Source of the DNA: a virus
Lineage: Duplodnaviria > Caudoviricetes
Reading direction: 5' to 3' (one strand)
DNA: 64,000 nucleotides
IMG/VR virus record: IMGVR_UViG_3300037507_003370
Coordinates: 32,001-96,000 of that record
Made by a program: the position numbers and the translations under genes. Shown in pieces: positions 1 to 64,000 of this stretch; within the stretch, counting starts at the first letter, position 1; every line of letters starts with the position of its first letter. The notes beneath the pieces were generated by a model. That model made no database searches. It saw only the letters and a program-made list of their open reading frames with translations, and was not told the origin of the DNA.

Positions 1-1
1 A

Positions 2-1609
2 TTACATGTAAGTGGTACTATTATTGCTAGTGGAGGAAATAGTACTAACTGGAACACTGCTTACGGATGGGGAAATCATGCTGTTGCAGGATATATAACT
101 AATTATATACCAGACGGGATTACTATTTTTGGAAATGATGGATCTAATCAAAATATAGTTTTTGAAAATGATGGTGCTCCAGTTGCAGATATTACTTGGG
201 ACGATCTTAATGATAGATTACAAATTAATGCTTTACAAGTAAACATTACCGCTGAAAACGGATTAATTGTAGAAACTGATAGTCCTATTCAGTTTAATCC
301 TAATGGTGGTGGAAATGTTGGAATAGGTATAGTCAACCCAACTTCTAAACTCCATGTTGCTGGAGACATTTTAGCAACAGGATCTTTTATTGGCGGGTCC
401 GGTACTGCCTCATTACCCTCTTTTGAATTTATTAATGATCCTGATACTGGTTTATTCTCTCCAGCAGCAAATACTTTTGGTATTAGTACTAGCGGAGCTG
501 AAAGATTAAGGGTAAGTAATATTGGAAATGTTGGTATTGGAACAAGCTCTCCCGGATCTCCTTTAACGATATCAACTGGTGGTGCTGCCGGAACTATAGA
601 TGGGGCATCTCAAACTCAAATCTTTCAAGTTAATGACGCTAGTTCCAGCGATTATGTCAATTTGGGTCATTTTAATTGCGAGAGTAATTTATCTCGTGGA
701 TCATTTATGTTAAGTAATAATGGTGGTAATGGAGCTTGGCAAGATAATTGTCTTCAATTTTTTACTCATGGCTCATCTTATGGATATGGATATTACGCTG
801 GTAATTTATCTGATGCTGGTTGTGCTATGATAGTAACACAAGGTTCAGAGATTACCAAACTACAAATAGGCAACTTTAATGCTGTTCCTATTGAGTTTTT
901 TACTAGTAATACATTTAGGATGATGATTGATAGTGGTGATGGAAATGTTGGAATAGGAACATCAACACCACAAGAAAAATTAGATGTTGATGGAAATATA
1001 AATATTAATGGTTCTATAAAGCATACAGTTAGTGCTTCAGATATATCTGATAATATAGCACCAATAACATGGTATAATATTTTTAATGATGTAAATAGTG
1101 TTATAGCAAAAATAGATGTTTCTACTGATAGCAGTCCAACTGAAGGCATGTTGGCTTTTCATACTAACGATGGATCAAGTTTACAAGAAAGAGTAAGAAT
1201 AACAGACGTTGGTAATGTAGGAATAGGAACATCAACTCCAGCAGAAAAATTAGATGTTGTTGGAAACGTTAATATAGATGGTAATCTTACTTTTGATAGT
1301 TATACTGAAAGTGTGGTATCTAATGGTAATAGTGGAGCTAGTAAAACTCTAAGCTTGGCCAGTGGAACTGTTCATACTTGTACCCTAACTGGTAACTGCA
1401 CGTTTACTATGCCCACAGCAACTGCCGGAAAGAGTTTTAGCATGTTCTTGAATAGTGGCAGTGGAAACTATACTGCGTCTTTCAGCGGAGTAAGATGGGC
1501 CGATAGTGCCATTCCAACAGCAACTATTACTGCTAGTAAAGTTGATATATATAGTTTCATTAGTGATGGTTCTTTCTGGTATGGTAGTTTCTCTCAAAAT
1601 TATGGTTAA
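2..1609 (+). CDS. Tail fibre protein, 5'-truncated (ORF is open from before base 1; the 662 start in the ORF track is an internal TTG)
   Basis: Frame 2 is open from base 2 (LHVSGTIIASGGNSTNWNTAYGWGNHA...) to TAA at 1607-1609. It carries four GNVGIG(T/I)xxPxxxLxV/I shaft repeats (~313, ~523, ~941, ~1211) and a C-terminal domain (YTESVVSNG...VRW...PT...VDIYSF..DG..WYG) typical of phage fibre tips. Confidence 0.8.
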   Translation, partial: LHVSGTIIASGGNSTNWNTAYGWGNHAVAGYITNYIPDGITIFGNDGSNQNIVFENDGAPVADITWDDLNDRLQINALQVNITAENGLIVETDSPIQFNPNGGGNVGIGIVNPTSKLHVAGDILATGSFIGGSGTASLPSFEFINDPDTGLFSPAANTFGISTSGAERLRVSNIGNVGIGTSSPGSPLTISTGGAAGTIDGASQTQIFQVNDASSSDYVNLGHFNCESNLSRGSFMLSNNGGNGAWQDNCLQFFTHGSSYGYGYYAGNLSDAGCAMIVTQGSEITKLQIGNFNAVPIEFFTSNTFRMMIDSGDGNVGIGTSTPQEKLDVDGNININGSIKHTVSASDISDNIAPITWYNIFNDVNSVIAKIDVSTDSSPTEGMLAFHTNDGSSLQERVRITDVGNVGIGTSTPAEKLDVVGNVNIDGNLTFDSYTESVVSNGNSGASKTLSLASGTVHTCTLTGNCTFTMPTATAGKSFSMFLNSGSGNYTASFSGVRWADSAIPTATITASKVDIYSFISDGSFWYGSFSQNYG

Positions 1610-1614
1610 TAATT

Positions 1615-2700
1615 ATGTTTAGTATAAGACAAAATCTCACTCAACGATCCTCAAGACTACCTAGAAAACGAAACCTTCTTGGTATGGATACTGTGTACAA
1701 GGCCCAACCATTTGTACAGGTTGTTGGTAAAAACGAGGATACTATTGGATTGAATTTTGTTAGTAAGGCACAACCGTTTGTTGCCGCATTTGATAATAGG
1801 CAAAAATCTCAATTAATATTAAGCGGAAATAACCATCCTGATGTACAATTATGGTTGAATAATATCTCATTAAATGGAGGCAGTGCTAGTTCTGGAACAA
1901 TTTCGGCATTAAATACCTTTTGTAATAGTATAGACAGTGCTGGGCTACGAAGTAAATTTTATAGACTTAATTTATTTTGTGGCAATAATTTAAATTCAGC
2001 TTTGGTTCCGCTATACGTTTCAACCAATTGGCTAAGTCCATCTTATGGATTTTCTGATTATGATAGAAATTTTAATTTTACAAATTCAGATTATTACGAA
2101 ACTGGATCTAGTGCTGGTTTAACTTCTAGCGGGGCTGATCCTACCCAGCAACTTGTTGGCACCAAGTATTTAGATACTGGATTTTTTCCTTCTATGGTTG
2201 GACCAGTTGGAAGTTTAATAGATAATTTACATATAGCAGCTACTGTTTCTACAACCGCAATATCTGCTGCTTTCCAAAGTATATTGTATGCTACTAATTC
2301 ATATGTTGATTTATGGTGGCTTGGTATTCAGTTACTTAGTGGATATGCTAATGTAAGAGCAAGCATAACACAGGCCTCATCAAACGGCATAAATGCTCAA
2401 TTGAGTCCGCTGTCAACAGGCTTAGTTTCTCCAGCAACTCATTTAATTAGTTCCAGGTTAACAACTACCGACTTTAGAGTTTATCAAGCTGGGTCACAAC
2501 TTGGAAGCACAAATACAACACCAATTACAGTCACCCTAACCCAACCAACTCCAACATTTTTGCTATTTAGACAAAGTGCTGGATATTATAGTAATCTGCG
2601 ATTAAGCGATTATTCGTTTGGAAAAGGATTAACAAGCTCAGAAGCTTCATCATATAGTAGCATACTACAAACTTTTAAAAATTCATTAACCAGGACTTGA
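1615..2700 (+). CDS. Putative virion structural/fibre-associated protein (361 aa)
   Basis: ORF lies between two fibre genes. N-terminal tandem KAQPF repeat, followed by a beta-rich Ser/Thr-rich domain. No confident family. Confidence 0.55.
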   Translation: MFSIRQNLTQRSSRLPRKRNLLGMDTVYKAQPFVQVVGKNEDTIGLNFVSKAQPFVAAFDNRQKSQLILSGNNHPDVQLWLNNISLNGGSASSGTISALNTFCNSIDSAGLRSKFYRLNLFCGNNLNSALVPLYVSTNWLSPSYGFSDYDRNFNFTNSDYYETGSSAGLTSSGADPTQQLVGTKYLDTGFFPSMVGPVGSLIDNLHIAATVSTTAISAAFQSILYATNSYVDLWWLGIQLLSGYANVRASITQASSNGINAQLSPLSTGLVSPATHLISSRLTTTDFRVYQAGSQLGSTNTTPITVTLTQPTPTFLLFRQSAGYYSNLRLSDYSFGKGLTSSEASSYSSILQTFKNSLTRT

Positions 2701-2701
2701 T

Positions 2702-5700
2702 ATGCCAACATTTTATTTAGATTATGAAAATGGAAATGATAATTATGGAGGAACTAGTTTCTCATTGTTGGCATCTGGTTCTGACGGGGCAATCTCTAGC
2801 ACAACATTTAGCTCTGCTACAGCCAACTTTCCAAATGATAACTCAATAGCCCCTCTTAAAAATATATGCTGGCACACCAATTTCTGGCAAAATTATGGGA
2901 CTTACAACGGCTGCAGATTGTTAAGCTTGGACTATTATGTCGATGAGATCATAAACGGTCCGACAGGGATAGATTCTTATATCTATTACCTTCAAGAATA
3001 TCCAACTGTCACGAATCATCTTGCCAGAACACAAGCTTCTCCTTTTGTTACATTATCAAATAGTACGCAGTATACATGTTCTGTTTACGTTAGAACTGCC
3101 GGGAGAAACAAGGTTATTCTTCAGTTATCAGATACGGCAAGATCAGCACGATTTAACTTGTCTAGTGGCACTGTTGAAGCAACAGGAGCCAGCGCAACAG
3201 CAGCAATTAGTAATGTTGGAGGTGGATGGTATAGATTAAGTATTACAGCAACATCGTCGGCCTCTGCATCAACCGATACTTTTGCTTTTTGTTTAGCCGA
3301 AGATAATTACACCGGATCAGACGCTTTTGGCCCCAGCTATATGGGAGATGCAACAAAAGGAATTTATTTCACAGCTGTTCAAATAGAGGCTTCGGCTTCT
3401 GTTACAACATATGAAAATCCTCCGGGACAAATATTGAGTATTTTTAATGGAAGCATATACGCTTACTATCATATAATAGCAAGAGTAAGTAGCACAAGCT
3501 TAACATTATCGGCCATTAGTTCAGGAACCGCATTAGCAAATACTAGTGCTCGTCAATACTTTATTGGTGGACGAATACAAACATTCACAAACGGATTAAC
3601 GGCAGTTAGAACTCATTCTTGTGATATTATAAGGGTTGAAGCTAGTCCAAGTCCAACAAGCATAGGAAATGCTACATGGAATGGATCTGGTTCTGCACCT
3701 ACTGTAGCAATAGCATCATCCACCAATGCTACTCCAATATCTATTACTACATCAGCCACACACGGATACTCAACCGGAGATACTGTATTTATATGTGATC
3801 ATCAAGGACACTCTGCTGTTAACGGAACATGGGAAATAGTGGTAACTGGACCAACTACATTTACACTTACAAATTCTGTTGGTACTGCAAGTGGTGGTGC
3901 TGGAACAGTAAGAAAAGCAACTAATTGCGTTATACGACTAGCATCTGCTCTAACCGAAAACATTGCTAGTCATGGCAACCAAGGTGAAGTAGGAGGAAGA
4001 ACAGCGTGGACAGCAACCGCTAATAATACTACCACGACATCGAGTACAACAAAACAAGGAAGCATGTCTGATAGCATATCCATTGGAGCAGCTTTTGCCA
4101 CAGGGTTAGTCGCATACAAGTCATTTTCAACCAAAGATCTAAGCGGATACCAACAGCTTAGTTTTTTTATACAGCAAACTGCTGGCGCAGTAGCAACAAG
4201 TGGCCAATTACAACTAAGGTTATGTAGCGATGCTGCTGGTGTAACGGCTGTAAATACTTTTAATATACCAGCTTTAGGAATCTTAAATAATTGGCATGTT
4301 TTTACCGTTGATCTTGGTACTAATTTAGGAAGTAGTATTCAAAGTGTAGCATTATATGCTGCTAGTGATTTAGGCGCACAAACTGTTTTATTGAGTAATA
4401 TTATTGCTTGCAAAGCTAGTTCTAGTGCGGACTCATTAAGTTTAACATCTCTTATTGGTAAAAATACAACTAACGAAAGTTGGTATCCTATAGAAAGTAT
4501 TGTTGGAACAAGAGTTATTATAGACGGAAGACTGTCTAACAATCCAACCGTTAGTACTGTGGGTAACTTTTCAAAAGGGTACTATGGAACTACTGAAACA
4601 ATAACAACATATAAAAGAGAAACAATTAAAACACCTCCGCAAAGTGCTGCTGCTAATGGTGTTCATATAATTAATGATAGTGCTAGTCACTTTGTTCCTT
4701 GTTTAACAATTGTTGGCGGATATGACAGAACTAATATGAGTACTCAGACCGGTATTACCTTCTTTGATGGACAAAATGGTTTGGGATACGGCATATCATC
4801 GGGATCCAGAGCTAGTTGGAGCTTTAAAAAGTTAGGATTTGTTAGATATGACAGAGTATCTGTCACAAATACAGGTTTTACTTGTTTTAAAGATTTTTAT
4901 GTTATAGGATGTAGTAATCAGTTTGATTCGCCAACAGCTACTCAGTTTTGTAAATTTGAAAATGTATTTTGTAATAATAATTTTATAGGTATGAATGCTG
5001 ATTTTGGTTTCAATGTGCATAAATTTACCAACTGCTATTTTTTAAGCAATAACAATAGCGCACTACGATTAAGCACATATAATAATGTTGTTTGGAATAA
5101 TTGTTCTTTTAACAATAATGGAGGCATAGCAATACTAAGTGCTGGAGGAGGAACAAATAATACTTGGAATAATTGCTCATTTCATAACAACCAAGGAGAA
5201 GCATATAGAACACAAGGAGTATCATCTAATGATGTGTTCAATAATTGTACAACTTCAAATATTAGTGTGTATAATGCTTTTTTTAGTTTTGGTGGAAGTA
5301 TATATTTAAATAATTGTTTAATCAATGAAAGCTCAGAATTTGGTTTTTATGGAGGAGGTAATGGCAGAATATATTGCACCACTCACGATAATACCTCTAA
5401 TAATTGGTTTATCTATACTGATTTTGGCTTGATAAGACCTCAAACAAGCGTAAGATATAGTAATACTGGATACGCATGGAGTTTGGCTCCAACAAGTGAT
5501 TATCGTAGAGATAATTATCCTCTTGATTTTCCAATATCTCAAATTGCTGTTAGTGCAAATAGCGTAGTTACAATCAAAGCGTGGATGAGGCGAACAAGTA
5601 CTGGTTTAATTTTTAGACTAAGGGTTAAGGGTGGACAAATAGCTGGAGTTACTAATGATGTAATAAGCTACATGACTGCTGCTGCTGATACTTGGGAACA

Positions 5701-5815
5701 AGTTTCTTTAAGTTTTACTCCTACCGAAGCTGGTGTTGTGGAACTATTAGCAGAGTGCTGGGGCGGATCAACATATACTGGATATATAGATGAATTAAGC
5801 ATAATACAAATATGA
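2702..5815 (+). CDS. Tailspike/fibre-like protein with carbohydrate-binding module and right-handed beta-helix (1037 aa)
   Basis: MPTFYLDYENGND start. CBM-like segment (YTCSVYVR...VGGGWYRLSIT...AVQIE). ITTSATHGYSTGDTV...NGTW beta module. Repeating WNNCSFNNN/FNNCT pectin-lyase-like beta-helix turns (~4850-5400). C-terminal jelly-roll (TIKAWMRR...DTWEQVSLSFTP). Confidence 0.7.
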   Translation: MPTFYLDYENGNDNYGGTSFSLLASGSDGAISSTTFSSATANFPNDNSIAPLKNICWHTNFWQNYGTYNGCRLLSLDYYVDEIINGPTGIDSYIYYLQEYPTVTNHLARTQASPFVTLSNSTQYTCSVYVRTAGRNKVILQLSDTARSARFNLSSGTVEATGASATAAISNVGGGWYRLSITATSSASASTDTFAFCLAEDNYTGSDAFGPSYMGDATKGIYFTAVQIEASASVTTYENPPGQILSIFNGSIYAYYHIIARVSSTSLTLSAISSGTALANTSARQYFIGGRIQTFTNGLTAVRTHSCDIIRVEASPSPTSIGNATWNGSGSAPTVAIASSTNATPISITTSATHGYSTGDTVFICDHQGHSAVNGTWEIVVTGPTTFTLTNSVGTASGGAGTVRKATNCVIRLASALTENIASHGNQGEVGGRTAWTATANNTTTTSSTTKQGSMSDSISIGAAFATGLVAYKSFSTKDLSGYQQLSFFIQQTAGAVATSGQLQLRLCSDAAGVTAVNTFNIPALGILNNWHVFTVDLGTNLGSSIQSVALYAASDLGAQTVLLSNIIACKASSSADSLSLTSLIGKNTTNESWYPIESIVGTRVIIDGRLSNNPTVSTVGNFSKGYYGTTETITTYKRETIKTPPQSAAANGVHIINDSASHFVPCLTIVGGYDRTNMSTQTGITFFDGQNGLGYGISSGSRASWSFKKLGFVRYDRVSVTNTGFTCFKDFYVIGCSNQFDSPTATQFCKFENVFCNNNFIGMNADFGFNVHKFTNCYFLSNNNSALRLSTYNNVVWNNCSFNNNGGIAILSAGGGTNNTWNNCSFHNNQGEAYRTQGVSSNDVFNNCTTSNISVYNAFFSFGGSIYLNNCLINESSEFGFYGGGNGRIYCTTHDNTSNNWFIYTDFGLIRPQTSVRYSNTGYAWSLAPTSDYRRDNYPLDFPISQIAVSANSVVTIKAWMRRTSTGLIFRLRVKGGQIAGVTNDVISYMTAAADTWEQVSLSFTPTEAGVVELLAECWGGSTYTGYIDELSIIQI

Positions 5816-5824
5816 GGTAAAAAT

Positions 5825-6007
5825 ATGGATTATAAAATTACTGAAGTCTTTCTTGATGAAGCCAATAAATATAGGACAAGAGTGGTTATTGACGAAAACT
5901 CAACCCAGTTCTTCAAATTTGATCACTATCCAACTCAAGAAGAAGTTAATGAATTAGTATCAAACTATTTACAATCACAAAATCCTAATAACGGAGAAAA
6001 TTTATGA
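5825..6007 (+). CDS. Small hypothetical protein, possible fibre assembly chaperone (60 aa)
   Basis: GAGGT at 5814-5818 precedes the ATG; directly follows a fibre gene; ATGA overlap with the next gene. Confidence 0.55.
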   Translation: MDYKITEVFLDEANKYRTRVVIDENSTQFFKFDHYPTQEEVNELVSNYLQSQNPNNGENL

Positions 6008-6336
6008 GTATTTTAGATAACAATCCACAAACTCCAGTTGATAAAGCCATTAGAGTAGCCAATAATATCAAAGGTACTACCAGACAAACTTTTCAAATGA
6101 TGACTAATGCTTTTAATATGGGTTCTAAAAATTTTTGGAACAATCCACACGCTACTCCTACTCAAATAGCAGAAGCCCTAGGAACCGATGCTAGGGAAGT
6201 ATTTGAATTACACTATGCATTAGGACAATTAATTAATAGTATAAAACCAGAGAGTATACAAGAAGGTTGGGCCGCTATTGGCCAATTTACCATGAACGAA
6301 GATGGTACTGTTACTATTATTGATAATAATACCTAA
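6004..6336 (+). CDS. Hypothetical protein, possible fibre assembly chaperone (110 aa)
   Basis: ATGA-coupled to the upstream ORF; position after the fibre genes. Confidence 0.55.
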   Translation: MSILDNNPQTPVDKAIRVANNIKGTTRQTFQMMTNAFNMGSKNFWNNPHATPTQIAEALGTDAREVFELHYALGQLINSIKPESIQEGWAAIGQFTMNEDGTVTIIDNNT

Positions 6337-6358
6337 TAGACATTTATATAAATACCAG

Positions 6359-6372
6359 GGTGTATATATTAC
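6359..6372 (+). promoter_or_regulatory. Putative phage promoter motif GGTGTA + AT-rich tail
   Basis: GGTGTATATATTAC in the gap upstream of 6418; the same hexamer recurs in other intergenic gaps. Confidence 0.5.
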
Positions 6373-6417
6373 TGGTGCGATATATAAAATATAATCTAAT
6401 ATTCATAAGGATTATAG

Positions 6418-7848
6418 ATGGCAGCTACGAACTATGATTTTACTATAGAGCAGGGTACTATCTTTGGATTAGATTTTGTTTATAAAAACTCATCTAATCA
6501 AATAATAGACATGTCCAATTATTGTTGTACATTAAGAATACAACCAAATGGTGGATCAAACACAAACTTGATCACTTATAGTACCACAGGAATTAATGTA
6601 AAATCATCTTATGCTTTTATTCTTTATCCAACAGAAGGAAAGATGTCTCTAAGACTACCAGCAGAAACCACAAATTCTTTCGACTGGGAGTCTGCTATTT
6701 ATGAGTTAGAAGTCATTACACCTGAATTATTTTATAGAGGAGGCTCAAGAGTTGTTAAAAGACTTTTGAAAGGCACAATAACATTAGACAAAAGATCGAT
6801 ACCTTCCCCAACCATACCAACTTGTATCACCACCCAAGAAGGAGGAGACAATGCAGAAGCAGCAGCAGACGCTGCTGGCTTAACGTCTTCTTTTGGAATT
6901 TTAGACAGTTGCATAGGCTCTCCTTGCGAATTTATAGGAGGAGATGCAACAATATATGAATTTATCAATAGCTCAACAGATGAGAGTGTAATGTATTTAA
7001 GAGATAAAATTGTTGACGAAAATCCTTATGGTAAAAGTTCACCATTTCCTTTCTCATTATCCGCCCCAGAGTCTAAACTTATAGAAAGGGTGGATGTTTT
7101 CATCGACGGACTCACCCATTCTGCACCACAAGATATTAGATTATTATTAACCCATAATGGTAGTGGTGTTTTATTATTAGATCAAAATAAGTTTACTTCT
7201 TATTCGAACAAACCCAAGAATTTATCTTTTGTTATATCCGATTATGCTGTTACCAGACCCAACGGAGAACGTCCTACAGTTGCTAATGTTATCGACTATA
7301 ACTTTTCTTTATTGGAAAATAAAAATCTTGGAGTTGCTTTACCAGGAGTACAAGGTCAATTTTCTTTGAGTAATAAGCTTATATACGACGCATTTGATAG
7401 TAACGATTCTAATAGAGACATATCTGTTTATGGTAGTGGCCTTAAAACATTCGAAGGAATGAATGTTAATGGTAGTTGGAAATTATATGGTATAGACTAT
7501 AATAATGGAGATGCTGGGGCAATAAGAGCTATCAAATTAATAGTTTATTTCCAGAATGAACAATCTAATGATTTAAATAATTCTTCCTCATGCGGATTAT
7601 TGCCAAGAGCCATAACTCTTATTGGAACTGCGGTAACAATATCTGGAGATTTAACATCTCAATTGTCAAATAACGATATCATAATTATAGAATATAATAA
7701 TGGCACTGGTACAGTCGCGTCCACTAGAACAATTAGCTCAGCCCCAAGTTATAGTACAGGCACAGGAAACACAACTTTCACTATAGACTCTGCTATAGGA
7801 GGCACAGTTAATAATCCTAAATTAATAAAATATAATACTATAGGATAA
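6418..7848 (+). CDS. Virion protein with N-terminal Ig-like baseplate/fibre-anchor domain and a proprotein-convertase P-domain-like module (476 aa)
   Basis: N-terminus YDFTIEQG...IIDMSNY...G.M.L.LPA.TT...YELE resembles BppU-type anchor domains. Middle IERVDVFI.GLTHSAPQDIRLLLTH...FEGMNVNGSWKL...D...GDAGAI..IKL matches the P-domain pattern. Confidence 0.65.
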   Translation: MAATNYDFTIEQGTIFGLDFVYKNSSNQIIDMSNYCCTLRIQPNGGSNTNLITYSTTGINVKSSYAFILYPTEGKMSLRLPAETTNSFDWESAIYELEVITPELFYRGGSRVVKRLLKGTITLDKRSIPSPTIPTCITTQEGGDNAEAAADAAGLTSSFGILDSCIGSPCEFIGGDATIYEFINSSTDESVMYLRDKIVDENPYGKSSPFPFSLSAPESKLIERVDVFIDGLTHSAPQDIRLLLTHNGSGVLLLDQNKFTSYSNKPKNLSFVISDYAVTRPNGERPTVANVIDYNFSLLENKNLGVALPGVQGQFSLSNKLIYDAFDSNDSNRDISVYGSGLKTFEGMNVNGSWKLYGIDYNNGDAGAIRAIKLIVYFQNEQSNDLNNSSSCGLLPRAITLIGTAVTISGDLTSQLSNNDIIIIEYNNGTGTVASTRTISSAPSYSTGTGNTTFTIDSAIGGTVNNPKLIKYNTIG

Positions 7849-7852
7849 AATT

Positions 7853-8446
7853 ATGGCAGATAATATTTTAATAAATGGATCTGAAATATTAAATATAGAA
7901 GATAATTTATTTGTATCTAATATAATTGAAATAAGTTCTGGATTTCCTGGTCCTCAAGGTCCGCCCGGTAGAGATGGTAGTGTTGGTCCTCGTGGACCAA
8001 AAGGAAAAACCGGCAGTAGTGGGTCTTTAGGATTTTCTTCTTATCAATCCACAGGTTTTGGCAAAGCTCCAGGAACAAGTCTTAATTCTGAACTAGATCC
8101 TATTTATTTACAGTTAACTAATACTGGAGCATATTTTATTAAAATAGGAATGACATTTGAGCCCCGCAATGGTGCCACAAGCTTAAGTTCTATTACTAGT
8201 GATGTTAACGCTTTAATTACTTTACCAAATCAAGATATTACATATATATATGGTATAGATTCCAATGATCTAAACAATACATATATTAGAAATATATCTA
8301 GTAGTGGTTTTTCTTTTGAAAAAGAAATATTTTGCGTAACATCTACTCCCGATTTAATTTTTAGAGTATTTTGGACTTCTGATAGTACTAGTAGTTCGTA
8401 TCTATATAGAAACAAAGGATACATGTTTGCTATAAAAGCGATTTAG
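7853..8446 (+). CDS. Collagen-like repeat-containing virion protein (197 aa)
   Basis: A run of consecutive Gly-X-Y triplets GFPGPQGPPGRDGSVGPRGPKGKTGSSGSLG, followed by a globular C-terminal domain. Confidence 0.7.
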   Translation: MADNILINGSEILNIEDNLFVSNIIEISSGFPGPQGPPGRDGSVGPRGPKGKTGSSGSLGFSSYQSTGFGKAPGTSLNSELDPIYLQLTNTGAYFIKIGMTFEPRNGATSLSSITSDVNALITLPNQDITYIYGIDSNDLNNTYIRNISSSGFSFEKEIFCVTSTPDLIFRVFWTSDSTSSSYLYRNKGYMFAIKAI

Positions 8447-8451
8447 GATTT

Positions 8452-9432
8452 ATGAAAGTTAAAATTTTAATTTATCTATATTATCCTTCCTTATGGGAAG
8501 AATACAAAGAATTATTGCTAAAAATAAAAGACTATATAGATATAGATTTATTATTATGTAATGATGACATAGAAAATAATAACGAATATATTGAGAAAGA
8601 TTGCTTAAATACTTTTAATGGGAACAGTATTGTTAGATATGTGGATAATAGAGGAGTTGATATAGGACCATTCCTATTACAAATGAAAGATCTAGATCCA
8701 AAAAAGCATAAATACTTTATTAAGTTACATTCTAAAAAATCTCTATGGGGTCGATATAAAAATGTAAATTGGAGGGAATTTTTAGTAAATGCATTAATAG
8801 GAAATAAAAATATTTTCCAAAATAACATTTCTAAAATGGATAATAACAATAAGATTGGAATGATAGGATCCAGAGCTCTTATCTTGAATAATGATAAAGA
8901 ATTTTATAATAAAAATATAATAGAATATTTAATGACTCATATTTTAAATTTATCAGATTATAATAATGATAATTGTAAATTCATTGGAGGAACAATGTTC
9001 ATGGCAAAATCAGAATTATTTAAAAAATATTTCCCCAATGAGATCTGCGACACTCTATACAATACTTTAAATTTTGGAATGATCTCAGATATAAAAGAAG
9101 GAACCATTCCCCATTCGCTAGAAAGAATATTTGGATATATTGTGGGCTTAGACAATCAGACAATAGAAGTATCTGATAGTGAAGATTTTATTCTCATAGA
9201 AAATAAAAACTTAAAAGAAATTTTTAAAATAATAATTACATACAATAACAATTGTTTTATATTTAATAAACCATTAATATGTGGTAAATTAATTAATAAT
9301 GTAAATGAAGATAATGATATATTTATCAATTGGCTTCATCTTTCTAAAAATGGTTCTATTAAGAAATATATAAAAAATAGCGATAACTTATATAATCAAA
9401 AAGGTATGAGCGCTATTATAAAGACTAATTGA
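8452..9432 (+). CDS. Rhamnan synthesis protein F (RgpF)-like glycosyltransferase (326 aa)
   Basis: Motifs VDNRGVDIGPF, FIKLHSKKS, WR..L...L, FIGGTMF and GTIPHSLERIFG match the RgpF family pattern. The gene is markedly AT-rich. Confidence 0.75.
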   Translation: MKVKILIYLYYPSLWEEYKELLLKIKDYIDIDLLLCNDDIENNNEYIEKDCLNTFNGNSIVRYVDNRGVDIGPFLLQMKDLDPKKHKYFIKLHSKKSLWGRYKNVNWREFLVNALIGNKNIFQNNISKMDNNNKIGMIGSRALILNNDKEFYNKNIIEYLMTHILNLSDYNNDNCKFIGGTMFMAKSELFKKYFPNEICDTLYNTLNFGMISDIKEGTIPHSLERIFGYIVGLDNQTIEVSDSEDFILIENKNLKEIFKIIITYNNNCFIFNKPLICGKLINNVNEDNDIFINWLHLSKNGSIKKYIKNSDNLYNQKGMSAIIKTN

Positions 9433-9441
9433 TCTATTTTA

Positions 9442-9455
9442 GGTGTAACTAATAT
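9442..9455 (+). promoter_or_regulatory. Putative phage promoter motif GGTGTA + AT-rich tail
   Basis: GGTGTAACTAATAT upstream of 9488. Confidence 0.5.
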
Positions 9456-9487
9456 TAGCACTCTTGCCATAGGGATAATATATAATT

Positions 9488-10006
9488 ATGTCAAATCCAT
9501 TTAGTAATATTATTTCAGAAAATTTTAAGCAAACATATAATTATGCAATAGATGCATTACTAGAGGATACTGCCTTAACAATACCGGCCACTTTTAAATA
9601 TTCTAGCACGTTCAGAGACTATTGTGGTAATTGTACATTTGATCCTATAGCTAACAAATCCTCAAACGAATATAATGGGACAGGACCTTCTCCATTTCAG
9701 AATAATAGTATTTGTCCTGTTTGCGGCGGATTTGGATATATAGACAAAGACTCAAAAGATACTGTTAGGATAGCAGTAATTCATGATACTAGATACTGGA
9801 TGGGTTGGAAATCAAAAACAGTTCAAATTCCGGATGGATCTGTACAAACAATATGTAAATATGAGCTAATAAATAAAATTAAAAACTGTAATTATGTTTA
9901 TTTTAATAACGATGATACAAATTTGTATACTCTGTCTGGAGAACCAGAAATAGCTGGACTTAGTTCGAAAGATTACTTAATTTGCATTTGGCAAAGACAA
10001 CAATGA
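9488..10006 (+). CDS. Putative head-closure/neck protein with Zn-finger-like insertion (172 aa)
   Basis: Two CxxC pairs (CGNC...CPVCGGFG); first gene of the neck-to-tail-tube run. Confidence 0.5.
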   Translation: MSNPFSNIISENFKQTYNYAIDALLEDTALTIPATFKYSSTFRDYCGNCTFDPIANKSSNEYNGTGPSPFQNNSICPVCGGFGYIDKDSKDTVRIAVIHDTRYWMGWKSKTVQIPDGSVQTICKYELINKIKNCNYVYFNNDDTNLYTLSGEPEIAGLSSKDYLICIWQRQQ

Positions 10007-10659
10007 CGCTAAAATTTAATATAAAAATAATAGAAACAGATTCTCAAATTAGAGCAGCAATGTTGAGGGCACTGGCTGATGAAGTTAATATAACTATATC
10101 AAAATCAATTCCATTTATAGAAAATCAAATAAAAGATATTGTTAAAAAAGCTATCATAAATGAACCAGAATATCAATCATTAATTGGAGGACAGCTCAGA
10201 TACGAATTAGGAATACCAGACGCATCATCAAGAGTTAATTCAATTATAGATGCCTGGATATCTAATATAGTTGTAATAAATAATGGGGTGAAAATTACTA
10301 ATAATGGTTTATCTGGCGGATTTAGTTTAGAAATGATAGCGAGAGATTTTGCTAACGTTTTATCCATGAATGATGCAAATGTTAATGATTCGCAAAGAGG
10401 CTACTCATTGCCATGGTTAAAATGGTTATTATTAGAAGGTGGAAATATTTTGGTAAAAGATTATAGTGTTAAATTTGGAGCTAGTATTTACTCTAGAACT
10501 GGTAATGCTATTATGGAAGATGACCCTGGATCAAATTGGAGAGTACCATCTCAATTTGCTGGTACAATTAATAATAATTGGATCACAAGAGCCATAGATA
10601 AATTAGATGATAATATATATAATATATTTCAAACAGAAATTACGAGACACATACCATGA
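10003..10659 (+). CDS. Putative neck/tail-completion protein (probable start ATG 10003; ORF track starts at TTG 9982)
   Basis: ATG 10003 gives an ATGA overlap with the upstream stop. LPWLKWLLLEG...GNAIM...WRVP...NNWITRAI signature. Syntenic position between the closure-like and terminator-like genes. Confidence 0.5.
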   Translation: MTLKFNIKIIETDSQIRAAMLRALADEVNITISKSIPFIENQIKDIVKKAIINEPEYQSLIGGQLRYELGIPDASSRVNSIIDAWISNIVVINNGVKITNNGLSGGFSLEMIARDFANVLSMNDANVNDSQRGYSLPWLKWLLLEGGNILVKDYSVKFGASIYSRTGNAIMEDDPGSNWRVPSQFAGTINNNWITRAIDKLDDNIYNIFQTEITRHIP

Positions 10660-11606
10660 CAAACTGTAATCCGAATTCTTTCTTTCAAAATGTTGATAAG
10701 CTTGGCAAACACTATTTATATGTACAGTTAGAGGAAAATCTAAAATCATTCTTGAATTGGGGATTTCTAAACATAGGGGGCTTTGTTAATATAAATAGGC
10801 CAACAAATAATATTTCTAATAATATTAGTTTTCATAAACTTACTAAAAAAGAAGACCCTTTATATAAAAGCGGACAAGTATGGGAAACTTTCAAAAAGCA
10901 ATGGGTATACGAAACCGGAGTAGTTTACGCTTCAGGATCTCCTATTAATATTAGTGGTGTTTATATAAATAATGTATTCGCTCCGGCCCCAACAGGAACC
11001 TCCCAATACCCATTTAAATTAAACTATGATCTTGGTAGAGTAATTTTTAATAGTGGCTTACCGTCTAACTCAGATGTTCAAATGAGCTTTTCTTATAGAG
11101 CTATCCAAGTATATAAAGCTCAAGAAAATTTATCAGACTGGAAAAGACTCCAAGAAATGACCTTTAAAAGAGCGGACGTTGATAAGGAAACGTCCTCTAA
11201 TCATAGAGCACAATTACCATGCATAATAATAGAACCAATTAATTCGGCCGATTTTAATCCTTACGAACTTGGATCTTTAACATATGACGTAAAACAAGAT
11301 ATACTATTGCATATTTTTACAGAAAACTATATTGATCGTAATAATATTGTTGATATTATAAGACTTCAAAAAGAAAAACCTTTAAAATTTTATGACATTA
11401 ACAAAGTAATAAAAAATCAGGTGTATTCTCTTAATAAAGACGGTTCTTTAAATACTAATCGTAAAAATTATAACCAATTGTTTGACGATAATCAATATTT
11501 TTGGAGAATTAGTTATATAGATAATGTTAACATTATTGATAACCAATCTTTAAACTATAATCTATTCTACAGCACAGTTAGACTTAGTATGGAAATTGTG
11601 GTTTAA
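10656..11606 (+). CDS. Putative tail terminator/completion protein (316 aa)
   Basis: Immediately upstream of the tail-tube-like gene. QLPCIIIE...QDILLHIF.E...R..IVDII pattern resembles terminator-type proteins. Confidence 0.5.
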   Translation: MTNCNPNSFFQNVDKLGKHYLYVQLEENLKSFLNWGFLNIGGFVNINRPTNNISNNISFHKLTKKEDPLYKSGQVWETFKKQWVYETGVVYASGSPINISGVYINNVFAPAPTGTSQYPFKLNYDLGRVIFNSGLPSNSDVQMSFSYRAIQVYKAQENLSDWKRLQEMTFKRADVDKETSSNHRAQLPCIIIEPINSADFNPYELGSLTYDVKQDILLHIFTENYIDRNNIVDIIRLQKEKPLKFYDINKVIKNQVYSLNKDGSLNTNRKNYNQLFDDNQYFWRISYIDNVNIIDNQSLNYNLFYSTVRLSMEIVV

Positions 11607-11615
11607 TCAAACCTT

Positions 11616-11629
11616 GGTGTAATTTATAA
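11616..11629 (+). promoter_or_regulatory. Putative phage promoter motif upstream of the major tail gene
   Basis: GGTGTAATTTATAA upstream of 11670. Confidence 0.5.
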
Positions 11630-11669
11630 CTGTAACATCTTACAAAATACATTCCAACGAGGTGTAGAA

Positions 11670-12974
11670 ATGCCAAAAAGCTCTAATAGAATTTACTATG
11701 CAATACAAGGTCTTCAGTTACAGGGTGTTAATGGTCCTGGTATAGATTCTGGTAGTCCAGAAGCAGTAAGCGCATGGGAAACTGTCACTGGTGTTCAAAG
11801 CGTTGGAATCTCAACCAATTTCAATCTAGAAAACGTTTTCCAGTTAGGTGAATTCGATCAGTACGACGTTTTGGATGATAATCCAGAAATCGAAGTCACA
11901 GTAAATAAAGTTATTGACTATCGCTATCCTTTATATGTTTTAGCGATGGGCGGAAATGGCAAGACCACAACTGGACAAAATATTTTGGCTCTTGCTAGTC
12001 GCAGATGCAACGCTAGATTATTCGTTGGTAATGATATTGATTTTCAGAACGTTTCTGGCGCAATGCCATATAGAGTAGAGATGACAGGAATGTATTTGTC
12101 TTCTTTCACATATAATCTTGTTACTGATGGAAATTTCACAGAAGAAGTAACACTAGTAGGAAATAATAAAGTTTGGCTAGCAAATTCAGCAAGTTTAACT
12201 GCTAATACTCTTCCTGGAAGTGCTTCAGATGGTGTTCTTCCCCCAGCTCCTGGAACAGCTTTTGGTGGTGCTTTTAATAATCTAAGAGCTACTGGTATTG
12301 CTCGTCGTCAAAATATTGATTTAAGTAAATCAGTGTTGCCAAGCGGATTAACCAGCTGGGACGGTGGCATTATTGTTCCTTATGATGGTAGTAAGTATGT
12401 TACTCCACACATTACAAGTTTAACAATTAGTTGCGACCTTGGTCGTGAACCATTAAATGAGCTTGGTAATCGTAATCCTTATACTCGTTTAGTAACAGTA
12501 CCACTAGAAGTTACAAGCGAATTCGAAGTATTAGCAACAGATTATGATGTTAGTGCTACTAACTTTGCTGAGGCCAAGTGTAATGCTGGCTTGAGAAATG
12601 GTCGTAAGCGCGCAATTCTATTAAGAATTTGCGGACCTACGTTAGAAGGCGATGCTGGTGGTATGAATTTTTATCTTGGAACAAATAACAGACTAACCAG
12701 TGTTAACTATAGTGGTGGAGATACTGGTGGTGGTAACGTTACCATAACCTATAGTTTCACAGGATATAACACATGCTTCATCAATCAGGGAACAGAAATT
12801 TATAGTAGTATTGCTAGCGCTCCTTACCTCGGAAGTCAGAATAATCCTTGTGGAAGAACGGTTAGTGGTCTTGGTACAGCAACTATAACAGTAGCTGAGA
12901 ACGGTACCGGCACAGCCGGTAATAATGGTCCTGGTAGTACTGGTACTGGTACTTATTCTGGTGCTGGTTCATAA
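11670..12974 (+). CDS. Major tail (tube) protein (434 aa)
   Basis: Strong RBS GAGGTG at 11659-11664. GVQSVGISTNFNLENVFQLG...PEIEVTV and LTSVNYSGGDTGGGNVTITYSF motifs, with an internally duplicated tube-like fold. Higher G+C than neighbours. Canonical position before chaperones and TMP. Confidence 0.7.
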   Translation: MPKSSNRIYYAIQGLQLQGVNGPGIDSGSPEAVSAWETVTGVQSVGISTNFNLENVFQLGEFDQYDVLDDNPEIEVTVNKVIDYRYPLYVLAMGGNGKTTTGQNILALASRRCNARLFVGNDIDFQNVSGAMPYRVEMTGMYLSSFTYNLVTDGNFTEEVTLVGNNKVWLANSASLTANTLPGSASDGVLPPAPGTAFGGAFNNLRATGIARRQNIDLSKSVLPSGLTSWDGGIIVPYDGSKYVTPHITSLTISCDLGREPLNELGNRNPYTRLVTVPLEVTSEFEVLATDYDVSATNFAEAKCNAGLRNGRKRAILLRICGPTLEGDAGGMNFYLGTNNRLTSVNYSGGDTGGGNVTITYSFTGYNTCFINQGTEIYSSIASAPYLGSQNNPCGRTVSGLGTATITVAENGTGTAGNNGPGSTGTGTYSGAGS

Positions 12975-13037
12975 GTAATATAAAGAAGATATTGGAACGA
13001 TTATAATAAGTTCAACAAAGGATAAAGGAAAAATAAT

Positions 13038-13181
13038 ATGGAAGAAATATTTAATATTATAGGTAAATTATATATAGATGTTTTTCAGGCTCATAAAGCA
13101 ATAGAAAAATATCAGGAAAAAATAAAAGATCAAGAGCAAGAATTAGAAAAGCTCAAGAAATTACTCCAGGACAAAGAATAA
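13038..13181 (+). CDS. Small coiled-coil protein (47 aa), absent from the ORF track
   Basis: ATG 13038 preceded by AAGGA. Translates MEEIFNIIGKLYIDVFQAHKAIEKYQEKIKDQEQELEKLKKLLQDKE*. Fills the gap between the tube and chaperone genes. Confidence 0.6.
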   Translation: MEEIFNIIGKLYIDVFQAHKAIEKYQEKIKDQEQELEKLKKLLQDKE

Positions 13182-13184
13182 TGA

Positions 13185-14231
13185 ATGATAAGGACAGATC
13201 AGGATCTATTACTATCGAGAATAATATCTGGAATAACAATCTTCTCACTGAATGGGAAGAAATATATTCTGCGACCTCCAGATACTGTTACTATTCAAAT
13301 GGCGGATACTATTTATCAAGAGACTATCAAAGATAATCTATATAATGATTGGATATTATTAAAAGACACAGAAGTAATTCTTATAGAAAATGGTTTGTGG
13401 CACATATCAGATGATGACGTAATAAAAAATCTGGATAAAAAACTGGAAAATCTTAAAGTGGAACTATTTCAAAATTTTATACAAGTATCAAAAAGAAAAG
13501 AATTAAAAAAGCAAATAAATAATACTAATAAAAATAGAGTTAAGCTTATAACAACAAAACACTCTATGGATGATCATACGCTGGAAGCTTATGCTGGTAG
13601 AATTAGGAATGAATATATTATCATGAATAGTTTATATACTATTAATAATAAAAAAGTTTTTAGAAACAAAAAGATATGTTCACAGAGCGCTTCTTTTTTA
13701 AATGATGTCGCTGCGGAATTGGTTGGATTTATACCATCTGTTGATGTTCTTAAAAAGCTAGCTAGGTCAGAATCATGGAAATCATATTGGACCTCTGGAA
13801 ATAAAGCAAATATTTTTCCTGGTTCATCATGCTCATGGACAGATGAACAAAGAGCATTAATTAATATTACTCGTATGTATGATTCTGTTATGGAACATCC
13901 AGAATGTCCTAGTCAAGATATAATAGATGATGACGATGCTCTTGAGGGTTGGATGATTTTTCAAAAGCGTAAAAATGAAGCTGAAAAAAATAAGAGCAAA
14001 GCAGATGCTATGGTTAGTAAAAATATGAGTAAAGCTTCAGAAGTATATATGGTAGCATCATCAAAAGAAGAATATGATCAAATTTATACCGCTAATAGTA
14101 TGGAATCTAAAAATAGAATGAAAGAAAAATTTGCTATAGTATCTGCTAATAAAACAGTTCATGAACATGAGTTACCAGATGTTAGAGCAGAAGCATTACA
14201 GAAAATGGAGCAATCTAGATCAAAGAGGTAA
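13185..14231 (+). CDS. Hypothetical protein, probable tail assembly chaperone (348 aa)
   Basis: Lies between tube and TMP. Helical and charged; WTDEQRAL...YDSVMEHPECP...DDDALEGW motif. Confidence 0.5.
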   Translation: MIRTDQDLLLSRIISGITIFSLNGKKYILRPPDTVTIQMADTIYQETIKDNLYNDWILLKDTEVILIENGLWHISDDDVIKNLDKKLENLKVELFQNFIQVSKRKELKKQINNTNKNRVKLITTKHSMDDHTLEAYAGRIRNEYIIMNSLYTINNKKVFRNKKICSQSASFLNDVAAELVGFIPSVDVLKKLARSESWKSYWTSGNKANIFPGSSCSWTDEQRALINITRMYDSVMEHPECPSQDIIDDDDALEGWMIFQKRKNEAEKNKSKADAMVSKNMSKASEVYMVASSKEEYDQIYTANSMESKNRMKEKFAIVSANKTVHEHELPDVRAEALQKMEQSRSKR

Positions 14232-14234
14232 TAT

Positions 14235-14561
14235 ATGAAAAATGATGATATCTATGCAAATGTAGAGAAAAAAATACAAACAACAATGATAGGAGCTTTG
14301 GCAAAGTTTGAAGAAAATTTTGGTTATTTATGGGGAATAGATAAAAATGAGGACTTAACAGAGAAAGAGTTATATTTTAGTAACTTGTGGGAAAAAACGA
14401 GAGTTGCTATATTAAATAACGGTAATAATCAGTTAAGAAATGTACTAGCAGACCTTGACAAGTTTTTTCAACAGTCTTCGCCAAAGACTAAGTATCACTA
14501 TAAATTTTATATGAATTCAAATCAGAGAAACAACGAAGGAGACTATAGAAATGAAAACTAA
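14235..14561 (+). CDS. Hypothetical protein (108 aa)
   Basis: Clean ORF coupled to both neighbours within the tube-TMP interval. Confidence 0.55.
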   Translation: MKNDDIYANVEKKIQTTMIGALAKFEENFGYLWGIDKNEDLTEKELYFSNLWEKTRVAILNNGNNQLRNVLADLDKFFQQSSPKTKYHYKFYMNSNQRNNEGDYRNEN

Positions 14562-15459
14562 AACTTTCAAGATTACTGTTAATGAGAAAGATACAGAGCT
14601 AATGGTTCGTACTCCATCTATTAATGATCAAAGAGAGGCTCAAAAGGTTTATAATCAGGCTTTTACAGACGCTATTAAATCTAAATGTGTTGTTAGAGCA
14701 AAGATGGATGATCTATTAGAAGATCAAGGTTTATGGAATCAAGATAAACAGGCTAAGTTTGCTGAATTACAGCAGGAACTTCTTGAATCTGAAAGGCAGT
14801 TAGCTCGCGGAGGTATTCCATTGAGGCAAGCTAGAGAAGCTGCTATTAAAATGAGACAATACAGAGATGAAATTAGATCTCTAATAGCCGTTAAAACTTC
14901 TTTAGACAATCATAGCGCCGAAGGACAAGCAGACAATGCTCGTTTCAACTACTTGGTATCTGCTTGTGTGGTGTATAATAATGATAATAAGGATCCATAT
15001 TTTAAGAATATGGAGGACTATTTGAATAGGGCCAATGAGGAAGCAGCAGTACTTGGTGCTCAAAATTTAGCCGCAATGTTGTATGGTTTGGATAATGATT
15101 ACGAAAATAATTTACCAGAAAATAAGTTTTTAAAGAAATATAAATTTATTGATGATAAATTAAGATTTATTGATAAAAAGGGTAGATTAACAGATAATGA
15201 GGGTAGGCTTGTTGATGAAAACGGTAGGTTTATTGATGAGAGTGGTAACTTTGTTGACAAATTTGGAAACAGAGTGGACAAAGAGGGCGAATACATTGTA
15301 GAAACTAAACCATTTTTAGATGATGACGGAAATCCAGTAGTCCTAGATGAAGATAAAAAAGATGAACCAAAACCAGAAACCGTTACAGCAGAATCAGAGC
15401 CAGCACCAGTGCCACCAAAGATTCTTCCAAATACAGAAACTTCTTCAGAGACAGAGTAG
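14551..15459 (+). CDS. Probable tail assembly chaperone (302 aa)
   Basis: GAAGGA RBS; directly precedes the TMP. Contains short (F/L/V)(I/V/T)D(K/E/N)xG(R/N) repeats (FIDKKGRLTDNEGRLVDENGRFIDESGNFVDKFGNRVDKEG) and an acidic/Pro-rich tail. Confidence 0.55.
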   Translation: MKTKTFKITVNEKDTELMVRTPSINDQREAQKVYNQAFTDAIKSKCVVRAKMDDLLEDQGLWNQDKQAKFAELQQELLESERQLARGGIPLRQAREAAIKMRQYRDEIRSLIAVKTSLDNHSAEGQADNARFNYLVSACVVYNNDNKDPYFKNMEDYLNRANEEAAVLGAQNLAAMLYGLDNDYENNLPENKFLKKYKFIDDKLRFIDKKGRLTDNEGRLVDENGRFIDESGNFVDKFGNRVDKEGEYIVETKPFLDDDGNPVVLDEDKKDEPKPETVTAESEPAPVPPKILPNTETSSETE

Positions 15460-15490
15460 TTTTTTTAGTTCAGGAATCAGTTCACTATAT

Positions 15491-15530
15491 GCAACACCAA
15501 TAGCTGTTATGCTGTTGGTGTTTGCTTTTT
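15491..15530 (+). terminator. Intrinsic terminator-like hairpin immediately upstream of the TMP RBS
   Basis: GCAACACCAATAGC-TGTTAT-GCTGTTGGTGTTTGC (about a 14-bp stem with one G-U pair and one bulge) followed by TTTTT, then GAGGT and ATG 15541. Confidence 0.65.
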
Positions 15531-15540
15531 GAGGTAGGAC

Positions 15541-18500
15541 ATGGCAAGAGCTTTCAATCTTACTGCTGAATTAAACCTAAGAGGACCTTCTAATCTTAGG
15601 CCAGTTATTAATGATATTAGAAGACAGCTGGGTAATATCACAGCGAATGTTAATGTTCGTATTGATAGAAATGCACAAAGATCAATTGATACTGCAAATG
15701 CTTCTTTGCAAAGACTAAATACTACTCTAGCGGCAACTGCAGCAAATGCCGTTAGAGCAAATGCTAATATTAATACTTTAGCTGGAACAATTAATAATTT
15801 ACGTAATGCTCTTAATGGAGCTGGCAATGGTTTAAGAGATCTAACAACTAATGTGGGAGCGGCTGCTAGAGATGTTACTGCTGCCGCAAGAGCCACAAGA
15901 GCAGCAACTTCTGAGATGGAAGAATTCGGAAGACAAGCAGGACTAGCTGTTAGAAGATTTGCTGCATTTAGTGTTTCAACAAGTGTTATTTATGGATTAG
16001 TAAATGCTGTTACTAGCGCAACCAGAGAGTTTATAGACTTTGATAGACAATTAGTAAGATTAACACAGATCACTGGAGAATCATATAAAAGTTTAGGAAG
16101 AATAACCGATACTATTACTGATTTATCAACCAATCTTGGAGTTAGTTCATCTAGCTTGATCACAATAGCAGATACTCTTGCTCAAGCAGGACTTAGTGCT
16201 GGTGAAACAGAAAAGGCATTAAGAGCATTGGCTTTAACTGCTTTGGCTCCGTCGTTTGATGATCTTAATGAAACAGTGGAAGGTTCTATTGCTTTGATGA
16301 GACAGTTCGGTATTAGCGCTGGACAACTTCAATCTGCTTTGGGTTCTGTTAATTCTGTGGCCGCAGCATTTGCAGTCGAATCTAGTGATATTATTACTGC
16401 TATTCAGCGTACTGGTGGTGTGTTCGCTAGTGCAAGTAAAGGAGTTAGCGAAGGAACAGATGCTCTTAACGAATTCATTGCTGTATTTACTAGCGTAAGA
16501 GCAACAACTCGTGAAAGTGCCGAGACTATTGCAACAGGATTGAGAACAATTTTTACTAGAATTCAAAGAGAAGGAACCATAGAAGCACTAAAAGAATACG
16601 GAGTTAATCTACAAGATGTTGAGGGTAAATTCGTCGGAGCATACAAAGCTGTTCAATTACTTAGCGAAGGATTAAATAGTCTAGATCCAAGAGATGTAAA
16701 GTTTTCTAGAATAGTAGAAGAACTTGGTGGCTTTAGACAAATTGGTAAGGTTCTACCTCTTATTCAACAGTTTGGAACAGCACAACAGGCACTTGCTGTT
16801 GCTCAAAGAGGATCTTCTAGTTTAACTCTAGATGCTGTTAAGGCCCAACAGTCATTAGCTGTACAATTTACTAAAACCAGAGAAAACTTTGTTGCATTAA
16901 TTAGAGAGATTGGTCAAAGTAATAGTTTTCAGAATTTAGTTAAGCTTGGACTCACACTAACTAATGTTTTAATAAGACTCGCAGATGTTGCTCAGCCGTT
17001 ACTACCAATAATAACAGCGATAGCTGCTGTTAGAGGAGGAAGAGCATTAACCAACTTTATTGGTGGATTTATAGGAGGATTAAGGCCTGGTGTTGGTGGC
17101 GATGCTGGAGGTGGCGGTGGCGGAGGTGGTGCTGGCGGCGGAGGTGGTGGACGAGGAGGAAGAGGCGGCGGTGGTGGAGGAGGTGGCGGTAGAGACGATT
17201 TCCGTTCATCCTTGCAAGATGTAACAACTTCTTTAGATAGTTTACAGGGATCCATTGACCCCTTAACAAATGCTATACAAGCATTATCTACTAATAGTAT
17301 AGCCGGATTAGTCTCACAGATATCCGTATTGAATACTTCAGTAGTAGACCTTAACGCAACAATTGTATCCAGGCCAGGAGGAACAGGTTTTGCTAGAGGC
17401 GGACTTGTCCCTGGACAAGGAAATAGAGATACTGTACCAGCAATGTTAACCCCTGGCGAATTTGTTATTAGAAAAAAGGCTGTTGAGACACTAGGGGCAG
17501 ATCAATTATATGGAATGAATAAATATAGTAATGGTGGTAGTATTAGATCTGGTAATAGGCTCAGAAGACAAAGATTTGCTAAGGGTGGAAAGGCAGCTAA
17601 ATTAGCAAGTATAGATGGTGACTTTAGAGCTGTTGACGGAGATACATTCGACGCAACTGTTACGCCAACAGGAGATCAGTTTACGGCAAGATTTAGAGTT
17701 GCCGAATTTGATACGTATGAAACAAGAGGTAAATCGAGTTTAGTTTCTACGGACAGAGCAAAAAAGATAATGTCTCTAAATCCAAAAGAACCCCCTTTAC
17801 AAGAGTCTTCCGGTAGATATAAAGTTCCAAAAAATTATAGAGTAACTTCTAGAAATGAAACAGCAGCAACAGCAGCAGCAGAAGCAACAAAGCAATTACA
17901 AAGTAAACTTGATCAATTCGTAGGAACAGCAGCAGCCGATAAAACCGTTCCTGGTGGAGGTGGTGTTGGTAGATACTTAGCTAAAACTGGATTTTCTATA
18001 GATGACGAGTACACAACAGGAAGAAAGTGGGACGAAGATGGGAATGAATTAAATATCGGAGGTATTGTCAAAAAATTTGCTCTTGGAGGAAAAGTACGAA
18101 GAAATGTTGGCTATATTGATTATGACGTTATCGCTAATGAAGCAAATAAAAGCATTGTAGAAAAAGGAATGTCAGAGCTTGGAGTTACTGGACCTAGACT
18201 TTATACTGATGCTTTAACAAAATTAGCAGTATCTTCGCGAAAAGCTGGAGATTTAGATAAATTAAAAGCAATTTACGGTGTTGCTGGCAGTGGCAAAACA
18301 ACATTAGCAAGAGGTCAAGGCACAGATAAAGGATCTTTAAGAGAAACAACTCGTTTTCCAATATTAGGTCCCGATGATATTAAAAAGGCAAATGAAATAT
18401 TAATATTAAGTAGTAGTGTTTCTAAGTCTAAAATGGAAGATTTTTTTACTGAAGTTGATAGAGTTTACGCACTTAGTTCTTCAACAAAATCTGAGCAAGA

Positions 18501-21500
18501 AAAAGTAATGGCTCAGAGATTAGGTAGAGATATCAGCGGAATAGGATTAGAAGGAAGAGCACCAGGAACAACAGGATCTGCATCATCAGATACCACTGTT
18601 GGAGAAGCATTATTATCTCAATTAGGTAAAAAATCAGTTGTGTTAGGAAGAGGCGATTCTGGAAATCTAAGAAGAAAACAAGGACAAGAACTTGTAGAAG
18701 TTATAAAAAAGAAATTAGCATTTACTTGGGGAGGTTTCGCACCAACAACAGCTGGTCATGAAAGTATCATGGATGCTGCTGCAGCAATGGGTTTTGCTCC
18801 AGAAGACTTTATTGCTCTTGTTGGAGCTAATGAAGGAATTAAGGCAGGAGATCCTAGTAGTTATAGAACAGCAGTATTTGATCAAGATTTTAGAGTATTG
18901 CTAGCCAAGGCCGGGTTCGGAGCCAAGGGAGCCACCGTTCTGCCAAAACCAAGAGATTTTGAAGTTCCTCAAGGTTTTGATATATCCGAAGGCACAGGAA
19001 GACGCAAAGTAATATTGCCACAAAAAGGAAGTAGAGCATTTGTAGCAGACAAAACTCCAGAACAAATGGCAAAATACAAAGATGCTGGTTATGATGTTAC
19101 TAATTTAGAAAGAACTGGCGGAATTAGCGGTACAATGGTTCGTGACTTAATTATGTCCGGTAAGATCGACCAATTGCAAGACGTTTTATCTCCTGGTGTT
19201 TACGATATTATATCAAAAAATTTACCAATATTACAGAATAGAGCTAATGTTTTACCTGAAATTATTAAACAAGTACAAGCTTCACAACAATCATCGGTTG
19301 ATGCTGTAGAAAAACAAATAACCGACATAGGAATCAAAAGAATTAATCGCAAACAAGCGGAGAGCGATCCGGAGTATGCTGCTAAAATTGCCTTATTAGA
19401 AGAGTTAAGAAAGAAAAAAACTAAATTACAAAGCGCTGGAGCTTTTGAGCCATACAGACTTTTAGATAAATTAGCATCAGATCAACCAGATAAATACGGA
19501 TTAAAGTTTGCTCAGGGAGGATTGATACAAAAATTTATGGCAGGAGAGATGGTTCAAAAACTTCCTGCCCCAGCGAGAAAAATAATTGATGCTCTTGGAG
19601 GGTTAGAACCAGCAGCAAAAATAGGTGGCGTTCGATCAACAGAAATATTAGAGATTTTAAAGAAAAAAGTTGTTAATCAATCACAAAAAACAATACAAGA
19701 TAAAATCTTAGCTCAATATGCAGAAGTTATTGGAGCAGAGCAGCAGGCTATGGATCAAGCAATGAAATTTGGCTTGGTTGGATTATTTGGAGAAACTAAA
19801 GTTGGAACTAATGATCAGGGTAGAACAATTTATGACCCTAAGTGGGACTATAGTAAACAATTTGGCCCTGAAGATATAGGAGGAAGAAACACCACAATAA
19901 TAGCTAGAGGATTAAGATCTCAATATGCAGAAGCTGTATATCAAATGCAAAGAGAGATATTTGGAGTTAATGAAAATTTTGCTAGAAATTTGGAAACAGC
20001 AGGAGGATTTGGAGCACAATCACTAGCAAATATTCAAGGGCCAGCTGTAAAAGCAGGACAGGCTGGCATAGAAGGGGCAATGATAGAGTTAGTTCTAGCA
20101 AGACTCGGAGCCCCATTAAGAGAAAATGCTCCTGCAAATAGACCAATAGATTATCCAGATGGACTAGGAGATGCGGCTAAGTTTTTTGGTATAGATCCGG
20201 ATATGCCAACAGAAGTTAAAAGAACTATTAATGGAGATAGTTTAGCGAGAACAAGAGAAGAAATTGAAAGATATTATAAAGAAGTTTTACAAGTTTTTGC
20301 TACTGGTGGAAAAGTTAAACTTTATCATGGATCTAATACAGGAATAAATGATAGTGTTTTAAATAGTTTTAAAGAAAAGGGAGCTCTTTCTAATATTGCT
20401 AAAGGCTATGGTCAAGGAGAAGGATTCTACTTATATACAGAAAAGAATAAAGCACAACAACAAGCTAATATGAGAGTTAATGGAGGAAGCAACTTTACTG
20501 TTGCTCAAGGCGATAGGTCAGGAAAGCCTATGGTATTAACTTTTAATGAACAATTAAGCCCTAAAGATTATGATTTAGATTATGAATTGCAAAAAGGACT
20601 AGTAGTACAATGGATGCATGATAATTACGATACTCTTAAAGATAAATATGCTCCTACTGAAAATCAAACCGGATTAAAAGGTAAGTTTGATAAAAATCCA
20701 GACGCTGGAATGATGTCGGTTGGAGTAAGTATTCAAGAAGGATCTCAAACATTAAAGTCCGAAGACGGAACAGAGTTTACCTTGCCTGGAGGATCAAGAA
20801 AATCTATTTATGCCGGAAGTGGGGGAGATGTTAGAGAAGGAGCTTTGCTTGGGCAGCTTATGTCTAGAATTCAATCTGGAGACCCCGAATTAGTAAATTC
20901 TTTTGAATCCAAACTTTTTGAAAAACCACTAGGATTAGCATTAAAGTATGTTGGATCATCACCGCTCAAGCCGAGTAATATTGAAACTTTTGCAGACGGT
21001 GGGTCGGTAGAAGGTCAAAAAAAGGAGAAAAACTTTGGAAAAATTGGAATAAAAAATAATGGGTCCGAAATTATAGCAGCATATTTGGGCACAAAAGATC
21101 GTAGTGGTATGGTTAGTGCAAAAAAAATGGCAGATAACTTATATACTGTCGGTTTGTCTAAAGCTAGTGAAGGATATGGTCCTAAGCTTTATGATATTGT
21201 TATGGAAGCGGCCACAGCCAATGGTGGTATGTTAGCTCCTGATAGAAATATTGTTAGCGATGCTGCAAAAGGTGTTTGGTCATATTATTTTAATAATAGA
21301 TCAGATGTAAGAAAAACACCACTAGATAGAAATCAATGGACACAGAACTCTGCCTTAATTGATCCTAAATTATTAGGAGATAAAAATACATGGCCACCAT
21401 ATTCTGATCCTGCTTGGATATTACAAAGTGGATATAGTAAAAATTCAGAGCTATTAAATAGCTCAGATATTGTCAATTTAAATGATGATAAATATAAGTC

Positions 21501-24500
21501 ATTTTTACAAAGTCAACAATTATCATTTTTTGCTCAAGGAGGATCAGTAGAAGATACTGTACCAGCATTATTAACTCCTGGTGAATTTGTAATTAATAAA
21601 AAAGCAGCTCAAAAAATTGGATATGGCAAACTTAAAAAATTAAATCATGCGGATAAAATACAGGGTTATAATAGAGGAGGAATTGTACATAGGTTCGCTG
21701 ATGGCGATGTTGTCCCTCCGTCTGGCCCAGGCTCAGGTGGAGATTCTGATCCAACAATAAGAGACTTAATGGAACGAATTAGACAGTTATCAGAAGTAAT
21801 AGACAGACTTTCTGCTACTGTAAGAGATTCGTCAGATACCAGAGAAAGAACACCCGCAGAAAGACCAGAAAGAAGACCAAGGACTAGAGAAGAAATTTTA
21901 GATAGATATGGATCTAGAGTAATTAATAATAGTTTTAGATCTATGGATAGATTTACTACTAGACTTAATGTACTTACTGGTGTTGTTGGAGTCGCAGCAA
22001 ATTTCTTAGCAGAAACTATAGGAGAAAAGTCTGCAGTTGGTGCGGTTGTACAGAGTTTTGCAAATAGCATCACCACAGCATCTGGAACAGTGTATAGTGC
22101 TGCTGGAGCAATAAAAGGAGCATATGAAGTATTACCAGAAGGTGTTCAAGAACTAGTTAGACAACGTATTGGATCTTTTACTGCTGGTGGTGGATTTGGT
22201 ACAACCGGAGTTCAAGCCGCAGGAGGAGCAGCAGCAGGATTAGCTATAGCCGCTGCGACTATTTATGCTGGAATAGAAGCATTTAAGGCATATAATGATG
22301 CTATTAGAAAACAAACAGAAGAAATAGCCAAAAATAATATGACTCAAGGTTTGGAAGAATTTGATAAAGCTTTAGAATTATATACAAAAAATACAACAGA
22401 TAATGCTTTTGCGCTCAAAGTTGCTGGCGAACAATTAGCCAAAGCAACTAGTGCAGCATTAACAATAGTAAATCTTAATAAAACTAATCCAGACAGAGGA
22501 TATGCTAGTATTATTGGAGAAAATATTGGGACCGTAGGAGGAGGTCTTGTTGGTGGTGCTGTTGGAGGAGCAACTGCTGGTGCAACAATTGGAACAGTAA
22601 TATTTCCTGGTGTTGGTACAGTAATAGGGGCCCTATTAGGAACTGCGATTGGTGCTACTGCGGGCTATGCGTCAGATCAAGCCGTAGCATATTTCTCTGG
22701 TAGAGGCGGACAAGAGCAGATTTCTCAAAGATCAGAAATAGCAAATAGATTTGGGACAGGGGCCTATACTCAATCATTATTTGATTCTAATACACAAACC
22801 AATCTTTCTAGATCCTTAGCTTCTGTTCAGGCAGCAGAAACTGCAGCAACTCTAACTCCAGTTAGACAAAGACAAGATCAATATTTTGAACAATTATTTA
22901 AATCGGGCGTTTCGGAATCTGAAATTCAATCAGCTCCAGAATGGCAACAACAAGCAGAATTAATAGCCAGATCCAATGCTGCTACAGAAGAACAACTTAG
23001 ACTTATAGATGCAGACCTATCTGTTTCTAAAGAACTAAGAGATGCAAAAAAACAAGAAATTATTGCATCCACAGCTAGTGCAGAATTAAGAAAACAAGCA
23101 GAACAAGTTAGAATACAAAGAGAACAAGAAAGAGCAGCAGATGAAAGTAAATCATATATGGTTAGCTTGGAAAGAAGCTTTCAGAATATGGAACAGGCAA
23201 TGGACTCGACCTCTTACTCTATTGATAAATTAAGATCGTCTGCAGAATTATCAGCCGCAGCTTTACAGGGTCAGGCAAAAATTGGGAAAGTTACATTAGA
23301 TGCTATAGATGTAATCCGTAATCCTAATGTTGCCAGTAGACAAGAAAAAACACAAGCATATGGCTTAGCTGGTTCATTAATGGGATCTCAAGGCAAAAGC
23401 GTTACCGGATTACTTGAGTATGGATCAAATATAGAGGGTAGAATTTTATCGTCAATTAATAATGCTTTGGCTGAAAACTCTAAAGGATCATCTGAAAAAA
23501 TAGGAGCAGCTGTTAATAGGTCTGTTGCGAACGAAATAGAAGGATTAGATATTGGAGATTCATTAAAACAAAAATTAGCATCGCAAACTTCTGCCGCAGT
23601 TTCCAAAATGAGGACAGATGGTGATGAAAAGATTGATTTTGATGACTTGGCAGATAAAGTACCAGGATTAGCAAAAGTTGTTGATGCAACTAAAAGAGCC
23701 CAAGAAATGGCTGTTAAAAGACTGGAGTTTTTCCAGCAGTCACTTAATGAATACTCAGAGTCTATAAATAGTCTTGCAGAACTACAATATAATATTGGAG
23801 AAAGATTAAGAAGAGTTAATAACTTAAGAATCAAGTCTGAGGAAGATCTATCAAGAGCACTTGGAAAATCAACCAGTTTTGAAGCTACCAAGTCTAATGT
23901 TAGATCAAATGTTCAGTCTTTAGCAGGAACAACTGACCCAAGACAAATATTCGAAAATTTAGCAAATTTAGAACAGCAAAGACAGCAGCAACAATCAAGA
24001 GTAACTTCTGCTGCTAACAGAGGAGCAGTTCAAGAATATGTAGTAATGACTAATCAATTAAAGACTACTACATTACAAATGAGAGAGAATCACGCTGCTT
24101 TAAAAGAATTAGCTGAAAGTAGCGATGTTGCATCAGCAGCATTGAATAAAATAAATGATATACAACAACAGAATGCTGCTAGAACTAATATCTTAGAAAG
24201 ATATGTAACATCAACACCACAAGAACAAAATCAACTCTCTTCTGCTTTTGAAAGACTACAAAATAATATGGATGGCGCCACAAATAGCATGTGGGATTCT
24301 GTAAATGTTCAGAAAGCATATAGAGACTCACTAACAAGCGGTTCTACCCAAGCAGAAGCAATGAATAAGGCCCAAGAGGCTGCTGCACAAGATCGTAAAG
24401 AGACCTTAGATGCATTTAATATGATAGCTCCATTACTAGGAGATCAACAAAATGAATTAAAGGCTAATGTATTAGAAAGTATGATGAGAGAATCTGGTGT

Positions 24501-27500
24501 TCAAATGTCTCCATTATTTGAAAAGGCTCTTCAAGGATTAAGAAATCCAGAAAGAGATCCTCAAATGGATGCTGCTATTAAAGAATATCAAGAAGCCAAT
24601 AGGCTACAACAAGAAGCCAATGTATATCTTGCTATGTTAGATGGAAAAGTAGCACAAGACATGGCAACAAAATCAGACGAATTATTAAGAACATCATTAG
24701 CAACAGTAACTCAAAAATTCGAATTAGCAGAAAGTAGTGATGTAAAAAATAAAATTAATAGTATAGACAGTAGACTTAGAGATGGAATTAAAGTATTTCC
24801 TCAAGGTAATATTGGTGGTGGTTCTTCTGATGATGTAACCACAGCAGCTAAAGGTGGATACATAACATATAAGGCTGTTGGAGGCTCAATATTTAAGCCC
24901 AAAGGTACCGATACTGTGCCTGCCATGTTAACTCCTGGAGAATTTGTTGTTAACAGATCAGCAACTCAAAAGCATGGTTCATTATTAGAGTCTATTAATA
25001 GTGGACAATTTGCCAAAGGAGGAAAAGTAACATATCGAGCAGCTGGTGGTATTGTTGGAGACGTAAAATCACCGCATCTTAAAGATTTTAGCGATCCTTA
25101 TGAGGACTTGAGAGGACAACCATTAACAGGATCTTTCTTCTCTAAGCTAGGATCTAGTGATGATGTTGCTAAAAATTTATTGGATTTAGAACAAGGCTTT
25201 GGAGCTTTACAAGGATACCAAGCATCAGCCTATCCTACTTTTAATAACTCTGGTTCAACAGCAGACGGTCTTGATAAACAGTCAACAACAAAATGGATTA
25301 AAGATAATAGATCTCCAACCGGAGGTAAACTAGGTTGGTTTCCTGATCTAACTGTTTTTCACGGATCCGCAGGCAATTTAGGCTATTTACCAATATTCTG
25401 GGGTGCAAATGCTATTGCTGGTGCAACTGGAGCCACCGTTACAGCCAATCGTAAATCATTACAAAAACAGATGGTTACCAAGGATCTATTAGATTTAGGA
25501 AATCCAGATATTTTTGATGTTTTAAATGACAGATCAGCAAGCGGAAAAGGACCTAGAGCAAGAACAACTCTTTTATCAGAAGACCAAGCTAAATTACAGA
25601 AAGAAAAACTAACATCGATTTTTGATCAGGTTGACAAAGGATTGTCTGATGTTAAACAAAAAGAAATTAATTTATCAAAAGACGGCGGCGCCATAAATTC
25701 TGCAGCAAATATTGGTCAATATGGCGCAAGTTTTAGAAAATATGGACTCATATTAGGATCTTCAATACCAGATAAATATATGGGTCTTAGTTTTAATAAA
25801 CCAAACACTTCTATAGACCAATCTTTAGTAGGAGGAAATTTATCTGAGCCATCTTTTAGCGTTACTAAATATGGCTATGCGACATCTTCTACATCTCCAT
25901 TGGCAAATTCAACTAATACAGCAGTAATATCTGGGGGTATTCAAACAATACCAACAGAAGATCAGCTTAAGTCTTTTACCGATAAATATAAATCAGTTAT
26001 ACAAGTAGAAGAATGGAGAGCTTATATAGATAAACTAGATAAAGATAAGTCAAGAAGCACTACTCCTATAGAAGAACAAACTAACGCTAGAAATAAAGCC
26101 TTAAGAAAATTAATTAATAATCAAATAACACATATCCAACTCAAAGAAGAAGATTTGAGCGATGAATTTAAAAAGATGGCTGGCATAGATGGAGATTTTG
26201 AAAAATTAGATGTATATTCAGAAGCTTTTAAAGGTAGATGGCCTAATACAGAGTCTATGAAAACTAATTTTGGAATTAAAGATGAAGACCTTAAAAAATA
26301 TTGGCAAACTGGAGCAAATGATAAATTATTTACATTACAATATAGCAAAAAATTAAGAAATCTTTTAACCGGAGCAGAATTTGATCAACAGTATACTAAA
26401 GGATTGCCTTGGTCTTGGGGAGAAAATAGCATATTCACAGCAGAAACTATGGAAGCAGTTAAAAAAGAAATGGCATTATCTTCAGGGGCCTCTTCTTTTA
26501 AAGTCATTCCTAAAGTATTTAGTAAATCATATACAGACACAAGAGATCCTAATCAATATACAGCAAAAATCAAATTCCCATATGACTCATTATCATCTCT
26601 TTTATTTGATAAAGATAGTATGGACTATACCGCTCAATCACTTACTGCATTAGTTCCATGGTGGGAAAATCAACAAAAAATAGATCCTTTTAGTATTAAT
26701 CCATTTGTCGGCTTGGCTCAGCCTAACGCTGTGATTCCAGCGTATCAGGACGAAAAAAGTATGGAAAAATTTGTTAAATATTGGGTTGAAAAAGAAATTT
26801 TCAACAAACCATCCATTTATCTGCCTCTTTCGCCTATAAAACTACCTACAGCACTAGATAAATTTGTTGGAAGTGTTAATAATACAACACAATTCGATAG
26901 AGAAGTAACAGATAGTGAAGGAGGTAAGAATTTTGAACAAGGTAATTATGTTCCAGAGAATGCGGAAGTTGCTGATATATCTAATGCTTTATTTAAAAAA
27001 TATGAATATATATACGCAAAAAGATCTCAAGATACAAGCGCTAATAATGAATCAAAATTAAGGGAAAACTTATTACAATATAATTTAGCATCTAGTCTTG
27101 GTAAATCACTCTTAAAGAAAGATGGATTAAAATTACCATTATGGGATCCTGATCAAGCTTTTGTAACAGCAGATCCAGTTTGGCAAGCAGTTAAAGACAC
27201 GGCTCCAGACCTTGGAGTAGATGGATATAGGAACGCTGCCGAATGGAAAAGAAGCTATATATTAGCTGCCGCCGGAACAATAGCAGATCCGCCAGATAAG
27301 ATCAAAGCAGACGAGGACATTTTTCCTGCTCAAAATTATATAGCTTGGATTAGAGCAAAAACCGTAGAAGCCTATTCTGCAAATGAAGAGAGTCAGGATA
27401 AATATAAACAATCAGGAGGAGTAAATATATCTTCTTTGGGTAAGTTAGTTTCTGCTTGGAGATTTATGGAAGAGTCTAGAACAGCTGGAGGAAGCGCAAC

Positions 27501-29487
27501 ATCATATAAGGACGATAATAGTCCTAAAGATAATCCTTTTTCTAAACGCCTATATAATAGATATGAAAAAGATCTAAAGAAATTTACTAAAAAAGTTACT
27601 TTACAAGCACCAGACAGAAACAAAAAAGGAGATAAGCCATGGGAAAGAGACTATGATGACACTGGAGCTGGATTAGAAAGAACATATTGGGACAATGCTA
27701 AATTAGCTTCTGATGCCGGATTTGTTCAAACTGTTTTATCAGAACAAGAAGGTAAAATAGATGATAGAAGAGCAAGAACTCTTTTAAGTTATCGTAGAGG
27801 ATATAAAAAAGATTCGGTACAACCAGAAGAACAAGCAATTTTAGATGCTTATGGTACAATGGTAGACAAAAAAGGAAGAGAAGACATAGCATTTGATCTT
27901 ACAACAGGAGGAGCTAACGAAGCTAAAGCGCCAACAACTTTTACTGGTCCTGGCGGCGTTTATGAACAAATGATGGATCAATATCAAGTTATGCAAATTG
28001 GCAGACGTTCTATGCTAAGAGCATTAATAGAAGATAGAGCAAGATCCAATTTTGATGCTCCAAATTTTGAAAATTCTGGATACGAAGAGTGGTGGGAAGA
28101 TATGTCAAATGATCTCGAATATATTGAAGAATATTTATCTGCTAGAGATTATATGTTATTGAAAGCAACCTCTTCTGCAGAATTGTATAATCCTGCTGTT
28201 GGAGCAGCAGTACAAGCGAAAATAAGTCAAGTGTCTGGAGGTTTACCAGACTTTTTATTAAATGCTATGCCAGGACTAACAGGAGGAGCAGACTATAATT
28301 CGTTATATGGAACAGTCGTAGACAACATGGCTCTTTCGGCGCAAGAGTTTGTAGATTCTATAACTGGCCCAAGACCAGTTGATCCGAGTAACCCAACACT
28401 TGGAACACTAACAGATGATCAAGCTCAGAGAGTTAATGAGCTTAGAAAATTAATAGCTACAGAATTTGGCCAAACAAGAGATATAAAACCAAGCGTTTAT
28501 ACTCAAGAAATTTTTGATATGTATAAAACATACATTGAAGACAATTATAATAATGCTAATAAAGCATATAGCAAATTAAATGAAGGAACTATGTTGCAAC
28601 CTCCCAATGAGATTTGGGATCGTAGCGATTTAGTTGTTCTAGCAGACAAAGCTTCGGCTAATAGTCCAAATACTTTTAGAGCATTTTATTTAGCTTCTGT
28701 TGGTGCTGGTAAAAACTTAGCAGAACTTAAAAAAGACGAGATGCAGGGATTTGGAGGACTATTACCTAGTGCTCAAAAGGGTGCCGAAGCATTAGGAATG
28801 TCCTCTGCCGAACCAGATAAAAAGAGCCAACCTCAAACCAGAGCTTCTGGAGGATTGATATATAATCAAAGTTACAAGCCGAATAATATTGATTGGTCAG
28901 CAAAAGGCACAGACACTGTTCCTGCAATGTTAACACCAGGAGAATTTGTAATTAACAAAGATTCTAGTCAAAGATACATGCCTATTTTAGAAGCTATTAA
29001 TCAAGGAAACTATACTCAGGGCAATATTGTTCAGTATGCTAGCAGAGGAGGAACAATAAGACCAATATACAGAAACATGGGTGGTATTGTAGGAGGAAAC
29101 CAACAGCAAGGTGTATTAAATTCATATATTGGATTGGATGAAAAATCTATAGCAGCTTTAAGGGACTTTACGGCCAAATTTGATCAATTTGCTAAACAGC
29201 TTTTGGAACTTAGACTACCAACTATTGGAATTGATAGCACTAGCTTGGGAGCATTAACTACATTTAGTAATAGGTTTGATGAATTTAGCAAGAGTTTGCT
29301 CAAATTGAATATACCGCCGGTGATTACGATAAACGCAAAACATGATGTTAACGTCAATATTAATGGAGCTAGTGTGTTTAACAATCTCAATGCCTATGTT
29401 AGCGATATAGTAAAGAGCGAAATTGATAAAGCATTTAGTCAATTAGCTAAGGTTTCCGAAAATGCTATTAATTTGTATGGGTCATAA
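15541..29487 (+). CDS. Giant tape measure protein with embedded enzyme-like domains (4648 aa)
   Basis: N-terminal TP901-type TMP core (FDRQLVRLTQITG...LAQAG...SAFAVES.DI...). Long Ala/Gln-rich helical regions, glycine-zipper hydrophobic segments and four DTVPA(M/L)LTPGEFV motifs. Canonical position after tube and chaperones. Confidence 0.9.
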   Translation: MARAFNLTAELNLRGPSNLRPVINDIRRQLGNITANVNVRIDRNAQRSIDTANASLQRLNTTLAATAANAVRANANINTLAGTINNLRNALNGAGNGLRDLTTNVGAAARDVTAAARATRAATSEMEEFGRQAGLAVRRFAAFSVSTSVIYGLVNAVTSATREFIDFDRQLVRLTQITGESYKSLGRITDTITDLSTNLGVSSSSLITIADTLAQAGLSAGETEKALRALALTALAPSFDDLNETVEGSIALMRQFGISAGQLQSALGSVNSVAAAFAVESSDIITAIQRTGGVFASASKGVSEGTDALNEFIAVFTSVRATTRESAETIATGLRTIFTRIQREGTIEALKEYGVNLQDVEGKFVGAYKAVQLLSEGLNSLDPRDVKFSRIVEELGGFRQIGKVLPLIQQFGTAQQALAVAQRGSSSLTLDAVKAQQSLAVQFTKTRENFVALIREIGQSNSFQNLVKLGLTLTNVLIRLADVAQPLLPIITAIAAVRGGRALTNFIGGFIGGLRPGVGGDAGGGGGGGGAGGGGGGRGGRGGGGGGGGGRDDFRSSLQDVTTSLDSLQGSIDPLTNAIQALSTNSIAGLVSQISVLNTSVVDLNATIVSRPGGTGFARGGLVPGQGNRDTVPAMLTPGEFVIRKKAVETLGADQLYGMNKYSNGGSIRSGNRLRRQRFAKGGKAAKLASIDGDFRAVDGDTFDATVTPTGDQFTARFRVAEFDTYETRGKSSLVSTDRAKKIMSLNPKEPPLQESSGRYKVPKNYRVTSRNETAATAAAEATKQLQSKLDQFVGTAAADKTVPGGGGVGRYLAKTGFSIDDEYTTGRKWDEDGNELNIGGIVKKFALGGKVRRNVGYIDYDVIANEANKSIVEKGMSELGVTGPRLYTDALTKLAVSSRKAGDLDKLKAIYGVAGSGKTTLARGQGTDKGSLRETTRFPILGPDDIKKANEILILSSSVSKSKMEDFFTEVDRVYALSSSTKSEQEKVMAQRLGRDISGIGLEGRAPGTTGSASSDTTVGEALLSQLGKKSVVLGRGDSGNLRRKQGQELVEVIKKKLAFTWGGFAPTTAGHESIMDAAAAMGFAPEDFIALVGANEGIKAGDPSSYRTAVFDQDFRVLLAKAGFGAKGATVLPKPRDFEVPQGFDISEGTGRRKVILPQKGSRAFVADKTPEQMAKYKDAGYDVTNLERTGGISGTMVRDLIMSGKIDQLQDVLSPGVYDIISKNLPILQNRANVLPEIIKQVQASQQSSVDAVEKQITDIGIKRINRKQAESDPEYAAKIALLEELRKKKTKLQSAGAFEPYRLLDKLASDQPDKYGLKFAQGGLIQKFMAGEMVQKLPAPARKIIDALGGLEPAAKIGGVRSTEILEILKKKVVNQSQKTIQDKILAQYAEVIGAEQQAMDQAMKFGLVGLFGETKVGTNDQGRTIYDPKWDYSKQFGPEDIGGRNTTIIARGLRSQYAEAVYQMQREIFGVNENFARNLETAGGFGAQSLANIQGPAVKAGQAGIEGAMIELVLARLGAPLRENAPANRPIDYPDGLGDAAKFFGIDPDMPTEVKRTINGDSLARTREEIERYYKEVLQVFATGGKVKLYHGSNTGINDSVLNSFKEKGALSNIAKGYGQGEGFYLYTEKNKAQQQANMRVNGGSNFTVAQGDRSGKPMVLTFNEQLSPKDYDLDYELQKGLVVQWMHDNYDTLKDKYAPTENQTGLKGKFDKNPDAGMMSVGVSIQEGSQTLKSEDGTEFTLPGGSRKSIYAGSGGDVREGALLGQLMSRIQSGDPELVNSFESKLFEKPLGLALKYVGSSPLKPSNIETFADGGSVEGQKKEKNFGKIGIKNNGSEIIAAYLGTKDRSGMVSAKKMADNLYTVGLSKASEGYGPKLYDIVMEAATANGGMLAPDRNIVSDAAKGVWSYYFNNRSDVRKTPLDRNQWTQNSALIDPKLLGDKNTWPPYSDPAWILQSGYSKNSELLNSSDIVNLNDDKYKSFLQSQQLSFFAQGGSVEDTVPALLTPGEFVINKKAAQKIGYGKLKKLNHADKIQGYNRGGIVHRFADGDVVPPSGPGSGGDSDPTIRDLMERIRQLSEVIDRLSATVRDSSDTRERTPAERPERRPRTREEILDRYGSRVINNSFRSMDRFTTRLNVLTGVVGVAANFLAETIGEKSAVGAVVQSFANSITTASGTVYSAAGAIKGAYEVLPEGVQELVRQRIGSFTAGGGFGTTGVQAAGGAAAGLAIAAATIYAGIEAFKAYNDAIRKQTEEIAKNNMTQGLEEFDKALELYTKNTTDNAFALKVAGEQLAKATSAALTIVNLNKTNPDRGYASIIGENIGTVGGGLVGGAVGGATAGATIGTVIFPGVGTVIGALLGTAIGATAGYASDQAVAYFSGRGGQEQISQRSEIANRFGTGAYTQSLFDSNTQTNLSRSLASVQAAETAATLTPVRQRQDQYFEQLFKSGVSESEIQSAPEWQQQAELIARSNAATEEQLRLIDADLSVSKELRDAKKQEIIASTASAELRKQAEQVRIQREQERAADESKSYMVSLERSFQNMEQAMDSTSYSIDKLRSSAELSAAALQGQAKIGKVTLDAIDVIRNPNVASRQEKTQAYGLAGSLMGSQGKSVTGLLEYGSNIEGRILSSINNALAENSKGSSEKIGAAVNRSVANEIEGLDIGDSLKQKLASQTSAAVSKMRTDGDEKIDFDDLADKVPGLAKVVDATKRAQEMAVKRLEFFQQSLNEYSESINSLAELQYNIGERLRRVNNLRIKSEEDLSRALGKSTSFEATKSNVRSNVQSLAGTTDPRQIFENLANLEQQRQQQQSRVTSAANRGAVQEYVVMTNQLKTTTLQMRENHAALKELAESSDVASAALNKINDIQQQNAARTNILERYVTSTPQEQNQLSSAFERLQNNMDGATNSMWDSVNVQKAYRDSLTSGSTQAEAMNKAQEAAAQDRKETLDAFNMIAPLLGDQQNELKANVLESMMRESGVQMSPLFEKALQGLRNPERDPQMDAAIKEYQEANRLQQEANVYLAMLDGKVAQDMATKSDELLRTSLATVTQKFELAESSDVKNKINSIDSRLRDGIKVFPQGNIGGGSSDDVTTAAKGGYITYKAVGGSIFKPKGTDTVPAMLTPGEFVVNRSATQKHGSLLESINSGQFAKGGKVTYRAAGGIVGDVKSPHLKDFSDPYEDLRGQPLTGSFFSKLGSSDDVAKNLLDLEQGFGALQGYQASAYPTFNNSGSTADGLDKQSTTKWIKDNRSPTGGKLGWFPDLTVFHGSAGNLGYLPIFWGANAIAGATGATVTANRKSLQKQMVTKDLLDLGNPDIFDVLNDRSASGKGPRARTTLLSEDQAKLQKEKLTSIFDQVDKGLSDVKQKEINLSKDGGAINSAANIGQYGASFRKYGLILGSSIPDKYMGLSFNKPNTSIDQSLVGGNLSEPSFSVTKYGYATSSTSPLANSTNTAVISGGIQTIPTEDQLKSFTDKYKSVIQVEEWRAYIDKLDKDKSRSTTPIEEQTNARNKALRKLINNQITHIQLKEEDLSDEFKKMAGIDGDFEKLDVYSEAFKGRWPNTESMKTNFGIKDEDLKKYWQTGANDKLFTLQYSKKLRNLLTGAEFDQQYTKGLPWSWGENSIFTAETMEAVKKEMALSSGASSFKVIPKVFSKSYTDTRDPNQYTAKIKFPYDSLSSLLFDKDSMDYTAQSLTALVPWWENQQKIDPFSINPFVGLAQPNAVIPAYQDEKSMEKFVKYWVEKEIFNKPSIYLPLSPIKLPTALDKFVGSVNNTTQFDREVTDSEGGKNFEQGNYVPENAEVADISNALFKKYEYIYAKRSQDTSANNESKLRENLLQYNLASSLGKSLLKKDGLKLPLWDPDQAFVTADPVWQAVKDTAPDLGVDGYRNAAEWKRSYILAAAGTIADPPDKIKADEDIFPAQNYIAWIRAKTVEAYSANEESQDKYKQSGGVNISSLGKLVSAWRFMEESRTAGGSATSYKDDNSPKDNPFSKRLYNRYEKDLKKFTKKVTLQAPDRNKKGDKPWERDYDDTGAGLERTYWDNAKLASDAGFVQTVLSEQEGKIDDRRARTLLSYRRGYKKDSVQPEEQAILDAYGTMVDKKGREDIAFDLTTGGANEAKAPTTFTGPGGVYEQMMDQYQVMQIGRRSMLRALIEDRARSNFDAPNFENSGYEEWWEDMSNDLEYIEEYLSARDYMLLKATSSAELYNPAVGAAVQAKISQVSGGLPDFLLNAMPGLTGGADYNSLYGTVVDNMALSAQEFVDSITGPRPVDPSNPTLGTLTDDQAQRVNELRKLIATEFGQTRDIKPSVYTQEIFDMYKTYIEDNYNNANKAYSKLNEGTMLQPPNEIWDRSDLVVLADKASANSPNTFRAFYLASVGAGKNLAELKKDEMQGFGGLLPSAQKGAEALGMSSAEPDKKSQPQTRASGGLIYNQSYKPNNIDWSAKGTDTVPAMLTPGEFVINKDSSQRYMPILEAINQGNYTQGNIVQYASRGGTIRPIYRNMGGIVGGNQQQGVLNSYIGLDEKSIAALRDFTAKFDQFAKQLLELRLPTIGIDSTSLGALTTFSNRFDEFSKSLLKLNIPPVITINAKHDVNVNINGASVFNNLNAYVSDIVKSEIDKAFSQLAKVSENAINLYGS
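17089..17190 (+). repeat. Poly-glycine hinge in TMP
   Basis: GVGGDAGGGGGGGGAGGGGGGRGGRGGGGGGGGG, encoded with mixed GGN codons. Confidence 0.9.
17590..18048 (+). other. Staphylococcal nuclease (thermonuclease)-like domain within TMP
   Basis: VDGDT (17632-17646), R-x4-D-x2-E (RVAEFDTYE, 17695-17721) and GRYLA (17968-17982). Confidence 0.7.
18091..18700 (+). other. P-loop NTPase/kinase-like domain within TMP
   Basis: AIYGVAGSGKTT Walker A (18277-18303) after a hydrophobic strand. Confidence 0.7.
18700..19260 (+). other. HIGH-superfamily nucleotidyltransferase (cytidylyltransferase/NMNAT-like) domain within TMP
   Basis: AFTWGGFAPTTAGH (18718-18759; G-x-F-x-P-x-T/H-x-G-H) and ISGTMVRDLI..G......LSPGVYDII (from 19123), matching the C-terminal ISST.IR motif. 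Confidence 0.75.
20040..20280 (+). other. PD-(D/E)xK nuclease-like domain within TMP
   Basis: Helix with E (GAMIE, E at 20086), PIDY (D at 20149) and TEVKRT (EVK at 20212-20220). Confidence 0.5.
20311..20985 (+). other. ADP-ribosyltransferase-like (H-Y class) domain within TMP
   Basis: KLYHGS (LYHGS at 20320-20334) and YGQGEGFYLYT..KA (GEGFYLYT at 20416-20439). Confidence 0.6.
21004..21525 (+). other. GNAT acetyltransferase-like domain within TMP
   Basis: LYTVGLSKASEGYGPKLYD (motif A-like GYG, 21172-21195) then LAPDR.IVSDAAKGVW. Confidence 0.5.
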
Positions 29488-29492
29488 TAACT

Positions 29493-32400
29493 ATGTATAT
29501 AAAATATTATGATAATGTAGGAGAATTAGGTTCTGTAGCATTAACTAGCAATGTATTGACAACGATCAATCTTCCTAATGGAGAATTTGTTTCTATAGGA
29601 ACAGACTATCGCCCATTTTTTAATTATGTACAACCTGGCGATTTGTTTTATGTTAAAGCATCTCAAACATCAGCATTTACTATATGTCTTGGTAAATATA
29701 ATATAGATGGATTTAATAATAGATCTATAGAAGTATTGCACATAATATCTTCTTATGGTACTTTAAACCCATCTGTAAATACGGAGATTACTATAGAAAA
29801 CAGTAATTCTCTATCAAATAGAATAGCCAGTAATGCTGTTTTTCTTAAAAATATAAATAATTTTGTTCCAGAACTTTTAACATCAGACTATGTAATTTCA
29901 TTAAGCGGTAATATGAATGTTACGCTACCGCCAGCAACTATAAACAATATAAACTTAAAATATGGATTTTTACTAGCAAACAAAAATAATACCACAGATA
30001 ATCTAGTTATATCAGCATCTGGATCAAATAACATATTAACTAAATCTGGTACCTCTAATAGTGTTAGCGTTACTGGTGTTGGAAGTTATGTAGAACTTAT
30101 AGCTGGCTCTGGTGGAACTTGGTATAAACTATTTAGTAATGAAGAAATGTCTGGAGGTGGTTCTAGTCTTGGTATGCCGGTAAAGTCATTACAATACAAC
30201 AATAATAATTCTCAAGCTGGAGCAAAGGCTTATTGGGATGATACATTTAAAACTTTATACTTTGGTGAAACAAATAATGTTACTAATGCCGATGTTGTAA
30301 TAAGCGCTACACAAAATAAGACATCTGGCATATATCCATTTTTACTAAAGCTTAATAATGGAAATTATTTTGCTCTCACAAAAGAAGGAAAAGTAGGGAT
30401 AAACACACCTAGTCTACCTTTGTATGAATCTTCTCCTAATTTTCATGTTGTGGGAAGATGTGCTGTATTCGAAGGTATATGCGGGGCTGGTGGCGTTGCA
30501 CTAACGCTATATAATAATCCAGAAGTAGTTCCGCAATCAGGTAGTTTGGCTGGTACAGTAAATCTATCAGCAAGAAATAGCAATAGAAATGTAGTAAACT
30601 TTGCGCAAGTACAATCAAAAATTCTAAATCCAATCAAAGGACAAACACAAGGACAATTTTTAGTCAATGTGGATGTTTCTGGAGTACCTAAGAATTTACT
30701 AAAACTAGACAATAGTAATGTTGTACTAGGTTCGAATGAAGTAGATTCATCTGCTAATTCTATAGTGCTAGGCAAAAATAATAATACTGATAATCTCAAA
30801 AATTCTGCTATAGTCGGAAACGATAATAGCATTGCAAATGCAAATAATGTATTTGTATTAGGTTCTGGAAATAGTATAGATTTTATAAAAAATAGTGTGA
30901 AATTTGTTCTTTCTGAACCAAATGTTGGAAGTTTCAGCGGTTTGGATTGGGCAGATCTTGATGGTATGGTTTCTGGCGATATTGTTGAAGTAACTAATAA
31001 TGGTTTAAATAATGGCTACTACATAGCTTCAGATAGTATTTGGACTCCATTAGATAATTCCACAGCAATAGCCTATCTTGGAACTTCTAATCTATTAGTT
31101 GGCACAGACAATACTCTCTCTGGAAATAATCTCGTTGTATTTGGAAACAACACTAATGTTAGTGGTAACAATTTAAGCGTATTTGGTAGCTTTAATAATA
31201 TAAGAACCCAAAATATACAAAACATAATTCTGCCAAATAATACATTATTTAATAATGTTACTGTTATTGGAGAGTATAACGACATTGCTTCAAGCGGACT
31301 AATAATTCTAGGAAATCAAAATTCTGCTAGTGGCGTAAACGGAATGCTTCTTGTTGGATCAGAAAACATTTCTACAAGCGGATCTATTAATAGCATCATT
31401 ATTGGAGATAACAATAATTTAATTACTATTTCCGGTATCTCTATAGGAAATAATAATAGTGGAACTCTAATATCTTCAAGTCTTTTTGGTATAAATAACT
31501 CTATTGCACTATCTAATTCTTATCTTTTAGGAAATAATAATAGAGCAACTGGAGTATTAAATAATATTATAGGCTCATCAAACTCTATTGTTTTAAGCTC
31601 TGGTAATATTGTAGGAACTAATAATGTAGCACAAGGTAATTCCATAAATGCATTAGGAAACAATATTAATATATCAGGAGCAAATAATATTTCTGTTGGA
31701 AGCAATGTTAGAGCAACAGGTAATAATAATATTTTAATTGGAAATAATAATACTAATATAGATTTAATAAATAATACAACAATATTATCTAATAATTTTA
31801 ATCATTCTGGTTCAATATCTTCATCTTTTATTTTATCAAACAATGTTTCTATATCTAGTGGAGTTTATACAGATCTAAACATTTTAGGAACCAATAATAC
31901 AGTTAATTCAGGAATAGCAAATGTATTAATTTTAGGAGATAACAATAATTTAAACAATGTTTTTGATCTTACTTGGCCTTCTTTAGCATTTGTCTCTAAT
32001 AATCCTGGCACACAATTTACCAGAATCAATTCTACGCTTCAAGAATTAGAATATTATAAAAATAATGATATTATAGATATTTCTGGAGAAACTCAGTCAG
32101 CATCTGGAATTATTAAACTTGTTTACTTCAATCAAGATACCTCGACATTAACCATAGAGACAGTTTCTGCTATACCGGGAATATCAACAGCAAATATTAA
32201 ATCTAGAACACAGCAAGAAAAATTGATAGAATTTGGGTCCAAACCAATACAAATTATTGGAAATAAAAATACCGCAATTGGAATATCCGGGATCAATCTT
32301 GGATCATCTAACTATTCCAGTGGAAATAGAATTTTCATTCATGGTAATGATAACGAAGTTTTTGGAAATGATATCATTAGCATTGGAAATGGGATATATG

Positions 32401-35400
32401 TTAGTGGAGCAATCAATGCTATATCTATAGGAGAGAATAAAGGAAATCTAACAAACTCTGTAGCAATTGGCTTCAATAATAGCATATACGGAAATGATAC
32501 TATAGCAATAGGAAATTCAAATAAATCTATCAATATTAATGATGTAATAGGAAAAGATAATATTGCAGCTCAAAGTAATATTTCTGTCTTGGGGTCTGGC
32601 AATCAAATAACATACAGATCACAAAGACAAACAGCACTACCAGTAAGCTATGATTTATACAATAGGCCAAATATTCCAACAAGGCTAGACACATCTCACA
32701 TAATTGCCTCTGGATACTACAGTGCTGAGTCTCAAGATTTTTTTACTACCAATATTATACGTTTTTCTATCTTAGACAGAGCAATAATACAATTTTATCA
32801 TGATGAAAAATATATAGGCTCATACACTGGGCTTGTTACTAATTCTCCTCCAAGTGCTGGCAGTACCTCAACCTCTGTATCTTTTGACAGAAGATCACAA
32901 TCGGCCTCTGCCTCAGATCTAGATGCTAATCCGATAACCTTATACGAATATATAACAAGTATATTTCCTGATGTAACTCCATCTCGAATAACTGGATTTT
33001 TATCTTTCGTTTCCAACGATAGCGACGGATCTGTTATAGGAAACGAGAATACTATTGTAGGAACATCAAAAATTTCTGTTGTTGGAAGCAATAATCAATT
33101 CAATGTAGATTCTTATAATACACAGACTACTTCATCTGGTCTTATAGTTGGAGATAATAATAAAGTATTTAATGAGCTGGCAATGACAGCCAGTAGCATA
33201 CAGAATAAATACATTAATGCGAATCCTGTTTTTCAAGGAGCTGTTGGTTTTAATATTAGAAATGCTGATCCTAACTCTATTAAATTTGGCTTTGATACAA
33301 ATACTATTAAGATATTCGATTTATCTGGAAGATCTGACACCAAAATTACCAGTGTTATAGATCCTAATATTAGTCCTCCTCAGACAGAAACATTTTATGC
33401 AGAACAAATAGGAATTAGTGGTTATGCCAGAAGGGGAATCGTATTTAATGCAGATAATATTCAAAATAATTTTTATGTATTAAATAATTCTAGTACTAAA
33501 GATCCTGTTCTTACTGTAGTGTCTAGTGGTACTGGATTTGTTGGAATAAACAATCCGACACCAAGTGTAGATTTGGATATAAAAGGAACATTCGTAGCAG
33601 ATACCGGAACAACTAAATATTTCAGATCTACTAATATAACAATGTCCAGCGGAGCTAAACAAGGATATTTCTTGAGTAGTGTTAATAATGCTGGAGATAT
33701 GGAATGGGTTGGCGGAGTAAAGATTGATGTTAGTGGCATACCTGGAACTTTATTATACTTTAGCGGAATAGCAGGAGCTGGAGGTAAAGTAGAACCAATA
33801 AGCACACAAATAACACAGCCCAACGGAAACTTCCTTTTAAATTTTGTCACATATGAGCCCTCAGGCTCTACTATTAGTAAGAGTGGATTAGTATTTGATC
33901 AATACTATAATATAGATAAATATGCTATTATGACTTTGGATGAACACAGAAGAGCTGTTTTGGGTTATCCAATAGAAGAAACAAGAGATTTAACAACTGT
34001 TAATCCAGGAAAAATTGACTATATACAAAGACTAAAAGATTTGGCGAAAGCCAATAATAAAACAGACGAAGCTCACTATATACCAAGACAATACAATGCT
34101 ATATATTTCATCCCAGAATCTGCACAATATTTAGGATCTATTGATCCAGCACAAATAGCAGATAATTATAAGCTTTCATTAACAAAAGCTGGACAAGCTA
34201 AGGAATCTGTATTTGCTATAGGTAGAAGAAAAATAGATTACAGTCAGCCAACGAATTTGGATAGAGGTGAAGATGTTGATGCTAATAATCCATTCTTCCC
34301 AGGTGGACTATCTGCTCCGCAAGTTATAATATCTACAATTCCTAAAAAAGATCAATTTGGTTCTAATAGTTGGAGAGCTCCTAGATACAAGTATAATCTT
34401 GAAGAACTATACTCTCCTCATCTAGCTCCATATTACGATGATTTTAATGGTCCTGGTATCGGAGACAAATATGATATTATAAAACCAATGACTGGCGACA
34501 ACCTCACTGGTAAAGATTATCAGAGTTGGTGGTATTATGATACCACAAGAACATCCGAAGACGCTGGGTCCAGACCTAAATTTAATACTGTTGGTCTAAC
34601 TTATAGAGTATATGCTACTCAAAAAAGATCTGTAGCAACTGCTTTTAATTTAGGATTAGAAGAAATAGACTTTGTAATATATGGCACAGGGACAAAGCAT
34701 CGTAATAGTGCGGGTATCCCAGATAAACCATCTAAATTCATATTTGGTGGTGACCAAGAATATATGGATTGGGTTAGTACAGGACTAGGTTCCGATATTG
34801 CGGATAGGCCATTCTTGACCAAAGTTCCTGCTTTTTATTTTAATTCTTCTATCAGCTCTTTCATGATTCATACTGATCGTCCCAGTTGGATTCCTTTTAA
34901 ATTACCAGCCGACGTATGCGAACCATGTGACCCTATTCAAAGCGGCATTCAATTTGCAGACCTTACTGTAAGAGGATGGATTGGCACTAGCGGTATCAGA
35001 ATTGGACAGGGCTTTCGTAGGGCACTTGCTCCTGATGCTGATGGTAATTTAGTTCCAGCTATTGACGCTCAAGGCGGGCCGATTTACGAAAGTACCGCTG
35101 GGATGTTTTTAACATCAGATAAATTTGGATTTGCTGTTTGGGAACCTTTAGGAGGAGTATCGTCCACTAATGATACATTAACTTCTAATACGACTCCTAC
35201 TAGTAGTCAGATATTAACAGAAGGTGTTTTAGATAGAATCTCTAATGCTACTATAGAATTCGCATATGAAACAGATAATACAAATGATACAGCAAGGCTG
35301 TACAGAGATAATCTTAGTGTAAGAGACGAAAATCTTTTAAGTAATGCTGCACTAAAACTTAGAGGAGTAACAAGAAATAGTCTTTTATTTGCTAAAAATC

Positions 35401-36899
35401 CAAGACCAAACGCATACGATAATTATAATGGAACATTCAACGAATCTTCTGTGCCAACATCATCTAATGATATGAATATAGATGGTACAGAGAACCTATT
35501 CTATTATGGATATACTAATGCTCTAGAAGGAGTATTAACTTACAATACCTCTTCTAACACAACAGAAATAGTGGTAGACGGAGATGCTACCAGAAGAATT
35601 CAGAATGGAGATATTGTTAGATTACTTTATCGCTATCTTGATACCACAGGAACAACAGAACAAACAGTAAGTTCAATTATCAGAGCTAAAGTTATTGGAA
35701 TAAATATACAGTCTTCTCAGAAAGTAAATTTGACAGCAGATGATATTGGTGGTCCAAGAAGCTTTTTTAATAGGACACATATTATACTGGATAAAAAAGT
35801 AGATAACGTAGTATCTGAAACATATAATTTAGATAGGAATAGCGCATTTAGAAGAGCCGCGATTATATCTGAAACAGTAGGTGGCTACTTAACATTTAAT
35901 TTCCCAGGATCTTCTCCGGACATTGTATTAAGCAATAGACCAAATATAGATACTGAATTTAATCTTAATGGCAAAAAGATAGGATTTAGTGTTTATGGAG
36001 ATCAATCAAGTCCAAAAATTAATTTAGATAAAATAACAAACACAGTATTGCTAAATACAGATAAAGCAAAATCATACGGAAAAGTCACAAAGGTAACATC
36101 ACCACTAACTGCTGAAGACGAAAGAAATATTGATAGCGATCTTTATTATGATTATGGATGGAATGATGATTATATCATAGGTCAAATCTCTACAGTAAGC
36201 AACAAAACAGTAATTAGCACATCTGTAACTTTAACAGATAAAATTAATATCGGAGATATATTAGAAGTTGTATATGATACATATCAAAAAATAAATATGT
36301 ATGTATTATCAATTGATGGTCAAAAAGTATCATTATCTATTAGTATGTTAAGCTATGGGTTAATAGATGATGTAATTGGTAACCTAGCTAGAGATAATAG
36401 TGGAAATATTATAAACAATAATGTCAAATTTAAGATTGTAAAAAGACAATTGCCAAAAGTTACTGTTGCTAACAAGGTTATAGGGTCTGGTTTAATTCCA
36501 GTATATGCCGACGTTGGAGTGAATGGAATATTGCATACTGAAATGGCGATTATAGAAAATCTACCACAATTTAGTGGAGTTAATCGCATACCATATAGCA
36601 ATTTTGGTCTTTTAACACCTTCTAATCTTGGCTTTGTAGACTATAAAGACATATCTACAAATAAAACCTCTTCTTATTTAGTTAATAATACAATTTTGCC
36701 AGATATTATAGATACTAAAATAGCCAATATCAATGGACAAAATAAAAAATTGCCAATTTTAGCTGACACTACTCTTGCAGGAAATGTAAAGATTAATAAT
36801 TTGCATGTTGATAATTTTAATCATTTTAATACTATAGACTGTGGAATCGTTGTTTTTAGAGGGAAATGCGATAAATTAAAAGTTGTTTGTGATGATTGA
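29493..36899 (+). CDS. Giant tail fibre/adhesin-like protein with YadA-head-like beta-roll repeats (2468 aa)
   Basis: Dozens of (I/L/V)G(N/S)xN 14-residue-type repeats (~30700-31960 and ~32230-32620). Fibre-shaft motifs GKVGINTP and GFVGINNPTP..DLDIKG, FN.....DF.IYG repeats, and a C-terminal IDCG cap. Confidence 0.7.
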   Translation: MYIKYYDNVGELGSVALTSNVLTTINLPNGEFVSIGTDYRPFFNYVQPGDLFYVKASQTSAFTICLGKYNIDGFNNRSIEVLHIISSYGTLNPSVNTEITIENSNSLSNRIASNAVFLKNINNFVPELLTSDYVISLSGNMNVTLPPATINNINLKYGFLLANKNNTTDNLVISASGSNNILTKSGTSNSVSVTGVGSYVELIAGSGGTWYKLFSNEEMSGGGSSLGMPVKSLQYNNNNSQAGAKAYWDDTFKTLYFGETNNVTNADVVISATQNKTSGIYPFLLKLNNGNYFALTKEGKVGINTPSLPLYESSPNFHVVGRCAVFEGICGAGGVALTLYNNPEVVPQSGSLAGTVNLSARNSNRNVVNFAQVQSKILNPIKGQTQGQFLVNVDVSGVPKNLLKLDNSNVVLGSNEVDSSANSIVLGKNNNTDNLKNSAIVGNDNSIANANNVFVLGSGNSIDFIKNSVKFVLSEPNVGSFSGLDWADLDGMVSGDIVEVTNNGLNNGYYIASDSIWTPLDNSTAIAYLGTSNLLVGTDNTLSGNNLVVFGNNTNVSGNNLSVFGSFNNIRTQNIQNIILPNNTLFNNVTVIGEYNDIASSGLIILGNQNSASGVNGMLLVGSENISTSGSINSIIIGDNNNLITISGISIGNNNSGTLISSSLFGINNSIALSNSYLLGNNNRATGVLNNIIGSSNSIVLSSGNIVGTNNVAQGNSINALGNNINISGANNISVGSNVRATGNNNILIGNNNTNIDLINNTTILSNNFNHSGSISSSFILSNNVSISSGVYTDLNILGTNNTVNSGIANVLILGDNNNLNNVFDLTWPSLAFVSNNPGTQFTRINSTLQELEYYKNNDIIDISGETQSASGIIKLVYFNQDTSTLTIETVSAIPGISTANIKSRTQQEKLIEFGSKPIQIIGNKNTAIGISGINLGSSNYSSGNRIFIHGNDNEVFGNDIISIGNGIYVSGAINAISIGENKGNLTNSVAIGFNNSIYGNDTIAIGNSNKSININDVIGKDNIAAQSNISVLGSGNQITYRSQRQTALPVSYDLYNRPNIPTRLDTSHIIASGYYSAESQDFFTTNIIRFSILDRAIIQFYHDEKYIGSYTGLVTNSPPSAGSTSTSVSFDRRSQSASASDLDANPITLYEYITSIFPDVTPSRITGFLSFVSNDSDGSVIGNENTIVGTSKISVVGSNNQFNVDSYNTQTTSSGLIVGDNNKVFNELAMTASSIQNKYINANPVFQGAVGFNIRNADPNSIKFGFDTNTIKIFDLSGRSDTKITSVIDPNISPPQTETFYAEQIGISGYARRGIVFNADNIQNNFYVLNNSSTKDPVLTVVSSGTGFVGINNPTPSVDLDIKGTFVADTGTTKYFRSTNITMSSGAKQGYFLSSVNNAGDMEWVGGVKIDVSGIPGTLLYFSGIAGAGGKVEPISTQITQPNGNFLLNFVTYEPSGSTISKSGLVFDQYYNIDKYAIMTLDEHRRAVLGYPIEETRDLTTVNPGKIDYIQRLKDLAKANNKTDEAHYIPRQYNAIYFIPESAQYLGSIDPAQIADNYKLSLTKAGQAKESVFAIGRRKIDYSQPTNLDRGEDVDANNPFFPGGLSAPQVIISTIPKKDQFGSNSWRAPRYKYNLEELYSPHLAPYYDDFNGPGIGDKYDIIKPMTGDNLTGKDYQSWWYYDTTRTSEDAGSRPKFNTVGLTYRVYATQKRSVATAFNLGLEEIDFVIYGTGTKHRNSAGIPDKPSKFIFGGDQEYMDWVSTGLGSDIADRPFLTKVPAFYFNSSISSFMIHTDRPSWIPFKLPADVCEPCDPIQSGIQFADLTVRGWIGTSGIRIGQGFRRALAPDADGNLVPAIDAQGGPIYESTAGMFLTSDKFGFAVWEPLGGVSSTNDTLTSNTTPTSSQILTEGVLDRISNATIEFAYETDNTNDTARLYRDNLSVRDENLLSNAALKLRGVTRNSLLFAKNPRPNAYDNYNGTFNESSVPTSSNDMNIDGTENLFYYGYTNALEGVLTYNTSSNTTEIVVDGDATRRIQNGDIVRLLYRYLDTTGTTEQTVSSIIRAKVIGINIQSSQKVNLTADDIGGPRSFFNRTHIILDKKVDNVVSETYNLDRNSAFRRAAIISETVGGYLTFNFPGSSPDIVLSNRPNIDTEFNLNGKKIGFSVYGDQSSPKINLDKITNTVLLNTDKAKSYGKVTKVTSPLTAEDERNIDSDLYYDYGWNDDYIIGQISTVSNKTVISTSVTLTDKINIGDILEVVYDTYQKINMYVLSIDGQKVSLSISMLSYGLIDDVIGNLARDNSGNIINNNVKFKIVKRQLPKVTVANKVIGSGLIPVYADVGVNGILHTEMAIIENLPQFSGVNRIPYSNFGLLTPSNLGFVDYKDISTNKTSSYLVNNTILPDIIDTKIANINGQNKKLPILADTTLAGNVKINNLHVDNFNHFNTIDCGIVVFRGKCDKLKVVCDD

Positions 36900-36904
36900 T
36901 GCAA

Positions 36905-36918
36905 GGTGTACTTTAAAG
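36905..36918 (+). promoter_or_regulatory. Putative phage promoter motif GGTGTA + AT-rich tail
   Basis: GGTGTACTTTAAAG in a 32-nt gap upstream of 36932. Confidence 0.5.
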
Positions 36919-36931
36919 TAAAGAGGTAAAA

Positions 36932-37609
36932 ATGGGATGGCCTGACGATCAAGAAGCTCCAGTATTTGACCCTAATCAGCCGCATATACTGGGGCAAAAT
37001 CCACCTCCAAATGTTAATTGGGAAAATTTAGCCAATCAATTTGGTGCATCACAAAACAAGTTATTGATAAAAAGAGATGTTACTACATCAAATCATCCTT
37101 GTGGGGAAGATCTTGATATTGGAGAGTTGGTCTTTAACGCTATCACAGGAAATTTATATTCGAAAACATTAGGAGGGGATATTATAATGTATGCTCCAAC
37201 AGTCATATGCTCAGACTCTTCTAGTCCATCTCTGGGATTATATAAATTTTCATTATCAATACCCGAAAATTGTGCAGATATTTGTACCAATTCGGCTTAT
37301 GGGATAACTCTCACTTCTGCTAAGAAAAATGCAATCAGGTTCAATCCCGTGCCAATTGTTGAGGGACTACCGATATCTTATAATATTTTTATTGAACAAA
37401 GAAGAAAGGCCACCGCGCCGCCTTTCGAAGAAGTTGTAACAAAAACACACATAGCAAGAATATCATTAATATCTGATTATAAATCAACAATGTCTTTTGA
37501 ATTTGTTTATTATATTGACGATACTACTTTTTATCCATTAGATGGCCTATTAGGTCCAGGATCATACGATAACGGTCAACTTGGTAAACTAATAATAGAA
37601 ACACTATAA
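36932..37609 (+). CDS. Fibre-associated protein with major-tropism-determinant N-terminal-like motif (225 aa)
   Basis: GAGGT RBS at 36923-36927. IKR....NHP...[18 protein letters not shown] matches the KR..G..P...L..GEL..N...G.LY fibre-anchor motif. Confidence 0.55.
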
Positions 37610-37611
37610 TA

Positions 37612-40600
37612 ATGTACGAACAGCATATAACTAAACCAATACAAATTATCCAGTACAAGGGAACAGAAGACATAAGCCTAGTGCCTGATTATACTTTTTC
37701 TTATGCTGTCAATATTTCTAATAATATTAGTTTTGCAATAGCTAATGGTATTCAAAACAATCAATTAGTTCTTCTAAGTACTCAGTCTAATCCTAATGAA
37801 AATGGATTGTATATCTTTAAAAATAATATTCTCAGTAAATATTATGAGTCATTTTTTAAAAATGTACAAAAAATTTATAAAGTCAATAAAAATTCTGCTT
37901 ATGAAGTATATTTTGGTTTATTAGATAATTTTAATCAATTCACTACGATAACACCTAACGAAACATACATTATTGTTTCCAAGGAAAATGCTAGTTTACC
38001 ATATATTTGGTATTCTACAGAACAGTCTTTTGATTCGTCTATATTGTTCGATATGGAGATTATTCAAAAGAACTTTTCTAGTTCAGATGGATCGTCACTA
38101 GACCCTATAAACAATGTTATATCTCTAGACCTGGCTAATAGTTTTGATTTCAGACCTGTTGTTTTTACTACTAAGCTTACTCCAAGTTCTGTTAGCAAAG
38201 AATACATATTAAAATTAGATTTTATTCTTGCTGGTGATGCTGAGTATTATGATGTTTATGATTTTGTACTTAGAGATATCGACGTTTTATCAAACACAGA
38301 GAATGAACTTTCTTTAAATTCTGAATTTTTATCTAATAATAGTCTTTTTATTAAGCACAATCAACTATACTATTTTGTAGAATCTTACAATAATGTCAAT
38401 GGAATATACAAATATAATATAGAATCCAATACATTTACTATTGTTCCTAATTCTGAAGATATCGTTCGTCGTAAATTATTTGTGATAGATAAAAGAATAA
38501 AAAGAATTAAGAGTGTTAAGGATAATGTATATATTAATAATATTCTATATATGCATCCTCCTAAATTACGTCAACAAGATAGTTCTTATGGATTTTATGA
38601 GATACAAGCATCATTAATTAATCCAAGTAATGGAGCAGTAATCAGCGTAGATAAATATTGTTTCAGTATATCTCCAACATCATTAAATTTACCGACCCCA
38701 ACTCCAACATTAACTCCTACGCCGAAGCAACATAGTGTATCATTTGCTGATGCTCCGATACTCAATATTAATTTTTGTGATTATGGTTCTTGTTTAAAAA
38801 CCCCTATTAAATTTACAGCATCCAATCTTTCAGAAACATCAAATTATATTTATGAATTAGGAGTTATAGAATATGGACACGCTAATCCTGATAACCCACA
38901 AGATTTATTAAAAACAGAATTTATCACATTTGATTCTTCTGCCGGAATCCTTCCTCTAGGATATTCTTCGTATTGCATTGAATCATTCATGTCAATATCT
39001 GATAGGATTAGATCTATTATTTATGTAAAAGTAACTAATATTGATAATAACATTAGTGCAACTAATACATTAGAAATAAATTTGTGTGATAGAGATTTTT
39101 GTCCACCACTTCCGACACCTACGAAAACTCCAACATCAACGTTACCGGCCTATCCAACAAGAACACCAACAAGGACAAGAACAAGTACTCCTACTAGTAC
39201 TCCAACAAAAACTCCTCGTGGAACCCAAACAGTAACGCCAACCCCCACATTTACTCCAACTAATACAGCAACACAAACCATAACACCAACAACAACAGCA
39301 ACACAAACTATAACGCCAACAGTCACCCAAACAGCTACTCAAACTCCAACTGTTAGCCCATCCGTATCTGTAACACCCACAATATCACCCTCTTTAACAG
39401 CAACACCGACTATAACTCCTACTAATACTTCTACGCCAACACAAACCACTACCATAACACCAACATCAACAATCACTCCTACAATTACTCCAACTCCCAC
39501 TTATACGTCAACGCCTACTCCATCTACAATGGTTGATGCTTTGATTAGTGTTGGGAGAAATGACGTAGCACAGTTAGCAAGAAATACCTTTTTTGACTCT
39601 GTTGACAGTAATAGTGTTTGCTCTTTCGATGTTATTAATAATATATTCGTAGACTATACTATTAGTAGTCCAACAAATATGGTTTTAGCAGGACTTACTA
39701 CGTATATTCCAAGTTCTCCAACAAAAACTATGTTCATTGGTAAGTATCTGAAATCCTCACAAACTCATAGAGTATTAAGCGCTGGAGCTAATGGAACTAC
39801 TAATAATAGACTATTAAGAAAATTTGCTGGAACAGCAGATTATTCTTTTGGAGAAATAAAGACTTCTCCTTATGCTACTGGAGATAATGAGCTGTCTAAA
39901 GATCTAATAGAATTATTAGACACTAGAGAATGTAATAATCCCATAGCTATATCCAATTTTTCTGGTCAGCAAACAGTATTTGTGGGAATTACTGACAAGA
40001 CTCTTTTTAATAGAAATATAGCAATTTACGATGACGGAGTAGCTGCAAGTGTTATAACACAAAATCTAATTACAAATATAACTTTTTCATCCAATATAAC
40101 TAAACTGAGAGATATTGCTCCATTAGCTTTAACGTCATCTAGCACCAGAACCAATCATGGATGTTTAGCATTAGTAGAATCAGAGAACCAAGAAAAAGCT
40201 CTTATTTTTGTAAATAAAGAAGGAACAGTGATAGAATTTGCTTTTGCTGGCAATAGGAAATTACCAAGGAATACTAATATACTAAGCGTGCATACAATAT
40301 CGGCAGCTTCGGATAGTAATGTAACATCAGGTATATACTTATTAATTAAAGATATAGATAATATTAATCGTATATATTATTCTAGCATATCGTCTGGAGT
40401 AGCTTCTTATCCGTCTTCTATTACTATAGGTACGTCCATAGTATCGGCATCCAATACAAATACTAACGTATATTTAATCGGAGCTAATGGCAAGGTATTT
40501 TCTGCTGGAGCATTGAGTAATTTGGGTAGAATAGCTACGGTGAATGTATTCGGAGAGATAAGTATTCCGGCTAATCATACCGTAAGCACCATCAAAGACA

Positions 40601-43600
40601 GATACATATTGTTAAAAGACAATAGCAACAATCAAGTATTATGTTACATCGGAACAGTTGCTCCATCGTGCGTTGGTTCAACAACTAATTTATTTACTTC
40701 ATATTTATCAAGTACATACTTATGGAAAGTCAATAATATTTTGCAGTTGTCAACTGTTGGGGCGCCATATACTGGTTCATACAATAATATTCTTGACTTT
40801 GGTGCTTGTGATAACGGCCAAAGTTTATATTTGAATATGAGTCCAGCCAGAGCTTTTGTCGATCACCCTGTTCCGACTCCAACAGTTACAATAACATCAA
40901 CAGCAACCTCTACACCTACAAATACTCCAACATTAACTCAGACTCCGACAACAACTACCACAAGAACTCCAACAGCCACGATAACATCTACTCCTACTGT
41001 GACTAAAACAGTGAGTCCGACTCAAACTAATACGCCAACCAATACAAATACAAATACCCAAACAGCCACGATGAGTCCTACTCCTACTAGCACCCCAACT
41101 ATTAGTCCAACTAAGACAGTTACCCCATCAGTTACAGTAACAAATACAGCTACTCCAACCATTACTCCTACACCCACCACAACGAGTATTCCTGATACAT
41201 CAATTACTTTATGGCTTAAAGGAGAAAATACTATACCGGTTGTTGTCGATCATTCTTCTTATCATTATCCAGTATTAAAATATTTAACTGGCTCTTTATC
41301 AACTAGTTTTCCTGGGGTAAGCTCAGATCTTATTGTTAGCGATCTAAGTAGCGATACTCCATTTGGAACTATTAGCGGTCTAAATAGTTATGATATATCA
41401 AATTGGTATTTATTAGTAAATGATAATGCTCCATTTGATACTGCTGCTTTATCCAATGGTATACTAGCTCATACTTTTTCCAATGTTTCTTTTTGTATAG
41501 AGTTTTGGATAAAAAATAAAGCTATTAATAGTAACAGGGGCATATTTGCAAGAGGCGGAAGATCATATCGAGGGTCTTTTGCTTTATTGTTCGATACTCA
41601 GGATAAATTGTTTTTTACAGCATATAATTATCAATCTGGAAACGTACCACTCCTATCTTCTTTAAATCCTGTAAACGATACAAACTGGCATCACATTGTT
41701 ATTAATTGTGAAAAAATTAATGATGTTACATCAAGATGGAGAATGTTTATAGATGGCTCAATGCAATCAGATGTAAGTCTTAGCGGAGAATCCGCCTTCG
41801 TTGCTCCAACAAGTCAAGGTCTTTCATATATGTCCGTAGGTTCTGCAACAAATTATTCTGTTAATTTTCCAAATTGTAATGCAAGAATATTTGATTTTAA
41901 AATTACAAAAAATAATCATATATATAGTAATTCGTTTGTCAAACCATCTAGACCATCTTTTCATAATATTGATTCTGATCTTTATTTTGTCAAGGATGAT
42001 GATAGTCGTTACTATTCTGATTTTATGTTTGAAGACAAGGGGAACAAAACAATATTTACTCCGGCTTTCGGAGACATATTATGGTCAAGATTAAAAGATG
42101 GATTAGGAGTAGATGCTGCTGGTAGAATGTATTTTATACCCATAGGAAATAATACCAGCCAAGCCACAAGTACGCCAGTATTTCCTCCAATGTTCAAATA
42201 CGCCTTATCTGGACCAATATTGACTTTGGGCTATAATAATAATTTTTCTGGTAGTAGGATACTACCAATATATGGTAATTTTACCATGCTTAATAGTGGA
42301 GGAAACTATAATAGTGGACCATTAACTATAGCTTATACAGACGTAGACTCCTCTATATCAAATACGTTTGGTTTAAATAAATCGTCTGATAATGAATCTG
42401 TTATGATTTATGGCATAGATAGAGATCATAACCTTAATGCGTGTTTTGGTACTCGAAAGCCTATAAGTACTATCATGCCAATATCTAAAATATTCCCAAA
42501 TATTAATAAAGTTTCTAGCGATAATATCAGACTTCAACGCTGTAGCAATCTAAAATGGAAACAATTAGTATTGACCACATGGTTAAATTCGTCCTTATTA
42601 AGCGAATTTTTTGGTTTGGGTATCTTAGAAGATGACACACTTAGAATTATGCGCACAGATACTGGATCAATAGGAGATGGAGGAGAGGCAACCACAACAT
42701 TAGTAAAAGATATAGCGGTAGGTAGTATTAGTTACAGTTCTGGCCCCACCACCAATATACAAGCTGCTTACATCACAAATACTGGAACTCTTTATACTTA
42801 TCAATGGAATACGGGTACGTTTAATGCGGTTGATTTTGAAACATGGAAATCTTGTGAATATTCGAATGTATCACTAGATAACATATTGTATGCCGTTAAA
42901 GAAAGCGACAATACCATGTATCGTCTTGGTGTTTCTAATGACAGTAATATAGTCGCTAGTACTACCTTAATTCCTTTTGTTATTAAAAATACCGTTATTG
43001 GAACATCTGTATTTGCAACTAAAGTTCAAGAGACATTTGATCGTATATATATAACTGATAATGAATATAATTTGTATATTTATATTAAGTCTTTTGTTGG
43101 TTTAGTCGAGGCTAAATCTGATTTTGGAATAAAAGAAGGACAATATGGTATAAGTACAATATTGCCTGGGCAAGTTTATAAGTTGCCATTTAAAACTTCT
43201 GAGTTTTCCGCATCACAACAATGCTTTATCAATAAAACGCTCAATCCAACAGCAGTTATACAACAAACTGCGACTCCGACACTCACACCCACAGCAACTC
43301 CTACACCATCTATTACTCCAACTAAAACTCCAACTCAAACAGTTACACAAACAAGAACAGGAACTCAAACAGTTACTCCAACAAGGACCACAACACGCAC
43401 AGTTACGCCAACAAAAACAGCAACTCCAACAGTTACCCCATCTCCAACAGAAACTATTCTACCAAGAACTGCTAGCGCTCCTTTATCTTTGGTCGCCACC
43501 AATAATACTGGTTATGAATTAGTTAATTTGAGCTGGAATGTTCCATCAGATACAGGATCAAGCCCTATATTTAATTATAGAATACAATTTTCAATTGATG

Positions 43601-45045
43601 GCGGTTCAACTTTTACAACTCATGGTCGTCAGTATCAGGATTCGTTCACTCAATTTACCGTTATTGGCTTGTCTCCATCTAATTCTTATATATTTAGGGT
43701 AGCTGGTGTTAATAGTGCTGGTTTGGGCACTTACTCTAATCCTTCATCGCCAATCACTCCGAGATCTGCTCCAGTATTACCAGTACCACAACCTCCCATG
43801 TTCATGGTTGTTGATGGTGCCGAATATTTTGAGACAAGTTTGCCAACGCACAATGGCAGAACAATACTACTATACAATATAGATGAGGCTCAATATAATT
43901 TGACTACTGAAATTCAGGATTCTGATGATAATATAAATTGGATACCTTATACATTTATTAATAATGTTTCCGGGTCTACTGCTGATTATAATGCTGGCAT
44001 GAAATCTAAAAGAGGATCAGGGTTACCGTCTCCAGAACCAAGACAATATATCAGAATTAGAAGCAAGACGAATCAAGCAGACACTTATGGGTCATGGTCT
44101 TATAACACAATATCTCCTACTGCAGGGGCAACTCCGTTAAGATACGGCGTATATTCTTATAATAATTCTATGAATATTGTGCCTCCTTATATTTTTACTA
44201 CTATAGCACCAATTTCATTATTAACTTTCACTGAAAATAGCATGACAAGCGTTTCTCCTCCCATAATTTTTAATCCAAATTTATATCGAGTAACACTTAG
44301 AAATAAACTAATTAATGCTTTTAGTGTGTATGGTTATTATATATACCCCAACTTAGCAGTTGCTGGTCTTGATCAGATAAATACTTATGCATTACCAGGA
44401 TATATCAGTAATTCATCTCAAGATGGAATATTTAAGGAAGTAGCAGCATCTCCAGGAAACCCACCGCCCGGCATGGCCGGCAACAACAACTTTTTTATTA
44501 GTACATCAACCATTGACAAGCACGCATTTAACTTTGCTGGCATGCCAGTATATGATTCTGATGAGATTTCCCAATTTAACCTTCAAACTGGTTTACTATT
44601 AGGTAGTGAAATTATAAATATTCATAATAGATTAGCGGGAATTAGACCAATATATAGAAGAAATATCAATATTGATGGTGCTTCATTTGTAGGACCAGAC
44701 GTTAGCTTTAACTCAACTCTTGGAATAGGAAACGAACCTCTTGATAAATATCCTATAAATACAAATCTAAGTGTTCCAACAGCTAATGTTAGTACTACCA
44801 CTAATTCAATATATGTGTATAGTTATAATACTTATGGAGGACATATTTTTGTACAAGGATGGGCTCCACAGGTGAACAAGTGGGTAACAGTAGGTGTTAG
44901 TGATATTAGGCCTAATATCTTAAAGGATCTTGGTAGCTCGATTTCTATAGATCGTAGACTTAAATATAGAATGAAATTCTTTAGCGTCGGAACAAATGAG
45001 TCTAATTCTGGATTTAGTAATTGGTCCTCAGATATAATATTTTAA
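37612..45045 (+). CDS. Giant modular virion surface protein: Thr/Pro linkers, propeller-like repeats, LamG/ConA domain, FN3 (2477 aa)
   Basis: Thr/Pro linkers at ~39112-39528, ~40873-41187 and ~43267-43452. LamG (FCIEFWIK...WHHIVI...MFIDG, ~41200-41970). FN3 (APLSL.A...VNLSW.VP...YRIQFS...[13 protein letters not shown], ~43465-43765). Confidence 0.75.
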
Positions 45046-45058
45046 TTAGGATTATAAA

Positions 45059-48000
45059 ATGATCAAACAATATATTGAAAATAATTTACAACTTATAGAA
45101 TATAATGGACAAAATTTACCATTATCTTTTTCTCATATTGCTTTAAACTCTAATAAATCAGGCCTAGTAGTTCAAACATCAACAGGAAATGTAACAGTTA
45201 ATGAAGGAACAATGGTCTGGGTCAATAATGTTGGTCCATACCTAGTTAAAGATGGTCCTTGGATTTTTGTTGAATCTTTAGCATCGTTATTTCAAAAATC
45301 ATCTAAAATATATACAACAGATAATAATGGAAATTATTCAATAACATCTTTAAAAAATATTAATGATCAGTTTAATCAAATAAAAACTTTAGAAAAAAAT
45401 AATGGATATATACTTGTTTCAAATAATATTCCTTATCATTTTTATGACCAAGATGCTAATGCTCTAAGCGATGCTGATGTTGCAGAGAAGGTTTTCTTTG
45501 ATGTTTATAAATGTTCTGCCGCGAATGGGATTAAGCCTGTTCATGACGATAAATTATCTAAATTCATTAATCTAGACGGGATATTTACAGGATTCTGCAA
45601 CGATTATACCACCGCTTCTGCAAAAATATATGCTAATGCTATTAAATTGGATGCAAATAGAGATTATACAATTAAACTTTCTAGCGATAATAGTTTTGTG
45701 CAAATATCTAATCCTGAGATTCTTCTTTCAAATATATCTACTTCAGAATATTATTATTCTACTGATATAACTTTTAGAGGAAAGCTTGTTAATACTGTTT
45801 TTAATCTCACAATAGAATTATACATAGATCAAGAACTAATAGATTATGATAACTTGGCTGTATATATTGTGTGTCCTAAGCCTCCAGAACCCACACCAAA
45901 GCCAAGAAATCCTATCAAAGCTAATATAAGTATAGCAAATACATCAGGTGGTGGCGGCGGTGTGCCACTTATTACTCAATCACAGACCATGACGCCCACG
46001 GTAACACCAACATTTACTCCTACTCCCACAATAACGCCAAGTCCAACAGAAATACCAAGGCCGCCGATAGAAGCATTATCTTTTCCTAGCGCTCCTTATA
46101 ATATAAAAGCATTAAGTGGCAACGAAAGTTTAGAAATCACTTGGGAAGCTCCACTACAACCTAGAACAGCAATCACTAACTATACAGTATCATATGCGCC
46201 TAAAGGAGAAGAATCCGCTAATATAATATATATCCCAATAAGCACTGATAGAAAAACCATCTTAACATCTTTATTGAATAATGTAGAATACGAGATAAAG
46301 GTTGGCACAGTTACTGCAACTACTTCTAATTTTCCTTTCTGGTCGCCTTCACCAATATATGCTTCTCCTACAGAAAACCAAAGTGTTTCCGCAGCACCTA
46401 CTTTAGTTGCTTCTGAAAAGAATAAATTTATAGATCTCACATGGCAACCTCCTACGAATCTTATAACAGGAAATTCGTTATATCTACTAGAAGTAGATGG
46501 AATTATTATCAAAGAGTTATCCAGCTCATCGCCCAGAATGTTTGCGCTACAATCTCTGAATAATGACCAACAATATAAAATAAGAATTGGTATAGCAAAA
46601 TCACAATCAATATTGGGACAGCCAAATTTTGCGGATCCTGTATATTACTCTAATACGGTATATGTTACTCCAAGAGAAACGGGGGGTGTTAGTGTTAACG
46701 CCCCTAGAGACTTAAGTGTTCTTGGAGGAGACGGAACTCTTTATATTAGTTGGACCGCTCCACAAAATATCATATCAGGACATTCTTTTTATGCTGTTGC
46801 ATATAAAACTCCTGCCGGAGCATTCAAATATGTATATACTCCAATAAATATAACAGAAGTGAGCATAGCAAACATTAGGAATGCGCAATATGAAATTAAA
46901 GTTGGAACTGCTCCTGTTCAAACTTTTCAAAATTTTGAATCTACTATCTGGTCTCTTTCTACATATGGAACTCCCAAAACAGTACCCATACCCTATTCCG
47001 CTCCTGAATTAATTGCTTTCCCTGGTAATGAGACTATAAGAGTAGTATGGGACACGGGGGGATTTACTACGATAGCATATAGACCAAAAATAGAGGGTTC
47101 TGTTTGGTTATATCATGCTCTTGGCAGTGATACTAGTTATATTGGGATAGATAATATACCAGATCAATATCTAACAAATTTATCAAATAATATTGAGTAT
47201 GAAATAAAAATTGGAAGTAACGATACTCTACTACTTAGTGGGAGATGGCCTGTTCCAAATGGTGGTAATAGAGTTCCTCCACAAGATTTTGAGGCTGAAA
47301 ACTATTGGCTGGCCTCAATATCCTCAATGCCATCTAGTAACAAAAATCTTCCTGCAAGTCCTGTCATTAGGGATACCGCTTTTTCCAACAATACAGATTT
47401 TATTTCTCAGCCAGGAAATCAACACATTTACCTTATATGGAATCCTCCATACATTACAAGATATCTGCGAAATAAGCTTGATGATTACTATATAATAGCA
47501 TATAGATTAAATCAACCAGGAGCCACTTTTGCATATAAAATTATTCCTAGTAATCAAACTGAGTTTGGATATGGCACGCCTAACTCTTTTGGGTCACAAT
47601 TTGGGGGGGCAGGCTTATCAATACAATTTACTCTTGCTGACTTAGAAAATGATGAATATGAAATTAAAATTGGAGCGGGTAATTCTGTTATTTTTGATCA
47701 ACAAGAAATAAATGATTCTAATCTTACAGAAGATATAATCAAGGACTTGCAAGTTATATGGTCGAAAAACTATTTATTTACTACATCAAGCGATAAAACA
47801 ACTATGGCGAATATGACCATATCAAATATTAACGCAATAAATAATAAAATTTCATTAAAATTAAATATAGCAAGATCTAGCTGGAGGTATACAAATAAGG
47901 TAGTAATAGGAAACAATACTACATATGTTCCTATAGGAGTATGCATACTAGCATACAGAATAAAAGATACTAATAATTGGACATATCGCAGTATTCCGAC

Positions 48001-49444
48001 TAGTTCCATATCAACAACTACAGAAATAACATCTTTAGTGAATGATGTTACATACGAAATAAAGGTTGGAGAAGCTTTGAACGATACTTCAGAAGGGATT
48101 AATAATACCACTATCTGGTCGCCTATATATTATGCTACTCCTATTCAGGGAGAAGTTGTATCGCCAAGCGCCCCTAAAAATTTAACTGCCATTGTAAAAA
48201 ATCAAGCAGTAGAAATAAGCTGGACGCCTTCGTCAACTGCTAGAACACAAGATATCTACTATGTAGTACAATACAAACCAAATCAAGCAGGGGCCTCGTA
48301 TACATATGAATATTTTCATAACAGCGCTAGAGTAACAAAAACTATAATAAATCAACTACAAAATGACGTTGAATATTCGATCAGAGTAGGCACAATTTTT
48401 ACTGCTAGTAAATCTGCTATGGAAGCTATTCTTTGGTCAAGAACAATTACCGCAATTCCTAGTAGTTCTGCCCCAACAACTTCCGAATATGCTTATGATG
48501 TAGAGGTTGGTCCCACCTTTTTTAAAGATGAAATTTATTATACTATAGAGAATGGTAAATTAAAAATATCAAAAAACTTAGGAAGATCATTTATTACGTA
48601 TAATAATGCAGTTAAATTAACAAACCGTCCCGGACCATCAGAAGGAACAATTACAGATATTATAGACTTTTATCCAGCTCATAGCAGCTCTCCAGATCCT
48701 ACTAATAATGGTCTATACGACCCCGCGCCCACTGCAATAATTTCTACTATAAACGGTGGATTATATAGAATACAAAATTATAAAGATAATAATCAGGATC
48801 AATTAGTATTATATGACTATTACAGCGTACCTGTATCGTTAAGGAGCAATATTAATAAGACTAATCCTTATGTAGTACAGATTAATAACTCGGTATTCGC
48901 ATTGCTCGGTTATGATAAGTTGTCAGTAATACCAAGTTCTCTTGCTAGAAACTCTAATATTTTTACTAACAATTGGGATACTCTATCTTTAACAGAATCA
49001 GGGGAAAATAATGAGAATGTAAATAGTATATATGTTGAACCAATAACCAAAAAAATTTATGTGGCAACCAATGACGGATTATATGTATCTAATAATACTA
49101 TTACAGATTTGTCTATAAGTTTTACCAAAATTTATATTGGCATTGTTCGAGATGTATTTGTTGTAGATTCTAAAATTTATATTGCTACTGCTAATAATGC
49201 ATTCATGTCAGAAGACGGAGCAACCTGGACAAATATAAATGCTCCATTGAATGATTTATACAGAATTTGCGTTATGTACGATACTGTTTTTGTCCTTGGT
49301 ATCAATACTATTAATCAAATAATTCTTGTAATTTTAAATAACTCTATTTGGTCTAGTAAAATAATTGAAAATATTAATCAAATAACAGCATCAACTAATA
49401 TAGCAATAATTAGTATCAAACCATTTATTAAATACTCAGAATAG
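45059..49444 (+). CDS. Multi-FN3 virion surface protein (1461 aa)
   Basis: Seven FN3 repeats (SAP..L.A...N....ITW.AP...L.N..YEIKVG) at ~46085-48465, then a BNR/propeller-like C-terminus ([23 protein letters not shown]). Confidence 0.75.
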
Positions 49445-49454
49445 AGAGTTAAAT

Positions 49455-50693
49455 ATGACAGATCAATGTAATTGCGACACAATTTTACCAAAAATAGATC
49501 CTACTAAAAGTCCAACGGCAACCAGCACACCTCCAGCTACACCACCAAGCACGGTGCCGCAAACTCCAACTCCTACAAAAACTCCTACTCGCACATTAAT
49601 ATTGCCAAGTGCTTCTCGTACTAACACTCCCACAAGAACAGCAACTAGCACATTTACTCCTACTAAAACGAAAACTAGCACACATACACCAACATCAACT
49701 AGTAAAAGAACACCAACTCCCACAAATACTCCAACAGTAACTCCTTCTGCCACTAAACTTTGCGGAGATATCAATTGTGTTCCTCCTTTAGTGTTAGATA
49801 TTAATGGTTGTGAATGTTCCACTCCCCCTGTTTTTCCTCCAGAACCACCAGTACCACCCAATCCTCCGACACTACCATGTGATAAAAAACTTCCAGATGG
49901 AACACCAGAAAAAATAACTGTGAATGGTTACGCTTTTTACAGGAAAACTATCTCTACGGTTAATATACCAGGATTAGGCCAAGTTCAATCAAAATGCGCA
50001 GGAGGACACGCTTGCGACAGAGCAGTATTTATTCCAAAATTAACTTTTAATAGTCAATCTTTTTCATCAACTCAAATTAGTTTAAACAATAGATCAACAG
50101 GAGACGATGTTTCTGCTACCTTTAATTTTTCAGACGTTCCATTAAATCTATTTAAGGAAGGCGCCTCTGTTGAGCTTTTTTGTAATCTATCTAATGGCCA
50201 GTGTCATGACGGAATTACATGGGTTGTTCTAACCACAACCATAAATGAACAAACAATCAAATTATTTGATAGTTGCGTGCTGCCTAATAAATCGACTAAA
50301 TTAAATTATGAGTGCTGTCCAACATGCGACGAAATGATTGCTAAGTTTTCTGGGAATAGTACCTTCGTTGGTTTGGGTCAATTAAACAATATAACTAAAC
50401 CTATGCAATGGACTAAAATGGGTAAAGATTGTTGGAGTAGCAATGTATCATTGAAAAATGCCTGCAATGAAGATGTGTCTATAGGATTTTTAGTATGCTG
50501 TGTTAATGATAAATTTGTAGTGACTGGTTCTTTGAGCATAGGGCTACCGGCAACGAAAATATGTGATCAAATTACTTTGGATTGCTTTCCTTCAAATGGC
50601 TCTTTACCGGTCTTTTCTTGCTGCTGGGATAATTTTAATACTTCTTGCCAGCCTAATTATTTCAGTTGTCCATTTTTTGAAGTCGTTCCTTAG
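49455..50693 (+). CDS. Cys-rich virion protein with Thr/Pro linker (412 aa)
   Basis: About 25 Cys; Thr/Pro stretch at ~49500-49755; [12 protein letters not shown] motif. Confidence 0.6.
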
Positions 50694-50705
50694 TGTATAT
50701 TAATG
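50692..50705 (+). promoter_or_regulatory. Putative phage promoter motif variant
   Basis: AGTGTATATTAATG overlapping the stop of 49455-50693, upstream of 50751. Confidence 0.4.
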
Positions 50706-50750
50706 TAGGACCTATCATTTTATTAACAAATAACCAATATTGATCATTTT

Positions 50751-53700
50751 ATGCAAGAAACAGTAATTAATCAGGCTGACTGCCCCATAGAAGTAACTTT
50801 AGAAGCAACCATAGAAAATTTGGTAATTGGTAATTCGTATACATATGAATTCAGTCTTTTAAATAGTGGCACGGTGTCTTTTAAACCCAAAGCAGGAATG
50901 TTCATTGCCACGTCAGAATCACAAAAAATAAAAACATTTGCTCTAATACAAAGTAATGATCTTAAAAAATATCTTATACAATTAGTCATTCATGACGATG
51001 AATTGAATCGTATTGGTAGAGAAATTTATTGTTTAAAAGTAATATCAAATAACTCTAAACCCGTTTGCACTCCGTCGAATTCTCCAACACCAACACAAAC
51101 ACCAATAAATATACAGCAATATTTATTATTGTCAAATTACGCAATCATAGACGATCTTAAAAACTATCCTGACTCCAATGACTTAGGAGCTGTAAATTAC
51201 CCATATGGTATAAGTAAAGCAGAAATAACAGTTGGCGAATGGATGGAATTTTTAAATGCTGTGGCTTTTTATGATGATCCATATCAGTTATGGAAACCTG
51301 AAATGGCATCAGATATTAAATGTGGTATTGTTAAAAAATTTGATGGCAATTATAATTGTTACTCATTATTAACTTGCGAAGACACCAATGCAGACGGAAA
51401 TGTTGACGTTTTGGATATTAGCAATGTATTAGCCGGAGAGTCAATCGGAGGATGTTACTATTATCCCGGTATTAAAAATAGCGCTATAGGATATTTAACA
51501 TGGTTTGATATTGCGAGATATTGCAACTGGTTGCATAACGATAAAAAAAGAGGCTATCCAGACTCTACTACAACAGAGGATGGGGCATATTCTTTATATG
51601 GAACTATGGACACTCCGATTCCTAAGAATGCTAATGCTAAATTTTGGATTCCAACAGAAGACGAATGGTACAAAGCTGCGTATTATGACGGTAAAAATGA
51701 TAAATATTGGAGATATGGAACACGATCAGACAATATTCCTGGATTCGATCTAGATGAAATCAGGGATTATGACAATGATGGTCAAATAAATGATGCTGAT
51801 CAAATAATACTGAACAATAAAAGTAATTTTGTATATGCATATGGCCATCTATTATCAGACAGCTCTTTACCGCAAGACTTTGAGACAATTAATGAATTAT
51901 TATCGTTAATTAATCAAGCTCCAATAAATACTAAACCATATTCTTTAGTAGATCTTATATATTCTAATACTAAAACAGTCATTAATTTGCAATCAAATAC
52001 AACTAACGATTATTGGATTGTTAATTGGGATCCTAATTTACCAACATTAACAAAAATAGATTTATTGAATAATAACAATATTGCAAATTGGAATAGTTCA
52101 CAAATCAAATCTTATGATGTAGGCTCTTACTACGGCGTTAAAGATGTTGCGGGCGGAGTCAAGGAGTGGACATCAACACCAGATACAAGAGATGTTCAAT
52201 TAAAATCAAAATATTTTATAAGACAAGGATCATTCACTGATAATCATATTACGTTAACAAATCTAAATAAAGACACCAAACAGTCTTATGATATTACATC
52301 ATATAGATCAGACTTGGGTGGTAGAATAGCTATTAATTATAACTTATTGGTAAAGTTCCCATTAAGAGTATATTGCGTTTCTAGTGCTTTTAGAATGAAG
52401 AACCCAGAAAATAACGAAATCAAAGATTTTTGGGCTGGATATTATGATGGAGTGAAAAAGGATGAGCCATTTTTAATAGACACAATAGATCCTAACAACG
52501 GAACTGGATTTAGAGTTAATTCTTATTTTGATTATAAAACAAATATTGATCATACAATATATAATAGCCCATATAAAAACTTGATTTATTCTACTCTAGA
52601 ATTGGCTATGATAGACGGAGAGAACAGGGTCGTTGCTTATGCTACTACAAGTAACACTGATTTTGACAATCCAACTAGAAATGGTTGCGGATATAGTTGT
52701 GGTATAGTTTTTGGAGAATTACCAGGAGAAAAAGGTACCCCAATATCTAATATATGGATATTGGGTGGAAAAGTTTCTAAATCATATAATATATTTAGTA
52801 ATATTAAAGCATATGATTATATTCCTGAAACTCTTATAACGACTCCAACACCAACTCCTACAATTACTGTAACTTCTAGCATAACGAATACTCCAACACC
52901 AACAGTAACACAGACTAGAACTCCAACTCAAACTTTTACTAAAACTCCAACACAGACTAGAACTCCAACAAAAACAGCAAGAGCAACAGTTACTCCAACT
53001 AAAACACCAACACAAACTCCAACTCCATCTTTTACATCCACACCAACACAAACCCCAACACTAACACAGACCAAAACTCCATCAGAAACAGCAACAGCAA
53101 CAGTTACTCCTAGTATCACAGCAACAAATACTACTACTCCAACTAATACTCCAACTAATACAGAGACACCGACTAAAACTCCGACGCTTACTCCCACTGC
53201 TACCAATACACAAACTCCTACTAATACTATAACTCGCACACCAAGGCCAACACCCACACCAACTAGTTTTATATCTAATCTTATTGCTTGGGGAGATAAC
53301 TATTATAGTCAATTAAGTTTTGCTGGATTAACTGAGTCATTCTTGGATCCTCCTAGATTAGCTGATCAAAGCAATAATGCATATGATAATTATGATAATA
53401 TCTTAAAGTATACTAATTTAGATAATCGTTCATGTGTTATATTTGATGCTGTGTCAGTAGGAGCTAATTTTAGTCTTGGTATAGACTCTTTTGGAAAATT
53501 ACATAGCGTTGGCAATAATCAGTGGGGTCAATTAGGATTAGGTAATTATGATACTAAGAGAAATTTTACATCAATATCGTCAACTCCTAGTGAAACTAGA
53601 TTCCAAGAGGTAAGCGCTGGATTGTTTCACGGAGCTGCTATAGATCAAAATGGAGATTTATGGACATGGGGAAGAAATTCTGATGGACAATTAGGTAACC

Positions 53701-56700
53701 ATTATTTACCAAGACCAATACATTTAATTTCAAATGCTGATGACGAAACTAAAATATATGTTATAAATATTCCAGGAGATGTATCTTCTGAATATTCAAA
53801 CCAAGATCAACTAATAATTGATTATTACAATGGTAAAAATAATATTACAGACACAAGCGCCATGGTTTTCTATGATCCAGTGGTACAGTCTATAGGTGGT
53901 CAAACCTATACAACCATAGGTATTTTGTGGGAAAATTATGCTGAGAATATGGACTTTTCTGTTATTCCCACGGTTCTTTCAAAAACCAAGAAGGATACAG
54001 ATCCGGGATTATTAGCAAAGGCTAATCCAAGTAAGATTAAAGTTTATAAAGAATACAGATATTGTATCGAAAAAGAATCATCTTTTTATGCTACAAAAAC
54101 ACCAACTTCGACACCAACGACAACCCCCACTAATACTTTAACTAGTACAATAACAAGCAGTCCAACAACAACTAATACTCAAACTCCAACTGCTACCCTT
54201 ACTCAAACTGTTACGAACACTAATACTCAAACCAATACATTATCTAAAACAGCAACAGCAACAGTTACTCCAACATTTACTCCAACCAGCACTAATACAC
54301 CCTCACCTTCTGCCACATCTTTGTTGACACCAACGCCAACAGCATCACCAACACCAACAAAGACATCAACACCAACTTTTACTTCTACTCCAACATTTAC
54401 TCAAACAGCCACTAATACTGCCACTATTACTGCCACAGTTACACAAACTAGGACCTCTACTCCTACAAATACATCCACAGTAACTGTTACTAGAACATCA
54501 ACTCCAACAAATACAGAAACTCCTACTACAACACCGACAACAACTCCTACTCCTACTGTAACCCAAACAAAACAATATTTTCCTGTATTTACAGTATATG
54601 GTAATATAACATCTATATTAAATAATAGTAACAAGCATTTATGTTTTGTAAATATTTATGATGATAACTCTTATCCAGCAGCACTACACAAAGTTAAGGT
54701 ATTGAATGTAGAATATAATAGCAATTTAGATATAAGCAAGATCACAGTAGATCATTCTATGATAAATGCTATTGATACTTCAAAATTAAAGTTTATTTCT
54801 ATCATCAGATTCACTTCTAGCGAAGTAAACTATGAATATCAAACCTTTAGTAAGGTATATGCTGGAGAAGCTCATACTCTAGCCTTAGATAGTTCTGGCA
54901 GACTATATGGCTGTGGAAGCAACAAGTATGGACAGCTTGGAATAGGATTGATCCAAGAAGTTGATGGTTCTGGAGAGGTAGTCACAGATAATGGTCGTCC
55001 AATAGTTAAAATAGGAATCATGAATAATATGGTTCTTGTTAATCCTCCAACAGGAAGAAGATATTGTTATAATAGAGGCTTTGGATGGAAGAAAATTTGT
55101 TTAGGAAGATTCCATACATTAGGACTTGATCATTATGGTCAAATCTGGTGCTGGGGAGATAATGGATTTGGTCAGATTGGACTCGGACCAACTAGCACAC
55201 AAATCAAAAAAGCAGTAATACTACAAGAAACATATCCTGCTGTTGGTAGTATCGTAGAAAAAGATGTTCCTAGCAGAACCAATACTACAATACCATATGC
55301 TCCATTGCCAGTTAGAGTGGTTGTATTACAAGATAATTATTCTGACTTTAGAAATAAAGAAGCAGAAACAGATATTTGGTTAGATATAGCTGCTGGAGGA
55401 TATCATAATCTAGCAATTAAGAAAGAATTCTCAGATATAACAGACTATGGCTCTATATGGGGTTGGGGAAATAATGATTTTAGACAACTATCAACAGTTA
55501 TTGGTTCGCCAAAAGTTATTACTGATGATCCAACAGTAGTAGAAATCGCACAGATAACTTTCGGAGCGATTAAAAATGACAATAGTAGAAACTATTGGAG
55601 AAGAGTATATGCTGGCAGAATCACATCCTATGCTATAAAATCATCAGCAGAGGGAGATATTGCTGCTCCAGGGTCCATGTGGTCTTGGGGAGAGAGCAAC
55701 AGAGGACAAACAGGAAATATAGCTTCTAGAGTAAATGTAATATCTACTATCCAAACCATACCCGGACTTGTGATTAATCCCAACTTACCAAATGGTAATT
55801 TCATAATTCCAACAAATATCAATGATACTAAGATCATAGGAATAGGACATCTATCAAACCATGTATTAATTGTAAATAATAGAAGTAATTTTATAGAACC
55901 ATTGGTATATAATATTTTCCCACAAACAACAGCAACTCCAACTAGCACACCAACCAGCAGTCCAACAGCTACTTTTGTGATTAATGCTACTCCTACGGCA
56001 ACAGCGAGTCCAACAGTTACTCCTACAAATACAAGAACTTCTACATTAACACCAACGCCAACTTTAACTAGTACATTAACAACCACCCCAACGCCAACAG
56101 TTACCCAGACACCCACCGCAACAAATTATTTGAATAACTTTTTCTCACTAAGTAGTGACCCAACAATTTCTATTAAAATAGATCAAACAGCAAAGAATGA
56201 ACTTATAAAAGCTCCAACTAATTGGCCATGGAGTATTCCCACTGAATATGGTGATCCTAACGACTATATTGTTCCAAACACATCCGTAGGAGCAAAAGAA
56301 ATAAACGCATGGAGACAAAGCTATAAAAATGTACAAATTATAATTTCATACAATAACCAAAAGTATACTGACGCTAATGTAAAAGGAAGAGTTAAGGGAT
56401 TTGGAACTTTTAGACCATATAATAGAAAATCTCCATTTAAGATTAAAACAAACTCTGTAACAATAAACGGATTATCTCCTCTTAAAACGCTTAATATAAA
56501 CAATATGTTACAGGATAACTCAAAAACAGCAGAACACTTATCGTATAAGATATTCCATGACTACAATAGTTACCTAACGCAACAATCTGCTCCGCAACCC
56601 TTCATGTTTGCTCCTAGAACTAATTTTACTAGAGTTTTCTTAAATGACTCTACTATACAAATAGTAAACAGGCACGGATCTTCACCAGCATTAATAACAA

Positions 56701-59624
56701 GTGCAAGACATTATCTTAAAGTTAACCAAGCAGTCAGAATAGTTAATATTGATGGAATAAATCCAGATAATGTTTATTATGTTGTTCAACCGTATCTAAC
56801 AACTAACACATTCGCCGTATCTGCTACCCCAGGAGGAGATACGTTACCAATTTCTACATTAGTTCCTAATTCTGAATTTTATGCAGATTTTGGGGAATAT
56901 TTGATAATAGAGCCTCTTGAAGATATATATAAGCTCAACGAATTATTCGGTATTAATAATACTAAACATCTTTATGAAATACAGGGCTCACAAATTCCAT
57001 CTTTATATAATGATCCTAATGGTCTTGGATATGGTATTGATTATGGATCCTCTGACAATAGCGATTTAATTAACTTGATTAGCAAAATTAATAGTTATGA
57101 TAGTATTAGTAGGGCCGCTAATATTGAAACTTGGGAATACAATCCTAATTCTTGGAAAAATAATATGGAAACATGTATGGACGTTAGGCAGTGTATTAGG
57201 TATTGTGCTATGGAGACCGTATTAGGTAAATTTGACGGTTTTGTTTATGGGCAAAATAATACATATTTGCACATTGATAGTTCTAATATAGCGAGACTAT
57301 TGCCTTGGGGTAATGACTCCTGTTTCAGCAACAGTGCTGTGTTTTTTCTTCCATATGTATATAACGGCTCCGCAACGAGCATCGAAGAAATATCATTCGC
57401 TACATTTTATACTAGGGTTATGTCTAATGCTTCAACTAGACAAATGTATATAGAAGAATTATACGCTTTCTACAACTTTTTACAATCTTACAAAACATCC
57501 ACATTACAGCCTTATATAAATAGTGCATTAAATACAAAAACTAATGATTATTTATCAGATACCAAATTACTATCAACTCAATATGATGCGTCTACATCAA
57601 ACATAAGCATCTCTCACATTAATTCATTATCACCTTACTTAGACTTATTCATGGCATTGCCGTCCATACCAGAATTTTTTACTGCTTCGAGAAATATCGG
57701 CCATATAACAGAGTTCAACATTGTTCAGTTAACTTGGAGCTCTGTTACCACAAGACTTGATAATAGTCTAATATCAGGAGATTCTGTAGCTTATTATGTT
57801 ATAGCATCATATCCCCATTGCCCTGCTGCGTCAGACGCAGATGTGGTGGCTGACGCTTTTAATGGATATCGTGTTGCAACAATACTAGACGACGGAGCCT
57901 CTATTTATTCTACACAAATTGATTTGACAACTATACCATTAGATGTTATGTCCGATGGAGGATTCAGATTTTGTATTATTCCTGCTATTTTAGTTGACGG
58001 AAATATTGATACTCCGACAGTAAAATTTAGAACAGAATATACCCCACCATTTGCCGTATTGGCATCTTCTTATACTCCGGATCCACCACCTTTTCCAGTA
58101 GGAGGGCCCAGCCCAACGCCTAGTGCCACACCAACAAATACTCCAACCTCGACTTTATATTCTACTCCAACAGCCACTATAACATCAACACCCACTAGAA
58201 CTCCCAATATTACTCCTACTAGAACATCAACAACAACACCATCTATAACTCCTACTAAAACTACAACCAGAACACAAACACCTACTTCAACAGCAACTAA
58301 TACTCAAACAAGAGCAACTCCTACTCCCACAAGCACTGTGACGAGAACTAATCTTGCGTCCACGCCAACCAACACAATAACTCCAACTTTAACAGTATCT
58401 AATACTCCTACGAGAACACCAACAGTAACTCCTAGTTTAACAGTATCTAATACTCCTACCAGAACACCAACAGTAACTCCTACGGTTACAATGGCCACTC
58501 CAAATGCAGCTAATTATTTCTATGGAGCAACTTGGAACGGAACAACTGGTAATGTTACTACAGTTGGCACCAACGGCGGTCCAAGTTATTGGGGCACTTA
58601 TGATCAAAGCGGTAACGTGTTTGAATGGACAGATACGGTTTCTCCAATTGGTCATAGAACGATTAGAGGAGGATCATTTGATTATGGTGCTAATACTTTA
58701 GCAAAATCTAATAGAGCAGTAATCAATCCTTCTGACGAAAGTCCAAGTATTGGATTTAGAGTGTGCTCTGCATCTAACATATTAAATATTGGTACTTTTG
58801 TAAGAATATCTGATATAAATAATCCAGCAGATACAACAGGATATGGTAATGTTGACTATATCTATATGATAAGTGCTTTTGAAATAACAAATTCTCAATA
58901 TGTAGAATTCTTAAATGCTATTGCTTCTACGGATAATAATGCTCTTTATAATATCTCAATGTCAACAAATCCTAGAGCCGGTATAGAAAGAGTAGGATCA
59001 AACGGATCTTATTCTTATTCTGTAAGACCAAATATGGGTAACAAGCCAGTTAATTTAGTTAGTTGGTATGACGCTGCAAGATATGTTAATTGGTTATGTA
59101 ATTTTAAACCAACAGGATCACAAAATGCCACAACAACAGAGGATGGCGCATATAATTTAGTTAATCCTGAATCATATCCAGTAAAGAATGTTATTAATCC
59201 AAACACTGATCAAAATATCTCATATTGGATACCAGGAGAAGATGAATGGTATAAAGCAGCACATTACTCTGCTAATCAAACAAATTTAAACTCATGGACA
59301 TATCTCAATGACAATGATCTAGGAGTAACTAGTTCTTTTCCAGTAGCAATAGAGCCACAGATCCAAGTTGGATGGAGAATAAGAACAGGAGCATCTTGGT
59401 CAACAGTAACTAGTGTAAATTATACTGGAGAACCACCATATCCTTGGACCATATCCATAAGTCCTGGAGTATTAGACACAACAGGAGATGGAGGAGGAGA
59501 GAATGTTGGAGTATATACATTCTATGAGTCGATACCATCTTCAGCATACTTTACATATGCTACTAAAAATAATAATACTCCAGCTATAGTTTCAGCTAAT
59601 AGCAATGGAGACGGAGTAAGATAA
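50751..59624 (+). CDS. Giant modular virion surface protein: FGE-sulfatase domain, RCC1 repeats, CotH-like kinase, circularly permuted FGE-sulfatase domain, four long Thr/Pro linkers (2957 aa)
   Basis: FGE motifs ([39 protein letters not shown]) at ~51150-52335. RCC1 blades (AG..H.....G..W.WG.N..GQLG) at ~53278-55880. CotH motifs at ~56150-57650. Second FGE domain at 58506-59621. Confidence 0.8.
58388..58483 (+). repeat. 48-bp tandem duplication (2 copies, 46/48 identical) encoding [15 protein letters not shown](S/T)
   Basis: tttaacagtatctaatactcctac(g/c)agaacaccaacagtaactccta(g/c) at 58388-58435 and 58436-58483. Confidence 0.9.
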
Positions 59625-59645
59625 AAGACTTAAAGGATAAAAGCT

Positions 59646-61715
59646 ATGGCTTCAGTTAAAATATTCTATAAAGGACAAGATTTGGCATATTATGGACCAA
59701 CTCCATTTTTGAATCTTAGTACTCAGGTAGTTAAAGATAGTGCAGAAAGAGATATCTTAGGATTTAAAACAACCATAAGTTTAGAAGGCAAACTATGGGT
59801 TCCTCGTAAAGATCCAGCCAATGCGAATGATAGTAATGCTTTAAGCAGCAACGCTCTTGGAATTGAGAATTTATTGAAGTTAGAAAAACATATGCGAGAG
59901 CTATTTAAAGAACATGGCATATTAAAAATGCAATGCGGTGGAACAGATTTAACTTTTGGATTAGCAGAATCTGTTACGGGAAACGCGATAACTGGCAGTG
60001 GGGTATTTTGTAAAGTAAACTCTTTAAATTTTTCAAGAACAGACGATAATTGGACAAGATCTATTGATTATAACATAGAATTAGAGCATTATACAAAAGC
60101 TGGCGTAAAACATCCGTGCGCAAAACATTTTCCTGTTGTTTCGTATTCTGATGATTGGTCAGTTGAGCCGATAGATGATCCTTCTTATTATCTGATGAAT
60201 ACTCAGAATAATTTGAGACAATTAGGTAATATTTTTACACAAGTTTATCCAGTTGGCAATAATCGTCTAGAAAATTTAATACAATATAGAATCACACACA
60301 GAGTTAGTGCTGTTGGAGCATATGCTCCTACTGGTTTGCCACCACAAGGACAAGCAGAAGGCGCATCAACTCCTTATCATGGAGGATCTCCGTGGTTAAA
60401 CGCCAAACAATTTGTTCATTGTCAAGTAAAAAGAGGCAATGATCAAATCAATCATATATTTTTAAGTGTAGATAATAGTGCAGCTAATTATCCAGCATCT
60501 TTTAAAAATGATGCCAGCAAATACGCCTCTGCACCACAAGCTGACGCAGAACCAAAAGCGTATCTTTACAATCATAGCAGGCTTGTTAATGTTAGTGAAA
60601 CCGCTGGCTCTTATGAAATATCTGATTCATGGCTAGCAATGAGCAAGCCAGCAGGCTATACTGAACAATATAGTGTAGAATTAACACAAGATCTTAATAA
60701 TGTAGTAACAGCTAGAATTAATGGTAGTATTCAAGGTTTGGAATTAAAGAAATTAGATCATAATGAAAGTAGTCCTTTTGGACATCAAGCAAACTTTATA
60801 ACAGCAGCTCAACATTTAGCTGGTACATATCAACCAACCATAGGTAATAAAGATAATGAAATTACATTAAAATCTATGAATGAAACAAATATTTATCTTA
60901 ACAAATACGATAATGCATTATATGCTTGGAGGAATTATGTTGAGCCAATGATGTATGTTAGAAGTCATACTTTTGCTTCTATGTCTCTGGATGGTAGAAA
61001 AACATCTCATGCTAGACCAACTAACTCAAGAAACGCTGGACAAAATGGCGTGGATCCTGTCCCCGGAATTACTCAAGATAATCAACCAATAATAACAACA
61101 ACACAAGTAAATAATGGATGTCCAGTATTTAATAAACATGCTTCTGATATATTATTGGATCCAAAAGCAATGTCAAAAACTATAGGATCTGATCCTTCGA
61201 AAGGAACAATTACTTATTCTTGCGAATTTAATTCTAGAACAGGTGCGAATCAGATCAAGGGCGGTAGAATATTATCAATAAGTGTGCAAGATACTAAAGG
61301 TAGTGATGTTATTTCAGAGGTATTTGTATTAGGAAGAAAAAGAGGACCTGTTTTACAAGATTCTGGATCAAAATCGGCTAAAACTAGACAACTTAGCATG
61401 GAAATACAAACAAATATACCAAAAGGTTTAACAGAATTTGATATGAGATATCCAGATTGCCCAATGTATACTGGTGGTATAGTATATAAAGATGTATTAA
61501 ATTTAGTGGACATGTTTAGACCTGTTATGGCAGCTAACTGGTCACCGGTTAAATTAAGAGAAGCAGCAACCAACTCGGCTGCTAGAGGAATAACTGTTAG
61601 TTTACCAGTTGGAAGCAGCACAGTAGGACAATTATATGTGATACAAGATGACGAAAGTTGGAATCCTTTGGATGGAAAATTTACTAAAAATATAACATGG
61701 AAATACGATGCCTAA
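59646..61715 (+). CDS. Putative distal tail / tail-tip protein (689 aa)
   Basis: YGPTPFL...KTTISLEG N-terminus and beta-rich repeats (YRITHRVSAVG, ITYSCEF, F.KNITW.Y). Precedes the hub-like gene. Confidence 0.5.
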   Translation: MASVKIFYKGQDLAYYGPTPFLNLSTQVVKDSAERDILGFKTTISLEGKLWVPRKDPANANDSNALSSNALGIENLLKLEKHMRELFKEHGILKMQCGGTDLTFGLAESVTGNAITGSGVFCKVNSLNFSRTDDNWTRSIDYNIELEHYTKAGVKHPCAKHFPVVSYSDDWSVEPIDDPSYYLMNTQNNLRQLGNIFTQVYPVGNNRLENLIQYRITHRVSAVGAYAPTGLPPQGQAEGASTPYHGGSPWLNAKQFVHCQVKRGNDQINHIFLSVDNSAANYPASFKNDASKYASAPQADAEPKAYLYNHSRLVNVSETAGSYEISDSWLAMSKPAGYTEQYSVELTQDLNNVVTARINGSIQGLELKKLDHNESSPFGHQANFITAAQHLAGTYQPTIGNKDNEITLKSMNETNIYLNKYDNALYAWRNYVEPMMYVRSHTFASMSLDGRKTSHARPTNSRNAGQNGVDPVPGITQDNQPIITTTQVNNGCPVFNKHASDILLDPKAMSKTIGSDPSKGTITYSCEFNSRTGANQIKGGRILSISVQDTKGSDVISEVFVLGRKRGPVLQDSGSKSAKTRQLSMEIQTNIPKGLTEFDMRYPDCPMYTGGIVYKDVLNLVDMFRPVMAANWSPVKLREAATNSAARGITVSLPVGSSTVGQLYVIQDDESWNPLDGKFTKNITWKYDA

Positions 61716-64000
61716 TCCTGATTGTACGCCAAATAATGTGTCCAAAATATATGGACCAGTTATAGCTCCTACTCCTAGTCAGCAAAATAATACTCCTCCA
61801 CCAACTCCATCAAATCAAAATATGACTAAGAGTCATAAGATGCCAGCTGGAGGATATCCAGCAGCAACACCAACAGTAACCAATACTAATACTGCTGTTC
61901 CTTTAGCTGATATGGGTCAAGTTACCAAGGGAGATGTTGATACTCAGGCAGCATTACCATTTAGAGCGTTTGGTCCGTATCCTCAAACATTATTTCTAGG
62001 ATGTAGTGTTGTTAATTTTAATGTTAATTTAGGATGGGGAGCACAATCCTCACAATTAACAGTAACACTAGCAGAAGATAGAAGTCCTCATTATAGTTTA
62101 TCTTATGAAGCACTATTAGACAGACCTAGTCAGGGAACCACCTACAAAGCTGCTGCTCAAGGTGCATGGTCAGTCGATAATCATTATTATAATGTTATGA
62201 GACCACTCATAGGAGAAAGCGCAACATCTCATAAAAACAGAATATTAAGTTTTTTAGATATAAATGGAAATCCCATCATTCCTGGAAAAATCTTTTATTT
62301 TTTTAATGGAACAGATATAGTACAAAAATATTGGACCGGTCCTGATCCCGGATTCATAGCAGACAGAAACAGATTCAAAATGAATGGTTCGTTCCAAAGA
62401 GGTAAAGATCCTTTTGTAGGAATGCTCCCAACCGATCCTGATGTATTTTTAGGAACACCAGTAGATATAATAGGATGTCCGGTACATTTTCATGTTGATG
62501 ATTTTGTATTTAATGGCATAGTAAAATCATGGAAAATGTCAGGAGATCAAAATAGTAATAGACAATATATTGTTGAGATTGAAGGCCCAAGCACCATAGT
62601 TGAAAATGCTCAATTAATATTAAGTCACTATCATGGTAGTATTTTTAATAAAGCTGGAGGAATGACCAACGACGGTCTGCAACAAGTTAGTGGCCCACAC
62701 AACCATATAATGGATCCTGCAAAAATACCATATAATAGTTTTGTGGGAAAGCTATCAGAAGGAAATATGCCTAATGTTATTAACATTTATGGATTTTTAG
62801 AATCTTTGTCTGTTGGAGGTTTTGGAGGGGCGAATTTAACAGAAAATGGCATACCAACAGTAAATATTATTGCTGCTCTTAACTACTTGCTGGGTCGTCC
62901 TCAAAACTTTGGAGGAGGAACCAGAACAGGACTAGAGAGTGATAATATGTTTAATCCTTATGGATGTTTAATTAGCCGAACTCCTCAGAGCATATACAGT
63001 CGAATCCAGCCAGGATTACCATATGAAATATTTGATTTTACAAAGTGTCCTATGGTTGATGACATGACTTATACTATGCCACAGCTAAGTGCTGCCAGTT
63101 TGGATAGAACATCTGCATGTGCTCCTGATCCTAAGAAAGCAAATCAAGGAACATGTCCTCCTGTGGGAACTTTTAGCGATAATGTTGAAGCTTATGACGA
63201 TGCTGCTAAAAGACTATCTCATGCAGGAGATTTTACCACAGACGGAGCGTTAAGCACCAGAGGTAATTACAAAATATGGGATTTTGGATTAATATCACCT
63301 GATTTTACTTCTGATGGTATAGCAAGACAAGTATATTTTCTTGATCTTTTAGAGCTACCCATTCCTCCGCAACAAATTAGAACACAAGTTAATGGAGATA
63401 GTGTCACATCCATAAATCAACTAGTAGGCAATATTTGTGCGAACGAAGGCTATGAGTATTTTTGGGAATTGCTATATGTTAAAATTGCTGGTAAATTTAG
63501 AAAAGTTATTAAATTAAGAACAGTATCAAGAAGACAACAACCTTCAAATACTGCTGTTAAAGACTATATTAATATCATACACAGAGCTGGTGTTCCAATA
63601 TCTTCTCTAAATTTAGGAGTAGAATATAGCGAAGCTACACCAAGAGCATTAATTATAGGAGACAAACAACGAAGACTATATCAAGTCAAAAATTGCATGG
63701 TGCCATTTAGAACAAATAATTATTTATATAATGTGGCAATTAATTCATTTGTTCATTATGAAGACTATTATAATAAATTCGAAGAAAGAAATAAGTATAG
63801 AGGTCCAGCAAAATGGTCAACAAGAGAATCAGCAGCTATAATACAGGAAAGACAAAAACCTAGTCTGAAGACAACAAGAATAAATGAAATAATAAAAACG
63901 GATTTTAATCAAAATGATGCTGGATATGCTCATGTTGGAGCATTTACTGCGGTAGGAAATTATGAAAAACTTAATATATTAAATATACCATCAACTGGTA
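61708..64000 (+). CDS. Putative baseplate hub / tail-tip protein, 3'-truncated (>760 aa; absent from the ORF track)
   Basis: ATG 61708 overlaps the upstream stop; frame 1 is open to the window end. PQTLFLGCSVVNFNVNLGWGAQSSQLTVTLAED, DIIGCPVHF...F.FNGIVKSW...Y.VEI..P, and later GYEYFWEL...IKLRTVSR. Confidence 0.55.
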   Translation, partial: MPNPDCTPNNVSKIYGPVIAPTPSQQNNTPPPTPSNQNMTKSHKMPAGGYPAATPTVTNTNTAVPLADMGQVTKGDVDTQAALPFRAFGPYPQTLFLGCSVVNFNVNLGWGAQSSQLTVTLAEDRSPHYSLSYEALLDRPSQGTTYKAAAQGAWSVDNHYYNVMRPLIGESATSHKNRILSFLDINGNPIIPGKIFYFFNGTDIVQKYWTGPDPGFIADRNRFKMNGSFQRGKDPFVGMLPTDPDVFLGTPVDIIGCPVHFHVDDFVFNGIVKSWKMSGDQNSNRQYIVEIEGPSTIVENAQLILSHYHGSIFNKAGGMTNDGLQQVSGPHNHIMDPAKIPYNSFVGKLSEGNMPNVINIYGFLESLSVGGFGGANLTENGIPTVNIIAALNYLLGRPQNFGGGTRTGLESDNMFNPYGCLISRTPQSIYSRIQPGLPYEIFDFTKCPMVDDMTYTMPQLSAASLDRTSACAPDPKKANQGTCPPVGTFSDNVEAYDDAAKRLSHAGDFTTDGALSTRGNYKIWDFGLISPDFTSDGIARQVYFLDLLELPIPPQQIRTQVNGDSVTSINQLVGNICANEGYEYFWELLYVKIAGKFRKVIKLRTVSRRQQPSNTAVKDYINIIHRAGVPISSLNLGVEYSEATPRALIIGDKQRRLYQVKNCMVPFRTNNYLYNVAINSFVHYEDYYNKFEERNKYRGPAKWSTRESAAIIQERQKPSLKTTRINEIIKTDFNQNDAGYAHVGAFTAVGNYEKLNILNIPSTG

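Follow-up and report, generated by a model that had tools for sequence, protein, structure and literature searches.

The open reading frame at positions 15541 to 29487 of the window (the whole 64,000-nucleotide stretch of DNA analyzed here) encodes a giant tape measure protein (TMP) of an uncultured freshwater (lake) phage, and arrays of autonomous domains, delimited by short junction motifs, interrupt the scaffold of the family to which it belongs. This cassette-array architecture, taken alone, is very likely correct. Judging from the sequence, the array may also be borne in the tail and deliver enzymes to the host cytoplasm, and we assign the statement as a whole a probability of about 0.5. 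No published description of a giant TMP with this enzyme-cassette architecture was found in the literature.

Scaffold, modules, and junctions

The gene is a single open frame on the + strand, as are all of the features described here, and its translation is 4,648 aa long. The assignment as a TMP, made previously in a sequence-only reading, is borne out by a PF10145 match at aa 190 to 384 (E value of 9.8e-24) and by matches to TMP PHROGs (E values down to 7.7e-28). The sequence is authentic: half or more of the stretch's sampled words occur in each of at least 17 lake-water metagenome runs, and a 100% identical copy of the protein (P0002) is recorded from a JGI contig. Related contigs reach about 240 kb.

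The N-terminal scaffold (aa 1 to 520; 15541 to 17100), which carries the PF10145 and TMP PHROG matches, includes hydrophobic segments at aa 140 to 158 and 476 to 498 and is present in 87/94 relatives at about 59% identity. A Gly/Arg-rich tract read directly from the sequence follows it (aa 523 to 553; 17107 to 17199); a comparable tract occurs in only 1 of 95 family proteins. The middle scaffold (aa 2061 to 3115; 21721 to 24885) combines glycine-zipper-like hydrophobic segments (aa 2142 to 2160, 2223 to 2248, and 2336 to 2376) with a stretch rich in helix formers, and its portion from aa 2501 to 3115 is common to 80 relatives. A second non-tape region (aa 3176 to 4440; 25066 to 28860), 10% of whose residues are aromatic, gave no match in family searches with Pfam and PHROGs; its first half is matched by only two database proteins, one of them the copy P0002.

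Four DTVPA(M/L)LTPGEFV modules are present, at aa 630, 2005, 3124, and 4458. Module 1 (aa 617 to 683; 17389 to 17589) comprises FARGG, DTVPAMLTPGEFV, YSNGG, and FAKGG, and module 2 (aa 1997 to 2060; 21529 to 21720) comprises FAQGG, DTVPALLTPGEFV, YNRGG, and FADGD; module 3 spans aa 3116 to 3175 (24886 to 25065), and module 4 together with the C terminus spans aa 4441 to 4648 (28861 to 29487). Module 1 matches 16 PHROG families, 12 of which are annotated as TMPs, with several of the matches near the profile end, and it also occurs in cyanomyophage S-SM2, in a presumed TMP that adjoins the baseplate hub gp26. By these matches, the DTVPAMLTPGEFV module is a motif of TMPs in general.

The FAxGG-type pentapeptides sit exactly where they had been read: FARGG at aa 617 (nucleotide 17389), FAKGG at 679, LNIGG at 839, FALGG at 846, FAQGG at 1323, FMAGE at 1332, FATGG at 1586, FADGG at 1817, and FAQGG at 1997. 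The junctions between cassettes are thus FALGG (18076 to 18090, with LNIGG-IVKK before it), the tandem FAQGG-LIQK-FMAGE (19507 to 19548), FATGG (20296 to 20310), and FADGG (20989 to 21003). Eight F[AS]xGG motifs were observed, against 0.22 ± 0.49 expected and a maximum of 4 in 1,000 protein shuffles. The junctions of the 95 family members follow the consensus GG-h-[IV]-x-[KR]-[FYL]-A-x-G-G-x-V. The BLAST-defined ends of homologous cassettes lay no more than 12 aa from the strict motif at 17/21 S1 starts and 26/30 S4 ends, compared with a background of 2.7%, and cutting all family proteins at the motif independently recovered the five segments recognized earlier. DNA identity is only 68 to 78% among the four module copies and about 74 to 83% over 23 nt among the junctions, which indicates conservation of these motifs as protein sequence rather than recent copying of DNA.

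Cassette identities and variation among relatives

The first two modules enclose five segments (S1 to S5) bounded by FAxGG-type motifs, and this region is made up of separate domains rather than helical tape, as had been proposed. Active-site residues are invariant across relatives, not degenerate. S1, S2, S4, and S5 of this TMP all fall under the Pfam curated cutoffs. The best-defined identity is that of S4 (aa 1591 to 1816; 20311 to 20988), for which an AlphaFold2 model (pLDDT of 84) and a structure search recovered the fold of the predicted ADP-ribosyltransferase (ART): the top structural matches are nearly all ARTs, the nearest folds are DUF3990, PARP, and Tpt1-like, and the PARP-like H-Y-E signature is invariant. 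The modeled S4 is thus confirmed as an ART fold with an intact H-Y-E signature. Motifs and consistent profile matches support S2 (aa 851 to 1322; 18091 to 19506) as a predicted P-loop NTPase fused to a (T/H)xGH nucleotidyltransferase, in line with the P-loop and HIGH-type enzyme suggested earlier. Its invariant residues are a Walker A motif (G913..K919), P1068-x-T1070-x-G-H1073, and S1196-x-T1198-x-x-R1201; PF16581 is matched by 55/58 members (best E value of 6.3e-6) and PF01467 by 28/58, and PDB profile matches include MJ0951 (E value of 0.0011), NMNAT (0.012), and PPATs.

The remaining segments are less clear. S1 (aa 684 to 845; 17590 to 18075) is probably an SNase-like domain, as suggested by catalytic residues invariant in 19 sequences (D699-G-D701, R719, D724, E727, and R811) and by weak matches. 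These are to the phrog_452 endonuclease (E value of 0.008), to an SNase lead in the Atlas (0.89), and, over the catalytic motif, to the true SNase cassette (PF00565, 4.7e-9) that occupies the same slot in the relative P0014 (hhalign E value of 0.0028, with a probability of only 11%); Pfam and PDB searches with S1 of this TMP gave no match. For S5 (aa 1822 to 1996; 21004 to 21528), a GNAT-like identity is a lead only. It has 28 invariant columns, among them G-Y-G-P at 1878 to 1881, and its protein-language-model (Atlas) matches are viral hypothetical proteins of about 190 aa (0.95) and GNAT clusters (0.93/0.91); Pfam and PDB searches gave no consistent match, and no stand-alone homolog was found. 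S3 (aa 1337 to 1585; 19549 to 20295) joins a weak XRE-like HTH to a TMP-specific domain with representatives in about 220 protein clusters, all of these being giant TMP-like proteins. It had been read as a PD-(D/E)xK nuclease, but its largely helical model is of poor quality, the structure matches include no nuclease fold, and the motif Lys is not conserved across the wider family. Among the five enzyme identities originally proposed, then, the ART fold is recovered, the P-loop/HIGH nucleotidyltransferase is supported, and the SNase is probable; GNAT is unconfirmed and PD-(D/E)xK is not supported. Searches for stand-alone relatives of S2 and of the S3 C-terminal domain returned both inside TMPs only, and these two may be in the service of the tail rather than effectors.

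At least 94 metagenomic giant TMPs, of 3,075 to 7,724 aa, are related to this protein. The family scaffold consists of the N-terminal PF10145 region, a hydrophobic, helix-rich middle, and two to seven near-invariant DTVPAMLTPGEFV modules. Because the set was seeded with aa 680 to 2000, cassette frequencies among the 94 relatives are biased (S1, 21; S2, 84; S3, 36; S4, 32; S5, 47). Cutting the family proteins at the junction motif yielded 218 segment clusters; linkers between adjacent cassettes are 5 to 16 aa, and the remaining gaps come in domain-sized steps. A conserved scaffold with varying cargo, the pattern for which the sequence-only reading had suggested looking, is therefore found in these relatives. 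Identities are also mosaic: in P0049, P0050, and P0053, S4 is 92 to 93% identical, the nucleotidyltransferase part of S2 is 26 to 28% identical, and the N terminus is 58% identical. The cargo of relatives includes an exotoxin-type ART (PF03496), SNase, EF-hands, and a DnaJ J-domain. About 135 of the 140 cassette representatives have no enzyme annotation, and no protease or peptidase cassette was found among the 140.

The giant TMP contains no cysteine, an observation that is new relative to the earlier reading, and 82/95 family members are likewise cysteine-free. The adjoining open reading frames mostly contain 0.3 to 6% Cys, and three short ones also contain none. The absence of cysteine is circumstantial support for unfolded translocation of the protein; the restriction of NAD+ and ATP to the cytoplasm and the dependence of a J-domain on DnaK are circumstantial support of the same kind.

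Comparison with known systems

The closest known systems are muralytic TMP domains, head-packaged polyvalent proteins, and TMP-related effectors of contractile injection systems (CIS). The Rpf-like motif of mycobacteriophage TM4 and the peptidase of T5 pb2 are reportedly muralytic domains embedded in TMPs. They share with the giant TMP the presence of extra functional domains within a TMP, and theirs act upon TMP ejection; however, they amount to one or two cell wall hydrolase motifs with periplasmic action, whereas the giant TMP carries at least five cassettes of cytoplasmic enzyme type and its family repertoire exceeds 200 segment clusters.

The polyvalent proteins of phages and conjugative elements described by Iyer et al. 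2017 (PMC5512222) resemble the giant TMP in combining many unrelated enzymatic domains per polypeptide (ART, GNAT, nucleases, and nucleotide metabolism enzymes), in their late or virion gene context, in their variable domains, and in their predicted delivery with the DNA. ART-PolyVal-like entries were among the weak, nonsignificant matches in the S4 structure searches. The polyvalent proteins described so far differ in that they occur in association with MuF, portal, N4 virion RNA polymerase, or relaxase modules, frequently also with a zincin peptidase, and the head is believed to be their place of packaging. In the giant TMP family the carrier is the TMP itself, a dedicated junction motif sets the domains apart, and no peptidase turned up among the 140 cassette representatives. 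The word "tape" occurs 0 times in that paper, and TMPs are not mentioned there. T4 Alt, a virion-borne ART that modifies host proteins at the start of infection (PMC5512222), parallels the proposal for S4 in that an ART is carried in the virion; Alt, however, belongs to another ART clade and is a head protein in its own right, whereas S4 is a TMP-internal domain. In Tme, whose functional domain is an endonuclease (PMC11126660), and Sle1 (PMC13277306), a TMP-like protein loaded in a tail-like tube bears a functional domain, as the giant TMP would, and this domain varies between relatives and is exchangeable, as are the cassettes of the giant TMP. Both are encoded in bacterial CIS gene clusters rather than by phages, each has just one functional domain, at its C terminus, and neither FAxGG junctions nor repeated DTVPAMLTPGEFV modules have been reported for them.

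Proposed delivery and alternative roles of the cassettes

If the cassettes are delivered, the array would be incorporated into the virion along with the rest of the TMP, with its cargo kept unfolded or loosely folded within the tail because a lumen of about 4 nm could scarcely accommodate folded domains of 20 to 50 kDa in three copies. It would exit the tail before the DNA, as TMPs do, and at least the NAD+- and nucleotide triphosphate-dependent enzymes would enter the cytoplasm, refold, and target host or defense components at the very onset of infection. The junctions and modules would serve as hinges, as register or hand-off elements, or possibly as processing sites.

Lambda gpH and T5 pb2 are established examples of TMPs whose C termini are trimmed during assembly. 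With this precedent, and with junctions that are short, conserved, and Gly-Gly-containing, the TMP could instead be a late, highly expressed vehicle for a polyprotein that serves the producer cell, cleaved at the modules or the GG junctions no later than tail assembly, so that the cassettes are never packaged. The NAD+/NTP-dependent enzymes and the J-domain would function in the producer cytoplasm, but late expression is ill-timed for host takeover or antidefense enzymes, and excision of cargo that sits between scaffold parts would fragment the tape. The lack of a protease domain among the 140 representatives and a protein-wide avoidance of cysteine, hard to square with enzymes that remain cytoplasmic, also make this unlikely. 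We similarly doubt a structural or tail-intrinsic role, in which the domains would act as spacers or plugs strung like beads along a very long tail, or would bind to DNA, to the tail tube, or to the chaperone, their enzyme ancestry now being irrelevant. Such a role would suit S2 and the S3 C-terminal domain, which turned up inside TMPs only, the occurrence of S2 in 84/94 relatives, the roughly 135/140 representatives without enzyme annotation, and a module that is a general TMP motif; it fits poorly with catalytic signatures that are invariant over 19 to 58 sequences at 30 to 40% identity, with the exotoxin-type ART and J-domain of relatives, and with the free gain and loss of cassettes among TMPs with close scaffolds, a pattern ill suited to parts that set tail length.

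TMP extra domains with established action work in the periplasm or cell wall, and the known enzymatic ones are muralytic motifs with an envelope site of action. The cargo might accordingly be ejected with the TMP and act in the periplasm or membrane, for instance as a nuclease on extracellular or periplasmic DNA or by modifying envelope proteins, without reaching the cytoplasm. SNase is calcium dependent, and the SNase and EF-hand cassettes of the family suggest a calcium-rich, extracytoplasmic setting; an oxidizing periplasm would also suit a cysteine-free protein. However, the ART, P-loop, and nucleotidyltransferase cassettes require NAD+ or NTPs, which are absent from the periplasm, and the J-domain requires DnaK, which is cytoplasmic; we regard confinement to the envelope as somewhat less probable still. 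A chimeric assembly or a fusion of neighboring genes, conceivable for a sequence of metagenomic origin, is highly improbable given the uninterrupted frame, the identical copy P0002, the presence of the stretch in at least 17 lake metagenome runs, and an architecture common to 94 relatives.

Tail-borne delivery to the cytoplasm is thus the reading we favor. The cassette array would be a tail-borne counterpart of the head-packaged polyvalent proteins, and the phage tail may be a deliverer of host-manipulating enzymes.

A giant tape measure gene lacking cysteine

A single open frame of 4,648 codons occupies positions 15541-29487 (+) of the window, and its product had been assigned as the tape measure protein (TMP) in the sequence-only reading. 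This assignment was borne out by profile searches, in which residues (aa) 190-384 matched PF10145, the phage minor tail/TP901-type TMP family, at 84.8 bits against a cut-off of 33.2 (E 9.8e-24). The first 616 residues matched many TMP families in PHROGs, the best at E 7.7e-28 and seven below E 1e-15. By residue composition, the scaffold parts contain 45-48% helix formers, and hydropathy peaks of the TMP membrane-segment type are located at aa 140-158, 476-498, 2142-2160, 2223-2248, and 2336-2376. The stretch is contained in at least 17 lake-water metagenome runs, and a second record, from another source, includes a partial copy of the TMP that is 100% identical; thus, the TMP gene is not an assembly artifact.

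The gene order of the window, with small ORFs followed by the giant gene and then three large ORFs, recurs on the 84-kb contig of a relative (L001). No family match was found for the ORFs immediately flanking the TMP gene, including two overlapping ORFs directly upstream of it, at 14235-14561 (108 aa) and 14551-15459 (302 aa), the latter being in the +1 frame and having its own ATG. This site, directly upstream of the TMP, is the usual place of the tail chaperone pair. Farther upstream, at 2-1609 and 7853-8446, are a tail-fiber-like ORF (phrog_9942, E 1e-24) and an ORF of collagen-like or tail-fiber repeats. An RgpF-like (rhamnan synthesis) glycosyltransferase-type ORF is located amid the structural genes at 8452-9432 (PF05045, E 1.5e-18), and L001 bears glycosyltransferase genes downstream of its tail genes. 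Giant ORFs follow the TMP gene at 29493-36899 (2,468 aa), 37612-45045 (2,477 aa), 45059-49444 (1,461 aa), and 50751-59624 (2,957 aa). The first three have almost no family match, the sole one being a PHROG of unknown function for 37612-45045.

The window TMP contains no cysteine in its 4,648 residues, enzyme cassettes included. Cysteine is likewise absent from 82 of the 95 family TMPs, and its maximum is 0.11%. Most of the other ORFs in the window contain 0.3 to 6% cysteine, and three short ones also have none. Given a background of ∼1%, the absence of cysteine is far beyond chance. One ORF (49455-50693, 412 aa) contains 25 cysteines (6%), in sharp contrast to the TMP. Avoidance of cysteine would suit a chain that has to stay unfolded, pass through a narrow channel, and cross an oxidizing compartment.

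Modules, junctions, and exchangeable segments

The module DTVPA(M/L)LTPGEFV is present at aa 630, 2005, 3124, and 4458 of the window TMP. Its 13 residues are nearly invariant: 186 copies with the exact sequence DTVPAMLTPGEFV were found among the 95 family proteins, 83 of which possess 2 to 7 modules by regular-expression count, the other 12 having one or none. The four modules of the window TMP share 68 to 78% DNA identity, and the junctions between cassettes are alike over only ∼23 nt, at 74 to 83%. Modules and junctions are not recent duplications, and the low DNA identity indicates that selection acts on the peptide. When compared to PHROGs, the module matched many TMP families, several of them close to the end of the profile, and it also occurs in cyanomyophage S-SM2, in the protein presumed to be its TMP, which adjoins the baseplate hub gp26. 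The module therefore belongs to TMPs in general and has gained copies in this family. A homotrimer model of module 1 (aa 606-700, three copies) scored 0.01 with a pLDDT of 35 and is evidence neither way. The collection of cultured phages contained no close relative, and none at all of any cassette or of the C-terminal domain of cassette S3; the module alone found matches there, in cyanophage proteins.

Two other regions of the TMP stand out in composition. A Gly/Arg tract of ∼31 residues (17107-17199) is located just upstream of module 1, and such a tract occurs in only one protein of the family's 95. A second nonhelical region, of ∼1,265 aa (25066-28860), separates modules 3 and 4; it contains 10% aromatic residues, without an internal FAxGG junction and without a family match. 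Its first half was matched by two database proteins only, one of which is the window's own copy (P0002).

The region between the first two modules had been divided into five enzyme cassettes bounded by FAxGG-type pentapeptides, which were indeed found at every proposed place. When every family protein was cut at the junction motif, exactly the same five segments were reproduced for the window TMP: S1 (aa 684-845), S2 (aa 851-1322), S3 (aa 1337-1585), S4 (aa 1591-1816), and S5 (aa 1822-1996). The pattern F[AS]xGG occurs 8 times in the window TMP, against 0.22 expected from the shuffled protein. Across the 95 proteins, the fuller junction reads GG-h-[IV]-x-[KR]-[FYL]-A-x-G-G-x-V, frequently with two 9-residue units in tandem, and the domain ends defined independently by BLAST fall on this motif far more often than the 2.7% background. 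Two further possibilities were dropped on direct reading of the sequence. Inteins do not fit a TMP that lacks both cysteine and the Ser/Thr splice-junction pattern, and internal translation starts do not fit cassettes that begin without a consistent Met.

We collected relatives by searching with aa 680-2000 of the window TMP, a seed that biases the cassette frequencies. The 94 proteins obtained, nearly all with PF10145, are 3,075 to 7,724 aa long and are encoded on contigs of up to 241 kb. Each scaffold component (N-terminal part, modules, and middle region) was retained in 80 to 94 of the 94 relatives. The cassettes are patchily distributed (S1 in 21, S2 in 84, S3 in 36, S4 in 32, and S5 in 47, with the bias of the seed), and this pattern agrees with the earlier expectation of a conserved scaffold with variable cargo. 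Adjacent cassettes are linked by 5 to 16 residues, and nonadjacent ones are separated by 100 to 1,000 residues, gaps that correspond to other cassettes inserted between them. The order is mostly collinear, with a few inversions (P0061, P0063, P0068, and P0069). Identity can be mosaic within a single set of proteins: among relatives P0049, P0050, and P0053, S4 is 92 to 93% identical, the nucleotidyltransferase part of S2 is 26 to 28% identical, and the N terminus is 58% identical.

In total, the motif-cut segments of the 95 proteins formed 218 clusters, 135 of which are singletons. When 140 cluster representatives were searched against Pfam, the families that passed E 1e-4 were limited to EF-hands, a DnaJ J-domain, a true SNase (PF00565), and an exotoxin-type ART (PF03496), and none of the representatives was recognized as a protease cassette. 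The J-domain, PF03496 ART, Pfam-significant SNase, and EF-hands are carried as TMP cassettes by P0071, P0077, P0014 (aa 678-841), and P0032/P0052, respectively. In P0071, the J-domain is located near aa 2698 (about aa 2690-2760) and includes the HPD motif. Thus, the modular arrangement of cassettes in the TMP is real and general across the family.

Predicted identities of the cassettes

Sequence and profile searches of the PDB gave nothing usable for the whole cassette region or for S1, S3, S4, and S5. Matches were obtained for S2, which had been read as a P-loop domain joined to a HIGH nucleotidyltransferase, and this reading held. Across 58 sequences, an invariant Walker A motif (G-V-A-G-S-G-K-T-T) is followed by G-G-F-A-P-T-T-A-G-H and I-S-G-T-x-V-R. 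The (T/H)xGH and ISxTxxR motifs correspond to P-x-T-x-G-H at aa 1068-1073 and S-x-T-x-x-R at aa 1196-1201, both invariant in the 58 sequences. PF16581 was matched by 55 of the 58 members (best E 6.3e-6) and PF01467 by 28, with the window copy at 19.9 bits against the PF16581 cut-off of 26.7. The S2 profile matched MJ0951 (E 0.0011), a NadR-like NMN adenylyltransferase (E 0.012), NaMN adenylyltransferase, and several phosphopantetheine adenylyltransferases in the PDB. Motifs and profiles together identify S2 as a predicted P-loop NTPase fused to a PPAT/NMNAT-type nucleotidyltransferase. The P-loop part may be kinase-like, and involvement in chemistry of the NAD or CoA type is speculative. The search for stand-alone homologs of S2 and S5 gave only TMP fragments on short contigs.

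S3 and S4 were folded as single domains because MAFFT misplaced fragments in the joint alignment of S3, S4, and S5. The alignment-based AlphaFold2 model of S4 (pLDDT 83.8, pTM 0.73) was best matched among the AFDB clusters by an unnamed 206-aa relative over its full length (E 7e-12, TM scores of 0.66/0.71). Further AFDB matches were to RES, DUF3990, PARP, and ART-PolyVal entries, and BFVD and Atlas concurred. Nothing significant was found in the PDB by Foldseek; the ART fold was recovered only by VIA-align and in AFDB, BFVD, and Atlas. Among 28 sequences, H1596-G-[ST], G-F-Y1630, E1670, and E1682 are fully or almost fully conserved and resemble the PARP signature (L-Y-H-G-S, G-x-G-F-Y, and D-Y-E). 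S4 therefore has the His, Tyr, and Glu residues of a putative H-Y-E ART, with the triad assigned by resemblance to the PARP motifs, not by residue-level superposition. The DUF3990 profile scored 13.7 bits for the window copy, below the cut-off of 32.2, and matched 18 of the 28 members weakly. The ART fold proposed for S4 is thus confirmed at the level of the predicted structure, and the active site is apparently intact, as judged from residue conservation.

The SNase assigned to S1 is probable. The SNase pattern (V-D-G-D-T, F-R, D-x-Y-E, and R; catalytic and Ca-binding residues) is invariant in 19 sequences and aligns with the Pfam-significant SNase cassette (PF00565) in the same slot of P0014 (hhalign E 0.0028, probability 11%). 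S1 also matched phrog_452, an endonuclease, at E 0.008, and Atlas gave an SNase lead at 0.89; the window copy has no direct Pfam or PDB match.

The claim that S3 is a PD-(D/E)xK nuclease was not supported, and this candidate was rejected. The S3 model, which is of low quality (pLDDT 66), is mainly helical and lacks the mixed alpha/beta core, and no nuclease was found with VIA or in the PDB and AFDB by Foldseek, a negative that the poor model makes weak. The D...(D/E)-x-K pattern is not conserved, the supposed Lys being Thr in several of 46 diverse members. The Atlas feature search found no match for S3, and fold searches gave a weak but consistent XRE/Cro HTH resemblance for its first 60 to 70 residues. 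When 1.84 billion proteins were searched with a profile, the C-terminal domain (∼100 residues) was recovered in 220 cluster representatives, including P0098-P0220. Nearly all carriers are 1,400 to 7,900 aa long, many with 2 to 4 copies and none clearly stand-alone, and the domain is regularly followed by a G-Y-A-x-G-G junction. Invariance across the 46 diverse members is confined to G1512, E1516, and D1537, with one Arg nearly invariant. The domain has no match in Pfam or the PDB. It is a previously undescribed, TMP-specific domain.

S5 is highly conserved, with 28 invariant columns, G-Y-G-P among them. No Pfam or PDB match was found for the window copy, and 2 of 38 members matched Acetyltransf_16 weakly. 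The sole support for GNAT is the Atlas feature search, a language model, which returned GNAT clusters at 0.93 and 0.91; the GNAT identity is a lead, not a finding.

Candidate delivery of the cargo by the tail

To our knowledge, the extra domains known in TMPs are muralytic. No description of multicassette TMPs, of the junction, of the module, or of TMPs in connection with ART, cargo, or anti-defense was found in open-access papers and preprints. The window TMP resembles the polyvalent proteins (PMC5512222) in joining disparate domains (ART fold, nucleotidyltransferase with P-loop, and SNase-like) in one virion protein. Polyvalent proteins, as defined by Iyer et al. in 2017, are linked to MuF, portal, virion RNA polymerase, relaxase, or zincin-like peptidase domains, and TMPs go unmentioned in that study (PMC5512222). 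The links to MuF, portal, or peptidase are absent from the window TMP: neither the Pfam hits of the window TMP nor those of the 140 representatives (E ≤ 1e-4) include a zincin-like peptidase, MuF, portal, virion RNA polymerase, or relaxase. Bacterial contractile injection systems (CIS) use TMP-related effectors (Tme/Sle1) whose single C-terminal domain can be exchanged (PMC11126660, PMC13277306). Unlike Tme/Sle1, which belong to a bacterial CIS gene cluster, the window and related contigs are phage-like, being IMG/VR viral contigs with tail-fiber ORFs upstream. L001 also carries a cement/minor capsid gene.

TMPs are present in a few copies in the tail lumen and are ejected before the DNA. A lumen of ∼4 nm would leave hardly any room for several copies of folded 20- to 50-kDa domains; the cargo is therefore probably kept in an extended state within the tail and would refold after ejection. 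Refolding with the help of DnaK would be consistent with the J-domain cassette of a relative. The ART, P-loop, and nucleotidyltransferase cassettes need NAD+ or NTPs, which points to action in the cytoplasm, and the SNase and EF-hands point instead to a calcium-rich setting outside it. Hinges, register, contacts with a chaperone or the tube, and processing sites are candidate roles for the junctions and modules.

Delivery of cargo by the TMP is plausible. A more specific proposal, to which we give only about three chances in ten, is that the tail lumen serves as a programmable injector in widespread large phages of freshwater and other environments. One cysteine-free TMP would thread up to a dozen unfolded cassettes into the host before the DNA, the DTVPAMLTPGEFV modules and h-A-x-G-G junctions would act as register, hand-off, or processing signals, and the ART and the kinase-nucleotidyltransferase pair would be immediate anti-defense or takeover enzymes. 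In such an injector, modules and junctions would let cassettes be swapped without harm to tail assembly.

If the cargo is delivered, the TMP would be a second route, besides the capsid, for ready-made phage enzymes into the cell, and one that is modular with a recognizable junction grammar. The 218 segment clusters from the 95 proteins, few of which have a Pfam match, would then be candidate anti-defense or takeover activities. Delivery would also account for some TMPs having a length well beyond the apparent needs of the tail and would point to a natural scaffold on which foreign proteins could be loaded into phage tails. Three features offer new handles on TMP biology even if nothing is delivered: the absence of cysteine from TMPs, the nearly invariant 13-residue module in 2 to 7 copies, and the TMP-specific domain in ∼220 protein clusters.

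Follow-up and report, generated by a model that had tools for sequence, protein, structure and literature searches.

The cutting of tape measure proteins (TMPs) has been known for phage T5 since 1973 and for phage lambda since 1974. It is now suspected in myophages as well (PMC11972413). In lambda, gpH loses a C-terminal piece of about 14 kDa from its Gly-rich region, with no cut site or protease assigned so far (PMC12617516), so that a "cleavage module" is not established even for this phage. In T5, pb2 is cut after R1127 to give pb2* and pb2C (PMC10038345). Here, the cut falls between FVPR and AEGG, directly before an AxGG. In the TMP of mycobacteriophage Douge, only residues 1,658–1,699 have been resolved (PMC13033339). 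In Thermus phage P23-45, the TMP is gp96, a protein of 5,002 aa that is fused to the virion RNA polymerase (PMC10770324).

Lambda gpH contains FATGG at residues 733–737, GEFV at 753–756 and YATGG at 778–782. Between the first two of these, a segment starting at E746 (E-P-A) aligns with D-x-V-P-A of the module core. This is the module that the initial annotation of the present locus had described for gpH, and the description is correct. A full-text search of the literature for GEFV together with "tape measure" found no paper. In the uncultured phage studied here, which comes from lake-water metagenomes, four such modules lie within one giant TMP and divide it into scaffold, cargo-like and lineage-specific segments, as explained below.

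The giant tape measure protein and its modules

The window, which is the whole stretch of DNA that was analyzed, is 64,000 nucleotides long. The TMP gene in it can be subdivided as follows:

15541..29487, + strand: giant TMP (P0001), a single unbroken open reading frame (ORF) of 4,648 aa
15541..17100, + strand: N-terminal TMP domain, aa 1–520, covered by about 155 of 177 homologues
17149..17265, + strand: poly-glycine tract (repeat family D1), aa 537–575, after the hydrophobic stretch
17368..17601, + strand: module 1, subtype A, aa 610–687, FARGG...DTVPAMLTPGEFVI...YSNGG...FAKGG, 82.6 bits (HMM)
17602..18048, + strand: cassette 1, thermonuclease-like by motifs only, aa 688–836, where coverage is down to 11–16 homologues
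18049..18090, + strand: double joint LNIGG-IVKK-FALGG, aa 837–850, breakpoint peak at aa 831
18091..19506, + strand: cassette 2, a P-loop plus HIGH-type nucleotidyltransferase-like region, aa 851–1322
19507..19551, + strand: joint FAQGG-LIQK-FMAGE, aa 1323–1337, breakpoint peak at aa 1326
19552..20295, + strand: cassette 3, a confidently folded alpha/beta domain, aa 1338–1585, in 33–73 homologues
20296..20310, + strand: lone joint FATGG, aa 1586–1590, breakpoint peak at aa 1589 (n=52)
20311..20988, + strand: cassette 4, ADP-ribosyltransferase (ART)-like by motif, aa 1591–1816, in 10–14 homologues
20989..21003, + strand: lone joint FADGG, aa 1817–1821, breakpoint peak at aa 1819
21004..21507, + strand: cassette 5, a GNAT acetyltransferase-like fold, aa 1822–1989, pLDDT 84–98
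21508..21729, + strand: module 2, subtype B, aa 1990–2063, FAQGG-SVE-DTVPALLTPGEFVI...YNRGG-IVHR-FADGD, 88.3 bits
21730..24822, + strand: scaffold segment, aa 2064–3094, a glycine-zipper hydrophobic region and then a long helical region
24823..25065, + strand: module 3, subtype C, aa 3095–3175, 119.5 bits
25066..28821, + strand: lineage-specific segment of about 1,250 aa, aa 3176–4427, coverage mostly 0–2 of 177 relatives
28822..29097, + strand: module 4, subtype C, aa 4428–4519, in the canonical near-C-terminal place, 117 bits
29098..29487, + strand: C-terminal 129 aa and stop codon, conserved in 78–103 homologues

By its match to curated TMP families, the protein is a tail TMP. A Pfam profile search placed PF10145 on aa 190–384 with 84.8 bits (E 1e-23; cut-off 33.2), and in the PHROG search TMP families matched across aa 1–583 at E 1e-25 to 1e-9, the best of them (E 1e-25) within aa 40–583. 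Upstream of the gene is a tail-fibre-like ORF, and downstream there are giant ORFs that contain fn3 and beta-helix domains; no tube, chaperone, hub or protease was identified among the neighbouring ORFs by Pfam and PHROG scans. The protein is entirely devoid of cysteine (0 of 4,648 aa, against 1.0% in the other ORFs of the window; P=5e-21 versus its neighbours). Cysteine is likewise absent from 129 of 150 relatives and from lambda gpH, T5 pb2 and P23-45 gp96. This property of the protein and its relatives argues for the cargo sharing the fate of the TMP.

All four modules are bridged, with zero differences, by contigs from four further lake-water runs, so the TMP DNA is not an assembly artefact. 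No RNA run is among those listed as containing the sequence. Separately, contig joints with ends at the modules (85% likeness) stem from other phages that share the conserved core and do not represent deletion variants of this genome. Comparison of the protein with itself found no internal paralogy beyond the modules, which rules out a fusion of several whole TMPs end to end.

The initial annotation had placed four copies of DTVPA(M/L)LTPGEFV(I/V) at nucleotides 17428, 21553, 24910 and 28912, and these positions are exact. In the protein they correspond to DTVPAMLTPGEFVI at aa 630, DTVPALLTPGEFVI at aa 2005, DTVPAMLTPGEFVV at aa 3124 and DTVPAMLTPGEFVI again at aa 4458. As read from the sequences, the full form of the module is (F/Y)AxGG, a spacer, D-x-V-P-A-x-L-x-P-G-E-F-V, a short helix-turn-helix ending in L..IN, and Y..GG-xV-x+FAxGG. 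Over the 14 codons of the core, differences between copies are mostly synonymous (pS 0.33–0.68, pN 0–0.08), as had been noted at the outset. With synonymous sites near saturation and the peptide fixed, selection acts on the protein.

The copies also differ by place. Each of the 60 best matches of module 1 is the first module of another protein, and for module 2, 54 of 60 are the second. Module 4 ends 129 aa from the C-terminus (the last module in relatives does so at a median of 140 aa), within the distance of about 70–160 aa expected of a lambda-gpH-type module. Judged by these comparisons, the four modules are of the lambda-gpH type and are old paralogues that have become specialised by position. 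No Pfam family was found on any of them at E<=10. When modelled alone with AlphaFold, the module reaches a pLDDT of 64 and only its helix-turn-helix is confident, which is what would be expected of a linear recognition element.

A profile, A2, was built from 114 modules and run against all PDB sequences with hmmsearch. It matched the Douge TMP (E 8.9e-9) and lambda gpH at residues 750–797 (E 0.0026), and nothing else at E<=1; hhalign gave E 3.4e-5 for gpH. An HMM comparison with gpH was the check first suggested for this locus, and it shows homology to the single gpH module. At the cleavage site of T5 pb2 the module profile made no detection, so the T5 parallel rests on four residues.

The profile has 18,359 hits. 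The 150 best matches listed from a library of 1.84 billion proteins are all 2,289–7,872 aa long and carry 4–11 modules. On this evidence, the multi-module TMP is not a one-off and belongs to a very large, uncultured family. In cultured phages, tblastn found 140 records with one module place each; where annotated, these are TMP genes and one hypothetical protein, and a few records are without annotation. The module had initially been described as normally single, which holds for lambda and most cultured phages but not for Douge, with two, or for the uncultured family. Every module in five related genomes lies inside one giant ORF. The module, with its strongly conserved motif, is common to phages of Actinobacteria, Proteobacteria and Cyanobacteria.

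Pentapeptide joints and cassettes

The four pentapeptide pairs quoted in the initial annotation are all present: LNIGG-IVKK-FALGG at aa 837–850, FAQGG-LIQK-FMAGE at 1323–1337, YNRGG-IVHR-FADGD at 2043–2056 and FAKGG-KVTYR-AAGG at 3157–3170. The protein contains [FY]AxGG eight times, and the remaining ORFs of the window, ~16,400 aa in all, contain it once; in the 150 relatives phi-A-x-GG occurs 1,061 times versus 124 after shuffling, so the excess is not due to chance. By sequence, the lone or paired (F/Y)AxGG pentapeptides correspond to the module flanks in shortened form.

Homology breakpoints and coverage were mapped for the protein against 177 relatives. The breakpoint peaks are 0–11 aa away from the pentapeptides and coverage changes in steps. 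Of 268 interval ends, 49% fall no more than 25 aa from a lone pentapeptide, versus 18% for random positions (p=0.005); at the full modules, breakpoints are partly expected, since the relatives were found by a module search. It had been considered from the start that cassette boundaries in homologues might fall away from the motifs; instead, the two coincide. Structure prediction places the joints in the same way. In the AlphaFold model, pLDDT drops below 50 exactly at aa 1585–1591, which is the FATGG joint, and the FADGG joint is inside a low-confidence linker (aa 1786–1826), while the domains that flank these linkers are at pLDDT 82–98. In this model, the pentapeptides lie within low-confidence linkers that separate well-folded domains. 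A short conserved motif is found at every domain border, in exposed linkers, as would be expected of cleavage joints in a viral polyprotein.

Individual relatives show the cassettes behaving as units. P0051 has an extra cassette of about 410 aa exactly at the LNIGG-IVKK-FALGG joint, between FMAGG and YAGGG, and its cassette 1 is 81% identical to that of the present protein, with flanks at 53–59%. A residue-level comparison shows that P0091/L003 lacks the ART-like cassette 4 and one pentapeptide as a precise unit, and in P0023 and P0007 the cassette order is permuted. That the modules and pentapeptides are joints at the protein level is well supported by these sequence comparisons.

The identity of the cassettes is less distinct. 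Pfam scans recognised almost nothing, either in the cargo segments or in 50 cargo bays homologous to this one. Cassette 2 has flat coverage at 31 homologues from aa 841 to 1320 and a weak match to PF16581 (HIGH_NTase1_ass; E 3.6e-4). Cassette 3 is the most widespread cargo, with pLDDT 82–96 over aa 1440–1580; Pfam gave it no family and ESM Atlas (aa 1340–1590) no match above 0.78. Cassette 4 has a weak match to DUF3990 (E 0.05), and ADPrib_exo_Tox occurs in three of the 50 homologous cargo bays (E 2e-15). The model of aa 1330–2000, compared with the PDB by Foldseek, gave GNAT enzymes as the best but weak matches for cassette 5 (E 0.05–0.1, probability 0.85–0.99) and nothing at E<=0.001.

Outside the cargo bay, aa 2400–3100 of the scaffold segment are covered by 64–124 homologues, and the whole segment (aa 2064–3094) explains the 900–1,300-aa mode of module spacing. 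No Pfam family was found in aa 3176–4427. The C-terminal 129 aa are probably the tip-binding end, by comparison with gpH 818–842 (PMC10721106).

Possible roles of the joints

In the proposed explanation, the joints would split the Cys-free TMP into a scaffold, a cargo bay and the lineage-specific segment of about 1,250 aa. The scaffold would consist of the N-terminal TMP domain, the hydrophobic and helical segment and the C-terminal, tip-binding end; the cargo bay, with five enzyme-like cassettes, would lie between modules 1 and 2, and the lineage-specific segment between modules 3 and 4. The joints would be sites of cleavage, or of some other specific recognition of the TMP, as the tail matures or during ejection, in the way that gpH gives gpH* and gpHC and pb2 gives pb2* and pb2C. 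The cargo would ride in the tail lumen and be released in the host as separate enzymes. Taken as a whole, this explanation is given a little less than an even chance. A bolder version is tentative and on balance unlikely: (F/Y)AxGG...D.VPA.L.PGEFV would be the long-sought TMP maturation site, either self-cleaving or cleaved by a conserved host factor after tail assembly, and the giant TMPs of this family would be true polyproteins that place up to about ten separate enzymes in the tail lumen and set them free in the host before the DNA.

By analogy with lambda and T5, cleavage at the joints is plausible, and for the present protein we infer cleavage, ejection and release of the cargo. In lambda, a cut at FATGG 733–737 would leave a fragment of 12.2 kDa, and a cut 15–25 aa upstream of FATGG fits the fragment size at least as well. 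A signal-peptidase-type cut, at an A-x-A after the lambda hydrophobic stretch, was rejected, since the tails are already assembled, and in the cytoplasm, when cleavage takes place, and since the T5 site does not match this type of cut. No JAB, M23, C39 or C48 peptidase family, and no candidate Gly-Gly-type protease, was found in the five related genomes, three of which are at least 90% complete. The TMP itself has no Cys and no HExxH motif, which makes a built-in cysteine or zincin protease unlikely. Host proteases or autoproteolysis may be responsible.

Alternatively, the joints may be structural and never cut, acting as docking or registration elements for a conserved partner (other TMP chains, the tail-tube lumen, the tail assembly chaperone or the tip complex) that hold the very long, multi-domain TMP in alignment and shield neighbouring cassettes from each other as they fold. 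The broad conservation of the motif across the three groups of phages fits a universal partner, and the module is not an autonomous fold. In keeping with this, no protease was found in the five related genomes, the terminal module directly precedes the tip-bound C-terminus as it does in lambda (PMC10721106), and neither the lambda map nor the Douge map resolves the module region (PMC10721106, PMC13033339). However, linkers that are not cut are rarely so conserved and do not usually sit so tightly on domain ends (3–10 aa), and docking at the tip is out of reach for an internal module. Uncut joints are a serious contender, though on balance unlikely. A muralytic or cell-wall-binding module is far harder to sustain and is regarded as very improbable. 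The idea stems from the claim of a muralytic C-terminus in T5 pb2, where a PROSITE-type "metallopeptidase" motif is present where the module core would align (PMC10038345), from a superficial likeness of the GEFV-helix-L..N arrangement to LysM, and from the fact that TMPs do cross the wall. Against it, neither LysM nor any peptidase family matches a module, even with a cut-off of E<=10, the module does not conserve the His residues of T5, lambda virions are without a wall hydrolase (PMC12617516), and the lone pentapeptides at cassette borders would be left unexplained.

The initial annotation had also raised recombination anchors for cassette exchange. In such a reading, the repeated coding DNA would provide (micro)homology for the swapping, insertion or deletion of cassettes and the peptide would be kept only for the sake of the reading frame. 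Cassette indels and permutations flanked on both sides by pentapeptides point this way, as does the mosaic identity in P0051, with its nuclease-like cassette so much closer than the flanks. At the DNA level, however, module copies share 68–78% identity with exact runs of <=15 nt, which is too low for homologous recombination, and the pentapeptide DNA is 74–83% identical over 23 nt. The near-saturated synonymous sites beside a fixed peptide, and the single lambda module that has no repeat partner, also speak against it. Anchoring in this DNA-homology sense is thus disfavoured, and is held to be improbable.

Whichever role applies, a conserved, TMP-specific module near the lambda cut region is a concrete sequence to mutate and to seek in virion mass spectra. 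The giant relatives with several modules can serve as natural experiments, since one and the same joint flanks enzymes that can be swapped. Should the joints be cut, these phages would deliver a programmable set of ready-made enzymes through the tail, which would be a general principle of cargo delivery and a design rule for the insertion of cargo into phage tails. Should they stay uncut, the module is still a structural element of long phage tails that is both conserved and new.

Comparison with described tail proteins

Lambda gpH resembles the present protein in its layout of hydrophobic stretch, Gly-rich tract, module and tip-binding C-terminus (PMC12617516). The module is the same and Cys is lacking in both. 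Unlike gpH, which has one module and carries no cargo, the lake-water TMP has four modules, together with short joints and inserts of about 2,500 aa that do not belong to the ruler. Douge gp16 (PDB 8ZDO) has two internal copies, at aa 963–1036 and 1410–1461, so multi-copy modules do occur in a cultured phage; this compares with 4–11 in the family described here, with its array of enzyme-like cassettes. In T5 pb2, the cut follows the hydrophobic stretch and sets off a functional C-terminal piece, which remains in the tip (PMC10038345).

P23-45 gp96 is likewise a giant, Cys-free TMP and carries a working enzyme into the host (PMC10770324). It differs in having one N-terminal cargo rather than a cassette array, and contains neither the module nor a phi-A-x-GG pentapeptide. 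The polyvalent proteins of phages and conjugative elements, reported by Iyer, Aravind et al. in 2017 (a work cited in PMC7824862), are said to be giant and multi-domain, with domains of ART, nuclease, kinase and acetyltransferase type, and are reportedly thought to be delivered with the DNA. Compared with their domains, the cargo of the present protein is mostly unrecognised by Pfam. Unlike in the polyvalent proteins, the carrier here is the TMP itself, and its domains are parted by a specific, conserved joint.

Four modules in one giant tape measure protein

The tape measure protein (TMP) P0001 is encoded by a single unbroken ORF, and its N-terminal ~580 residues match TMP families (PF10145, 84.8 bits; PHROG TMP families down to E 1e-25). 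Its closest cultured relatives, the TMPs of SPbeta-like Bacillus phages and actinophages, are just ~23-26% identical. The DNA is of lake-water metagenome origin and was seen again in about 20 studies. Contigs of four other sequencing runs bridge each of the four modules with zero differences from the window, so that the ORF is no assembly artefact.

The TMP gene and its surroundings (window coordinates)
8452-9432: RgpF-like (rhamnan synthesis) glycosyltransferase domain (E 1.5e-18), amid tail-fibre-like genes upstream
14235-15459: 108-aa and 302-aa ORFs directly upstream of the TMP, with an 11-nt overlap
15541-29487, + strand: P0001, 4,648 aa
17149-17265: poly-glycine tract of ~39 residues directly upstream of module 1, where numerous unrelated contigs from metagenomes accumulate on mapping
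17428, 21553, 24910, 28912: starts of the 14-residue cores of modules 1-4 (aa 630, 2005, 3124, 4458)
25066-28821: stretch of ~1,250 aa that separates modules 3 and 4, nearly homologue-free among 177 relatives and with no Pfam match
49455-50693: 412-aa ORF that has no family match and is rich in cysteine (25 residues, 6.1%), quite unlike the Cys-free TMP
50751-59624: 2,957-aa ORF in which RCC1 repeats (E 1e-51) accompany a CotH kinase domain (E 5e-17) as well as FGE-sulfatase-like domains (E 1e-25), a combination uncommon for a phage tail region

The second ORF of the upstream pair starts with an AAGGAG ribosome-binding site and an ATG of its own, and for this reason would seem to be a gene in its own right and not the product of a G/GT-type frameshift.

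Each core is embedded in a 75-90-aa module comprising, in order, (F/Y)AxGG, a spacer, DTVPAMLTPGEFV(I/V)N, a short helix-turn-helix ending in L..IN, Y..GG and x-V-x-(K/R)-FAxGG. The initial annotation had placed the four cores at exactly these nucleotides, and every pentapeptide pair that it quoted is found in P0001. There are eight [FY]AxGG in this protein versus one in the remaining ~16,400 aa of window ORFs. No Pfam family matches the modules, the fold of an isolated module is not predicted confidently, and self-comparison detected no internal paralogy outside the modules.

Between copies, the core has a pS of 0.33-0.68 and a pN of 0-0.08, which agrees with the earlier observation that codons differ mostly synonymously; on these values, the peptide is under strong purifying selection. 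As exact nucleotide runs between copies reach 15 nt at most, the copies are old. The best matches of module 1 are first modules of other proteins in 60/60 cases and those of module 2 are second modules in 54/60, while modules 3 and 4 belong to a common third subtype. Such position-specific subtypes indicate ancient duplication with retention rather than recent gene conversion.

Lambda gpH and the multi-module family

The lambda gpH motif described in the initial annotation is correct and is seen in the protein as ...FHFATGGFTGTGGKYEPAGIVHRGEFVFTKEATSRIGVGNLYRLMRGYATGGYV... In hhalign, the profile built from the four modules matches gpH 750-784 (E 3.4e-5). When a 114-module profile was compared to all 177,635 distinct PDB sequences, the only matches were the mycobacteriophage Douge TMP (E 8.9e-9), which has two internal copies of the module, and gpH 750-797 (E 0.0026). 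Homology to the gpH module is well supported. The family Tape_meas_lam_C stops at gpH residue 701. Using tblastn with one module, 140 of 50,697 phage records were matched, with hosts including Actinobacteria, Proteobacteria and Cyanobacteria; among the matches listed, a few lack annotation and the rest are all TMP genes, except for one hypothetical protein. A full-text literature search for GEFV together with "tape measure" found no paper.

Against 1.84 billion proteins, the module profile retrieved 18,359 representatives at E<=1e-3 and 1,011 at E<=1e-30. The best 150 of these 18,359 range from 2,289 to 7,872 aa and have 4-11 modules each, the first beginning near aa 520 and the last ending a median of 140 aa before the C-terminus. 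In addition, 27 IMG/VR contigs, one a complete 238-kb genome, encode N-termini 50-63% identical to that of P0001. Several modules are present in 26/26 contigs holding more than a gene stub (the 27th, L028, has just 182 aa of the gene), and in five of these genomes all modules are confined to one giant ORF. Multiple modules are a family trait and no oddity of P0001, confirming and generalising the original observation.

Joints at cassette borders

The 177 relatives cover P0001 in a step-like manner.

Relatives covering each region of P0001
aa 1-520: ~155 of 177
aa 688-836: 11-16
aa 841-1320: flat 31
aa 1340-1590: 33-73
aa 1591-1816: 10-14
aa 1822-1996: ~30
aa 2400-3100: 64-124
aa 3200-4400: 0-2

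Homology breakpoint peaks at aa 678, 831, 1326, 1589, 1819 and 1988 lie 0-11 aa from FAKGG, LNIGG, FAQGG, FATGG, FADGG and FAQGG, respectively, so that cassette boundaries in homologues do meet the motifs. For lone pentapeptides only, 49% of 268 interval ends are <=25 aa away, versus 18% at random positions (p=0.005). Family-wide, phi-A-x-GG occurs 1,061 times versus 124 in shuffled sequences, and lone copies have a 9-residue period, GG-x-V-Q-(K/R)-F-A-x-GG.

Giant relatives show the same borders among the enzyme-like cassettes between modules 1 and 2. In P0091, the cassette-3 homologue is joined straight to the GNAT-like cassette via LALGG-RVRR-FAVGG and, at residue level, exactly one unit is missing: the ART-like cassette plus one pentapeptide. 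In P0051, FMAGG and YAGGG enclose an additional ~410-aa cassette where P0001 has FALGG, and the nuclease-like cassette is 81% identical versus 53-59% for the flanks. Relative to window aa 807-2125, P0023 and P0007 carry homologous cassettes in permuted order: P0023 has the GNAT-like cassette ahead of the cassette-3 homologue, and in P0007 the kinase/NTase region has traded places with the cassette-3 region. An AlphaFold model covering aa 1330-2000 has pLDDT values under 50 precisely at FATGG (1585-1591) and around FADGG (1786-1826), with domains of pLDDT 82-98 on either side. The role of the joints as cassette borders is well supported, and the indel pattern shows that only joint-bracketed insertions persist.

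Function of the joints and cargo

A short, tightly conserved motif right next to domain ends is what polyprotein cleavage sites typically show and passive linkers usually do not. Putative cleavage of the TMP at the joints is the best single mechanism, albeit a tentative one. A ~14-kDa C-terminal piece of lambda gpH is removed "from the glycine-rich region" (PMC12617516). Computed fragments are 12.2 kDa for a cut at FATGG and ~14 kDa for one at 712-720, placing the gpH module at, or just after, the cut. T5 pb2 is cleaved after R1127 (PMC10038345), where the sequence reads FVPR|AEGG, a site that the module profile does not recognise. Myophage TMPs have six-fold bodies and three-fold C-terminal pieces, suggesting cleavage as well (PMC11972413). 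Published evidence from all three puts TMP cutting in the region of the joints. Counting against cleavage, JAB, M23, C39 and C48 peptidases are absent from five related genomes, and P0001 has neither Cys nor HExxH.

Uncut joints that serve docking or registration rank next and are possible, if less probable than cleavage. The initial annotation also offered recombination anchors; at the DNA level this is improbable, as the low nucleotide identity and short exact runs between copies disfavour recombination driven by DNA homology.

Matches of P0001 to a HIGH-type nucleotidyltransferase-associated region (E 3.6e-4), ART-like DUF3990 (E 0.05) and a GNAT fold (E 0.05) are weak and only hint at cargo identity; 3/50 homologous cargo bays contain ADP-ribosyltransferase toxin domains, at best with E 2e-15. 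P0001 has only 11 histidines and no Cys in 4,648 aa, versus 1.0% Cys in neighbouring ORFs (P=5e-21), and 129/150 giant relatives are Cys-free. As Cys is absent from both scaffold and enzyme-like inserts, this fits a scheme in which cargo and ruler would reside in the tail lumen until expelled through the envelope. Lambda gpH, T5 pb2 and P23-45 gp96 with its RNA polymerase are Cys-free too. The P23-45 TMP is able to deliver an active enzyme (PMC10770324) but, unlike P0001, has no joints of the P0001 type.

Follow-up and report, generated by a model that had tools for sequence, protein, structure and literature searches.

What could a P-loop kinase joined to a HIGH-class nucleotidyltransferase (NTase) do inside the giant tail tape measure protein (TMP) of an uncultured lake-water phage? 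The window, the whole stretch of 64,000 nucleotides analysed here, holds an ORF (Table 1) whose product is identified as a TMP by its sequence match to PF10145 (PhageMin_Tail; aa 190-384, E 1e-24), and its N-terminal 616 aa used as a query retrieved more than 745 giant TMP homologs. The kinase-NTase cassette is bordered upstream by a FALGG linker at aa 846 (nt 18076) and downstream by FAQGG at aa 1323. No linker motif was found between the two, the sole FxxGG-like string inside being an NTase motif, and no ORFs of at least 80 aa in other frames overlap the cassette region. The motif FTWGGFAPTTAGH starts 148 aa after the Walker A, in the frame of the TMP ORF. The preliminary description of this locus had placed a Walker A, a HIGH-type motif and ISGTMVRDLI in one cassette without an intervening linker and had read them as a kinase-NTase fusion within a TMP; the positions, the common frame and the uninterrupted cassette were all confirmed, and the fusion is borne out by PF10145 and by an AlphaFold2 (AF2) model of the whole cassette, which shows two confidently predicted domains (pLDDT 88.6, pTM 0.80).

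Table 1. Features of the TMP gene and its kinase-NTase cassette (positions in the window; residue numbers with a letter count from the start of the cassette).
Feature	Position	Strand	TMP aa	Details
TMP gene with cassette	15541..29487	+		single ORF, 4,648 aa
Kinase + HIGH NTase cassette	18076..19506	+	846-1322	FALGG linker start, ...PDKYGLK end
N-terminal P-loop kinase-fold domain	18076..18705	+	846-1055	
D15-x-D17	18118..18126	+	860-862	in the GYIDxDV strand preceding the P-loop
Walker A, GVAGSGKTT	18277..18303	+	913-921	lysine K74 = aa 919, nt 18295-18297
D101	18376..18378	+	946	putative catalytic base directly following strand 2; at least 90% conserved
LID-like segment	18526..18558	+	996, 1006	R151 and R161, both at least 90% conserved
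HIGH-class NTase domain	18691..19251	+	1051-1237	
First nucleotide-binding motif, FTWGGFAPTTAGH	18721..18759	+	1061-1073	(T/H)xGH signature; H228 = aa 1073
Second motif, ISGTMVRDLI	19123..19152	+	1195-1204	ISxTxxR signature; S351, T353, R356
C-terminal helical hairpin	19222..19485	+	1228-1315	conserved LQNRxxxLP and DPEY motifs
FAQGG linker	19507..19521	+	1323	start of the next cassette

The block is kept end to end as one 477-aa unit (residues 1-477) in more than 140 TMPs, and its position in other TMPs varies from aa 272 to about 2,960. A search of 1.84 billion protein representatives gave about 100 homologs (98 matches); all full-length homologs lie within giant TMPs, both domains always occur together, and no free-standing homolog was found among the 1.84 billion proteins. 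Of the 120 closest TMPs, 61 carry the cassette, and this patchy presence, together with the variable positions, is as expected of accessory cargo.

In an alignment of 46 cassette homologs, with identity down to 22% (range 22-71%), the Walker A lysine K74 is invariant (46/46). A degenerate Walker A (the NRK version) occurs in three of these homologs, all of one lineage, where the kinase step may be dispensable. D15-x-D17 shows no variation in a set of 33 sequences, and in the 46 its conservation is at least 90%. The AF2 model places R151 and R161 in a helix-loop between strands 4 and 5, and the placement of D101 would correspond to that of the catalytic Asp of zeta-/PNK-type kinases. In the first NTase motif, P223 and H228 are invariant and G219, T225 and G227 at least 90% conserved; in the second, S351 and R356 do not vary, while T353 is at least 90% conserved. 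R389 is likewise invariant in the C-terminal hairpin, whose modelled helices span residues 383-418 and 432-469. Conservation is stricter in the NTase than in the kinase half. The two-enzyme block is apparently active. The cassette is far from a chance occurrence, because end-to-end conservation, near-invariant motifs and a confident fold come together in an ORF that encodes a TMP.

Structural comparison of the NTase gave two rankings. The top VIA-align match was the M. jannaschii NMNAT 1f9a (Z 13.7, 155 of 164 residues aligned), with NadM at Z 13.1 and phosphopantetheine adenylyltransferase (PPAT) at Z 13.0, and NMN/NaMN adenylyltransferases made up 12 of the best 14 entries. Foldseek ranked PPAT first in the PDB (E 4.8e-6, TM 0.71), while in Swiss-Prot CitC came top and PPATs filled the list. 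The Foldseek comparison proposed earlier and VIA-align thus differ in their top match; on the modelled structure NMNAT and PPAT are tied, in line with the earlier caution that the HIGH fold alone leaves the substrate open. In sequence comparison with a deep profile (A5), the best whole-domain match of solved structure was Bas30_86 (9x6f; E 8e-7 over the whole domain), a match of about 30 bits resting largely on two shared motifs; the archaeal NMNAT 1f9a followed at E 3e-4, a NaMNAT at 4e-3 and the best PPAT at 0.01. Among NCBIfam models, those for NadD/NMNAT/NadM reached a best E of 7.6e-4 vs. 0.018 for PPAT (TIGR01510), and the curated cut-off was reached by none of the NMNAT, NadR, NadD and PPAT models. 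PF01467 matches 18 of 33 family members, scoring only 11.9 bits on the window's own NTase, and PF16581 matches 31 of 33 (best E 1.4e-7). Taken together, the NTase leans towards the NMN/NaMN adenylyltransferases.

The kinase domain, modelled alone with AF2 (pLDDT 90.8), has the zeta toxin ng_zeta1 as its nearest fold (Z 8.0-8.3 over 152-156 aa, a Z of about 8 being common among unrelated models according to the alignment tool's notes). Zeta toxins were also indicated by Foldseek (probability 0.95-0.99), by AFDB 'Zeta toxin' clusters (0.94-0.97) and, as a weak zeta-like lead, by ESM features (0.82). All other structural matches lie at Z 6.2 or below: AvrRxo1 at 5.9, polynucleotide kinases at 4.4-5.9, dephospho-CoA and pantothenate kinases at 4.4-5.8, and human Nrk1 at only 4.2. 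At the sequence level the domain matched neither Zeta_toxin (PF06414) nor AAA_28 or the NadR RNK. A kinase homologous to the NadR RNK was therefore rejected, given the missing AAA_28/NadR signal and the zeta-toxin fold. Of the NadR-like NAD+ module put forward in the preliminary description, the NMNAT-leaning NTase thus stands, whereas the kinase is not an RNK and no model cut-off is reached.

The reading that we tentatively favour is that of an accessory, TMP-borne kinase plus NMNAT-like enzyme making a dinucleotide cofactor, of which NAD+ is the best supported. The cassette would be a ready-made bifunctional enzyme built into the TMP, and the phage probably delivers this two-enzyme block into the host at infection: the TMP is the first to exit the tail, so the enzyme would arrive in the host together with the DNA or slightly ahead of it. 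The most likely chemistry would be that of a coupled pair, in which the zeta-toxin-like-fold P-loop kinase would form NMN from nicotinamide riboside and the NMNAT-like HIGH adenylyltransferase joined to it would convert NMN and ATP to NAD+. In function it would parallel NadR and phage NARP3, its domains being in the opposite order and its kinase non-homologous. A virion carries only a few TMP copies, so bulk resupply of NAD+ is doubtful on quantitative grounds, and action would be local and early, in small cells, or late, with bulk TMP synthesis. NADase defences yield nicotinamide and ADP-ribose, which neither nicotinamide riboside kinase nor NMNAT can use; while a counter-defence role is conceivable, a depleted NAD+ pool would not be refilled by the cassette alone. 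The phage NMNAT-RNK (ribosylnicotinamide kinase) enzyme Bas30_86 experimentally restores NAD+ against Sir2-HerA (PMC13464706). A precedent for a TMP-fused enzyme that acts in the cytoplasm is the Thermus phage P23-45 virion RNA polymerase (PMC10770324).

Partner genes count mostly against the NAD+ reading. Five complete relatives have no PnuC, and Nampt is missing from six of eight; in favour of the reading is the Nampt-type enzyme of the other two, which belong to one lineage (records of 210 and 160 kb), and the one record of that lineage searched for a separate HIGH NTase had none. The earlier suggestion that the module feeds the ART cassette does not hold in general, as ART accompanies only 13 of the 61 kinase-NTase TMPs (27 of 148 by HMM).

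Were the NTase a PPAT, the cassette would be a CoA-type module resembling eukaryotic CoA synthase, with the kinase acting on the 3'-OH of dephospho-CoA or on pantetheine, and could supply, for example, the GNAT-like cassette that this TMP also carries; a GNAT-like cassette occurs in 52 of 148 kinase-NTase TMPs. We regard this as unlikely: PPAT leads in Foldseek, matches VIA-align almost as well and shares TxGH, and the kinase domain matches dephospho-CoA and pantothenate kinases among others, but the PPAT profile signal (E at least 0.01) is four orders of magnitude weaker than that of the Bas30_86 NMNAT, which also has the T of TxGH, and TIGR01510 matches are weak. Moreover, the domain exceeds PPAT in length by about 25 aa, its extra loop aligning with the NMN-binding loop region of Bas30_86, and the low TMP copy number is equally an objection. 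The kinase fold would suit an offensive effector whose zeta/AvrRxo1-like kinase would phosphorylate a nucleotide-linked metabolite (for example NAD+, a UDP-sugar or a signalling nucleotide of a defence system) made or remodelled by the NTase, poisoning metabolism or blunting signalling at entry rather than resupplying a cofactor. Zeta toxin alone rises above the generic P-loop background, AvrRxo1 is an NAD 3'-kinase, the neighbouring cassettes look effector-like (nuclease-like, ART-like), and zeta-like kinases are known in injected polyvalent phage proteins (PMC5512222). This too seems improbable to us, since PF06414 membership was not found by sequence, a Z of this size is common among unrelated models, conservation is stricter in the NTase half, and a kinase of such type is not paired with a HIGH NTase in any known pathway.

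A macromolecule-directed pair, that is, a PNK-like end kinase with a TmcAL/CitC-like adenylate-forming ligase with a protein prosthetic group or the ends of tRNA, RNA or DNA as its target, would need few molecules, and the low TMP copy number would favour such catalysis on specific targets. It could account for PF16581 (HIGH_NTase1-associated region) in nearly all family members, for MJ0951 (3gmi; E 4e-7) as the best PDB profile match, for CitC in Swiss-Prot, for the polynucleotide kinases among the kinase matches and for the alignment of TmcAL along 205-208 residues that take in the C-terminal helices (Z only 10.2, rmsd 4.2-4.4). The MJ0951/PF16581 match, however, is local, confined to a 41-aa ISGTxxR region common to the whole superfamily; motif 1 reads GxFxPxTxGH as in NMNAT/PPAT and not EYNPxHxGH as in MJ0951 and, presumably, TmcAL; and NMNAT alignments are tighter (rmsd 2.7), which leaves this reading rather improbable. 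Least probable is that nothing is ejected, the cassette working only in the producing cell during TMP synthesis or being structural, length-setting filler with relic motifs. Cytoplasmic delivery and subsequent refolding are presumed, the cassette is missing from about half of the close relatives, and a 53-kDa folded domain cannot fit folded, in three copies, inside the tail tube; yet catalytic residues invariant over such divergence are unlike a relic, strict confinement to TMPs would be difficult to understand if being built into the virion did not matter, and the P23-45 polymerase shows such delivery to be workable (PMC10770324).

The cassette resembles NadR-type enzymes, in particular Bas30_86 (NARP3; PDB 9X6F/9X6H; PMC13464706), in combining a HIGH adenylyltransferase and a P-loop kinase in one polypeptide, and shares with Bas30_86 its phage origin, the T-x-G-H variant and the IS(G/A)TxxR motif. 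It differs from them in its reversed order and zeta-like kinase, in reaching no NadR model cut-off, in lacking a PnuC partner (five complete relatives), and in being embedded in a virion TMP instead of being a free early protein. Archaeal/NadM-type NMNATs (1f9a, 2qjo) and NadD have both signature motifs in common with the NTase and are its best structural matches (Z 13.7, 13.1 and 12.x; rmsd 2.7-3.2), whereas they are only 14-18% identical to it and their sequence signal stays sub-threshold; the cassette also has invariant residues specific to its family (R264, R273, P298, Y334) and a C-terminal helical hairpin. PPAT (CoaD) agrees with the NTase in fold (Foldseek TM 0.63-0.71) and in the TxGH motif but is shorter and, in bacteria, without a fused kinase. 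The Zeta/PezT/AvrRxo1 toxin kinases are nearest in fold, including the helices ahead of the P-loop; unlike them, the cassette kinase has no PF06414 match, no antitoxin and a shorter LID spacing. In the survey of polyvalent proteins, TMPs and HIGH NTases both go unmentioned (PMC5512222). Just as in P23-45 gp96 (5,002 aa; PMC10770324), a giant TMP contains an enzyme that would act in the cytoplasm, and just as in polyvalent proteins, several unrelated enzyme domains share one polypeptide that the virion would deliver; here, however, the enzymes are different, and the TMP holds an array of swappable, linker-bounded metabolic or effector cassettes.

The giant open reading frame (ORF) that holds the cassette encodes a tail tape measure protein (TMP), since its core is matched by PF10145 (PhageMin_Tail) with E 1e-24, scoring 84.8 bits where 33.2 are required; tail-fibre-like genes lie upstream of it. 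Within one segment of this protein, bordered by the linkers FALGG and FAQGG, we found a Walker A motif and the two motifs of a HIGH nucleotidyltransferase (NTase), and detected neither a linker motif between the two borders nor a competing ORF overlapping the stretch. This confirms the preliminary description, where the three motifs had been reported in a single cassette with no linker between them. Numerous metagenome runs on lake water, dated 2020 to 2024, contain the stretch again, which is therefore not an assembly accident; the runs holding it were of lake-water DNA only, with no RNA run among those listed. Most of the structural ORFs upstream have no PHROG match, thus pointing to a poorly charted phage lineage of lake water.

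Coordinates of the TMP gene with its cassettes and motifs, and of genes in two related IMG/VR records
Feature	Record	Nucleotides	Strand	TMP residues	Remarks
TMP ORF	window	15541-29487	+		13,947 nt, 4,648 aa, single ORF
TMP core, PF10145	window			190-384	
Glycine run	window	17107-17193		523-551	29 residues, nearly all glycine, few Ala and Arg; between TMP core and first DTVPA(M/L)LTPGEFV module
DTVPA(M/L)LTPGEFV module, copy 1	window	17428		633	
DTVPA(M/L)LTPGEFV module, copy 2	window	21562		2008	
DTVPA(M/L)LTPGEFV module, copy 3	window	24919		3127	
DTVPA(M/L)LTPGEFV module, copy 4	window	28921		4461	
SNase-like cassette	window	17575-18075		679-845	just upstream of kinase-NTase cassette; starts DGDTFDA...
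Kinase-NTase cassette	window	18076-19506	+	846-1322	
Linker FALGG	window			846	
Kinase half	window			846-1055	N-terminal P-loop domain
Walker A, GVAGSGKTT	window	18277-18303	+	913-921	
First NTase motif, FTWGGFAPTTAGH	window	18721-18759	+	1061-1073	
Second NTase motif, ISGTMVRDLI	window	19123-19152	+	1195-1204	
Linker FAQGG	window			1323	
PD...EVK cassette	window	19507-20295		1323-1585	just downstream of kinase-NTase cassette
ART-like, then GNAT-like cassette	window	20296-21528		1586-1996	
Four more giant ORFs	window	29493-59624	+		3' of TMP; 2,468, 2,477, 1,461, 2,957 aa
Nampt/NadV-type phosphoribosyltransferase	L027 (~210 kb)	1345-2859	-		504 aa
Sugar-nucleotide cluster	L023 (175 kb)	31-1932	+		epimerase/reductase-like gene

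FxxGG linkers flank every cassette of the TMP, the kinase-NTase cassette always ends in ...P-x-KYGL ahead of the next linker, and the four DTVPA(M/L)LTPGEFV modules partition the protein; modules, linkers and KYGL ends could be processing or docking sites. The cassette just upstream has the look of a staphylococcal nuclease (SNase) fold, and among its relatives one TMP bears the JGI name of a thermonuclease-family endonuclease and PF00565 occurs in a second. An iterated HMM found this SNase-like cassette in 32 of 148 kinase-NTase TMPs vs. 1 of 61 TMPs without the kinase-NTase. The PD...EVK pattern just downstream, which has no Pfam match, suggests a PD-(D/E)xK nuclease, its family occurring by iterated HMM in 117/148 TMPs with the kinase-NTase vs. 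38/61 without. The ART-like cassette that comes next weakly matches DUF3990 (E 0.056); it is accessory, and so is the GNAT-like one after it (52/148 kinase-NTase TMPs).

A word-indexed search with the kinase-NTase cassette returned 80 homologs, all within proteins of 2,921-7,724 aa that mostly carry PF10145, and BLAST showed that all 477 residues are kept end to end as a single block, whose place in the TMP varies between aa 272 and about 2,140. In an exhaustive HMMER search of 1.84 billion representative proteins, the full-length ones among the 98 matches were giant TMPs and the short ones fragments, so that, with E 0.001 as the limit, neither cells nor viruses provide a free-standing homolog; a word-indexed search for free-standing relatives with the NTase profile also gave TMP fragments only. 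No match was found by tblastn in 50,697 GenBank phage records, no relative in 185,579 scanned GTDB species genomes, and no two-domain relative in the BFVD viral structure library, where only single-domain cytidyltransferase-like and NMNAT matches appeared. The kinase-NTase cassette is a new, TMP-restricted enzyme family, spread over more than 140 giant TMPs of metagenomes from lakes and elsewhere. With the N-terminal 616 aa of the TMP, over 745 giant TMPs were retrieved; among the 120 closest, 61 have the cassette and 59 lack it, which makes it accessory cargo rather than a piece of the core that builds the tail.

Across the alignment of 46 homologs, the most distant at 22% identity, K74 of the Walker A motif, P223 and H228 of TxGH, S351 and R356 of ISxTxxR, and R389 are invariant (residues counted from the cassette start), and at least 90% conservation was found for D15, D17, G68, G73, D101, R151, R161, G219, T225, G227, R264, R273, Y334 and T353. 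On the TMP, K74, D101, H228 and R356 are residues 919, 946, 1073 and 1201. Three of the 46, all from one lineage (P0129, P0134, P0137), have a degenerate Walker A (GAAANRKSS, the glycine before the lysine being replaced) with the NTase motifs intact. Judging from this motif, that lineage may have an inactive or altered kinase; the NTase is thus the more strictly constrained half.

AlphaFold2, run on a 33-sequence alignment, modelled the whole cassette with pLDDT 88.6 and pTM 0.80, and the N-terminal 210 residues alone with pLDDT 90.8 and pTM 0.87. For the NTase half (cassette residues 212-390), Foldseek placed PPAT first in the PDB (E 4.8e-6, TM 0.71), with NadM and archaeal NMNAT next, and found CitC and PPAT among the Swiss-Prot models. 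VIA-align against 48,161 chains put M. jannaschii NMNAT on top (Z 13.7, rmsd 2.7, 155/164 of its residues), then NadM (Z 13.1) and PPAT (Z 13.0), with NadD and other NMNAT/NaMNAT at ranks 4-14 (Z 12.8-11.2); TmcAL (Z 10.2, rmsd 4.2-4.4) and NadR (Z 9.9-10.0, aligned through its NMNAT domain only) came lower. Since NMNAT and PPAT are near-equal in these searches, structure alone gives no substrate, and the earlier caveat that the HIGH fold leaves the substrate unfixed proved justified. Against PF01467, the NTase copy of the window scored 11.9 bits (E 0.27), the Pfam gathering threshold being 21 bits, and 18 of 33 relatives matched at E 1 or better (best E 2.3e-6); PF16581 matched 31/33 members locally, PF05636 only 4/33, and the first NTase motif is of the NMNAT/PPAT type rather than the TmcAL family's own. 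Single-sequence searches of Pfam, PHROGs, NCBIfam and the PDB with the cassette gave only sub-threshold matches. By its fold and its conserved (H/T)xGH and ISxTxxR motifs, the NTase half belongs to the HIGH NTase superfamily, and by score to no curated family.

For the substrate, all PDB sequences were compared with A5, a deep profile built from 46 sequences of the NTase domain. The match to MJ0951 (3gmi, E 4e-7) is local, covering 41 aa around ISGTxxR, and that to 9x6f (E 8e-7) spans the whole domain (profile 8-160 vs. chain 9-158); M. jannaschii NMNAT (E 3e-4), NaMNAT (E 4e-3) and the best PPAT (E 0.01) follow. The 9X6F protein is Bas30_86, the NadR-like NMNAT-RNK (RNK, ribosylnicotinamide kinase) of phage NARP3, which converts nicotinamide riboside (NR) to NAD+ and overcomes Sir2-HerA, and whose NMN-binding loop is P84-Y93 in the paper's numbering (PMC13464706). 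In the A5 alignment, the cassette loop at residues 283-325, with its invariant P298, stands opposite this loop, and cassette Y334 and G338 opposite a Y...G of Bas30_86. An NCBIfam scan of the 46 domains gave more and better matches to NadD/NMNAT/NadM models (best E 7.6e-4) than to PPAT, with no model near its curated cut-off: the NadR models TIGR01526 and PRK08099 each matched 1/46 members (E 0.02-0.05), far under cut-off, and the PPAT equivalog TIGR01510, matched by 11/46 (best E 0.018), stayed below its 103 bits. Taken together, the profiles lean towards the NMN/NaMN adenylyltransferases; with about 30 bits, largely on two motifs, this is a lean and not an assignment.

For the kinase half, one structure alone, the zeta toxin ng_zeta1, rose above the generic background of P-loop kinases (Z 8.0-8.3 over 152-156 residues, the rest at 6.2 or less), its alignment taking in the helices before the P-loop; AvrRxo1 reached Z 5.9, dephospho-CoA and pantothenate kinases 4.4-5.8, and human Nrk1 4.2. 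Foldseek matched the zeta toxin with a probability of 0.95-0.99 (TM 0.45-0.49) and AFDB 'Zeta toxin' clusters with 0.94-0.97, and ESM features gave a weak zeta-like lead (0.82). Nothing was found by Foldseek in the PDB at E 0.001 or better; the ESM Atlas shape search returned generic P-loop ATPases only (TM 0.47 or less) and the PDB profile search P-loop strings only, and PF06414 (zeta toxin) matched 0/33 members at E 1 or better and nothing in the genomes of five relatives at E 0.01 or better. No RNK, AAA_28 or NadR match was obtained in Pfam and PDB profile scans, and NadR RNK chains do not appear among the structure matches listed, which should not be taken as a sign of a different fold. 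By sequence, then, this half falls in no family. The candidate zeta-type kinase residues K74, D101, R151 and R161 are conserved in the 46 homologs, and the modelled five strands, helix-loop LID with R151 and R161, and Asp just after strand 2 would be the layout of a working kinase for small molecules or polynucleotides.

Partners were sought in related IMG/VR records, eight of them rated complete. Nampt is absent from six of the eight, the two carriers being one lineage: the L027 enzyme matches PRK09198 with E 4e-168, and L028 (~160 kb) is the other carrier. PnuC is absent from five complete relatives, and no separate HIGH NTase was detected in L027, the one Nampt carrier searched for it. The one separate HIGH NTase found, in another relative, was rejected as a partner, being unrelated and sitting in a heptose-nucleotide cluster. 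The L023 cluster also contains a GHMP heptose-7-phosphate-kinase-like gene and a small heptose-1-phosphate adenylyltransferase-like gene, and suggests that DNA or surface glycans are modified there.

It had also been suggested that the kinase-NTase could feed the ART cassette downstream. The ART-like cassette was found in only 13/61 kinase-NTase TMPs (27/148 by iterated HMM) and occurs without the kinase-NTase as well, so that feeding it is no general rationale. The accessory cassettes of the window's TMP are all enriched among kinase-NTase TMPs, an enrichment confounded by relatedness and protein length, and no specific partner can therefore be claimed; when the flanking regions were clustered by single linkage, all of them chained into one group, which gave no information.

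TMPs exit the tail first, and for this reason, together with two precedents, the cassette may be read as an ejected bifunctional enzyme. The N-terminal part of the P23-45 TMP is a virion RNA polymerase transcribing pre-early genes, which shows that a TMP can carry an enzyme active in the cytoplasm (PMC10770324), and zeta-like kinases had already been noted in 'polyvalent' proteins that phages inject (PMC5512222). That the two domains are strictly coupled would fit a two-step reaction, phosphorylation followed by adenylylation or the reverse. Its best-supported instance, NR to NMN to NAD+, is a predicted activity that we regard as possible, if short of probable. A CoA-type pair of PPAT and kinase draws on the first place of PPAT in the Foldseek search and on the dephospho-CoA and pantothenate kinases among the matches of the kinase half, and is improbable given the profile lean. 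The likeness to ng_zeta1 and the AvrRxo1 match would speak for a zeta/AvrRxo1-like nucleotide-modifying effector, to which we give a similarly small chance, PF06414 having missed every member. A kinase-ligase pair directed at macromolecules is compatible with a polynucleotide-kinase layout, the NMN/NaMN lean of the NTase points away from it, and it is a little less probable still. Least likely of these is that the domain is not delivered, or is a relic; the invariant motif residues argue against a relic.

As for NAD+ synthesis, NADases release nicotinamide and ADP-ribose, not NR or NMN, and a virion holds only a few TMP copies, which, in a large cell, would be unable to restore a millimolar pool in a matter of minutes. 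An NAD+ role, if there is one, would hence be a local one, an early one, one in small freshwater cells, or a late one at the time of bulk TMP synthesis. The full proposal, that the TMP delivers a working NMNAT and a kinase unrelated to that of NadR, making NAD+ before any phage gene expression as a counter to NAD+-depleting immunity or as a local source for co-delivered NAD+-using effectors, is rather unlikely as it stands; if true, it would mean a convergent invention of the NadR logic within a structural protein. With a conserved and widespread kinase-adenylyltransferase confined to giant TMPs, the cargo delivered by virions would come to include cofactor or nucleotide metabolism. The family has no free-standing relatives and is experimentally tractable, and even with a substrate other than NAD+ it offers a clean test case for folded enzymes crossing the tail tube and refolding in the host.

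The likeness to NadR and NARP3, on paper, lies in the combination of a kinase with an NMNAT-like NTase. In NadR the RNK is C-terminal to the NMNAT, whereas the kinase of the cassette is N-terminal and non-homologous, and no model cut-off is reached. The NadR-like NAD+ module of the preliminary description is thus partly supported: its NTase side is favoured by the profile lean to NMNAT through Bas30_86, and its kinase side does not hold, this half being nearest in fold to zeta toxin and not a NadR RNK. To our knowledge, all phage NAD+ reconstitution described to date (NARP1, 2, 3) depends on genes that are expressed once the phage has entered, and the TMP-borne enzymes known to us are cell-wall hydrolase motifs and one RNA polymerase. 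Like the polyvalent proteins, which carry several unrelated enzyme domains in one virion-block polypeptide (Iyer et al. 2017), the TMP has kinase, NTase, SNase-like and ART-like segments in a single chain. The cassette varies two known themes, the phage NAD+-type salvage enzymes and the virion-delivered polyvalent or TMP-fused enzymes.
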